A stretch of 38,046 bases of DNA from a virus (IMGVR_UViG_3300020045_008411:1-38046); one strand, 5' to 3'. Positions 1 to 38,046 are shown, counted from the stretch's first letter. Notes: generated by a model not told the origin, from the letters alone. Program-made: numbers and translations.

Positions 1-52
1 GTGGTTAATCCATAGATTAACCTTAACTCAGTGGTAAGCTAAGGCCGTAGCC

Positions 53-367
53 CTAGGCATCGAGCATCCTGTAGGAAGCGGCGTGGCCTCGTCCTTCCGG
101 GCTGGTCTTGAACTCCTCCCACAAGGTGCGCTTGGCTTCGCCGATTGTGTTCAGCAGGCGGATGCGCTGCAAGAGGGTGAAGCGCCCGAGGTGATAGCCT
201 AGGGAATAGCAGCCCTTGTTCTCGCGGATCATCCGTGATTCAGCAAAGAGCCGACCATTAGTGGAATCGCTGATTCCTGCCTCCAAAGCACTGTTGCGCA
301 TGTTTTCTCCGGCTCCGATGGCGAGAGCCCATGCAGATAGAGCGGCTTCGTTACGCGTGAATTTCAT
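53..367 (-). CDS. Hypothetical cassette protein, 104 aa
   Basis: ATG with GGAGAC RBS, downstream of module 1. Confidence 0.8.
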   Translation of the reverse strand: MKFTRNEAALSAWALAIGAGENMRNSALEAGISDSTNGRLFAESRMIRENKGCYSLGYHLGRFTLLQRIRLLNTIGEAKRTLWEEFKTSPEGRGHAASYRMLDA

Positions 368-485
368 GACTGTGTCTCCGTTTTCGATGTTTTGCTTTCG
401 CAGATACTATCGATTCGGGCAAGCAGATAATCCACCACAAACTAACATCGGTTAACCTTAACGATGGGTGTTCGAAAATTAGGGA

Positions 486-704
486 TTAGCTCTTTCGAGC
501 CAATCCCCTTGCCGTCAAAGCGGCGGCCAATCGGGTCCATTCTTCCACGGTGTTATTCCACGAGCCGATATTGAGGGCGCGGATCATGTTGTTGAAGGGG
601 ACAGAACCGACCTGCCGGACATAGTTTGCCGCTTGGCGGTCAATCTCAGCCTGCGAAGCGCCGCGTCCGAGGGCGCGAGCGATAGCATCCTTCTTGCTGA
701 TCAT
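486..704 (-). CDS. Hypothetical protein, 72 aa
   Basis: ATGA overlap with the upstream gene. Confidence 0.75.
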   Translation of the reverse strand: MISKKDAIARALGRGASQAEIDRQAANYVRQVGSVPFNNMIRALNIGSWNNTVEEWTRLAAALTARGLARKS

Positions 705-871
705 ACCGTGATCTCCACGATCAAATAGGTGGATTCGAAGGGATCGAGAGCGACGCCAAGAATTTCTTCGTTGTCCTCAACCAGCAAGGCGGCCGTATTG
801 GTCGCATAGAAAATGTCCTTCGCTTCCACAAGGAAAGCGCGGTGGGTGGTAGTGATCTTGAAATGGTTCAT
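701..871 (-). CDS. Hypothetical protein, 56 aa (MNHFKITT...)
   Basis: Start corrected to the ATG after the GGAGAC RBS. Confidence 0.75.
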   Translation of the reverse strand: MNHFKITTTHRAFLVEAKDIFYATNTAALLVEDNEEILGVALDPFESTYLIVEITV

Positions 872-1003
872 CTTGCTGTCTCCGTTTCGATGATTCGTTT
901 TCACATATTCCACCGATTCGGTCAAGCAGTTAATCCACATTTATTCCAGTAATGGTGAACGTATCTTATCTGGTAGTTAACCTTAACGAAAAAGGTCTTG
1001 CTG

Positions 1004-1204
1004 TTAACCAGCCTCCCATGGTTCGATATGGTCGCAGTTTGTGGGGAAGTCTGACTCCTCGCTTGCCCAGAGGTCGCCGCCTGCCATGTGACAGCCTTGG
1101 GCGATCAGGCGAGGGCCTTCGCGGGGTGTGCTGATTGTGCTAAGGGCAAAGCCTAGAAGCAGGCCGACAACTACAGCTAGAACAAGGGCGGTACGTGTGA
1201 ACAC
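1004..1204 (-). CDS. Small protein with N-terminal TM/signal segment, 66 aa
   Basis: GTG start after GGAGA RBS; hydrophobic ALVLAVVVGLLLGFAL. Confidence 0.75.
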   Translation of the reverse strand: MFTRTALVLAVVVGLLLGFALSTISTPREGPRLIAQGCHMAGGDLWASEESDFPTNCDHIEPWEAG

Positions 1205-1356
1205 AAGCTAATCTCCGTTTTCGATGATTCGCTTTTCACGTACTCCACCGATTCGGTCAAGCAGTTATTCCACCGCACGATGGTTAATAACTGGTCCCTT
1301 TCGGTTAACCTTAACAAATCTAACTGGTCAAAGAAAAAAGGGCCGAAGCCCTTTTC

Positions 1357-1596
1357 TCAGTGGCCGTAGTTGCAGCCGATCCAGTAGGTGCGGCCGTCGA
1401 TCAGATAGTTCATATCGACCGAGCCGCAGCAGCCGGAATCGGCCTTGTATCCGTAAGCCCGGAATGCTTCGTCGTCGTCTTCGAACGCCTCGCGGAAGTT
1501 ATCCTGATACTGCTCATCCTGCATGTAGTCGTTGAAAAGGTCGCGTGCCTCTTCGATGGAGGTGGCCGGGGTCGCGGGGCGAGTGGTGCGGCACAT
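1357..1596 (-). CDS. Acidic hypothetical protein, 79 aa
   Basis: Start corrected (AGGAGA RBS); ends at a terminator. Confidence 0.75.
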   Translation of the reverse strand: MCRTTRPATPATSIEEARDLFNDYMQDEQYQDNFREAFEDDDEAFRAYGYKADSGCCGSVDMNYLIDGRTYWIGCNYGH

Positions 1597-1784
1597 GGTA
1601 TTTCTCCTTGGGAGGATGGAAGGTATGCCCAAGTATTAGTAGTCTCCTCGACATAACGCAAGCACTTATTCCACCAACTCGCAGATGGATGGTTAACAAC
1701 CTTGCCGTTTTTGTTAAGGTTAACCCGCAGTTACCTCAGGAAAAATGGTTAACGGGGAGCCTGTCCCCGTTAACCTCTTTCCTA

Positions 1785-2117
1785 TCAGGCCGGGTTCGCC
1801 CGGCGGTAGAGATATTCCATGCTTTCGTTGTCGCTGTAATCAGCGATCAATTCATCGCCGGGGCCGTTCTGATAAACCAGATACAGGCTGCCCATCTTCT
1901 TGCCTTCCTTGTCGCTGATTTGCAGGCTATCTGCGCCGGTGGTGGCGAGAGCGTCGATGATTTCGTTGAAGTCGGTGGAACGCTTTACAGTCCATTCCTC
2001 CCCGTCGTTTACGCTCACAGTCCATTCAGAGGTGAGGGCGGCGCGCACAAGGCGGCGCGCAACGGCGGCTTCTTCTGTACCGGCGTAGCGGTCGAGGCAG
2101 GTGTTCTTATCGGTCAT
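1785..2117 (-). CDS. Hypothetical protein, 110 aa
   Basis: GGAGAC RBS, module upstream, hairpin downstream. Confidence 0.8.
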   Translation of the reverse strand: MTDKNTCLDRYAGTEEAAVARRLVRAALTSEWTVSVNDGEEWTVKRSTDFNEIIDALATTGADSLQISDKEGKKMGSLYLVYQNGPGDELIADYSDNESMEYLYRRANPA

Positions 2118-2226
2118 GGTCGGTCTCCGTTGTTGGTGATTCGTTTATGGCTGGTTCCACCGATTCGGTCAAGCAGTTATTCCACCGCGCTTGCATTTTC
2201 TTGGTTAACACCAGCCTCAGATCGTG

Positions 2227-2247
2227 TTAACCTTAACGGCGGTTTAA
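2227..2247. promoter_or_regulatory. CtrA-like binding box (representative; one per cassette)
   Basis: TTAA-cggcggt-TTAA at 2233-2247. Perfect TTAA-N7-TTAA also at 7412, 14924 and 20823; TTAA-N7-TTAC/TTAG in many other modules. Matches the established CtrA consensus TTAA-N7-TTAA(C). Confidence 0.7.
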
Positions 2248-2277
2248 TGAAAAAGGAAAGAGGCCGAAGCCTCTTTC

Positions 2278-2496
2278 TCAGTAGCCGTTTTTGAGCGCCC
2301 ATTCTTCGATTTCGTCGAGCGTGGCTTGGTTGATTCGAATCGGCTTGCCGAGGGCGTTAAGTTCGTCAAACTCGCCCATATCTTGCAACAGAGCGAGGCT
2401 GTTGCAGGCGTTGTCCTTGGTGATGTAGCAATTGACGCCGGGGCGGTCGTCGTTCGGCACCAGTTCGCATTCAAAGCCATTGATGATTCGGCGCAT
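2278..2496 (-). CDS. Hypothetical protein, 72 aa
   Basis: Coupled to the upstream gene; ends at a terminator. Confidence 0.75.
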   Translation of the reverse strand: MRRIINGFECELVPNDDRPGVNCYITKDNACNSLALLQDMGEFDELNALGKPIRINQATLDEIEEWALKNGY

Positions 2497-2906
2497 TAGA
2501 CTTTTCCTCCTGCCGCTAGGCCTTTGATTCGTTTTCCGTTTTCGTAGATGATGACACCGACTCCGGGGTCTTTTCCGTCGCTCACTTCGTCTTCATAAAG
2601 TCTTATCGCGGACCAGAGGTCAGGCGCGGGTATTCCCACCGATTCAGGCCAGTCGCGGTAAGAGGTGCCCGCTGCGCCGTAATAATTCCATTCGTCGTAA
2701 GCATTACGCGCCGGGCGGCGTTTCTTGATGGTGATTTGCGTCGTACCCATACCGCTATGCATCTCGATCCGGCGTGTCGGGAAACGCTTGGCGAGCAAGC
2801 GCATTTCGTGTTCGAACACGCCTTCAAGCGCCGATTCGACTCCGGCGTGAGCCTTTGCGAAAAGGTCTAACTGATAGCCGAAATATTCGTGGTTGGTCGG
2901 GATCAT
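2496..2906 (-). CDS. Hypothetical protein, 136 aa (MIPTNHEY...)
   Basis: ATGA overlap with the ArfA-like gene; GGAGGG RBS. Confidence 0.75.
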   Translation of the reverse strand: MIPTNHEYFGYQLDLFAKAHAGVESALEGVFEHEMRLLAKRFPTRRIEMHSGMGTTQITIKKRRPARNAYDEWNYYGAAGTSYRDWPESVGIPAPDLWSAIRLYEDEVSDGKDPGVGVIIYENGKRIKGLAAGGKV

Positions 2907-3037
2907 TCCGCGTCCCTCCCCTTGTGCTTGGGTGTGCGGCGAAACGCACCCTTGCCCTTGCGGGCGCGTACCTTGCGAGGCGCGAGGTGCGCGCTGGCGA
3001 GCGAGGCGGCGATCGGGTTCTGGCGGATGTTTTGCAT
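2903..3037 (-). CDS. ArfA-like (alternative ribosome-rescue factor A) small protein, 44 aa
   Basis: Not in the ORF track. Hand translation MQNIRQNPIAASLASAHLAPRKVRARKGKGAFRRTPKHKGRDAE matches the ArfA pattern N-x-I-x-A-x-L...KGKGS(Y/F)xRxxKH. Has a GGAGAC RBS and is the first gene of its cassette. Confidence 0.75.
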   Translation of the reverse strand: MQNIRQNPIAASLASAHLAPRKVRARKGKGAFRRTPKHKGRDAE

Positions 3038-3199
3038 GGTCTGTCTCCGTTGGTGATTCGTTTCTAGGACATGCAACCGATTTGGTCAAGCAGTTATTCC
3101 ACGCCTTATCTGATTTCATTGGTTAATGTTGCCGGCCGGTTTTGTTAACCTTAACGCCGGGTTACCGACAAGAAAAGAGGGGCTGTGAGCCCCTCTCAG

Positions 3200-3397
3200 T
3201 CACTTGGCGCGCAGCGCGCGGGCATAGCGGCTATGTCGATTAAACGCGCTCTCCAGCAGGCTCAGATGGGGCCTGTAGTTGGGTTCCGATCGATCAACCC
3301 CCATGATATCGTAATGGTAGCGATTGGCAGCGGCCTGATGTTCTCCCGCTGTCCAATTTGCTTCGGGACCGGCGGGGAAGGGGAAGGGGTGTGACAC
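3200..3397 (-). CDS. Hypothetical protein, 65 aa
   Basis: GTG start after AGGAGAC RBS. Confidence 0.7.
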   Translation of the reverse strand: MSHPFPFPAGPEANWTAGEHQAAANRYHYDIMGVDRSEPNYRPHLSLLESAFNRHSRYARALRAK

Positions 3398-3652
3398 GGT
3401 CTGTCTCCTGTTGCAAAAATGGCGGGCTAACGTGAGCTAGGCCTTTCGGGTTCACTCAGCGCCTCCTCCCCTCCTCCCCGTCATCGAGAGGCCCGCCGGA
3501 GGGGTCATGTCCATTTCTGTCTAGGGTGATTCGCTGATTAGGTCAAGCAGTTATTCCACCAGTTGCTAGATTAGCAGTTAACAAACCCCAGCCGCTCGTT
3601 AACCTTAACGCTACGTTAGAAGGTAAAAGAAAAGGGGCCTAAGCCCCTTCCC

Positions 3653-3811
3653 TCAAACCCGCGCCTTGCTGGAAAGGCATCCGATCACATCAACCCGGCA
3701 GCGGGTCATGCCCTTGGCGCGCTTTACCGCTTGGCGGTGCGACACTGCCGACACGTTGAACGCGTGGACATTGTTGATGTAGCAAGCGAAGGTTGGCATC
3801 TGGTTGGTCAT
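3653..3811 (-). CDS. Hypothetical protein, 52 aa (MTNQMPTFACYINNVHAFNV...)
   Basis: Not in the ORF track; GGAGAC RBS; fills the cassette between promoter and terminator. Confidence 0.75.
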   Translation of the reverse strand: MTNQMPTFACYINNVHAFNVSAVSHRQAVKRAKGMTRCRVDVIGCLSSKARV

Positions 3812-3903
3812 GGTCTGTCTCCGTTTCGATGACTAAGGTCTAAACCGATTCGCCGATTCGGTCAAGCACTTATTCCACCAGTTCGGAAAACAAGTGGGCG
3901 CGA

Positions 3904-4428
3904 CTAGCGCGCCCAATAAGTCACCCCGTCAAATTCGCCGGATGTGTAGTCCTGTTGCAAGGCGCTGGCGGCAGCTTCCCAGTCGATATGACAGGCAGGC
4001 CACGGCGAGTCCTTACTGATTGCGCCGATATCCTCGGCCAACTCCTCGGCATACTCGGTAAAATAGGAGTCGCGAATGAAAGTGACCGGGAACCATGATC
4101 CCTCCCACTCGTGATCGCCGCCCGCGCCGCGAAACTGTTCGATAAACTCGCGAATCTCGTAAGCTTCCTCATCGCCGTGAAACGAATCGGTTTCGATCGA
4201 TAGCGCCTCGACCGAGTCGTCGATTTCTTCCGGGGTCAAATCCCAAAATGAGCAAAGAGCATTGATCGCGTTGCAGAGCCGTTCGCTGGCCTCCTCAGGC
4301 GCTTTTTCCTTGGCTGCGGTGTATTCTTCCACCAGCGCGGTTTGTTCGCTCTCGATCTCCTCAAGCCGTTCGATCAGGGTGCGCACGTCCAGCGAGTCGG
4401 CGCGATTGTCAGTGTCGTTATAGGCCAA
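3904..4428 (-). CDS. Acidic protein with ArdA-like C-terminal region (putative antirestriction/DNA mimic), 174 aa
   Basis: TTG start with RBS; very D/E-rich; C-terminal FTEYAEELAEDIG...IDWEAAASALQQDY resembles the ArdA (Y/C)ID(Y/W)E..ARDL motif. Confidence 0.55.
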   Translation of the reverse strand: MAYNDTDNRADSLDVRTLIERLEEIESEQTALVEEYTAAKEKAPEEASERLCNAINALCSFWDLTPEEIDDSVEALSIETDSFHGDEEAYEIREFIEQFRGAGGDHEWEGSWFPVTFIRDSYFTEYAEELAEDIGAISKDSPWPACHIDWEAAASALQQDYTSGEFDGVTYWAR

Positions 4429-4553
4429 TGGTTTGTCTCCGTTTCAACTGATTCGGTGATAGGCCAAGCAACCGATTCCGACAAGCACTTATTCCACGGT
4501 CAGGATGATTAACGCCGGCGGCCGATCGGTTAACCTTAACGGCGCGTTAGGGG

Positions 4554-4580
4554 CAAAAGAAAAGGGGCCGAAGCCCCTTC
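4554..4580 (-). terminator. Representative intrinsic terminator ending each cassette
   Basis: Minus strand AAGGGGC-TTCG-GCCCCTT followed by TTCTTTT. Similar hairpins near 1338, 2259, 3632, 5088, 7438, 8133, 8586, 9183, 10877, 13143, 13657, 14951, 15600, 18607, 19287, 20334. Confidence 0.85.
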
Positions 4581-4582
4581 GC

Positions 4583-4894
4583 TTAATCGTCGTCGCCGTC
4601 GTAGTTGTCCGGGGAGGTGCGTTCTTCTGGCCACTCGTATTGCGGCCAGTACATGATGAACGAGCGGCCTAGTTGCTCGGTGCGCGGGGCCGGTAGGTCG
4701 AGCATTTCGATGTCATAGGAGGACGCCCACGATGCCATTTGAATCGCCAAATGCCATTCGCTTGTCTCTTCACCTGATACGGCTACGCATTGCTTGCCGT
4801 ACATGGCGCGGCCTGAATATGGGCGAGGCGCAGTAATCAGCCCGCAGCTTTCCAACTGGTCGAGCAAGTCTAGGAATTTTTCGCGGGTAAGCAT
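4583..4894 (-). CDS. Hypothetical phage protein, 103 aa (YSGRAMYGKQC motif)
   Basis: Start corrected to the ATG after GGAG; ends at a terminator. Confidence 0.75.
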   Translation of the reverse strand: MLTREKFLDLLDQLESCGLITAPRPYSGRAMYGKQCVAVSGEETSEWHLAIQMASWASSYDIEMLDLPAPRTEQLGRSFIMYWPQYEWPEERTSPDNYDGDDD

Positions 4895-5108
4895 CGGTCG
4901 GCTCCATTTGTGTGTGTGTGTGGGAAGGAAGGGCCTTGCGGTCGCTCTGCCGAGTCGTAGGTGCCTTCCTTCCCAGTGATTCGACACTAGGGCCGACAAC
5001 CGATTCGGTCAAGCAGTTATTCCACGAAAAATGGTTAACACCGGCACGCGGTCGGTTAACCTTAACGCCCTGTTAGGGGCAAAAGAAAAGGGGCCGAAGC
5101 CCCTTCGC

Positions 5109-5375
5109 TTAATCTTCTGCCAGTCGGCCGACGTAGCAATATTTGTCGTATTGTTCCGGATGCAGTTCGCCATCCTTGCAAAGCGAATCGGACCAGTCGT
5201 TGAACGCTTGGCTGATCGCGACCGAATCGTCTTCGCCGTAGCTTTCCACAACCAGCGGCAGGATTTCTTCGTCGAACAACTTGCTCAGTTCGTCTTCGCT
5301 GGCAATCTGGTTGTTGTCCTCCGCGTAGCGTTCGACAAGTTCGAGCAGGTCGGCTTTATCCCAGAACCCGGTCAT
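5109..5375 (-). CDS. Highly acidic hypothetical protein, 88 aa
   Basis: TAATG coupling to the upstream peptide; ends at a terminator. Confidence 0.8.
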   Translation of the reverse strand: MTGFWDKADLLELVERYAEDNNQIASEDELSKLFDEEILPLVVESYGEDDSVAISQAFNDWSDSLCKDGELHPEQYDKYCYVGRLAED

Positions 5376-5470
5376 TACTTGCGCCCCCGTGCGATGATGG
5401 CCGACAGGAGGTCGATGCGGGCGCGCTTGGCGGCAACGCGGCGGCGGGTGTGGCGGGTGATCTTTTTCAT
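5375..5470 (-). CDS. Very basic peptide, 31 aa (MKKITRHTRRRVAAKRARIDLLSAIIARGRK)
   Basis: Not in the ORF track; GGAGAC RBS; stop overlaps the next start. Confidence 0.7.
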   Translation of the reverse strand: MKKITRHTRRRVAAKRARIDLLSAIIARGRK

Positions 5471-5627
5471 CGGTCTGTCTCCACCGCTTTATTGCGGTGA
5501 TTCGTTTCTAGGGCAGGCAACCGATTCGGTCAAGCAGTTATTCCACCAAAATAATCCTTAAGATCAGTTTAGTTGCTGTTAAGGTTAACAAAGCCTAGGG
5601 GAGAGGGAAGCGGCCGAAGCCGCTATC

Positions 5628-5882
5628 TCAGTACAGGTGAGCCATGCATTCGGGAGATGGTTCGTCTGACCAGTCGGCCCGCAGTGCGGATAATTCACCG
5701 CAAATGAATTGGCCTTCATCGATAGCGGCGCAGGATCGCTGCCCTTCCAAGGAAGCTAGGCGGGCCTCAAAAGCGTCCTTGAGCATAATAGCGGACGCAA
5801 CGTCGCGGATCGACTCGTGGGTGATATCACCAGCGGCGACAAGCTTGTGGGCATGGGCGGCGTCGAGGATTTTGATGGTCAT
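5628..5882 (-). CDS. Hypothetical protein, 84 aa
   Basis: Start corrected by RBS. Confidence 0.75.
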   Translation of the reverse strand: MTIKILDAAHAHKLVAAGDITHESIRDVASAIMLKDAFEARLASLEGQRSCAAIDEGQFICGELSALRADWSDEPSPECMAHLY

Positions 5883-6018
5883 GCGCGCTTCTCCGTTTCG
5901 ATGCCGTGGTGATAGCCGCCGCAACCGATTCGGTCAAGCACTTATTCCACAAAAAGGTAATGAGGATTAACCTTAACAACCACCTATTGGGAAAAGTAAG
6001 AGGCCGAAGCCCCTCACC

Positions 6019-6531
6019 TTAGCCGATGATCTGGAAGAGGCCCGCCACTGCCCCGTCGTCGTATACCTCTTGGAGCCGGGCGGCCATTTCCGTTTTGCTC
6101 TCGATCGGTTCAATCACCTTGACGGCAACATAGAGCCAGTAGGTGTCCCCTACGTCGGAGAGGTCGGCGAATTTGAGTTCGCATTCATCCGCCCGGTGCA
6201 GGCTGCCTTCCGCCAATTCAGCGACAAGCTGTTTCATATAGGCGGCTGCCGGTTCTTCGCCTTGTGCGATATATTGGGCGTCGTCTTTGTAGCTACGTTC
6301 GAAGCGCACAATGCGGGTCTGTGTTGTCCGTAGGTAGGTCTTGGTGGCGTCGGTAAAGCGTGCCGAGACAGACGCACCCATCGGGAGCCGCCCCAGTTCA
6401 GATTCCTTGAATACTTCGATTGTCATTTCCGGTGTACCTCCGCCGATAGGCTGGCGGGCGAGGTGCAACATGATTCGGGCTGGGTCGTTTACCGCCTTCA
6501 TGCCTTGAATTTTTAGCGTGGTCGAAATCAT
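6019..6531 (-). CDS. Hypothetical protein, 170 aa
   Basis: Start corrected by GGAGGAGAC RBS. Confidence 0.8.
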   Translation of the reverse strand: MISTTLKIQGMKAVNDPARIMLHLARQPIGGGTPEMTIEVFKESELGRLPMGASVSARFTDATKTYLRTTQTRIVRFERSYKDDAQYIAQGEEPAAAYMKQLVAELAEGSLHRADECELKFADLSDVGDTYWLYVAVKVIEPIESKTEMAARLQEVYDDGAVAGLFQIIG

Positions 6532-6651
6532 GCCTTGTCTCCTCCGCTTGTTGCGGTGATTCGTTTCTAGGATAGTCAACCGATTCGGTCAAGCACTTAT
6601 TCCACCAAACGACAAAGGGGTTAACCTTAACGAACAGTTACCAACCGGGTC

Positions 6652-6867
6652 TTACCGGTCATGCATTCCTGCCATCAGCATCCGGACGGCCAGCTTTTGC
6701 AGCGGGGAGAGCGGTTCCATCGCCAGTCCGTGGCGCTCCAGTTCGTCGATAGCTGCCCTTGTTTCTTCCTGACTGAAATAAACAGGTCTGTAGGCCAATT
6801 GGCGATAAGCTGTTTGCGTGTGTACGCGGCGCAGTTCGATCAAGGTTTCCCCGAATGTCTGTGCCAT
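6652..6867 (-). CDS. Hypothetical protein, 71 aa (MAQTFGETL...)
   Basis: TAATG coupling with the upstream gene. Confidence 0.7.
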   Translation of the reverse strand: MAQTFGETLIELRRVHTQTAYRQLAYRPVYFSQEETRAAIDELERHGLAMEPLSPLQKLAVRMLMAGMHDR

Positions 6868-7292
6868 TAGCCGTGCACCAGCGTCAGGAGGAACGCATCT
6901 ATGATGGCAGGCCATGCCTTCATGGCGATCCCACGGCCATAGAGGGTGGATTCCGCTTCTTGGCGGCTCCATGCTGCGTGGTCTCTGGGTTGGAAGCCTT
7001 CGGCCTCAAACCACCACCGCAGGGCGGTTGCGTGGTCGATCCCGTGATCGGCGATCAGGGCGGCGACTTCCGCTTCGAAGCGGGCGAGAGCGCGGGCCTC
7101 AAAAGCCGCCTCGCGCTCTTCGTTCTGACGCAAGGTTTCCTGCATCGAGGTGAACGCCGCGTCGTAATCGGCGAGGGTGACAGGCGAATGAACGCCGCCG
7201 GCACGCGGGCGGAAGCCGTAGGCGTCCTTGTGTATATCCGAATAGATATTGGCGGCTTGTTCGAGGTCCGAAAGGTCTTCCCAGCTACGCAT
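6867..7292 (-). CDS. Hypothetical phage protein, 141 aa (YSDIHKDAYGFRPR motif)
   Basis: GGAGAC RBS; module upstream. Confidence 0.8.
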   Translation of the reverse strand: MRSWEDLSDLEQAANIYSDIHKDAYGFRPRAGGVHSPVTLADYDAAFTSMQETLRQNEEREAAFEARALARFEAEVAALIADHGIDHATALRWWFEAEGFQPRDHAAWSRQEAESTLYGRGIAMKAWPAIIDAFLLTLVHG

Positions 7293-7456
7293 ATTCTGTC
7301 TCCGGCGGCTCGGTGCCGCCTCTTTCCTCTAGGAGCGACAACCGTTTAGGTCAAGCACTTTTTCCACCGATTGCGTTTTGATGGTTAACAACAAGGCCCG
7401 ATCTGTTAAGGTTAACGGGGGTTTAAGAGGAAAAGGAAAGGGCCTAAGCCCTTTCC

Positions 7457-7774
7457 CTAGCGCGAATAGGCTTCGTAAGCAGGCCACGTTTCATAGCGAA
7501 TCACCATGGCAGTGATCGGCTTTTGGCTGCCATACGGGCGGCGGGTTCCGTCGTCGTTGAGGAAGACATGCTCACCATCCTCGTACCTGTGCCCGCCCCA
7601 CATAGGCCCGCAGAGGTTAGGCAAGACAGGCTGCCCCTGCAATTCGGGGCGTAGGTGTGTTCCACCTTCCTTGCGGGCGTCCAAGTTGTAATGCTGGGCC
7701 AGTTCGTCGGCGGTCAGCAGCTTGCCGCTCAGCGGCGAGGATTCGAGCGAAACGATTTCAAACAAGGTCTGCAT
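7457..7774 (-). CDS. Hypothetical protein, 105 aa
   Basis: AAGGA RBS; ends at a terminator. Confidence 0.75.
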   Translation of the reverse strand: MQTLFEIVSLESSPLSGKLLTADELAQHYNLDARKEGGTHLRPELQGQPVLPNLCGPMWGGHRYEDGEHVFLNDDGTRRPYGSQKPITAMVIRYETWPAYEAYSR

Positions 7775-7784
7775 GGTCTGTTCC

Positions 7785-7991
7785 TTACTTAACCGCTGCG
7801 ATCAGGCCGCCGACCATTTTCACCTCGGCGAAAAATTCGCGGCCCTTCTTCGTGATATGCGGGCGATTCGCCCCCACCAGATTGCCGTCGCGGCGAAATT
7901 CTTCGCCAAACAAAGAGGTTTCGATAAAGGCGAGGGGCTGGCCGATGGCTGCCTTGAGTTCCTTCTTCGAGGCGTAATTGAAAATCAACAT
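7785..7991 (-). CDS. Hypothetical phage protein, 68 aa (MLIFNYASKKELK...)
   Basis: Start corrected by RBS. Confidence 0.8.
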   Translation of the reverse strand: MLIFNYASKKELKAAIGQPLAFIETSLFGEEFRRDGNLVGANRPHITKKGREFFAEVKMVGGLIAAVK

Positions 7992-8157
7992 GGTCTGTCT
8001 CCGTTGCGATGATTCGTTCTCGCATACGCAACCGATTCGGTCAAGCAGATAATCCACCGCGCTTCGAATTTTGATAGTTACCAAAAGGGAGAAGTATGTT
8101 AACCCTAACAGATTGTTTCCCTTAAAAAGCAAGAGGCCGAAGCCCCTTGCTCTCAGA

Positions 8158-8451
8158 TCAGTCGTCGTCGCTCTCGTCGAAGTCTTCGGTCAAGTAGCAC
8201 GAGTGTTGCGTAGGCGAAAACTGGATTGACATGGAAGGCGAAAGAGAAAGTTCCGGCATATCGGCGCTGTATACTTCGCCGGTCATGTGAATCCCATCGC
8301 CGATTTCTTGGCGGCGGTTGCTAAATTCAAGCCCGGTCGTCGAACCGATGCTGCCCGTCAGTTCGTTCGCCTTTGCGTTTGCTTCCTCTTCGGTCTCTGC
8401 GAGAATGTAGAGCGAGGCTGCAATCGTTACTTCGGTCTGGAAAAGCTTCAA
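8158..8451 (-). CDS. Hypothetical protein, 97 aa
   Basis: TTG start after AGGAGAC RBS. Confidence 0.7.
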   Translation of the reverse strand: MKLFQTEVTIAASLYILAETEEEANAKANELTGSIGSTTGLEFSNRRQEIGDGIHMTGEVYSADMPELSLSPSMSIQFSPTQHSCYLTEDFDESDDD

Positions 8452-8622
8452 TGTTTGTCTCCTGCCGGTTGCTTCCGGTGGTTCGTTACTAGGGGAAGCA
8501 ACCGATTCGGTCAAGCAGATAATCCATCAATGGTTACTATGGGCGTCCACCCGGTTAACCTTAACAACCCGTTACGATAAAAGGAAAGGGGCCGAAGCCC
8601 CTTACCAGTCAGGTCGGTGTGC

Positions 8623-9060
8623 TTACACCCGCACCAAGGTGAAGTGATGCCATTCGCGGGGGTCATCAGCAGGGCAAACGAGGCGGAGGATATCGGAACC
8701 TTGTTCGCCTTGGAAGGTGCCGAGGTCTTCGCCTTTGTAGCTCACGCGCCAGAAGGGGGCCGGGTCGATATAATCGTCGTTTTCGTCGCGAGGGAGGGTG
8801 CCGATGATCTCACGGGCTGTCCAATAACCAGCCTCTTCGATCTCATCCTTCTTGGCCTTGTAGCGGTCGCAAAGCGCATAGCGGCCCGCTTCATATTCAA
8901 GATCGGAGGCTTCGCTCAGCATCTTTTCAGCTTTCTCTCGGAGCAGTTTGGCCTTCGCCCGGTCGGCTGCCTTCATGCGTTCAATTGTCTTTTCAGCTTT
9001 TTTGTTCGCGGCGAGGGTCAGCTTGTGTTCGTTGGCGAGTTCGTGTTCGCGGATAAACAT
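8623..9060 (-). CDS. Hypothetical protein with coiled-coil N-terminus, 145 aa
   Basis: Start corrected by RBS. Confidence 0.8.
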   Translation of the reverse strand: MFIREHELANEHKLTLAANKKAEKTIERMKAADRAKAKLLREKAEKMLSEASDLEYEAGRYALCDRYKAKKDEIEEAGYWTAREIIGTLPRDENDDYIDPAPFWRVSYKGEDLGTFQGEQGSDILRLVCPADDPREWHHFTLVRV

Positions 9061-9206
9061 GGTCGGTCTCCTACCGGGTGCGTCCGGTGATTCGTTTGTA
9101 TGTGAGGCAACCGATTCGCACAAGCACTTATTCCACCATTCGTGAATTTCGGTTAACCTTAACATTCGTTACCGGTGAAAATGGGGAGGGGCCGGAGCCC
9201 CTCCCG

Positions 9207-10040
9207 TCATTCCCATTCGGCATAGTCAGCGATGGCGATATCGTTCGCCCATACACTGCCCACAAAGCCATATACCGAATCGATCCCGTACCTGCGCCCG
9301 GAGTCCAGTTCGAACGTCGCCGGGAGGGTGACAGTCTTTGTCGCCGTCACATCTCCCATGCAGCCCGCGCCGTTCCAGCTAGTATGGAAAAGCAGCATCG
9401 AGTCCGGGCCGATTGTTACCGAAGCCGGTTTGCCGTGTTTGTAAACCGCTTGCAGGTCGATGCGGCCCAGCACTTTGAGGCGCTCGTGATAATACATCGA
9501 CTCCGCTGCCCAGCCATCAATGCCGAATTTGTCGGCAAGGTACTTCTGGCGGGCGGCATTGTCCTCGTCGCTCAAGTCACCGTTGGGCGGGCCGATCCCG
9601 TCGCCGTCCGTGTCTGGTGCTTCTGGGTCGGTAGGAAGGGCCACGAAATAGCCCCGTGAGGCGTTCCTGAGGCATGTTTCCAGCAGGTCGGTGCAATCCA
9701 CCACGGTTGCTTGATTGAAGGCTTCCTTCACCTCTTCCGGCATGTCCCGCCATTCGAGGTCGTCAAGTTCGTCGTTGACCGCAAAGTCATCCGGGAAAAG
9801 GATCATAATCCGTTCGCCAAATTCGCGGATGATATCCGCGTGGAGGTCGGACCAGTCGGCATAGAAAGAAGCATTGTCTTCCACTGCCGCCCACGCCTCG
9901 TCAAAGGCTTGGCGGTTTTCCAGCAGCAAAGCAATTTGCTCATTGCTCAACGTGTCGTCGTAGCTGCCATAAACCTCGTAGGGCTTGGCTTCCACCTTGT
10001 CGCTTATCTCGGCCAGCAGAATCGTTTTCGCGTCGGTCAT
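9207..10040 (-). CDS. Acidic hypothetical protein, 277 aa (MTDAKTILL...)
   Basis: AAGGA RBS; ends at a terminator. Confidence 0.8.
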   Translation of the reverse strand: MTDAKTILLAEISDKVEAKPYEVYGSYDDTLSNEQIALLLENRQAFDEAWAAVEDNASFYADWSDLHADIIREFGERIMILFPDDFAVNDELDDLEWRDMPEEVKEAFNQATVVDCTDLLETCLRNASRGYFVALPTDPEAPDTDGDGIGPPNGDLSDEDNAARQKYLADKFGIDGWAAESMYYHERLKVLGRIDLQAVYKHGKPASVTIGPDSMLLFHTSWNGAGCMGDVTATKTVTLPATFELDSGRRYGIDSVYGFVGSVWANDIAIADYAEWE

Positions 10041-10050
10041 TTTGTTGTCC

Positions 10051-10185
10051 TTACAGAACGGCATTGGCGAGGAAAAGGTGGCTTTGCTTAGCCCGCCGGT
10101 TGCGCCGAATTTCCAGCTTGTCAGCGCGTTCGATACGCTTGAGGTCGCGGCCTTCGCCCTTCTTGTCTTTGAAGATGATACGCAT
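10051..10185 (-). CDS. Basic peptide, 44 aa (MRIIFKDKKGEGRDLKRIERADKLEIRRNRRAKQ...)
   Basis: GGGAGAC RBS; first gene of its cassette. Confidence 0.7.
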   Translation of the reverse strand: MRIIFKDKKGEGRDLKRIERADKLEIRRNRRAKQSHLFLANAVL

Positions 10186-10299
10186 GTTCTGTCTCCCAGC
10201 GGTGATTCGCTGTGACAAGTGATTCGCATATTCCATCAGATAGGTCAACGACTAAATCCACGACAAATATGGTTAATCGAGGACAGGTCGGTGTTAACC

Positions 10300-10413
10300 T
10301 TAACAATTGGTTACGGACATAAAAAGGCCGGGTTGACATGACATCAACCCGGCGGCGAGGATCAGCAGGCACGCGCCCGCGATGAGGCGGGCTAGGGCGT
10401 CGATCAGCCCCAA
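10300..10413 (-). CDS. Lipobox peptide paralog 1 (MGLIDALARLIAGACLLILAAGLMSCQPGLF...)
   Basis: Not in the ORF track; homologous to three other copies; start uncertain (TTG 10413 or CTG 10407); terminator hairpin lies within the ORF. Confidence 0.6.
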   Translation of the reverse strand: MGLIDALARLIAGACLLILAAGLMSCQPGLFMSVTNC

Positions 10414-10748
10414 GCCAGATAGAACCTTATCCACTCACCTAGTACCGGCTGCCCGCCGTTCTCAGCGGCGGCGGCAATCTCGGTCCACGCCATATCCGGG
10501 TGCGTGTTGAATGCCTTTGCTTTGTCCCGCACGTAACTCTCACCGTCGAGCGTCAGGGGGTTTTCCAGAAACAGTCCGCAATAGTCGCAATGCTGCGGGC
10601 TGTCAGCTTCCCCGCCGCCTTCCACATAGGGGCCTTGCGGGTACTTGTCGCTATCTTCCCGTTCGTCCGTCGGGGTGTGGCTTCCCGCGCAGGCTTCGCT
10701 GGCACAGTCGGTGCAGAGCAGGGCGGCTTGAAAAACATAAACGTCCAT
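10404..10748 (-). CDS. Cys-rich (CxxC x2) hypothetical protein, 114 aa
   Basis: GGAGAC RBS; CTDC and CDYC motifs. Confidence 0.8.
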   Translation of the reverse strand: MDVYVFQAALLCTDCASEACAGSHTPTDEREDSDKYPQGPYVEGGGEADSPQHCDYCGLFLENPLTLDGESYVRDKAKAFNTHPDMAWTEIAAAAENGGQPVLGEWIRFYLAWG

Positions 10749-10894
10749 CGGTCTGTCTCCATTTAACTGATTGAACTGTAGGCGAGTCGTCCTGTTAGGT
10801 CAAGCAGTTAATCCACCAATAGTTAACGAATAGGGCGATCCCGTTAAGGTTAACAAATTGGTATACCCAAAGAAAAAGGGCCGAAGCCCTCTTT

Positions 10895-11062
10895 CTATTT
10901 GGCGTGTGTTTTTAGGAACGCCTCGGCTCGCTCGACCGCCGCTTCCGCTTGTTCGATTGTATAACAATCCCTTGTCCACCCAGCGTCAAGAATTAGGACC
11001 GCTTCCACGTCCGAGAGCGTTTGCAAAAGTTCCCGGATTATCGCCAGTGCCTCGGCGTTCAT
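10895..11062 (-). CDS. Hypothetical protein, 55 aa (MNAEALAII...)
   Basis: ATGA overlap; ends at a terminator. Confidence 0.65.
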   Translation of the reverse strand: MNAEALAIIRELLQTLSDVEAVLILDAGWTRDCYTIEQAEAAVERAEAFLKTHAK

Positions 11063-11550
11063 TCGCCGAAGTAGAAGCAGGCGACGTAGGCGCTCAGTGC
11101 GTCGTCTTCTTCTTCCGTGGTGGTGTGGTAGTCCGTCCACGGCGTGCCCCAATCCTGCCATTGCAAGCGCGGTACGCCGTACAGGCTGCCGCGATCCAGC
11201 GCGCCGGTGATCCGCAAGGCGGGGCCTCCCGTGGAGAGCAGAAGCGAAAACTCTTCGGCTTCGGCGGTTTCGCCGGGGTTATACCAACCGGAGCGAACTT
11301 GCAGCGAAAGAGGCTCACCATGGATTCGCTCTTCGATTGCGTCGGCGTCTTCTTCGCGGTCGATCATGCCGGTGCCGTCGCAGACCGGGCATTCCTCGTC
11401 TTTTCCGTTGCTTGCCGATTGCGTGGTTCCGGTGCCTTCGCATTGACCGCATTCGATCTGGTCGGATATGCGCGCTTCGGCGAGATCGGCCATTGATGCG
11501 ACAATATCAGCCAACCAATTTTTTGCGTTCTGAACTGCGTGGTCGCTCAT
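11059..11550 (-). CDS. Hypothetical protein with DnaJ-type Zn-finger repeats, 163 aa
   Basis: CGQCEGTG...CPVCDGTG motifs; AGGAGAC RBS. Confidence 0.8.
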   Translation of the reverse strand: MSDHAVQNAKNWLADIVASMADLAEARISDQIECGQCEGTGTTQSASNGKDEECPVCDGTGMIDREEDADAIEERIHGEPLSLQVRSGWYNPGETAEAEEFSLLLSTGGPALRITGALDRGSLYGVPRLQWQDWGTPWTDYHTTTEEEDDALSAYVACFYFGE

Positions 11551-11741
11551 GTTCGTAGTCTCCTAGGCTGCATTGCCTGTCTGGTCAGTAGCCTAGGCAA
11601 GCGATTCGCGCAAGCACTAATTCCACCACTTTACACCAATAGTTAATCCTGTGTGGAGTTTGTTAAGGTTAACGAATGCTCTCCAATTAAGTGAGGGGAG
11701 GGGCGACCAAACCCCTCCCCTCTAACCGGGAACCTTTCGGT

Positions 11742-11927
11742 TCAACCGGCCGGAGTCGATTCCTTCGCAGCGCGGTTCTGTTCATTCTGTTTGTCCACGA
11801 TGCCTGCGAGGCGCATGAGTTCTTCGCGGGCCATGTTTTCGCCGACAGGGGAGCCGTTTTGAAGGGCGGCGATGAGGGCTGGCATGATGCCGGTCCACGT
11901 GGGAGTCAGATCGATCATTTCTTTCAT
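11742..11927 (-). CDS. Hypothetical protein, 61 aa (MKEMIDLTPTW...)
   Basis: ATGA overlap with the RMF-like gene. Confidence 0.7.
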   Translation of the reverse strand: MKEMIDLTPTWTGIMPALIAALQNGSPVGENMAREELMRLAGIVDKQNEQNRAAKESTPAG

Positions 11928-12073
11928 GTCATTGATCCTTGGTTGGTGCGGTGCCGGGTGTGTCCGTTGTCCCACTGGTAGGCCTCCAGCGAGCCTGATG
12001 GGTGCGGGTTCTTCCACCATTTCGTACCTGCGCGGGCTGCTTCGTACCCGGCGAGCGAGATGCTCTCGCTCAT
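11924..12073 (-). CDS. RMF/CrpP-fold-like small protein, 49 aa
   Basis: Not in the ORF track. MSESISLAGYEAARAGTKWWKNPHPSGSLEAYQWDNGHTRHRTNQGSMT has the GY.A...G......(N/C)P(Y/H)....W..G pattern of ribosome modulation factor. ATGA overlaps at both ends. Confidence 0.6.
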   Translation of the reverse strand: MSESISLAGYEAARAGTKWWKNPHPSGSLEAYQWDNGHTRHRTNQGSMT

Positions 12074-12324
12074 CCCCATTGCTCGTCGTGTTTCGCCGCA
12101 ATCTCATTCAGCGCCGCCTTGTGATCGTCCGAAAAGCGATCCCAGAAATCTTGCACGCAATCCATACCATAGCAAGGCTCTTCCGATACCTCCGGGCGGG
12201 GTGCGTTGTACAGTACCACACAAGCCCAAAGGGCTTCATAGAGGCCGGGAACAGCCAGAACGCCGTCGTAGCATTCGGCGACTTCGTCCGGGCGGACAAT
12301 TTCAAAAGAGGGGTGCGGCTTCAT
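12070..12324 (-). CDS. Hypothetical protein, 84 aa
   Basis: Start corrected by AGGAGAC RBS. Confidence 0.75.
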   Translation of the reverse strand: MKPHPSFEIVRPDEVAECYDGVLAVPGLYEALWACVVLYNAPRPEVSEEPCYGMDCVQDFWDRFSDDHKAALNEIAAKHDEQWG

Positions 12325-12444
12325 TGGTCGGTCTCCTGATTGGTTGGTGAAGGGCTTCGCCTTTGCTCGGCTGCACCTCTTCACCTGATTTGCTTTTAGA
12401 TGGGTGAACCGATTCGGTCAAGCACTAAATCCACCTAAATGCGA

Positions 12445-12582
12445 TTAACAGTTAAGGACGCAGGAGCTTGTTAACCTTAACGAATTACTACCATAAAAAT
12501 AGGGGCTGGTACAAGCTACCAGCCCCATTGCGATGATCAGGAGGATGACTCCCATGAGTAATCGGCTCAGCGCATCAATCAT
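12445..12582 (-). CDS. Lipobox peptide paralog 2 (MIDALSRLLMGVILLIIAMGLVACTSPYFYG...)
   Basis: ATG with GAGGAG RBS and ATGA overlap; lipobox LVAC; terminator within the ORF. Confidence 0.7.
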   Translation of the reverse strand: MIDALSRLLMGVILLIIAMGLVACTSPYFYGSNSLRLTSSCVLNC

Positions 12583-13004
12583 TCGTTCTCCTCGGGAACG
12601 TCCCACGAGAGAAGGAACCACGCTTGGCAGTAATCGTCGCAGTCGTCGCCGTCGTCGTCGATCAGTACTTCCAGCGAGGAATCAAAAGGCATATCGAGCC
12701 GATCCGCATTCTCCTCCCGTAGTCGAGCAAGGGCCGCCTTCCCTGCCTCGTAGTCGAAACCTCGGCGATTTTCACCCATGGACCAACCCACGTTTTGGTA
12801 TTCGCTTTCGAGTTCGTCCAGAACGCAGCCGATCGAGGTATTGCCGAAGACAATAGCGCCCAGCAGCAGTTCGCCATCGCGATTGTGATGATCCCTGAGG
12901 TAGCCTGACAGGCAAGTGTCGATATGCGCCCAGATGAATGCCTCGCCGGCCGCTTCGCGGGCAGAGCGGAGTTGTTCATCGAGCGAAGGAAGTAGAATGG
13001 CCAT
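12579..13004 (-). CDS. Hypothetical protein, 141 aa
   Basis: Start corrected by RBS. Confidence 0.75.
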   Translation of the reverse strand: MAILLPSLDEQLRSAREAAGEAFIWAHIDTCLSGYLRDHHNRDGELLLGAIVFGNTSIGCVLDELESEYQNVGWSMGENRRGFDYEAGKAALARLREENADRLDMPFDSSLEVLIDDDGDDCDDYCQAWFLLSWDVPEENE

Positions 13005-13163
13005 TGGCTGTCTCCTAGCACTGAATTGCGCTGCATTTGCTCTAGGAGTTTGGTGAGTGATTCGCAAGCAAATAATCCACTAAATATTCCACCAACTAAG
13101 GTAATCAATTGTTAAGGTTAATGATGTGTTGAGATGAAAGGAAAAGGGCCGGAGCCCTTTTCC

Positions 13164-13319
13164 CTATACTTCAAACTCGCAAAGGATATTATCATCCTCG
13201 TCCACGACTTGCGTGTGATAGCCAGTGGTATCCCACAGTTGTTCGGCAATCGTTTCGGCTGTGTCTTTGCTGAGATGGCTTCGGCGAACTACGCCATTTA
13301 CTTTGACTCGATATGCCAT
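13164..13319 (-). CDS. Hypothetical protein, 51 aa (MAYRVKVNGV...)
   Basis: Not in the ORF track; GGGGA RBS; stop abuts the terminator. Confidence 0.65.
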   Translation of the reverse strand: MAYRVKVNGVVRRSHLSKDTAETIAEQLWDTTGYHTQVVDEDDNILCEFEV

Positions 13320-13334
13320 AACTATCCCCAATCT

Positions 13335-13541
13335 CTAGTAGGTAACTTTGAAGCCAACAGGCTGGATTGCCAGAACGCGACCATCGCGCATGTAGGCATC
13401 GGCACAATCGTGGTGATCCGAGTCATCTTCCATGAACGCGGGGTTCATTTCGTTCACCGCATTCTTCGCTTCGGCGAAGGTCGCCACCGTCGCGAGGATG
13501 GTGTGGCGTCCGTTCATGTTCGTTTCAATGATTTCGATCAT
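13335..13541 (-). CDS. Hypothetical protein, 68 aa
   Basis: GGAGAC RBS. Confidence 0.75.
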   Translation of the reverse strand: MIEIIETNMNGRHTILATVATFAEAKNAVNEMNPAFMEDDSDHHDCADAYMRDGRVLAIQPVGFKVTY

Positions 13542-13558
13542 TGGCCTGTCTCCGTTGG

Positions 13559-13608
13559 TGATTCGTTTCTAGGACAGACAACCGATTCGGTCAAGCACTT
13601 ATTCCACC
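13559..13608 (-). promoter_or_regulatory. Representative cassette promoter (sigma70-type) with two GANTC sites
   Basis: Minus strand reads ggtggaataagtgc-TTGACC-gaatcggttgtctgtcc(17 nt)-TAGAAA-cgaatca, followed by RBS GGAGAC and ATG. The same layout recurs in most of the 35 modules. Confidence 0.85.
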
Positions 13609-13676
13609 AATGTGCGAACTATTGTTAAGGTTAATAGTCATTCATAAATAAAAGAAAGGGGGCCGAAGCCCCCAAC

Positions 13677-13862
13677 TTAATCAACTTTGACAAATTCAAC
13701 TTCATCGATTTCCCAAGTCAGACAATCGGTCTCCCATGATTCGCTGTTGTCGAAGTTGTATTCCTCCACGATCTGGCGGGCCTCTTCCGCCGTATCGGCT
13801 TCGACTTCGATTCGCTGGCGGGTCTTTTCGATCGCGATATATTCAATCAAGAACTTGGCCAT
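13677..13862 (-). CDS. Small acidic protein, 61 aa (IEVEADTAEEA motif, DpnD/PcfM-like)
   Basis: GGGAGAC RBS; common phage V-E-A-x-x-x-E-E-A motif. Confidence 0.75.
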   Translation of the reverse strand: MAKFLIEYIAIEKTRQRIEVEADTAEEARQIVEEYNFDNSESWETDCLTWEIDEVEFVKVD

Positions 13863-14215
13863 TATGCTGTCTCCCTAAGGCGTGGTCGTTCGGTTGCGTA
13901 AGTCTTGCGGGCCTCGCTGATGGCTTCGCTAATCATGTCGGTGAAGTAGGAGCCGTGGCGTCCCTTTGCGCCTACGTGGTCGCGGAAGTCCTCTGGGTTT
14001 GCGTAGAGCGAGCCGCCAAGGTAGGCTTCGCCGATGGTGTTACCGGTCGCGCGTTCGAGGATTTCAGCGTGGAACGTATAGCAAGCCCATTCGCCGCTTG
14101 CGAGTTTTTCAGCCACTTCGCCGGTGTCGTCCCACGACAGGTCCACCGTGTCCTGATCGTAATCGCAGGACATGCGGGCGATGAAGTTTTTGGTATTGAA
14201 CTGCCAGATGATCAT
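13862..14215 (-). CDS. Hypothetical protein, 117 aa
   Basis: Start corrected by RBS. Confidence 0.8.
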   Translation of the reverse strand: MIIWQFNTKNFIARMSCDYDQDTVDLSWDDTGEVAEKLASGEWACYTFHAEILERATGNTIGEAYLGGSLYANPEDFRDHVGAKGRHGSYFTDMISEAISEARKTYATERPRLRETA

Positions 14216-14324
14216 GGTCTGTCTCCGTTGGTGATTCGTTACTAGGACAGACAACCGATTCGGTCAAGCACTTAATCCACCAATAGTTAATGCCGGCGCA
14301 TGTGTTGTTAACCTTAACAAGATA

Positions 14325-14420
14325 CTAACCAGCAAAAGGAACGGGGTGGCACGCAGCCACCCCGCAAGCGATGAGTAAGAGCATTACGCCCATGACGAGT
14401 CTACTGAGGCCATCGATCAA
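14325..14420 (-). CDS. Lipobox peptide paralog 3 (MIDGLSRLVMGVMLLLIACGVAACHPVPFAG)
   Basis: TTG start overlapping the upstream TGA; lipobox VAAC; hairpin within the ORF. Confidence 0.65.
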   Translation of the reverse strand: MIDGLSRLVMGVMLLLIACGVAACHPVPFAG

Positions 14421-14815
14421 GCTGCTTGCGCAAGCTCCCCCAGAGGGTTGACGCCGTAGTGATTTGCCACGTCGAGCAGAATCGTGTCCAGATAGTCGAG
14501 CGATGCTTCGTGAAGTTCGCGCACGCTCTTTTCAGTGCATCGGGCCAGTGGGTTGGTCTTTACCGGTCGCGAATAGTCACCAGCGCCGACAAAGCTGATC
14601 GCGTGCCGGAAGCCATAATCGGTCTTGTAAACGACAGTCGCACTCGCGCGCAGGCCGCCGTTGTACTGCTTGCCGGTGGTGATTTCGAGTTGGGCCAAAC
14701 CGGGGGTGTCGCAGGACATGACATCCTTTTCGATCACGCCGGGGAGGGGGATGATCGATTTGGCTTCCCAGCCATTGCGGTCACTCTTGGTCAAGGTGGT
14801 GGTCGGTCGTTCCAT
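14417..14815 (-). CDS. Hypothetical protein, 132 aa
   Basis: GGAGA RBS; module upstream. Confidence 0.8.
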   Translation of the reverse strand: MERPTTTLTKSDRNGWEAKSIIPLPGVIEKDVMSCDTPGLAQLEITTGKQYNGGLRASATVVYKTDYGFRHAISFVGAGDYSRPVKTNPLARCTEKSVRELHEASLDYLDTILLDVANHYGVNPLGELAQAA

Positions 14816-14970
14816 TGTCTATCTCCACCGCTCTATTGCGGTGATTCGTTTCTAGGACAGACAACCGATTCGGTCAAGCACTTATTCCACCAATAGTTAA
14901 TGCCGGCGCATGTGTTGTTAACCTTAACGATCGGTTAAGGGTAAAAGGAAAGAGGCCGAAGCCCCTCGCC

Positions 14971-15471
14971 TTAGCAGTAGTAGATTCGTTCCCCGTCAAA
15001 ATAGAACTCGCCGCCGCGATCCGCCCGTGTGTCCGCGTTCATGGCCTCAAGGCAAGGCGCGTCGCCATTGTCGGTGAAGCTGACTCCGTGACCGACAAAC
15101 AACATGTAGAACGTGGAGCCGATGCTTTCGTGGGTGATGTAGTTGCGCCCGTATTGCAGGCCCGGTTCGCCCGGTACAAGGTCCAATGCCGCCTCGATTG
15201 CGTCCGCGTTGCGGGCCATGAAGCCCTCGCAGAGGTTCTTGCAGGTCTGATAGATCGGCTCTGCCAGCGTGTAGATCGTTCCCGTGTCCCCTTCCTCGCG
15301 CTCTTCCTCGCTGGCCGCATCGGCTTCACTATATTGCAGGTCTTGCAGCATGGTGGCAATGAAATCAGCAAGGATCGGACAAGCCTGAAAATCAGCCTTG
15401 CGAGCGGCTTCCTGTGCGCGGGTGGCTTCGTCCACTTCGTGGAAGGCGGTATAATCGCGGGCGTTAGGCAT
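14971..15471 (-). CDS. Acidic hypothetical protein, 166 aa
   Basis: Start corrected by RBS. Confidence 0.8.
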   Translation of the reverse strand: MPNARDYTAFHEVDEATRAQEAARKADFQACPILADFIATMLQDLQYSEADAASEEEREEGDTGTIYTLAEPIYQTCKNLCEGFMARNADAIEAALDLVPGEPGLQYGRNYITHESIGSTFYMLFVGHGVSFTDNGDAPCLEAMNADTRADRGGEFYFDGERIYYC

Positions 15472-15616
15472 TGGTCTATCTCCGTTCAACTGATTCGGTT
15501 TTAGGTTAGATCACCGATTAGGTCAAGCAGATAATCTACCATGAATTAACATAAGGTACGTGGTTGTTAAGGTTAATGTGTAGTTACCGGAAAAAGGAAA
15601 GGGCCGAAGCCCTCGC

Positions 15617-16030
15617 CTATTCGCAATTGAGAAATTCGCGCTCCACATATTTGCGGAGATTCGTATTGCGCCGAAGTACCGTATCAGGGGAGGGATTCCA
15701 ACCGCCGCCGCTTACATATTCGGATTCATCTTTACCGAAGCGAAGAACCGATTCGAAATCTCGTTCGATACCGCCATAGGCCTGTGCCGCGTAGATCAGA
15801 TCATCGCGGGAGGCTTCTACGGGAGTCATGCCGATAACATCAAGCATGTTAGCAGCCTTCGCAGGGTCGATAAAGATATGGCCCTTGTCCACGTGAAAGA
15901 GATTGTCAGGCCCGCCCGCGTCGCTGCAAGGTGTTACCACCACCGCTTGGATATAATCCGATCCATCATCCAGCCAATAGAAGCCGCCACATTCCAGATT
16001 AATATCGCCGCTGTACTTCCACTTCGCCAT
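15617..16030 (-). CDS. Hypothetical protein, 137 aa
   Basis: GGAGAC RBS; terminator downstream. Confidence 0.8.
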   Translation of the reverse strand: MAKWKYSGDINLECGGFYWLDDGSDYIQAVVVTPCSDAGGPDNLFHVDKGHIFIDPAKAANMLDVIGMTPVEASRDDLIYAAQAYGGIERDFESVLRFGKDESEYVSGGGWNPSPDTVLRRNTNLRKYVEREFLNCE

Positions 16031-16191
16031 GGTCTTGTCTCCACCGCTTGCTTGCGGTGATTCGTTCTATGACAGACAAGCGATTCGGTCAAGCACTTAT
16101 TCCACGAATAATGGTTAACGCCGGCGGCCGTTATGTTAACCTTAACAGATCGTTACCGTCAAAGGAAAGGGGCGGATCGCTCCGCCCCTTG

Positions 16192-16833
16192 TCATTCGTC
16201 CAGAGGCTCAGGCGGTTCCGCCTCGCAATCCCAGAGAGGGGCCGGGTCGGATTCATCCCAGAGGTCAAGCGGGGTGTGATATTCAGGCCCTGCAAGATCG
16301 TAATCCTCCGGCAGCAGGTAAAGTGCGGCTTCGCGATACGTGTCAAACTCCGGGTCACCATCGCCGCCAAATTCCACAGCGTTATCATCGCGGCGGATGG
16401 CGAAGCGGCCATTGCTATGGTAAATTGATTCGGTCGGGCCGCCGGTCTGTCGGTTGTTACGTGAGGTATATTGCAAATCCGACCAGCCTTGGAAGTCCAA
16501 CGCTTCATCGCGGCTTGCCGCCACAGGGGCAAGGGCCAGCCAATCGGCGAAGCCACTATTAAGGCCGTAATACACGCAATCTCGAACCGCCTTAGGCAAG
16601 TCAATCCACCGCAAGTCGCGTGACGTGCCGGACTCGGTGACTTCCTCCACATAAGCCAGATCGATCGACTCGCCCCACATACCGAAGCCTTGCGGGTGAG
16701 TCGGATATGCAGATGAAGCGAAGTAATCACCATCGCAGGTGATAATCGTGAACCGATCAGCGGTTGCGCCGCCGTTGTCAATGATTCGAAAGATGAACGG
16801 CTTGAGGTCGTCCAACGATTCAAAAAGCTGCAT
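16192..16833 (-). CDS. Acidic hypothetical protein, 213 aa (DNGGATADRFT motif)
   Basis: GGAGAC RBS; terminator downstream. Confidence 0.8.
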   Translation of the reverse strand: MQLFESLDDLKPFIFRIIDNGGATADRFTIITCDGDYFASSAYPTHPQGFGMWGESIDLAYVEEVTESGTSRDLRWIDLPKAVRDCVYYGLNSGFADWLALAPVAASRDEALDFQGWSDLQYTSRNNRQTGGPTESIYHSNGRFAIRRDDNAVEFGGDGDPEFDTYREAALYLLPEDYDLAGPEYHTPLDLWDESDPAPLWDCEAEPPEPLDE

Positions 16834-16978
16834 GGTCTTGTCTCCACCGCTTGCTTGCGGTGATTCGTTCTAGGACTAGCAACCGATTCAGTCAAGCACT
16901 TATTCCACGAAAAGATAGTTAACGATCGGACGGGTGATGTTAACCTTAACAAGTCATTACCGGGTAGAGGCTTTCGCC

Positions 16979-17170
16979 TCAGTACCCCATTCCCGTCAAC
17001 CTTTCGCCCATACGGATGGAAGCAGCTTCGCGATTCCGCTGGCACATGGCGAGGAAAGTTTGCGACTTTTTCAGCCGCAGCAGCGCCCGGTGGTGGGCGT
17101 CTCCGTTGTCATCGAATACGCGCTGGCGATGGAAGCGCAAGAGACGCTCCAGCTTCTCTTGCAGGCTCAC
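16979..17170 (-). CDS. Hypothetical protein, 63 aa
   Basis: GTGA overlap. Confidence 0.65.
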   Translation of the reverse strand: MSLQEKLERLLRFHRQRVFDDNGDAHHRALLRLKKSQTFLAMCQRNREAASIRMGERLTGMGY

Positions 17171-17427
17171 AGTTGCTGACCGTTCATAATAAGCAAGGCC
17201 TCTTCTTGCAGGTCGTGAAACAGCTTTAGCAATGTTTCATAGCGGGCGAGGTACGTCGCCCGGTCCATATCGTACTGGGCAGGGCTGCCGACGTAGTCAC
17301 GGCCATGTGGCGCGGTCTCGCGAAGCTTGTCCATAGCGGGACGCAAGGCGTCCATTACTTCCCGGCGTTGATCGACCAACGATTCGCGGGCGGTTCCGTT
17401 CATGTTGACAGTCGGGCGCATAAACAT
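17167..17427 (-). CDS. Hypothetical protein, 86 aa (PTVNMNGT...APHGRDY)
   Basis: Start corrected by GGAGGAGAC RBS. Confidence 0.8.
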   Translation of the reverse strand: MFMRPTVNMNGTARESLVDQRREVMDALRPAMDKLRETAPHGRDYVGSPAQYDMDRATYLARYETLLKLFHDLQEEALLIMNGQQL

Positions 17428-17536
17428 GGTCTTGTCTCCTCCGGTTGTTTCCGGTGATTCGGTTCTAGGACTAGCAACCGATTCGGTCAAGCACTTATTC
17501 CACTAAATGCTAACATCCGTTAACCTTAACAGATCG

Positions 17537-17635
17537 TTACCCGAAAAATAGGGGCTGACATGATGCCAGCCCCAGTGCGATGATTATCAGAACGACGCCC
17601 ATGATAGCGCGGGCGATAGCGTCAAGTAAGCCCAC
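17537..17635 (-). CDS. Lipobox peptide paralog 4 (MGLLDAIARAIMGVVLIIIALGLASCQPLFFG)
   Basis: GTG immediately after the upstream TAG; lipobox LASC; terminator within the ORF. Confidence 0.65.
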   Translation of the reverse strand: MGLLDAIARAIMGVVLIIIALGLASCQPLFFG

Positions 17636-17869
17636 CTACTGACCGCAGGCCTTGAGGAATCGGGCGCGGTCGAACTTGGGATTGGACTCTGCCAGTCCAT
17701 CGGCGAAGTGCTGACAGATCGCGAGATTCTGGTTAGGGAACACGCCCTGATTCGGACCGAGGTCGGCGAGTACGCCCGCGATGACGGCGAAGTGTCGGTG
17801 CTGCATGGTCGCCGGGTGTTTCGCACCCAGTTGATCCTTGTTCAGGGCGGCGGTGTTGCTCAAAGCCAT
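17636..17869 (-). CDS. Hypothetical phage protein, 77 aa (NPKFDRARFLKACG motif)
   Basis: GGAGAC RBS. Confidence 0.8.
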   Translation of the reverse strand: MALSNTAALNKDQLGAKHPATMQHRHFAVIAGVLADLGPNQGVFPNQNLAICQHFADGLAESNPKFDRARFLKACGQ

Positions 17870-18013
17870 AGGTCTGTCTCCATCGCTCTATTGCGATGAT
17901 TCGTTCTAGGTTAGGTAACCGATTCGGTCAAGCACTTATTCCACCGATTGAGGGTTAACGGACGTGGTGTTTCTGTTAACCTTAACGGATTGTTACCAAC
18001 CAAAAGAGAGGGC

Positions 18014-18199
18014 CTAAGCCCTCTCTCCGTTCGAGTCGTGGAACGTGACGCCGCGAAGATTGCCGTAAGCGCCTTTGACGCGTTCCTTATAGGCGGCTTC
18101 CGTTTCACCGATGGCCGATGGTCCGTAGTCCACCCCATTGACGCGGTGGAAGTACCGGCCTTGCGGTCCCCATTGGCAGGGGAAAGGGTGAGTCGTCAC
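18014..18199 (-). CDS. Hypothetical protein, 61 aa
   Basis: GTGA overlap; ends at a terminator. Confidence 0.65.
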   Translation of the reverse strand: MTTHPFPCQWGPQGRYFHRVNGVDYGPSAIGETEAAYKERVKGAYGNLRGVTFHDSNGERA

Positions 18200-18462
18200 G
18201 CCGCCTTTCCTTCGATAGCTTCCCGGATAAATTCCTTCCACGCGGTCGGCTTCATATCCATCGGGGCAGAGTAGTTGAGCCCGTCGAGCCGCAAGATTTG
18301 CAGATAGCCGGTGTCGTAGGTTTTCATTTCCACTTCGACGCCCTGCACCGAGCCGAAATAGACAATCCACTTCCGGCGGTTGGCGAGGCGGGCGCGGTTC
18401 AGATCGGCCACGAACGCGGCAGCGGTGTCGTAGCTGGGGTTGTCTTCAAGAACACGAATCAT
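18196..18462 (-). CDS. Hypothetical protein, 88 aa
   Basis: GGAGAC RBS. Confidence 0.8.
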   Translation of the reverse strand: MIRVLEDNPSYDTAAAFVADLNRARLANRRKWIVYFGSVQGVEVEMKTYDTGYLQILRLDGLNYSAPMDMKPTAWKEFIREAIEGKAA

Positions 18463-18628
18463 GGGTCTGTCTCCGTCGGCTTGCTTGCCGGTGATTCGGT
18501 TCTAGGATAGGCAACCGGTTAGGTCAAGCACTTATTCCACCTAAGCCAGTCATGGTTAACCGATCGGTCGGCGGTGTTAACCTTAACAGATTACTACCGG
18601 CAAAGAGAGAGGGGCCGAAGCCCCTCTT

Positions 18629-19141
18629 TCAGCCGAACCACTTCATTAGGTCGTTTTCGCTGGCCATACCGTTCCAGAGGTCTTCACCCATGGAAGGGTC
18701 CGGGCACAATTCCCAGCCATCGTCATCCGCCCATTTTCGGTCCAACAGATATTGCGTTTGGTCGGTATCGATGCGGCTTTCGTTTGCTTGGTGGGCGTCG
18801 TTGATCGCGCTCGCTACAGCAAAGGCAAACGGTGTGCCCTGCTTATTCCAAGCGTCAATTTCCTCCTGCAAGGCGTTCCGTATCGCCAGCAAGGCGATTG
18901 AGCGGGGCAGGCGTGGGTCGGGCTTGGGCTTCGTGTCTTCCCAGTGGATCACGTATCCCGAATAGGCCTTGAGCCCTTCCGCTAGGTCGATGAAGTCCTC
19001 GGATGCGCCCTGCGTGCCGCTCGGTCCGTCCGAGAACTGCCATTCAGTATCGCCTTCCGAAACGCCAGCTTTTCCGTGGGCTTCCGGGTCGGTGACGACG
19101 CCGCTGAAAACCCAAATCTCTTTCGTGTCAGTGTTCAACAT
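18629..19141 (-). CDS. Acidic hypothetical protein, 170 aa
   Basis: GGAGAC RBS; terminator downstream. Confidence 0.8.
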   Translation of the reverse strand: MLNTDTKEIWVFSGVVTDPEAHGKAGVSEGDTEWQFSDGPSGTQGASEDFIDLAEGLKAYSGYVIHWEDTKPKPDPRLPRSIALLAIRNALQEEIDAWNKQGTPFAFAVASAINDAHQANESRIDTDQTQYLLDRKWADDDGWELCPDPSMGEDLWNGMASENDLMKWFG

Positions 19142-19308
19142 TGGCCTGTCTCCGTCGGCTTGCTTGCCGGTGATTCGGTGATAGGGCAGTCAACCGCTTA
19201 GGTCAAGCACTTATTCCACCGAAGCCAGCCTATGGTTAACAGATCGGCCGAAGGTGTTAACCTTAACAGATTACTACCGGCAAAGAGAGAGGGGCCGAAG
19301 CCCCTCTT

Positions 19309-19569
19309 TCAGAATTGCGATAAGGTGCCGCCCACTTGCAGCATCTCATCGCTGTGCCACGCCAGTACGCGCGGCTTACTGGCGAAGCCATAGGGCAGGG
19401 CAAGGTAGGTTTGGAAAATTCGCTCAGGCTTTGTTCCGCCTGAATCGTCGTCTTCGATTTCGTAGTAGGCCTGCCAAAGTTGACGCGCTTGTTCCGCATC
19501 GCTGGCCTGCACAACCAAGCTACGGTCCTCGGCCATGCCGTCCGCGTCGGTGATAACGAAGATTTTCAT
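19309..19569 (-). CDS. Hypothetical protein, 86 aa
   Basis: ATGA overlap; terminator downstream. Confidence 0.75.
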   Translation of the reverse strand: MKIFVITDADGMAEDRSLVVQASDAEQARQLWQAYYEIEDDDSGGTKPERIFQTYLALPYGFASKPRVLAWHSDEMLQVGGTLSQF

Positions 19570-19736
19570 TCGCCATGCTCCGCCACGTAGTCATTCAGGA
19601 CGGCGCAAACGCGCTCGGCCATTTCCTGTCCGGCGTCGCTGATTGCGAACGTGGCGACCTCGGTGCCGTTGTCGATGTGGTAGACGATGCTGCGCGGCTT
19701 TTCGGCGTTTTCGAGAACTGCGAAGTCGTATGTCAT
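19566..19736 (-). CDS. Hypothetical protein, 56 aa
   Basis: Start corrected by RBS. Confidence 0.75.
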   Translation of the reverse strand: MTYDFAVLENAEKPRSIVYHIDNGTEVATFAISDAGQEMAERVCAVLNDYVAEHGE

Positions 19737-19813
19737 GATCTGTCTCCGTCGGCTTGCTTGCCGGTGATTCGGTTCTAGGTTACGCAACCGATTCGGTCAA
19801 GCACTTATTCCAC

Positions 19814-20206
19814 CTAATAGAATGCATTTTTGCTGGTGCGCTCCACTCCAAGGGTGTCTTCCAGTTCGTGCAGGAATGCCATATCATCCGCGCCGGTGTC
19901 GCAGTAGGATGAGCCGATTGATCCCTGCACGTAACCGATGGCGTCCGCCAGTGCGGCTTCCAGCATCTTGATGCGCGCGTCTTTGTCCTCCTGTGGCTTA
20001 TCGAAAAGGGGCGAGGGGTTGACCATTTCCTCCGGCGCATCGATCGAATAATCGCCCGCGTCTAGGCGCTCCGGGTCGATCAAGGCGATGATGGATAGAA
20101 AGTCCTCCGCCGCTTGGATGGTGTCGAAGCGGGCGATTTCTTCGATAGCAGGATCACCGGGCTGCGCTCCGATGATGCTAAGTCCGACGCTAACTGGTTT
20201 CTGCAT
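19814..20206 (-). CDS. Acidic hypothetical protein, 130 aa
   Basis: Start corrected by RBS; stop abuts the next promoter with no terminator. Confidence 0.75.
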   Translation of the reverse strand: MQKPVSVGLSIIGAQPGDPAIEEIARFDTIQAAEDFLSIIALIDPERLDAGDYSIDAPEEMVNPSPLFDKPQEDKDARIKMLEAALADAIGYVQGSIGSSYCDTGADDMAFLHELEDTLGVERTSKNAFY

Positions 20207-20354
20207 GATCTGTCTCCATTGCTGTTCGGTCGTTCTAGGGGGCACAACCGATTCGGTCAAGAACTTATTCCACCAATAGTTAACATTTCTGGGGTGGTGG
20301 TTAACCTTAACGAAGCGTTACCGGTAAAGAAAAGGCGGGCCGAAGCCCGCCCGT

Positions 20355-20651
20355 CTAATCGATCTCCGCGCCGAAGGCGTGGCAGGTGCGGTCCGCGCCG
20401 TTCTGTTGTTTCAGCAGGTCGGGCCACTTATCGACCAGCAGCTTGACGCCTAGGAACTCATCCTGCACGAAATAATCGGTGACAGTTGCCATCCCGATGC
20501 CGTTCACGCGCACCCGGACTCGCCCGCCGATGGGTGGTGGCGGGTTTTCGTTGCTCCAGACCGCCTTGCCTTCCGCCTGTCGCAGGAAGCCCTTTTCGTC
20601 GCGCTGGCCGGGTTCCCAGTCGGGGAGGGTGGTGTGATACGTGATGCTCAT
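20355..20651 (-). CDS. Hypothetical protein, 98 aa (first cassette of the array)
   Basis: GGAGAC RBS; terminator downstream. Confidence 0.8.
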   Translation of the reverse strand: MSITYHTTLPDWEPGQRDEKGFLRQAEGKAVWSNENPPPPIGGRVRVRVNGIGMATVTDYFVQDEFLGVKLLVDKWPDLLKQQNGADRTCHAFGAEID

Positions 20652-20721
20652 GACTGTCTCCGTTGCTGATGATTCGTTCTAGGTCAATCAACCGATTCGG
20701 TCAAGCACTTTTTCCACCAAT

Positions 20722-20920
20722 AGTTAACGTCGATCGGCGTTTTGTTAACCTTAACAGATCGCGTAAATCCGTTAACCATTTGCGTTAAGGTTAACAAACG
20801 CATTTTTAGCCCCTCGTTAACCTTAACAGGCTGTTAAGGTTAATGAACGGTTTGTTAAGGTTAATGGGAGGGTGGTTTTCGTTAACCTTACGATCGGCGA
20901 AAGTTGACGCGCCGTTAACC
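20722..20920. promoter_or_regulatory. Dense cluster of GTTAAC/GTTAAGGTTAA (CtrA-like) sites
   Basis: About 9 GTTAA-based motifs in 200 bp, including TTAA-N7-TTAA at 20823-20837. Confidence 0.65.
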
Positions 20921-20949
20921 TTTCGGCGGGCAGCGGTGCCGGCGGATTC

Positions 20950-21132
20950 AAAATGACCGGATTCATAAAAAGCAAAATGGCCTCGATCCATAATTTCGGC
21001 GGGGCAAAATGGCCTCGATCCATAAAAGCAAAATGGCCTCGATCCATAATTTTTTTTTTTCGAAAATGGCCTCGATCCAAAATGGCCTCGATCCATAATT
21101 TTTCAGCAGAGCAAAATGGCCTCGATCCATAA
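20950..21132 (+). repeat. Direct repeats AAAATGGCCTCGATCCA(TAA) x6 plus one degenerate copy
   Basis: Copies at 20974, 21006, 21030, 21063, 21079, 21113; degenerate copy at 20950. Confidence 0.9.
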
Positions 21133-21583
21133 GAGGTCGTTGGCCTGTCTGACCAGCAGGGAGCCTCAGGGAGCGTGTGAAGAGGGCTGAGAGGGGCGAG
21201 GATCGCTCGGAGGGGCTTAGAAGCGCTCTACGGGGCTTAAAATCGGTCGCTCAGAGGGCATTTTCGGCCGAAAATCACCGCTATTCTGGCTGAATCCGGC
21301 TGATTTACGTGTAAAAACAGTAGGATAAGGGTGGGTTTCTCCACATTTCTTATCTTTCACTAGCCACATTACGGCTGATAACATTTCGGCCGGCAGTATC
21401 CCTGTATCGTCAGAATGGCGGTGGGCTTTCACCGAGGGTGGCTGGCTGAAAAATAGGGTGTGTTTATTTCGCAAGATAACGGCTTCGCAAAACGCAAGGT
21501 AACGTGGAAGAAGTCGTGGAATATCAAACACATGGATTCTTATCTGACAGTATGCTGGAAGAGCAAGATAAGAATCGGCGACC

Positions 21584-21730
21584 GAGGGGCCTCGGGGAGG
21601 GGTTGAGCGCCGGCTTGGCTCGTGATGGGCTGGGTGAGGGGAGGAGGTGGGTTGGCTCGTGATGTCTCTCAGAGCGGCGCGTGGAGGGCCTTGGAGAGGG
21701 GTTGAGCGCCGATCGGGGTCGTGATTGGAT
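21584..21730 (+). repeat. Imperfect purine-rich duplication (GAGGGCCTCGGGGAGGGGTTGAGCGCCG...TCGTGAT)
   Basis: Two similar ~45 bp units near 21584 and 21683. Confidence 0.6.
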
Positions 21731-21991
21731 CAAGATGGCTGATCTGGTGGTCTGTTGGTGGATCAAATAGTGGAAATGACACCCCGGCCGGTTCTCTTAG
21801 GCACAGGGTCCCTAGCCTGTCAGGTGTTGATGGGTGAGGGTCCCCTGTTGCTGTGCTGGTGGGTCCCGTGATCTGGTGGTAAAACAGTTCGGCCGGCCGG
21901 TGACCTACAGATGAGGTTCCTTGGCCGGCCGTATGTGTTCGTGGATTCTGTTAAGGTTAATGCCGGCCCCTATTCTGTGAGAGAGGGTCCC

Positions 21992-22101
21992 GTTAACCTT
22001 AATAGAAATAGTTAACGCGTGAGATCAGCATCTGTTAACCTTAATGGAAATGGTTAACGCACCAGAATCGCGTTTCGTTAACCTTAATAGAATTGGTTAA
22101 C
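21992..22101. repeat. Three tandem GTTAACCTTAATRGAAWTRGTTAAC units with a 42-43 bp period
   Basis: Units start at 21992, 22034, 22077. Confidence 0.85.
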
Positions 22102-22129
22102 GACGCGCGCTCCGGGCTGACTGTGCTGC

Positions 22130-22181
22130 AAAATGGCCTTGATCCATAATTTCAGGCGTACAAAATGACCTTTGTCCATAA
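22130..22181 (+). repeat. Two further degenerate copies of the AAAATGGCCTCGATCCATAA repeat just past the terL stop
   Basis: aaaatggccttgatccataa (22130) and aaaatgacctttgtccataa (22162). Confidence 0.8.
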
Positions 22182-22184
22182 TTT

Positions 22185-23918
22185 CTACCTGTTGCTGGTG
22201 CCACCGAGCTTCTTTGTTCCCCGGCGTCCCTTCTGTCTAGCCCATTTGAGATACTGCGAGGTGCTATCGACTTGGTCATCGTTCTTGCCGTTGGGAAACG
22301 CGACGAGTTCCTTGAGATAATCCGCCAGCCACTTGGCTCGTGCAGGGAGGAACACCGTGCCGGCCTCGATCATGGGTGTGATCTCATCGAAACGAAACTC
22401 CTTCGACGAGATACCGACCTCGATCGGGATCAGCGCGGCTGGAGCGCCGCCGTCTTTCTTCAACTGGCAGTAGGCGAGACCGTTGCCTTTCGTTTCGACC
22501 AGCAGCGCATCGGCGTTGTATCGCTTACAGACGCGGGCGATTTCCGACGACATTTCGGTAAATTCCATCTGCTTTCGGACCACGTCGATCAGATAATGGT
22601 TCTTTTTGAAGTCCTCATACCAGACCGTGATGACCGTGAAGTCGGATCGTTCCTTCGCGGTGTTGGCGGCGTCCACAGAAACCACACAGCGTCGGACTTG
22701 GTTGACGAGTCCCTTCTCAGGATCGCCCCGACTTGGGGCAGTATCGTAGTTTTGGAACCATGCGGATTCCACTGCTCCGCCGCTCACGTCCATAGGTGTA
22801 CCCTGATAGAGCGAGTTCCACGACGAAGGAGTCATGTCGGCTTTTAGATTTTCCAGCGCGTCTAGCGTAAAAAGTTCCGGCCACAAAACTTCACCAACCG
22901 CCCTACCTAATGGGTCGTTTTCGTCTTCGCAGATAGCGGGGAGATTAATGATCTCGAATTTGTATTTAATTCTATTACCGGAGTTTTCTTCAATCTTTTC
23001 AATGATATCCTTTGTTAAACTTTCTTGAAGTTTTTGATCTTTTTCATCAGCCTCTCTTGACTCACGATCGGCGATACGTCCGCAAAGGTCGTCCGAGTGC
23101 CAGCGGGTCATAATAATACCGAGCGGACTACCGGGGAGTAGCCGCGTGGAAAAGTCATCTGAGTACCATTTGAACACGGTCTCGCGGACCAAGGCGCTCT
23201 CGGCGTGGGCTCGTGATTTGTAAGGGTCATCGACCATGCCGTAGTTGCCACGGAAACCCGAAATACCTTGGCCGGCCCCTTTGCCCACGTATTTCCCGCG
23301 TCCGTTGGTGAGCGCCCAATAATCCATAGCGCGGGCGTCGTGCTTGATCACCACGCCGGGGAAGACAGCCGCATAGTCTTCCGACTGGATGATCTGGCGA
23401 ACCTTGGCTCCCAGTTCCTTGGCGACGAAGTCCTGACTATGGCCAGCTTGGAGGAAGCGTTGCTTGGTGCCGATCTTACCAAACCACCATGCCGGGAAAT
23501 AGTGCGACGAATGGGTTGACTTACAATGACCCGGTGGTAGAGAAAGCATGAACCGCATGGTGGTCTTATTGGCGGACGACATGAGCAGGTCACCGATAAG
23601 GTTCTGGTGCGGACTCATGACATAGTCGTTCTCCCGCTCCATGAACTCGTAGAAGTCATGGTAGGATTCACGTGCCAGTTCTACCCATACTTCCACCAGT
23701 AGGGCGTCGGCTTGATCAATCGCTGCTTCCAGCAGATCGATCTGTAGGTCGATATCCTGAGTTTCAGTCAGGGTTATCAGAGCGGTCCAGTCGCGGGCGG
23801 AGAGAGTTCGATTCTCGCGGATCGCTTCCTCCACTCTGGTCAGCAAGGACCTGAGTGACTTTACCGATGAGTGCAAGCGTGTTTTGCGCTCCCGACGAGT
23901 TTCCTTTATCTGAATCAT
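22185..23918 (-). CDS. terL: Terminase large subunit
   Basis: Walker A LPPGHCKST, Walker B MVDDP, coupling motif MTRWH, nuclease motifs SVDAA and NDDQVDS; exact start uncertain. Confidence 0.95.
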   Translation of the reverse strand: MIQIKETRRERKTRLHSSVKSLRSLLTRVEEAIRENRTLSARDWTALITLTETQDIDLQIDLLEAAIDQADALLVEVWVELARESYHDFYEFMERENDYVMSPHQNLIGDLLMSSANKTTMRFMLSLPPGHCKSTHSSHYFPAWWFGKIGTKQRFLQAGHSQDFVAKELGAKVRQIIQSEDYAAVFPGVVIKHDARAMDYWALTNGRGKYVGKGAGQGISGFRGNYGMVDDPYKSRAHAESALVRETVFKWYSDDFSTRLLPGSPLGIIMTRWHSDDLCGRIADRESREADEKDQKLQESLTKDIIEKIEENSGNRIKYKFEIINLPAICEDENDPLGRAVGEVLWPELFTLDALENLKADMTPSSWNSLYQGTPMDVSGGAVESAWFQNYDTAPSRGDPEKGLVNQVRRCVVSVDAANTAKERSDFTVITVWYEDFKKNHYLIDVVRKQMEFTEMSSEIARVCKRYNADALLVETKGNGLAYCQLKKDGGAPAALIPIEVGISSKEFRFDEITPMIEAGTVFLPARAKWLADYLKELVAFPNGKNDDQVDSTSQYLKWARQKGRRGTKKLGGTSNR

Positions 23919-24306
23919 CCTTGGCTTTCTGGAACATGTTGAGGGCTTCGCCCATCATCTTGAGGGTTTCGTTGGCTGCTCGATATTCACCGGCGATCTG
24001 AGCAAATTTCGCATTCTCGGCCATCATGTCCATGACACGTTGGAAGGTCCATTCAGCCGCTTCGATGACTCTCTCAGGTGAACCAGCCGCTGCCTTTCGG
24101 GTGATCTCGAACTCCATCTGGGTCTTCTTGATCTCCATCTGGATTTCTTTCACCCGTTGTTGAACCAGTGGGTTCTTCGCGAGGTTGCTGGCATTACCAC
24201 TGGATGGTTCGTAGCCAGCGATGGTGTAAGCATCGAGTTGGTTGGAACCTTCTGCAAGGAACTTCGCAAATAGTTCCTGCTTGCGATTGAGATATTCTTT
24301 TGCCAT
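23764..24306 (-). CDS. terS: Terminase small subunit
   Basis: N-terminal LNRKQELFA...AYTIAGY...ASNLAKNPLVQQRV HTH typical of TerS; directly upstream of terL. Confidence 0.85.
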   Translation of the reverse strand: MAKEYLNRKQELFAKFLAEGSNQLDAYTIAGYEPSSGNASNLAKNPLVQQRVKEIQMEIKKTQMEFEITRKAAAGSPERVIEAAEWTFQRVMDMMAENAKFAQIAGEYRAANETLKMMGEALNMFQKAKDDSDKGNSSGAQNTLALIGKVTQVLADQSGGSDPRESNSLRPRLDRSDNPD

Positions 24307-24848
24307 TATTTCTTCCGTGCCTTAGGTTCAACACCGTTGATAAGACCAAGGGTGAATGGTTTGGTTGGTTTGAGTCCGAGGACTATCGCTGAGTAGAGCG
24401 CGATGATCGCTGCTTCTGCTCGGCCGTGGTCCATTTCTCGTGACCAGCCGGCGGTACATTGTGGGAATAGTTGTGAGGCGCGGAATTTGGCAGCCTTCTT
24501 GTCGGCTGGTACTTGCATCTGCATCTTCCACTTGGCCGGCGCTACCGAGGCAAGGGGGATGTCAAGACCAGCAGCGACACCTATCGCGATCCCGGTAACC
24601 TTACCAAATGTGAAGGCACCGACGTGACCGTCGCTAGGTAGGGATTGGACGTTCTCGATCGTCGCATAATCCAGAGGGAAGTGACTTAGGGCAGTGGCGT
24701 AAGCAGTCGGCTCACAACGCTTGCGAATTTTATCTCCCACCTTCACCGAGACCGTCGGGGTGTCCCAAAGGTGAAGGCGGAAGTCTGTGAAGTCGAGGAC
24801 ACCTAAGGCCCCGGTCAGTCCGGGATCGATCCCGCCGATATAGCGCAT
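24306..24848 (-). CDS. RuvC-like Holliday junction resolvase
   Basis: GIDPGLTGA, IENV, FTFG, PAKWK and DHGRAEAA motifs of phage RuvC-like nucleases. Confidence 0.9.
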   Translation of the reverse strand: MRYIGGIDPGLTGALGVLDFTDFRLHLWDTPTVSVKVGDKIRKRCEPTAYATALSHFPLDYATIENVQSLPSDGHVGAFTFGKVTGIAIGVAAGLDIPLASVAPAKWKMQMQVPADKKAAKFRASQLFPQCTAGWSREMDHGRAEAAIIALYSAIVLGLKPTKPFTLGLINGVEPKARKK

Positions 24849-25198
24849 GGTTTATCTTTGAATAGATGGACGACGTTATCCACCTCATCAGCCAATTGCT
24901 CCACCCGTTCGTTGACAGCGACGCTGTGTTCGATGGTGTAGAAGTCCTCTATCGCGAGATATGCGTCGAGGTAGCAATGAATGATACTGGCTGTTTCCAG
25001 CACAGGTAAACGGCGACCGTCAATAAAAACGATTTCCGCTAAGGGGATCATGTCAGGAGAACCGCACTCTACACCAAAAGGTGGTTCATTGTCAAGTAGA
25101 GGCTTGACAAGCAGAATATCATCCACGTTGATACTGACGTGAACCGGAAAGACTGATTCGTTATTCCGCGAGGGAATGGTAACAGGGAAGGAGAACAT
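24815..25198 (-). CDS. Hypothetical protein, 127 aa
   Basis: AAGGA RBS; in the operon. Confidence 0.7.
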   Translation of the reverse strand: MFSFPVTIPSRNNESVFPVHVSINVDDILLVKPLLDNEPPFGVECGSPDMIPLAEIVFIDGRRLPVLETASIIHCYLDAYLAIEDFYTIEHSVAVNERVEQLADEVDNVVHLFKDKPCAISAGSIPD

Positions 25199-25210
25199 GG
25201 GTGTCCTTGC

Positions 25211-25537
25211 TCAGGCAGGTGGGTAGATCGTGATCGTGCCGAGGTGTTCGTAACTCTGCCACATGAACGGAGTGACGATGACCCGCGAGCCTACCGTGAT
25301 GGAAGCAAAGATGACGCCACCGAACATGGCATCCTCCAGCTTGTAGACGATGGGAATGACATCGGGGACTAGCGGGACCAGTGGGGACTCTTCGTTTTCC
25401 TCGCGAGGGATGCAGAGAGCATCGCGAGCGGGGACATAATCGACAACAACCCGGCTGGACCGTCGATCAGCCATCAGCTTGAAGATGTTGGCCTGTGCAG
25501 CGATCTCGATGAGTTCTCGGATCGAGAGTTCATTCAT
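25211..25537 (-). CDS. Hypothetical protein, 108 aa
   Basis: ATGA overlap. Confidence 0.7.
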   Translation of the reverse strand: MNELSIRELIEIAAQANIFKLMADRRSSRVVVDYVPARDALCIPREENEESPLVPLVPDVIPIVYKLEDAMFGGVIFASITVGSRVIVTPFMWQSYEHLGTITIYPPA

Positions 25538-25884
25538 ACGCCAGCCGACAGCCGGAGAACCTTGAGCATGGCGAAGTCGTCTTCGCTACCGAACTCGTCG
25601 AGCATCTGCGTAAGCTCGCTGATCGTGATGTAAAATCCGACAGTGCCGGCCTTGGCTGCAAGGATTGGGTCCCTCTGCGGTGCAGGGGTTGCGTCGTAAC
25701 TGGACCAGCGGGTGAGGGAGAGGCTGGTGAGGGCGAACCCGTCCTCAGGGAAATCGAACTGTTCGAAGTATGTGTCGCTACCAGCCGTACCGATCTGATT
25801 GTGTTCGATCCCGATCAACGAAGGGATGTAGTCTGAGGCAACCGACTTAGCGTTGCCGATTAGGCGATATCCGTATGCAGGCAT
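25534..25884 (-). CDS. Hypothetical protein, 116 aa
   Basis: AAGGAG RBS; first gene of the packaging operon. Confidence 0.75.
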   Translation of the reverse strand: MPAYGYRLIGNAKSVASDYIPSLIGIEHNQIGTAGSDTYFEQFDFPEDGFALTSLSLTRWSSYDATPAPQRDPILAAKAGTVGFYITISELTQMLDEFGSEDDFAMLKVLRLSAGV

Positions 25885-26534
25885 TAAGAGAGACTCCTTG
25901 GCTCGTTTGATGCCGTATAGTCAGTCAGAATGGCGGCGGAGTCAAGCAGGAATGCCGGTTCAGAGGGTAACTTTTGCTAACAGGTTGCTTTTCTTAGCTT
26001 TTTTGAAAAGTGTGAAAATAGGGGCCAAAAGTCGAGAGGCTCAAAACCCTAGGACTTCTGCGGCACACAGCCCTGCAACTCTTCTGTATATGTATATTAT
26101 ATACTTTTAATAAAAGAAATAGAGAAAGAGGGAAAGGACACAGCCGGACTGACAGCCCAGACACCACCGATCCAGACACCTGTGATTCACCGGCGGGTTT
26201 TAAGAATAAGTTGGGTAAAAGTTTGTTTGGGTATAACTATTTGAAATTCAACGAAAAAGTATGTTTTTTTATCCAAATATTTTTCTCCCAGCCGTTGGAT
26301 TTCACCTGACGAGTAGCTCATCCGGCGCTTACTCTGGTCTGTCACGCACCTACATCACGCGCCACCTCATCACCCCTCACTCCCATCCCATTTCCTCACA
26401 TCACGCCAATCTGACAACCTCCATCACGCATCACTTTCTATTAATAATTTCCAATAAACCGTCTCGTTTCCCCAACATCTTGATATCATGACATAATCTT
26501 TTCTCGATCTTTTGCGTCTTTTTTCACCGCCATC

Positions 26535-26563
26535 TTGACATGACGATCATCACGGCATAATGA
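26535..26563 (+). promoter_or_regulatory. Putative sigma70 promoter of the rightward operon
   Basis: TTGACA-N17-TAATGA upstream of an AAGGGGA RBS. Confidence 0.5.
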
Positions 26564-26601
26564 CACCCCAGCACCCAGCCACATCGGCAAGGGGACAAGT
26601 G

Positions 26602-27564
26602 ATGAAAGAACGCGTGATGGCCGCCCGAGGCTCCCTTGCAACACCAACCCCTGTCATCGTCTGGAGCGACGGTATCCACTACGTGCGCCCGGCGTCGTTG
26701 CGGGACAAGCACGTGATGCGTTGGGTGGTCGGAGCGCATAAGGGTACAGCGTCCAAGCTCAGCCGGCACGCGGCAACCTTGGAGGATGCTACCGCGATCG
26801 CACAGCGCGCTACCGCTGCATGGGTGGTCAAGCATCCAGCCGACACCGACGCGATCATTATCCAAGAGTCCACGGTGTCGCCGACATCCAGCAAAGTGGT
26901 TCTTCCCAAGTTCGCCACCACCCACTTCAACTGCATCCGCGCGAATCCCACAGCACAGGTCTGGCAATGCGTGTCCTTCCCCGGTGAGCGGGCGGCGGTC
27001 GGGCGTAAGAAGGCGAGCGGGGCTCCCGCTTCACAAGCAGCCTTCAACCACACCAAAGGCACCTGTGCTGTTTTGATAGGGCGCGATCCTGTTCGGGAAG
27101 CTGATGGCAGCGTGCGGGTATTCCCCTCGTGGCAGATGGCGGAAGACTATTCCTATGATCTGTACGTCAACACCCCTGAGGATGAACGCCTCCCATGGGT
27201 GGAGGACGGCACGGTCGTCGCACGCACCTTGAACATCGACATCCTGTTCGATCCGCAAGTCAATGGCGAGAAGCGGCCGTTCAGCCTGTTCTACCCCAAG
27301 TTCAACAAGCCGATCCTCGCCGGCTACCGCAAGAAGCATTATCGCACCAAGCCGCAGATGGCGTCGGGCGGTGATTATATGCCGGGAACGACGGACGAGC
27401 GCGCTGCACTCGATTTCAACATGCGGCTGGCTGCATTGGTGGAAGATGAAACCAACCGCGTGCTGTCGCTGGAGATCGTCAAGTTCGAATCCATCTGGGG
27501 CGCGGAAGAATACGCCCTCAACGTAACCGAGCCGACGATACGCGGCGAAAGGATCATCCTATGA
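26602..27564 (+). CDS. Hypothetical protein, ~320 aa
   Basis: Long ORF; start placed at GTG/ATG after the RBS. Confidence 0.75.
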   Translation: MKERVMAARGSLATPTPVIVWSDGIHYVRPASLRDKHVMRWVVGAHKGTASKLSRHAATLEDATAIAQRATAAWVVKHPADTDAIIIQESTVSPTSSKVVLPKFATTHFNCIRANPTAQVWQCVSFPGERAAVGRKKASGAPASQAAFNHTKGTCAVLIGRDPVREADGSVRVFPSWQMAEDYSYDLYVNTPEDERLPWVEDGTVVARTLNIDILFDPQVNGEKRPFSLFYPKFNKPILAGYRKKHYRTKPQMASGGDYMPGTTDERAALDFNMRLAALVEDETNRVLSLEIVKFESIWGAEEYALNVTEPTIRGERIIL

Positions 27565-27914
27565 ACGACGAAATGAACGCCCCGAGCGCTGATTACAGGG
27601 AAGCTGCTCTGATCCTGCACCGAGCCGCAAACTGGTTGGAAGATAATCCCAACCACCACATTACAGGAACCTGCGCCCGAGATGATCTTGGCGACAGGGT
27701 GCTGGTCTTCGATCCCCATGCGACCTGCTTCTGCGCCGTCGGCCGGATCACCTACGAACAGCGCTCTGCTGATGCCATGCGTAAGCGCGAGATAATCTTT
27801 GAGCAGACCTCGCCGCGTGCCTTGGCTGCCATCAACGATGGTCCCGACAAACGCCTCGCTATCGTCGAAATGCGGTCAATGGCGGCCGAGCTTGCACGTA
27901 AAGGAGCTATCTAA
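27561..27914 (+). CDS. Paralog family A protein (RAA.WLE.NP..H..G / CFCAVGRI / ND), copy 1
   Basis: Shared motifs across 5 ORFs; pattern resembles DUF6197-like phage proteins. Confidence 0.8.
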   Translation: MNDEMNAPSADYREAALILHRAANWLEDNPNHHITGTCARDDLGDRVLVFDPHATCFCAVGRITYEQRSADAMRKREIIFEQTSPRALAAINDGPDKRLAIVEMRSMAAELARKGAI

Positions 27915-28282
27915 TGAACATGGTTACGAACGCTTACGCCGCTCTCGTCCTCCGCCGCGCTGCTAAGTGGTTGAAGGCGAACCCGGACAAGCACATCACT
28001 GGCGTAGCCGCAACAGGCCGCGACGGCGTTTCGATCCATCCCCAACATTACCGCGCCACTTGCTTCTGCGCCGTCGGCCGGATCACCCGCGAGATACACG
28101 ATCTCAGGGATGCACCTCACTTTGTGCTGGATGCTGTCTTCTCTGACACACCGGCATCTATGGTGGTGCAACTCAACGATCGGTCATCTGATAAAAGCGA
28201 GGTCATCGATAAGCTGACGCAAATGGCCGACAAACTTTACAGCAAGTCTGTCCTCCTCTCGGCCGGCAAGGTGGTACTGTGA
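27914..28282 (+). CDS. Paralog family A protein, copy 2
   Basis: Same motifs; AAGGAG RBS. Confidence 0.8.
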   Translation: MNMVTNAYAALVLRRAAKWLKANPDKHITGVAATGRDGVSIHPQHYRATCFCAVGRITREIHDLRDAPHFVLDAVFSDTPASMVVQLNDRSSDKSEVIDKLTQMADKLYSKSVLLSAGKVVL

Positions 28283-28638
28283 AGATCACCGACAAGCTGA
28301 CGGCCTCCAGCCTCCTCCAATTACACGGGCGCATCTATGCTGCCATCGACAACAATGACCGGATGATGATGCAAGCGTCACTGGTCGAGCTTGATCGACA
28401 TCACGCGGACCTCGTCGAAGCAGCACGCACCGAGCAGCAAATCAAAAATGGCAACGTCCGCATCGACCTAGCCAGCCGCCTGCGTACTCTGGCGAAGATC
28501 ATCAAGGACAAGGCGCGTTACGAACCGGCGGTTTGGGCTGATCGTCTCTCGCATCACGACTACGTGAATCCCGCCGAGGTTGTAGCAGCGATCGTCGCCG
28601 ATCTCGAAACCGCCGCTGTCAAGCTTGGAGCCGAATGA
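28279..28638 (+). CDS. Hypothetical protein, 119 aa
   Basis: GTGA overlap. Confidence 0.7.
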   Translation: MKITDKLTASSLLQLHGRIYAAIDNNDRMMMQASLVELDRHHADLVEAARTEQQIKNGNVRIDLASRLRTLAKIIKDKARYEPAVWADRLSHHDYVNPAEVVAAIVADLETAAVKLGAE

Positions 28639-29036
28639 AGATGACCGACAACACCACCCACGCTCAAGCGGCCGGCATCTTGCACCGTGCGGCCGATTGG
28701 CTCGAAGCGAACCCGGACCGACACACCACGGGCGCTTTGGCACGCACAAAGGAAGGCCAGCTATGCGACCCTACCGGACCTGACGCCTACTGCTTCTGTG
28801 CCGTCGGTCGTATTCAATACGAACTTCTACAAAACCGAGAAGCGGCCCTCTTGGCGCGTCTTATCTTTCGATTGACATCACGAACATCCTTGGCGCGCAC
28901 CAACGACGGCACGGAAACAGGCGTCTGGACTGATATGGTTACCTACCTGAATGAGGAATCCATGCACAAGGCGAGAGCATTGATCCGGATGAAAAACATG
29001 GCGGATTACCTCGAAAATACCAAAATTCCTTATTGA
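28635..29036 (+). CDS. Paralog family A protein, copy 3
   Basis: Same motifs. Confidence 0.8.
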   Translation: MKMTDNTTHAQAAGILHRAADWLEANPDRHTTGALARTKEGQLCDPTGPDAYCFCAVGRIQYELLQNREAALLARLIFRLTSRTSLARTNDGTETGVWTDMVTYLNEESMHKARALIRMKNMADYLENTKIPY

Positions 29037-29061
29037 CTAACAGGAAGAATTATCCTAGACG
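29033..29061 (+). promoter_or_regulatory. Class-2 promoter
   Basis: TTGACT-aacaggaagaattatcc-TAGACG; near-identical to 34790 and 35727. Confidence 0.7.
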
Positions 29062-29090
29062 CACATCACGCCCAACTGAGAACAAACATC

Positions 29091-29471
29091 ATGACAATCA
29101 CCACGCCCCAAGACGCCATCAAGATCATGCGCTATGCCGCTAACTGGCTGGAGACCCATCCCGATAAACATTGCCGAGAGACCCTCGCGAAAGATGATCA
29201 GGGTAATGAAGTCTCTCCCTTGGACGGCGCGGCGACTTGCTTTTGCGCCCTTGGCCGCATCGTTCGCGAAACCCATGAATTGACCGGCGAATACATCCGC
29301 CACAGTTCATTTATCAGAGATCACTTCGACAGCGTGACCTCAACGCGCGTCAGTTTTGCGAACGACAGTATCGGGCGCTTGTCTGTCATCACTCTGATGC
29401 GCCAACTGGCAGACAAAAAAGAAGAACGCTTGGCCACTGCATCACGCCCAACTGGAAACATACCGACATGA
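29091..29471 (+). CDS. Paralog family A protein, copy 4
   Basis: Same motifs (CFCALGRI). Confidence 0.8.
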   Translation: MTITTPQDAIKIMRYAANWLETHPDKHCRETLAKDDQGNEVSPLDGAATCFCALGRIVRETHELTGEYIRHSSFIRDHFDSVTSTRVSFANDSIGRLSVITLMRQLADKKEERLATASRPTGNIPT

Positions 29472-30247
29472 GAACGACCCTAATCTGCGACGTGATTGCC
29501 AACGCAGGAACCCGATACGCGACACACGATTTTCGTCTCGTCAACGAGAACGGCACCTTAGGGTTCCGGGCCTATGTAGGTATGCGCGGCGTCGTTCTTT
29601 TCGGTACGACCACCCCGGCGGCTTACCCACACTGCCTCTATCATATGGCACCGCGCCATTCGGAGAAATCCACGCAATGGGTGATGACAGCTATGTTGCA
29701 CGAGATCGCCTTCTCGATGAAGCCGGGAGACACACGCTCCTTCGATACCAGTCTACCAGAGAAACCAGCCGTTACGACGATCAACTATTCTGATCTTGGT
29801 ATCATCGACGCGTTGCAGAAGGATATCAAGAACTTAGAGCATGACATCATGTTCCTGCACAAGCTCAGCGAGGAGATGGGGAGCATCGTCACCGCGAAAG
29901 AGGAAGACATCCTGCGCTTGCGGGAAACTGTCGCCATCAAGGATGGGTACATCGAACGCTTGCAGGACTCCCTCGACGTGGATCGTTACCGAGTCGCCTC
30001 TGCGCTCAACAAGCTCCGAACGGAGATCACAGTCCGCCGCCGCCGGATTATGGGTGACTGTCATTCCGAGAGCGTAGCGGTGGCTTATCTGTGCAAGGAG
30101 TTTGAGAACGCGCTCGAAGCAATCGAAGACCGCCTTGCACCGCTGGGTGAGGTCGCTCGCGACAAGACCGATTGCCCCATCGACTCTGACAGGGTTGAAC
30201 GCAATCGCCTGCGCGGCATGGGCGTAGAAACTGGTGGGGCAGCATGA
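29468..30247 (+). CDS. Hypothetical protein with coiled-coil C-terminal half, 259 aa
   Basis: ATGA overlaps; heptad-like region. Confidence 0.75.
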   Translation: MRTTLICDVIANAGTRYATHDFRLVNENGTLGFRAYVGMRGVVLFGTTTPAAYPHCLYHMAPRHSEKSTQWVMTAMLHEIAFSMKPGDTRSFDTSLPEKPAVTTINYSDLGIIDALQKDIKNLEHDIMFLHKLSEEMGSIVTAKEEDILRLRETVAIKDGYIERLQDSLDVDRYRVASALNKLRTEITVRRRRIMGDCHSESVAVAYLCKEFENALEAIEDRLAPLGEVARDKTDCPIDSDRVERNRLRGMGVETGGAA

Positions 30248-30513
30248 CCCGCCATTTCATCACTGTCGAGATCGAAGCCGCCACGCAGGTCCGCGCCGTC
30301 ACGGCTGTCAGCATCGCGCTCGAAAACTATTGTCCAGCCGGCGGCGAGGGTATCCGCTTCATCGACGCCTTTCCGCAAAAGCAACCAGCCGGCCGGCCGA
30401 AGGCTTTCGCCGAACAAGCGTGTGTTATCGGTAAGTGCGATGATGTTGTGAAAATACATTGCGACGATCCCGACGACGCAAATGAACTGTTCGAATGGTT
30501 GACTGAACAATGA
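30244..30513 (+). CDS. Hypothetical protein, 89 aa
   Basis: Coupled overlaps. Confidence 0.7.
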   Translation: MTRHFITVEIEAATQVRAVTAVSIALENYCPAGGEGIRFIDAFPQKQPAGRPKAFAEQACVIGKCDDVVKIHCDDPDDANELFEWLTEQ

Positions 30514-30920
30514 GCCGCTATGTCACCAAGAAGAACGGTATTCGCATCGGATCAGACAACGTCTTCTTCTACAAAGACGAGAATGATGAGATTCGCGACT
30601 TCCCCTGTATCGTGTCGATAGCCCCACTGTTCTTCGATAATTACTCGACACACCATGCGTTCATTCGATCGACGGCTGAACAGCTACTGTTCAATCCGGG
30701 AATCTACACGGACAACCGGTTCGGATACGAAGAAACGAAAACCATGTACCGGCTCGACGATTGGTGGGTGAGGTGGCTCGACGCCAACTGCCCCGGCTGG
30801 GGTTACCCACCGCCACATAATTCTGACCGCGTCCCGTGCCTCTTCTTCGCCAAGCGCAAGCACGCGCTGGCGTTCGCCAATGAAGTCGCCCGTATCTTGC
30901 AAGGGGAACGCTACCGATGA
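30510..30920 (+). CDS. Hypothetical protein, 136 aa
   Basis: Coupled overlaps. Confidence 0.7.
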   Translation: MSRYVTKKNGIRIGSDNVFFYKDENDEIRDFPCIVSIAPLFFDNYSTHHAFIRSTAEQLLFNPGIYTDNRFGYEETKTMYRLDDWWVRWLDANCPGWGYPPPHNSDRVPCLFFAKRKHALAFANEVARILQGERYR

Positions 30921-31129
30921 CTACACCTATCGATCCACTCGACCAGCCGCTGACCCTGCGTGATCTCAAGGAAGGGCTTACGCTCAACCTCAACTTCATC
31001 GGCTGGGACTACGGCGGGCACACCAATAAGCTCACCGTGGCACTCATGATGGATGGCATCCAGTTGTGCAGCAGCGATATCAGCATCGATCCATCAGGAT
31101 ACGAACGCGAGAAGGATTCCGGATGGTAA
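30917..31129 (+). CDS. Hypothetical protein, 70 aa
   Basis: Coupled overlap. Confidence 0.7.
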   Translation: MTTPIDPLDQPLTLRDLKEGLTLNLNFIGWDYGGHTNKLTVALMMDGIQLCSSDISIDPSGYEREKDSGW

Positions 31130-31512
31130 GCTTTTACGACGCCACGACACTGGCAATCTTGGACGCCGAAGCGGTCGCCGAGGGCAACACGCTGCTCACT
31201 GATGATGCTTTCGCGATTGCTATTACCCGCAAGCAGCACGCGGTGTTCAGTGCACTGCTCGATCGCTATCGGGCTGGGATCATCGATAGCTTCCATGCTG
31301 ACGCCTTGCTCCGCCAACTGACCACCCTCCAGCAGACCCAAGAGCGCCTCATCACCGAAGCGCGGCTACAGGGCCAGCAGGAAGGCAAGGAGGCTGTCCT
31401 GCATTGGTTACGCGGACACAGCGCTACGAAGCCACACGCTCCACTGTGGTTTGAAGCTGCGACGCTCGCTGACCGGTTCGTTGACTCCGAGACGCCGAAG
31501 ACCAGCCGATGA
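31123..31512 (+). CDS. Hypothetical protein, 129 aa (MVSFYDATT...)
   Basis: Start corrected (AAGGA RBS). Confidence 0.7.
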   Translation: MVSFYDATTLAILDAEAVAEGNTLLTDDAFAIAITRKQHAVFSALLDRYRAGIIDSFHADALLRQLTTLQQTQERLITEARLQGQQEGKEAVLHWLRGHSATKPHAPLWFEAATLADRFVDSETPKTSR

Positions 31513-31565
31513 ACAACAAGATCATCATCACGAGCCCATGCGGCAACTACCCATCACATCACTAG
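31509..31565 (+). pseudogene. Truncated duplicate of the 5' end of gene 31845-32084 (MNNKIIITSPCGNYPSHH*)
   Basis: 31509-31548 matches 31845-31884 with one mismatch. Confidence 0.65.
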
Positions 31566-31576
31566 GAACTACCGAT

Positions 31577-31843
31577 ATGCCAAGCCGCGAAGATGTTTAC
31601 GCCGCACTCAACACTGAGTTCGCTTATCAAGACCGTATGACCGCCGACACCAGCCGGCCGGACATGGTCGAACTTTCACCCGGAGACCATCTACTGGCAA
31701 TGGAACACCTGCTGCGTGAGGCGCGCACCTATTGGTATGCCAATGCAATGCCACATGCTGCTGCGGCGGATTCGATCCGCAAGGTGACGGCTCTGGGCGT
31801 CCGATTCATGGAACGTACTTCTGCCCCACTGCGGTGCGATTGA
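31577..31843 (+). CDS. All-alpha protein, possibly MazG-like, 88 aa
   Basis: REDVYAALNTEFAYQD...IRKVTALGVRFME pattern recalls phage MazG-like helical proteins; function uncertain. Confidence 0.5.
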   Translation: MPSREDVYAALNTEFAYQDRMTADTSRPDMVELSPGDHLLAMEHLLREARTYWYANAMPHAAAADSIRKVTALGVRFMERTSAPLRCD

Positions 31844-31844
31844 T

Positions 31845-32084
31845 ATGAACAACAAGATCATCATCACGAGCCCATGTGGCAACTTCGAATGGCAGCAAGT
31901 GTCATCGTACGTCCCGCGCATCGGCGAATCGGTGACCTGCCGGATGAGCCTCACCAGCGAGATCGAGTTCAGAGGGATCGTTGAGGATGTTCATATCGAG
32001 GTCCGCAAGGGCTGGGGTGTTAATGAAGGCATCTCGCAAAGTGGTATGGTCATCTCGGTCTGGTTGAAGGCAATTGAGTCGTGA
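31845..32084 (+). CDS. Hypothetical protein, 79 aa
   Basis: ORF in the operon. Confidence 0.7.
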   Translation: MNNKIIITSPCGNFEWQQVSSYVPRIGESVTCRMSLTSEIEFRGIVEDVHIEVRKGWGVNEGISQSGMVISVWLKAIES

Positions 32085-32275
32085 GTAATCCCGAAGTCTA
32101 CGTCGCTATTTGGCTCGTCGGCGTCATTCTTTTTGGCATTACCGACTGCGTCACCTGCTTCGATAAACCAAACTGGGCTGCGACGATATTCTGGCCGATC
32201 ACGTTTTTGATAATCGCCCCTCTTTTCGTCCTTTGTAATTGGCTTATCGATCGAAACGAACATCGTGGCTTATAA
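32081..32275 (+). CDS. Small membrane protein, 64 aa
   Basis: Two hydrophobic segments; FWP motif. Confidence 0.65.
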   Translation: MSNPEVYVAIWLVGVILFGITDCVTCFDKPNWAATIFWPITFLIIAPLFVLCNWLIDRNEHRGL

Positions 32276-32307
32276 GAAGTTGATTACGGTCTGTCTGGAA
32301 TAATATA

Positions 32308-32388
32308 ATGCAGATAGCTAATATTTTGTACCTTATGGGTAGTATCTGCTTCGCGGCTGGTACAATAGTGAACATGCTCAGGTCATGA
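32308..32388 (+). CDS. Small hydrophobic peptide, 26 aa (MQIANILYLMGSICFAAGTIVNMLRS)
   Basis: Not in the ORF track; single TM; ATGA overlap with the next ORF. Confidence 0.5.
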   Translation: MQIANILYLMGSICFAAGTIVNMLRS

Positions 32389-32552
32389 TCACAGCAGGAT
32401 CGAGCCATTATTGGTCCGGGGTGGGTTGGTTACCTTTCGCTGGTGAGGATAACCCTTACGAGAAACCCTTGGACTATTGCATGACTTCTGTTTCCGATCT
32501 CATCGACCGTAACGATTACTCCGACATGGGTTTCGACGAAGAGATGGAATAA
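32385..32552 (+). CDS. Acidic hypothetical protein, 55 aa
   Basis: Not in the ORF track; fills the gap before the next promoter. Confidence 0.5.
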   Translation: MITAGSSHYWSGVGWLPFAGEDNPYEKPLDYCMTSVSDLIDRNDYSDMGFDEEME

Positions 32553-32612
32553 GTCCTTGCGTTATGTGGAGAATCATCTAATGCATCGAAATCAACAACT
32601 AGGAGACAAGAC

Positions 32613-32942
32613 GTGACGGAATCCAAACTCAAAATCGGTGCCAAGGTGATTCACAGTAAAATGGGCCTGTCAGGCGTCATCGAAGAAAATGTCGAAGGCT
32701 GGTGGTTGGTGCGTTGGGCTTTCAACAACATATGCCAGCCGGTCCGCCCGTCCCTACTCACTTACGTCAAGACCATCGACGACGAGATGGACGACGAGGC
32801 GGATGAAGCGATCGCAGCCTACTGGGAAGACATGGGGCGACCGGGCGCGGCCACGAAGGCTCGCGAAGGACGCTCTCGTGCGGATCATTCGCACGCGATC
32901 CTCGTCCACTATTTCCGAACTCTACTGGAATCGGAAGCGTAA
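32613..32942 (+). CDS. Hypothetical protein, 109 aa
   Basis: GTG with AGGAGA RBS; degenerate class-2 promoter at 32557. Confidence 0.75.
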   Translation: MTESKLKIGAKVIHSKMGLSGVIEENVEGWWLVRWAFNNICQPVRPSLLTYVKTIDDEMDDEADEAIAAYWEDMGRPGAATKAREGRSRADHSHAILVHYFRTLLESEA

Positions 32943-32995
32943 ACGCCAGCCGGTAAAACACATCAATCATCTTTTGAATAAAACGGAAAACGAAC

Positions 32996-33289
32996 ATGAC
33001 GCCCAAGCTCGCACTCGAATTGACTTTCACCGACTACGATACCGGCGAAGAGACTACGATCAAGGAATACTTCAAGCTGCTCCTGCAAACGCTGTGGTAC
33101 GAGCGCGATAGCTTTTCGGGAAAGCACCCGTTTGGTAATTCCGGATGGGAAAGCTGCTTGCAGAAGCCACTTGTAGGTGCCGGCTGCATCGCAGGCACCC
33201 TCGATATCTACGAAGATGGGTGGGAAGTATCCGGTGTCGATGACGATGAATACGCCGCCTACATCGAACTCATGATTGACGTTCTTTGA
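32996..33289 (+). CDS. Hypothetical phage protein, 97 aa (FSGKHPFGNSGW motif)
   Basis: ORF in the operon. Confidence 0.75.
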   Translation: MTPKLALELTFTDYDTGEETTIKEYFKLLLQTLWYERDSFSGKHPFGNSGWESCLQKPLVGAGCIAGTLDIYEDGWEVSGVDDDEYAAYIELMIDVL

Positions 33290-33296
33290 GCGGACC

Positions 33297-33551
33297 ATGG
33301 CAATGACTGATACTATTATGACCGCTTGGATCACTCTCGCATACCTGCTGTTCGGTATCGCATCTTTTCTTCTCTTGGTCCGAACCGAGACCCGTCGCCG
33401 GAATATTTATGGGACTGACCTAGTACTCTTTGCTATGGTCGGATTTACTGGTCCTTTCGGCCTCATTATTGTGGTAGCTAACTGGCTATTCACTCTATAC
33501 AGCGACGGACCATACCGAGAACCCCGGCGATACTTCCGCAAGCGCGGTTGA
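33297..33551 (+). CDS. Membrane protein
   Basis: Two hydrophobic segments; start uncertain. Confidence 0.6.
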   Translation: MAMTDTIMTAWITLAYLLFGIASFLLLVRTETRRRNIYGTDLVLFAMVGFTGPFGLIIVVANWLFTLYSDGPYREPRRYFRKRG

Positions 33552-33589
33552 TCCCTGCTTGAACTGCTCTCTATCGATAAGGAATCACC

Positions 33590-33787
33590 ATGGCTGATAC
33601 AGCCCCTCAGACCTACTACGCTGATATTCAACTTCAAGTTACGGTCAAGTTCACCGATGACGGATCGTCGAGCCTGATCGATCAGGCACTGGATGCCGTT
33701 TGGGACATGGACCTTTCCCCGTACGACACCGATGCATCGATCGTCGGCGGCGTTCGGACGACTGATTCTCTCGGGTCGGGGAGGTAG
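33590..33787 (+). CDS. Hypothetical protein, 65 aa
   Basis: AAGGA RBS. Confidence 0.7.
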   Translation: MADTAPQTYYADIQLQVTVKFTDDGSSSLIDQALDAVWDMDLSPYDTDASIVGGVRTTDSLGSGR

Positions 33788-33794
33788 TCGTCTC

Positions 33795-33998
33795 GTGAAG
33801 ATTACAGAACTCATCGCACCAGCCGCCGACTGGACTGGTGGATCATGGGCGAACCGGCTCAGTCAAGCGGCGTCGCTTCTCTACGTTCACGGGTACATCA
33901 CGCTCAACCAGCGCGTCGGCGTCACGGCCAAGTTGGAGAGGCAATTCTCCCACGCCTTGGAGACCGGCGCGATCATCCACGTCCCGGACGAGCTATAA
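33795..33998 (+). CDS. Hypothetical protein, 67 aa
   Basis: GTG after GGAGG. Confidence 0.65.
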   Translation: MKITELIAPAADWTGGSWANRLSQAASLLYVHGYITLNQRVGVTAKLERQFSHALETGAIIHVPDEL

Positions 33999-34032
33999 CC
34001 ATCAAAATATCCCCCTTACAAGGAAGCAACCA

Positions 34033-34251
34033 GTGGTCCGCTATTTCTATTCCAAGACTGCCTTGAACACCAACGGTGCCATCAATGCCCCGCGTTTCGA
34101 CACCTATGACGAAGTGGTCACAGCGGCGATGAAGGAACAAGTCAGCTACTCGGCTTTGCAGTCCATCACGATCTACAAGGAAGAGTTCACACCACTGGCC
34201 GACATCATGGTCTCGCAAGAGCGGGTCGTGAAGATGCGCGGTGATTCGTGA
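34033..34251 (+). CDS. Hypothetical protein, 72 aa
   Basis: GTG after AAGGA. Confidence 0.65.
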   Translation: MVRYFYSKTALNTNGAINAPRFDTYDEVVTAAMKEQVSYSALQSITIYKEEFTPLADIMVSQERVVKMRGDS

Positions 34252-34541
34252 AACGCCCCTCTGATGAATCGCAGGTAGACCATCTCGCTGATCTGCTAGA
34301 AGAGGTCTACGAGAAAGAGCGGGAGGCGTGGGTGATCACGCCATGTAGAATCTCAAGGCACGGCGAGGATGTGCTTGTTTTTAAGCAGCTCCCACTGTGT
34401 CCCGAATTTGACGAAGGTGTAAGCACCACGTGCACCCAACACCACTTTGACAACAGAGCAGATGCGGAGAGTTTCGTTCAGTTCGAGACGTTCAGGGCTA
34501 TATCGCAAGCCGCCATCGGATATTGTGACGGGCGAGGGTAA
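34248..34541 (+). CDS. Hypothetical protein, 97 aa
   Basis: GTGA overlap. Confidence 0.65.
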   Translation: MKRPSDESQVDHLADLLEEVYEKEREAWVITPCRISRHGEDVLVFKQLPLCPEFDEGVSTTCTQHHFDNRADAESFVQFETFRAISQAAIGYCDGRG

Positions 34542-34542
34542 C

Positions 34543-34752
34543 ATGAAAATGCATTACTTCGACCAAGCCGAGGCCGACCCAACCGACATGCTGTTGGACA
34601 TGGCCAAGATGCAAGGATACGTTCCGGAAACCTGCCTGCTTGCCGGGATCGTCGTCATGGCTGAGGTGAGCGACGGTCGCCGGCCATGCGATGGGTGTGC
34701 CGGCCCGCGTGAAAAATGCGGTGGTAGCGCGTCACAATGGAAAGCTCCCTGA
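34543..34752 (+). CDS. Cys-rich hypothetical protein, 69 aa
   Basis: GAGG RBS; C...CxxC...C. Confidence 0.7.
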   Translation: MKMHYFDQAEADPTDMLLDMAKMQGYVPETCLLAGIVVMAEVSDGRRPCDGCAGPREKCGGSASQWKAP

Positions 34753-34789
34753 TGCCTCTCGCCAAGCAAGTCTCTCAACACAAACGAGC

Positions 34790-34818
34790 TTGACGAAGCG
34801 GAAGAATCATCCTAGTGG
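34790..34818 (+). promoter_or_regulatory. Class-2 promoter with GANTC in the spacer
   Basis: TTGACG-aagcggaaGAATCatcc-TAGTGG. Confidence 0.7.
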
Positions 34819-34847
34819 TATGTTCCACATTCAGGAGACGGCGAAAC

Positions 34848-35090
34848 ATGAGCATTAATATGAAAATCTTGGCTTTCCTCGGAGGACTATACCTCCTCGC
34901 GGGGATTGCCACGTTCGGGCACGCGGCCGCTGCTACCAAGAAACGCGAGCAAGCGGAGTTCGCGCTGTGCGCCCCTGACGACACGACCTTCGCCTGCCTC
35001 GCCGACAATAGTGGAGAGACGGCGGTGATAACGGGAATGTTGGCTGGGATCGCTTGGCCCCTTTACGTTTCATGGGAGGTGTATTCATGA
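34848..35090 (+). CDS. Membrane/secreted protein, 80 aa
   Basis: AGGAGAC RBS; hydrophobic N- and C-terminal segments. Confidence 0.7.
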   Translation: MSINMKILAFLGGLYLLAGIATFGHAAAATKKREQAEFALCAPDDTTFACLADNSGETAVITGMLAGIAWPLYVSWEVYS

Positions 35091-35323
35091 AGAAACCACA
35101 TGCCATGACGTACGAGGAACTGAATGCGCTCCTCCATAACCGGATCATGGATATCGACTACGACGACGACGATCTCGTAGCTACCCGCGAGGAGACGTGC
35201 GCCCTACTATCATGGGCGCAACACTACCACAGAGCTTCCCAGCCACGTAGCGCCGAAGAGCAGCGGGCGTACGATATCATTCGCAGCGCCGCCGCTCTCT
35301 TGGAGAAACCGGATGGAAAATGA
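35087..35323 (+). CDS. Hypothetical protein, 78 aa
   Basis: GGAGG RBS; ATGA overlap. Confidence 0.7.
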   Translation: MKKPHAMTYEELNALLHNRIMDIDYDDDDLVATREETCALLSWAQHYHRASQPRSAEEQRAYDIIRSAAALLEKPDGK

Positions 35324-35705
35324 TCTGACGAAACTGGCCGCCATTTGTGCGTCCGCTTCGGCGCAGGATCAGCGCGCTCTGATGGAACACGCCTACACGC
35401 TCATCTTTCCCCGGCAATACACGGGCGGTCTCCACCCGCAATCAGGCTGGGCCGGCAACTGGCTGGAATTTGAAGCCATGCTCGATGCACGGGCATACGA
35501 GAGCGCGGCGCTTCTGCTGGTCCCCGAAGGGATGGCCACCAACCTGACAACGCCTTCGTGGGATCGCAGCGCGGCGATGATCAACTACCTACCAGCAATA
35601 GCTGTGGTGCACGCTCCCAGCGGTAAGCGCACAGCCGAAGCAAGTACTGCCGGCCTTGCCATCACGGCCGCCGCCCTCCGTGTCCAGAGTGAACTCACCA
35701 AATAG
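35313..35705 (+). CDS. Hypothetical protein, 130 aa (AALLLVPEG...AITAAALR)
   Basis: GGAGA RBS. Confidence 0.75.
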   Translation: MENDLTKLAAICASASAQDQRALMEHAYTLIFPRQYTGGLHPQSGWAGNWLEFEAMLDARAYESAALLLVPEGMATNLTTPSWDRSAAMINYLPAIAVVHAPSGKRTAEASTAGLAITAAALRVQSELTK

Positions 35706-35726
35706 GATTGCGGGACCAAAAACGTC

Positions 35727-35755
35727 TTGACGAACAGGAAGAATCATCCTAGGCG
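35727..35755 (+). promoter_or_regulatory. Class-2 promoter with GANTC in the spacer
   Basis: TTGACG-aacaggaaGAATCatcc-TAGGCG. Confidence 0.7.
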
Positions 35756-35785
35756 AGTCCGATCGAACACTGAACTGGAACAATT

Positions 35786-35992
35786 GTGAATCAAACTATC
35801 TTGCAGTTCATCATCTTCATGGCGATGACTTTGTACACCGCACTTGTCTTTAGGCTCGTGCGGATGGATCGCGTGTGGACGATGCTCGGCTACGTCATGA
35901 TGGCGGTGTTCCTGTGGATCGTCGCCGGCCGGATTGTGGTGGACTCGTGGACGAACTCGATCGGCTTCGGTCCTAGTGGGTGGTTGTTCTGA
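35786..35992 (+). CDS. Membrane protein, 68 aa
   Basis: Two TM segments. Confidence 0.65.
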   Translation: MNQTILQFIIFMAMTLYTALVFRLVRMDRVWTMLGYVMMAVFLWIVAGRIVVDSWTNSIGFGPSGWLF

Positions 35993-36360
35993 TGATGATG
36001 ACGAGGGAGCGCTACATCTCGCGCGAAGGTGCTGTAGCCATCATGCGACACGCCGCCGACTGGCTCGAAGCCAATCCGGATCGCCACATCACTGACGACA
36101 TGGCACTGACGAAAGACGGGGTTCGGTGTGCTACCCATGTACCAGATGCATATTGCTTCTGCGCTGTAGGGCGTATCCGCCACGAGGTCAAAGAACTGGG
36201 TATATATCGCCGCCCGTTCTGGAACTATTTCGACAGATTGAGCAATCATTACGCAGCCGAGCGAACATTGGTTTCTGTCAATGACTGCGACGGACAGGTG
36301 GCAGCAATCAAACTGATGCGTCAGTATGCTGATCAGGCGGAGCAACGCGAACTTGACTGA
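35992..36360 (+). CDS. Paralog family A protein, copy 5
   Basis: HAADWLEANPDRH...CFCAVGRI...VND. Confidence 0.8.
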   Translation: MMMTRERYISREGAVAIMRHAADWLEANPDRHITDDMALTKDGVRCATHVPDAYCFCAVGRIRHEVKELGIYRRPFWNYFDRLSNHYAAERTLVSVNDCDGQVAAIKLMRQYADQAEQRELD

Positions 36361-36841
36361 GCTAGAACACCTGCGGGAGGAAGCAGAGGCAGCCTATCAT
36401 CGCGCCCTTGCTGTCGTCCTATGTGGCGACGCGGTAACTCTCCAGACAGCAATGAGCGCGAACCTTGTTGCTTACGATCAGTATACTTCGGAACTCGTCA
36501 GACGCTTTCGCGATGGTGAACTCATCGAACGTATTGATAATGAGACACCCCAGCCGGCCGAACGCTGTGTGATCCTGTGCCCTCAGTGCGAGGGCGAGGG
36601 GAGTTACGCCGACGGGCTAGATGAAGCTGCTTGCTCTACGCCATGCACGCGCTGCGGTACAAATGGCTGGATCGTGGACCTAAAGGCCGCGCCATTCTTA
36701 GCTACCTTCGCAGCCCTGTCTCCATTCGCCGAATGCTGCGACCAGATCGGCGAAGATGAGAGCGACGAGGAATGGGCAAAATTCCGACTCTTGATCGGCG
36801 ATTACAGACGCGCCTCAGCGGCGCTTGGAGAACTACAGTGA
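36353..36841 (+). CDS. Zn-finger-containing hypothetical protein, ~162 aa
   Basis: CPQCEGEG...CTRCGTNG; TTG start after GGAG. Confidence 0.7.
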   Translation: MTELEHLREEAEAAYHRALAVVLCGDAVTLQTAMSANLVAYDQYTSELVRRFRDGELIERIDNETPQPAERCVILCPQCEGEGSYADGLDEAACSTPCTRCGTNGWIVDLKAAPFLATFAALSPFAECCDQIGEDESDEEWAKFRLLIGDYRRASAALGELQ

Positions 36842-37176
36842 AGCCTACCTCACCTACCAACGAAGAGATTGCGGCGCTGCTGTGGTTCACCGACGCAGCC
36901 CGTTCGGCTCCCAATGTGGCTAAGCACCGGACGCCGGAAGCGTTCGCAGAAGAGAGCGCTTATGTCCGCAGCGTATGGCTGGGTTACGCCAGCGCGTTGG
37001 CTGTCGGAGGCCTCGTCAAGTCCACCCAGCAAGAAACATGCGCTACAATCGCTGGAATGATACGCGAAACGACCACATGGGGCCTGAGCCGGGAACAGCA
37101 TATTGCGGTCGAGCGGTTCCGCAACTTCATCGCCAACAACGTGGATGAAATGGCGAAGATGGTGGTGGAGGGATGA
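36838..37176 (+). CDS. Hypothetical protein, 112 aa
   Basis: GTGA overlap; GGAGA RBS. Confidence 0.7.
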   Translation: MKPTSPTNEEIAALLWFTDAARSAPNVAKHRTPEAFAEESAYVRSVWLGYASALAVGGLVKSTQQETCATIAGMIRETTTWGLSREQHIAVERFRNFIANNVDEMAKMVVEG

Positions 37177-37436
37177 CGACAGGGACCGTCACAGATTCGT
37201 TCACCATCACGCTTCTCGCGGGCGGTATGGCAATCCACGAGATGCAATTCGAGGGCCTCACATGGTGGATTCTCCTCCTGTTCTTTTGTGCTGGGACGTA
37301 CTTCGCCGAGGGTTGCTACCGGCTCGTAATATGGCGCAAGACCAGCCGACCGACCTGTTTCGGTTCACAACCAACCGACCAGACGGCGGCTGAAAATGGC
37401 TGTCACGACTGCCCGAGCGAGTCAATCTGCCGGTGA
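37173..37436 (+). CDS. Membrane protein, 87 aa
   Basis: Hydrophobic segments; Cys-rich C-terminus. Confidence 0.6.
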   Translation: MTTGTVTDSFTITLLAGGMAIHEMQFEGLTWWILLLFFCAGTYFAEGCYRLVIWRKTSRPTCFGSQPTDQTAAENGCHDCPSESICR

Positions 37437-37510
37437 GGTCATTATGGCTTGACGTTAGGGTTAATTGATACTATCCACTGCTCAACACCCCGCCGACAGG
37501 TAGAGCAGTA

Positions 37511-37783
37511 ATGAGCGTCCACACCATCGCCTCCAAATTTCGCCGCGCGCTGCGAAATGGGACAGGAGCTAATTTCACCTACGATCAAATGCACCAGCTT
37601 GGTGAATATGGTGTATTGCGCATCCTCTCCGAAATGGAAGCTGAGGATTTATGTCGCAAGAAGACAGCCCCTACCGTCGTGACCCGTACTGGCTCGACAA
37701 AAGGCGCGACGGCCGCTCCAAGTTCTGGCAGATCGCCCGCGCAGAGCGACGCCAAGTCATATATCGAAGCACTGGCACAATAG
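37511..37783 (+). CDS. Small ORF overlapping the integrase 5' end (possible excisionase/regulator), 90 aa
   Basis: Position immediately upstream of, and overlapping, the integrase in another frame. Confidence 0.5.
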   Translation: MSVHTIASKFRRALRNGTGANFTYDQMHQLGEYGVLRILSEMEAEDLCRKKTAPTVVTRTGSTKGATAAPSSGRSPAQSDAKSYIEALAQ

Positions 37784-38046
37784 ACCTCGACGAGGCCAAG
37801 GCCAAGATGGATGCCTATATCGATGGGCTGAGATCATTGAGCCCGCAAGCGCCGGACGAAGCCGAGATCGCGGCTATGCTGATCAACTACTGGCGAGAGC
37901 ATGGTAGTAAGATCATCAACTCCGATCAATCAGCCCGCTCTCTTCGCACCTTCCTCGCATTCCTCATTCAGGACAGGATCGGTGTACGGGCCGTGGTCAA
38001 TGACCTGACCCCAGTTCTGTTCGAGCGATTCCGCGAATGGCGGATG
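37651..38046 (+). CDS. Tyrosine recombinase/integrase, N-terminal part (runs off the window)
   Basis: Not in the ORF track (no stop). MSQEDSPYRRDPYWLDKRRDGRSKFWQIARAERRQVIYRSTGTIDLDEAKAKM... carries the W...R.STGT.D..EA arm-binding motif; GAGGA RBS; open to the window end; catalytic domain not visible. Confidence 0.7.
   Translation, partial: MSQEDSPYRRDPYWLDKRRDGRSKFWQIARAERRQVIYRSTGTIDLDEAKAKMDAYIDGLRSLSPQAPDEAEIAAMLINYWREHGSKIINSDQSARSLRTFLAFLIQDRIGVRAVVNDLTPVLFERFREWRM

Follow-up and report, generated by a model that had tools for sequence, protein, structure and literature searches.

The arrangement described here recalls several known systems in part. In arfA of E. coli and brfA of B. 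subtilis, a stem-loop or intrinsic terminator lies before the stop codon and the output depends on the rescue pathway (as given in the relevant part of PMC8012679). The phage peptide genes reported here share this order of hairpin and stop codon, but arfA and brfA encode soluble rescue factors, whereas the phage product is a signal-peptide-like helix present as two to four paralogues per phage, with the hairpin written in lipobox codons. Cor and T5 Llp are phage superinfection-exclusion lipoproteins. The lipobox [LVI][ASTVI][GAS]C is also encoded by phages in the case of mEp Lpp021 and Lpp010 (part of PMC11893012). These two act via their mature domain and the leader is not expected to matter; here, in contrast, conservation lies in the leader, and the predicted mature part, five residues after Cys or absent, holds no receptor-blocking domain. 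TisB and Ibs are type I toxin peptides, and toxins of this type such as DinQ resemble the phage peptides as single transmembrane helices of 25–30 aa with a weak start codon; they differ in that the phage family has a lipobox subtype, lies in early cassettes of lytic phages, and yielded no antisense partner in the DNA analyzed. Finally, the direct terminal repeats of the CbK-like phages Lacusarx, RXM and phiCbK resemble our locus in that cassettes with predicted CtrA sites are arrayed next to terL (part of PMC9437464); these repeats carry genes of unknown function (passages of PMC9437464, PMC5648845 and PMC8953757).

The window, a 38,046-nt stretch of viral DNA, comprises the array of early cassettes from a phage of the Lacusarx/XM05 type, and the TerL of this phage matches that of Erythrobacter phage XM05 at 84%. 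Four ORFs, proposed in an initial annotation to be unannotated paralogous lipobox peptides, all translate as described there, on the minus strand (Table 1).

Table 1. Coordinates of the peptide genes, their hairpins and neighbouring features in the window.
Feature	Position	Strand	Remarks
ArfA (alternative ribosome-rescue factor A)	2903..3037	-	44 aa; Pfam PF03889, 28.1 bits, cut-off 25.5
Peptide gene 1	10300..10413	-	37 aa, LMSC; the GTTAA box supplies the TAA stop
Hairpin and U-tract in gene 1	10319..10353 (stem 10327-10353)	-	predicted 3' end ~10319
Gene upstream of peptide 1	10404..10748	-	114 aa, Cys-rich, no family
Peptide gene 2	12445..12582	-	45 aa, LVAC; ATG start in ATGA overlap
Hairpin and U-tract in gene 2	12494..12526 (stem 12502-12526)	-	terminator scan, folding
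Gene upstream of peptide 2	12579..13004	-	141 aa, acidic, invariant HxDTC and DHHxRxGE
Peptide gene 3	14325..14420	-	31 aa, VAAC; TTG start in TTGA overlap
Hairpin and U-tract in gene 3	14334..14364 (stem 14342-14364)	-	terminator scan, folding
Gene upstream of peptide 3	14417..14815	-	132 aa
Peptide gene 4	17537..17635	-	32 aa, LASC; GTG start abutting the upstream TAG; GGTAAC supplies the TAA stop
Hairpin and U-tract in gene 4	17543..17573 (stem 17551-17573)	-	terminator scan, folding
Gene upstream of peptide 4	17636..17869	-	77 aa
Repeated cassette promoter core GTGGA..TTGACC..CCTAGAA	17897..17944	-	cassette 4; putative promoter
Promoter core equivalents	14843-14890, 13041-13080 (divergent), 10769-10816		putative promoters
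CtrA-like GTTAA(CC/GG)TTAAC box of next cassette	17519..17530	.	sequence motif
CtrA-like box equivalents	14307-14318, 12470-12481, 10293-10304		sequence motif

The start of each of the four ORFs overlaps the upstream stop or adjoins it, in most cases in the -1 frame. Their start codons (TTG, ATG, TTG and GTG for genes 1 to 4) are weak or ambiguous: gene 1 may start at TTG 10413, at CTG 10407, which overlaps the upstream TGA, or at GTG 10434. A Shine-Dalgarno-like site is present at gene 2, and 13 of 54 family members have no ATG, GTG or TTG near the start. The stop-defined lengths range from 31 to 45 aa, and two of the four stops (genes 1 and 4) belong to CtrA-like motifs themselves. As expected of lipoproteins, each peptide has a hydrophobic h-region (15-residue KD maximum 2.6–3.1) and a Cys at position 24–26, within the range of 15–35 for such proteins; AlphaFold predicts a single helix over residues 3–26. 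The n-region contains one Arg/Lys (51/54 members) offset by Asp/Glu, giving a net charge of 0 in all four, and these two charged residues, both N-terminal, are the only ones per peptide. A net charge of 0 in the n-region is weak for a Sec signal. No significant helical-face pattern was found by permutation (p 0.6 for volume, 0.17 for hydropathy).

Inside each ORF lies a hairpin that, as initially proposed, replaces the UUCG-type terminator: it stands 20–23 nt before the GTTAA(GG/CC)TTAA box, where such terminators stand in other cassettes. These hairpins rank first to fourth in the terminator scan of the window, have folding energies of -19 to -23 kcal/mol (z -3.2 to -4.3 relative to shuffled sequences) and are each followed by six U in the next 8 nt. 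In gene 2 the 3' arm is offset by 2 nt relative to the codons, with the Cys still kept. We listed 30 cassette hairpins by hand and could assign an ORF to 28; the stop lies downstream of the stem in only four, those of genes 1 to 4, at +24, +54, +14 and +11 nt. The inconsistent stop distances noted earlier were recovered, as was the reading of one frame, that of gene 2, through the CtrA-like box. With a hairpin placed like a terminator within the coding sequence, these four genes are predicted to give non-stop mRNAs.

RNA 3' ends in the sphingomonad Zymomonas fall mostly 7 nt past the stem (PMC7566282). Release 8 nt past the stem is predicted to give four uniform products, each ending five residues after Cys with a C-terminal Phe, from a chain of 29–31 aa. 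The ribosome exit tunnel hides 30–40 aa. Since the chain is about as long as the tunnel, rescue must come first, and the earlier suggestion that a stalled signal peptide jams Sec is doubtful. Against the non-stop model, termination inside a gene can be suppressed by a ribosome that is coupled to the RNA polymerase (PMC7858274), and such suppression would give rise to stop-containing read-through messages.

A search for relatives collected 54 distinct DNA copies, only from sphingomonad-type CbK-like phages, and all matches in whole genomes fell within the early cassette region. The peptide genes are unannotated in the XM05, L02, Lacusarx and RXM records. They were not found in phiCbK, DSS3P8, RcXuper or Mwe-JY26, and an HMM built from the four peptides revealed no fifth copy in the window (next match E 2.6). 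Related-locus searching with the four-peptide alignment gave 36 pattern matches, none confirmed, and no cellular homologue appeared in 401 sampled Proteobacteria genomes in a search run without a positive control. Nothing scored above cut-off in Pfam, PHROGs or NCBIfam, and the ESM Atlas gave no usable match. Weak library matches to VirB7 (E 0.16), LptM and an Rz-like spanin (E 0.11) were dismissed as generic lipoprotein leaders, and the sole PDB sequence match, TrmD (E 0.6), as chance. The first helix of the YgaP-like TM domain (DUF2892, PF11127) matched two of the four window peptides at E 0.003 and 6/24 relatives at E 0.01–0.33; with a best score of 18.1 bits against a cut-off of 25.3, and at most positions 5–35 of 66 covered, membership was rejected.

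The family is under purifying selection at the protein level, in agreement with the initial annotation. JC dN/dS was 0.26 among the window four, 0.31 for 15 copies chosen by synteny with the 12579-13004 gene and 0.20 for 37 close pairs; the pairs behind these dN/dS values are non-independent and mostly HMM-selected. pN/pS was 0.45 in frame against 0.74–3.11 in the five other frames, and differences by codon position were 0.42/0.15/0.61. Cys26 is present in 29/29 DNA members that extend past residue 26, and Tyr replaces it in one of 38 database proteins. The strict lipobox fits 28 of these 29 and three of the four window copies (LVAC, VAAC and LASC); LMSC, which had also been called a lipobox, falls outside it, and a looser PS00013-like pattern fits all 29. 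The hairpin also covaries, with two-sided changes in 6/10 stem pairs and 85% pairing against 26–55% when slid. In the loop, the second base of Ala/Ser and the T and G of Cys are invariant and third positions vary, eight of the 29 lipobox copies having been retrieved with a pattern that fixes the loop sequence. A U.G wobble is kept in 7/29 copies, the Cys G not being lost. A reading as conserved RNA alone was rejected, because variation tracks codon position, inside the loop too.

Twenty-five of the 54 members are helices of 23–26 aa that carry neither Cys nor lipobox and terminate at an ordinary stop ahead of the hairpin or within it. Lipidation and the non-stop layout are therefore not the basic function of the family. 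Across the collected copies, the conserved unit is judged to be the helix, with the lipobox and the predicted non-stop layout as a clade-specific addition; in a DNA tree of the 54 copies 12 of 51 branches were supported, the columns being too few to order events. The expectation of non-stop mRNAs holds, by sequence rules, for the four window genes and, in all, for 21 of the 29 lipobox copies, in which the U-tract is kept and the stop lies beyond it, and not for the short members. Among the eight exceptions, which include all three copies of the cultured phage XM05, five have their stop at the stem or no more than 7 nt from it and three have a weak U-tract.

One could also regard the layout as a tolerated by-product of compaction, in which a terminator slid into the ORF of the same membrane peptide, rescue has no regulatory role, the post-Cys tail is free, and a lipid-anchored or read-through product is functional. 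Stop positions do form a graded series, from before the hairpin, through its loop or 3' arm (L035, L086, L069, L115, RXM) and its end (L106, L185), to beyond it. Three ordinary window cassettes also stop inside their hairpin, a lipobox copy of L02 keeps hairpin and lipobox mid-operon without a U-tract, and box and ORF frames (14/7/7, p 0.17) lean to the nearest stop. This account is somewhat unlikely. Against it, a U-tract followed by the stop is retained in 21 of the 29 lipobox copies. The stop-defined tails are unconserved and run from 3 to 36 residues; those of 21–36 residues persist in 6/29, as expected if such codons are rarely transcribed.

The short members bear equally on the idea, raised initially, that the peptides are decoys or inhibitors of Lgt, LspA or Sec, or a secreted signalling lipopeptide. 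A selected lipobox with almost no mature domain would suit such a role. Twenty-five members without Cys make it unlikely family-wide, however; stem and U-tract determine what follows the Cys, a stretch that differs widely among database matches, and weak starts imply a product too scarce to titrate an enzyme. We regard it as highly improbable.

The genes that stand upstream of the peptide module are several and unrelated. The module follows in 6/8 homologues of the 10404..10748 gene, in all 15 found for the 12579..13004 gene, in 7/14 for the 17636..17869 gene and in 1/8, the window's own, for the 14417..14815 gene, several others of which end in an ordinary terminator. Homologues without the peptide often have an ordinary terminator directly after their stop. 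The predicted fold of the 12579..13004 protein (pLDDT 89) found no counterpart in the PDB (lowest E 0.08, highest Z 3.4), and its fold relatives are uncharacterized phage proteins only.

Attachment to unrelated genes would fit a cis-acting decay element, in which translation of a non-stop trailer ORF would lead, through trans-translation, to decay of the mRNA of the gene before it (RUTEX), so that early genes are timed out and phage ArfA relieves decay. The anatomy, one mRNA that holds a gene with a stop and, after it, a non-stop ORF, is that of zntR-arfA (part of PMC10107115), and the phage carries ArfA, its relatives also tmRNA. RUTEX, however, did not depend on the sequence of the upstream ORF and also functioned in artificial constructs; the helix and lipobox, in contrast, are selected for their amino acids; moreover, the 15 homologues of the 12579-13004 gene carry short or lipobox forms alike. 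Such an element is very unlikely. Still more improbable, in the extreme, is that frameshifting or read-through of the stop joins the helix to the upstream protein as a C-terminal membrane anchor, or that the helix mimics Tad or type IV pilins. Each ORF abuts an upstream stop, mostly in the -1 frame, but frames are mixed (-1, 0, +1), overlaps of 1 or 4 nt are the usual coupling geometry, and several members have their own Shine-Dalgarno site. Mature pilins have D/E at position 5 before a hydrophobic run, and so do the peptides, which nevertheless have Arg/Lys9, no prepilin leader and no pilin family match.

A type-I-toxin-like peptide in the style of DinQ, TisB and Ibs would depolarize the inner membrane for host takeover, with weak starts and tmRNA tagging taking the part of an antisense RNA in limiting the dose. 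The peptides are small and hydrophobic like those of type I toxin-antitoxin systems, and size, single helix and weak starts recall DinQ, itself a single helix with a GTG start (part of PMC3567139). No source of antisense RNA was seen in the window, where promoter cores number 0 on the plus strand against 26, Rfam gave no match, and no complementary stretch >12 nt occurs besides the palindromic box; these searches cover this promoter type and this fragment. The peptides also have only two charged residues, both N-terminal, and early host depolarization would be costly to a lytic phage. This role is quite unlikely.

A point overlooked in the initial annotation is that the phage encodes a protein identified by family score as ArfA. 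Its gene is the first of its own cassette and has its own stop codon. Among related genomes, ArfA scored above cut-off in 4/5 and alpha-tmRNA was found in 4/5; the latter was detected by RF01849, RF00023 matches being below cut-off and ARAGORN giving only tRNAs at those loci. RXM has ArfA with short members only, and Lacusarx has no ArfA, so that ArfA is not tied to the non-stop layout. A survey gave 19 ArfA matches in 201 genomes, which does not tell whether the hosts have ArfA.

We tentatively favour a model in which trailer genes with a built-in terminator yield non-stop mRNAs whose products, after rescue, supply an LspA-freed 25-aa helix that alters the envelope early in infection. The abutting, mostly weak starts suggest low-level translation coupled to the upstream gene. 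Most transcripts would end at stem +7 to +9, five codons past the lipobox Cys, and the stalled 29–31-aa chain would be released untagged by ArfA or ArfB, or tagged by tmRNA. Membrane insertion would then be post-translational, for which peptides of 27–33 aa provide a precedent (PMC7549839), followed by Lgt/LspA processing. Cutting before Cys26 would leave a 25-aa helix, the length of the whole product in stop-ending relatives (23–26 aa), so that the LspA site may do the job of the stop codon and the tail, whether short, tagged or read-through, would be irrelevant. In the weakest step, the helix might pack on a host membrane protein via a small-residue face (G/A6, R9, G/A13, A20) and so block attachment or DNA entry of a later phage. 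By analogy with phage lipoproteins that exclude superinfection (part of PMC11893012), superinfection exclusion would be the likeliest role. A further proposal, that lipobox codons acting as terminator form a non-stop switch, with phage ArfA against host or phage tmRNA deciding peptide survival and signal peptidase II setting the C-terminus and stripping the tag, is unlikely.

A conserved, multi-copy early gene family has thus been overlooked by annotation in four cultured phages and, as their hosts are culturable, the family is directly testable. If the non-stop and LspA steps are true, phage-encoded ArfA and tmRNA would have a natural substrate in these peptides, and lipoprotein processing in a Gram-negative host would yield the signal peptide as its product and not as waste. 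Should these steps be false, these small membrane proteins would still be new candidates for superinfection exclusion or host takeover by CbK-like phages.

A terminase large subunit (TerL) in the 38-kb virus record is 84% identical to that of Erythrobacter phage XM05, 67% to those of vB_EliS-L02 (L02) and Lacusarx, 53% to that of RXM and 39% to that of phiCbK. Positions 1–21,000 are occupied by a minus-strand array of cassettes, in each of which a repeated promoter core and 1–2 short genes are accompanied by a hairpin and a GTTAA(GG/CC)TTAAC box. One promoter core occurs in at least 26 copies and terminator hairpins number about 30. The equivalent region is reported to be the direct terminal repeat in RXM and Lacusarx (PMC8953757, PMC5648845), and repeats of this kind are described as carrying many predicted CtrA sites and many genes without a known function (PMC9437464); this position suggests that the cassettes are expressed early. 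Between the array and terL lie tandem short repeats, likely a repeat boundary or packaging region, with additional boxes nearby.

The four ORFs that the initial annotation read as lipobox peptides all translate as described, and no fifth copy was found in the window. In a scan of positions 8000–21000 their hairpins are the four highest-ranking terminator-like sites (z −3.2 to −4.3), each followed by 6 U in 8 nt and lying 20–23 nt before a box. The hairpin was also said to lie inside each ORF, and indeed every stop codon lies beyond the stem. Among 30 cassette hairpins listed by hand, 28 could be assigned an ORF; the stop precedes the 3′ end of the stem in 24 of these, mostly by placing itself 0–10 nt before the stem and three times inside the hairpin, and lies beyond it only in the four peptide ORFs. 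Such stop-to-stem spacing is tighter than expected under close translation-transcription coupling. Product lengths were computed with transcript release 8 nt past the stem (transcript ends in Zymomonas are reported to peak at 7 nt; PMC7566282), giving four products of 29–31 aa, each ending five residues after the cysteine with Phe as the last, as compared with stop-defined lengths of 37, 45, 31 and 32 aa. The four genes are almost certainly real, and their transcripts are probably mostly non-stop.

Features of the window and of related phage loci
Feature	Position	Strand	Remarks
Peptide ORF (LMSC)	10300–10413	minus	stop 24 nt beyond stem; predicted 3′ end ~10319
Peptide ORF (LVAC)	12445–12582	minus	stop 54 nt beyond stem; predicted 3′ end ~12494
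Peptide ORF (VAAC)	14325–14420	minus	stop 14 nt beyond stem; predicted 3′ end ~14334
Peptide ORF (LASC)	17537–17635	minus	stop 11 nt beyond stem; predicted 3′ end ~17543
ArfA, 44 aa	2903–3037	minus	PF03889 above cut-off; own stop codon
Protein with CxxCxGxG zinc-finger segment	11059–11550	minus	Anti-TRAP/DnaJ-like, score below cut-off
Acidic 141-aa protein	12579–13004	minus	invariant HxDTC and DHHxRxGE motifs
Additional boxes	20742–20890		
Tandem short repeats	20770–21130		ORFs repeat IMDRGHF / NYGSRPF
TerL	22185–23918	minus	sequence identity to phage TerLs
Paralogous ~120-aa ORFs	27561–29471, 35980–36360	plus	at 27561, 27914, 28635, 29091, 35980; common motif AAxWLExNPxxHxTG..A..CFCAVGRI
L02 lipobox copy, mid-operon	L174 5735–5971		hairpin and lipobox retained, no U-tract
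RXM ArdA antirestriction gene (annotated) beside short-type cassette, terminal repeat	L176 5298–5798		
Permuted alpha-type tmRNA gene, XM05	L311 1501–1905		in tRNA cluster
Permuted alpha-type tmRNA gene, L02	L312 1520–1928		in tRNA cluster
Permuted alpha-type tmRNA gene, related phage genome G001	L313 1501–1932		in tRNA cluster

Related loci were collected by promoter pattern and TerL in IMG/VR, from five annotated phage stretches, from XM05 and by two further patterns. With a 12-bit minimum, iterated HMMs retrieved 43 distinct DNA copies from the window and loci L001–L178 (next match, 9.3 bits), and loci L184–L310 added 11, for a total of 54 that excludes two copies truncated at locus ends. 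Cys26 is present in 29 (lipobox type), and the other 25 stop at 23–26 aa (short type). Searches of whole records gave 3 copies in XM05, 4 in L02, 2 in Lacusarx, 3 in RXM (4 by local search) and 3 in G001, all within the cassette region and unannotated in the first four records; none was found in phiCbK, DSS3P8, RcXuper, Mwe-JY26 or one 36%-complete contig. Of 18 contigs with at least two copies, 16 contain a single type and two (L02 and L106/L254) both; copies are 62% identical within contigs versus 41% between, some of the 18 being the same phage. Protein databases yielded 18 matches among 1.84 billion representatives and 19 in a word-indexed set, all of at least 29 aa and unnamed or "hypothetical", with the cysteine kept in 37 of 38 distinct sequences. 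A metagenome pattern specifying only the hairpin 5′ arm, loop and box had an in-frame peptide upstream in 14 of 17 matches. No curated family matches the peptides, and no description of them was found in the papers searched on Lacusarx, phiCbK, RXM, L02, CtrA and marine-phage proteomics; tables S1–S13 of the proteomics work could bear on XM05 and L02. A terminator-encoded lipobox was likewise not found in the literature searched. Precedents exist for small membrane proteins of phages and for natural non-stop genes; this family and the combination are new.

Selection on the protein, claimed from the codons, was borne out. Among 21 lipobox copies, the three codon positions show differences of 0.42/0.15/0.61; the in-frame pN/pS is 0.45, compared with 0.74–3.11 for the other frames. 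The four window copies have a Jukes-Cantor dN/dS of 0.26 and the 15 synteny-picked copies one of 0.31, pS being near saturation in both sets, and 37 close pairs give 0.20; the pairs are non-independent. Conserved positions are D/E5, G/A6, R/K9 (51/54), G/A13 (54/54) and A20. The hairpin covaries, with two-sided changes in 6 of 10 pairs and 85% pairing versus at most 55% when slid. In its loop, the second base of Ala/Ser and the T and G of Cys are invariant in 29/29, third positions are free, and 7 of the 29 have a U.G wobble; eight of these copies were retrieved with a pattern fixing those bases, and the remaining 21 show the same. The loop behaves like coding sequence and the stem covaries, so the same nucleotides are under selection for lipobox and RNA structure alike.

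The non-stop layout itself holds only partly across relatives. Defined as at least 5 U and a stop at least 8 nt past the stem, it is found in 21 of the 29 lipobox copies. Of the other eight, which include all three XM05 copies, five stop at the stem end or release point (at the stem's end in L106 and L185) and three have a weak U-tract. In short members the same helix ends at an ordinary stop, placed before the hairpin or in its loop or 3′ arm. The non-stop layout could also be tolerated compaction, or serve RUTEX decay in cis (PMC10107115). The mid-operon copy of L02 hints that the hairpin may have a role besides termination. Since coupled ribosomes are reported to be able to suppress intragenic terminators (PMC7858274, citing Li 2015), some transcripts may read through, though less so with weak starts. 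The peptide starts on or beside the stop of the upstream gene, with ATG in 24 copies, GTG in 8, TTG in 9 and none of these within six codons of D5 in 13. It follows 15/15 homologues of gene 12579–13004 (14 by regex, one at offset 31), 6/8 of 10404–10748, 7/14 of 17636–17869 and 1/8 of 14417–14815, and where it is missing an ordinary terminator is often directly next; by this distribution the module is mobile. The 12579–13004 protein, possibly metal-binding, gave a confident structure model with no match to a known fold; its structural look-alikes are uncharacterised Pseudomonas phage proteins.

ArfA scores above cut-off in XM05, L02, RXM and G001 but not in Lacusarx, and an alpha-type tmRNA in XM05, L02, Lacusarx and G001 but not in RXM; RXM ArfA and Lacusarx tmRNA were already in print (PMC8953757, PMC5648845). 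The L02 tag terminates in LAA, and neither tmRNA nor tRNA was found in the window fragment. ArfA is annotated as hypothetical in XM05, unannotated in L02 and present in several IMG/VR contigs; tblastn also matched Caulobacter phage Cr30. Having its own stop, the phage ArfA escapes the control by tmRNA that acts on E. coli arfA. Chains freed by ArfA reportedly carry no tag, and both arfA and brfA are expressed from non-stop mRNA (PMC8012679). RXM has ArfA but short members only, so the origin of ArfA does not lie in these peptides, but its presence would lower the cost of the non-stop layout.

All 54 copies share a helix of 23–26 aa. A cut ahead of Cys26 in lipobox members would leave a 25-aa helix, the same unit as in short members; we therefore interpret the lipobox as a processing site that would render the tail irrelevant. 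This would account for tails of 3–36 residues and for a terminator able to move into the ORF. We consider lipid processing likely. The ribosome tunnel would hide most of a 29–31-aa chain, so that release would come first and membrane insertion afterwards. Insertion after release is reported for E. coli peptides of 27–33 aa (PMC7549839). The peptides might instead be enzyme decoys, or depolarise the membrane like the type I toxin DinQ (PMC3567139), although no antisense source was found in the window. Given the early position, the predicted envelope location, paralogue dosage and the precedent reported among phage lipoproteins (PMC11893012), our best guess is superinfection exclusion or remodelling of the envelope, and we tentatively propose that the family may act in exclusion or at the envelope.
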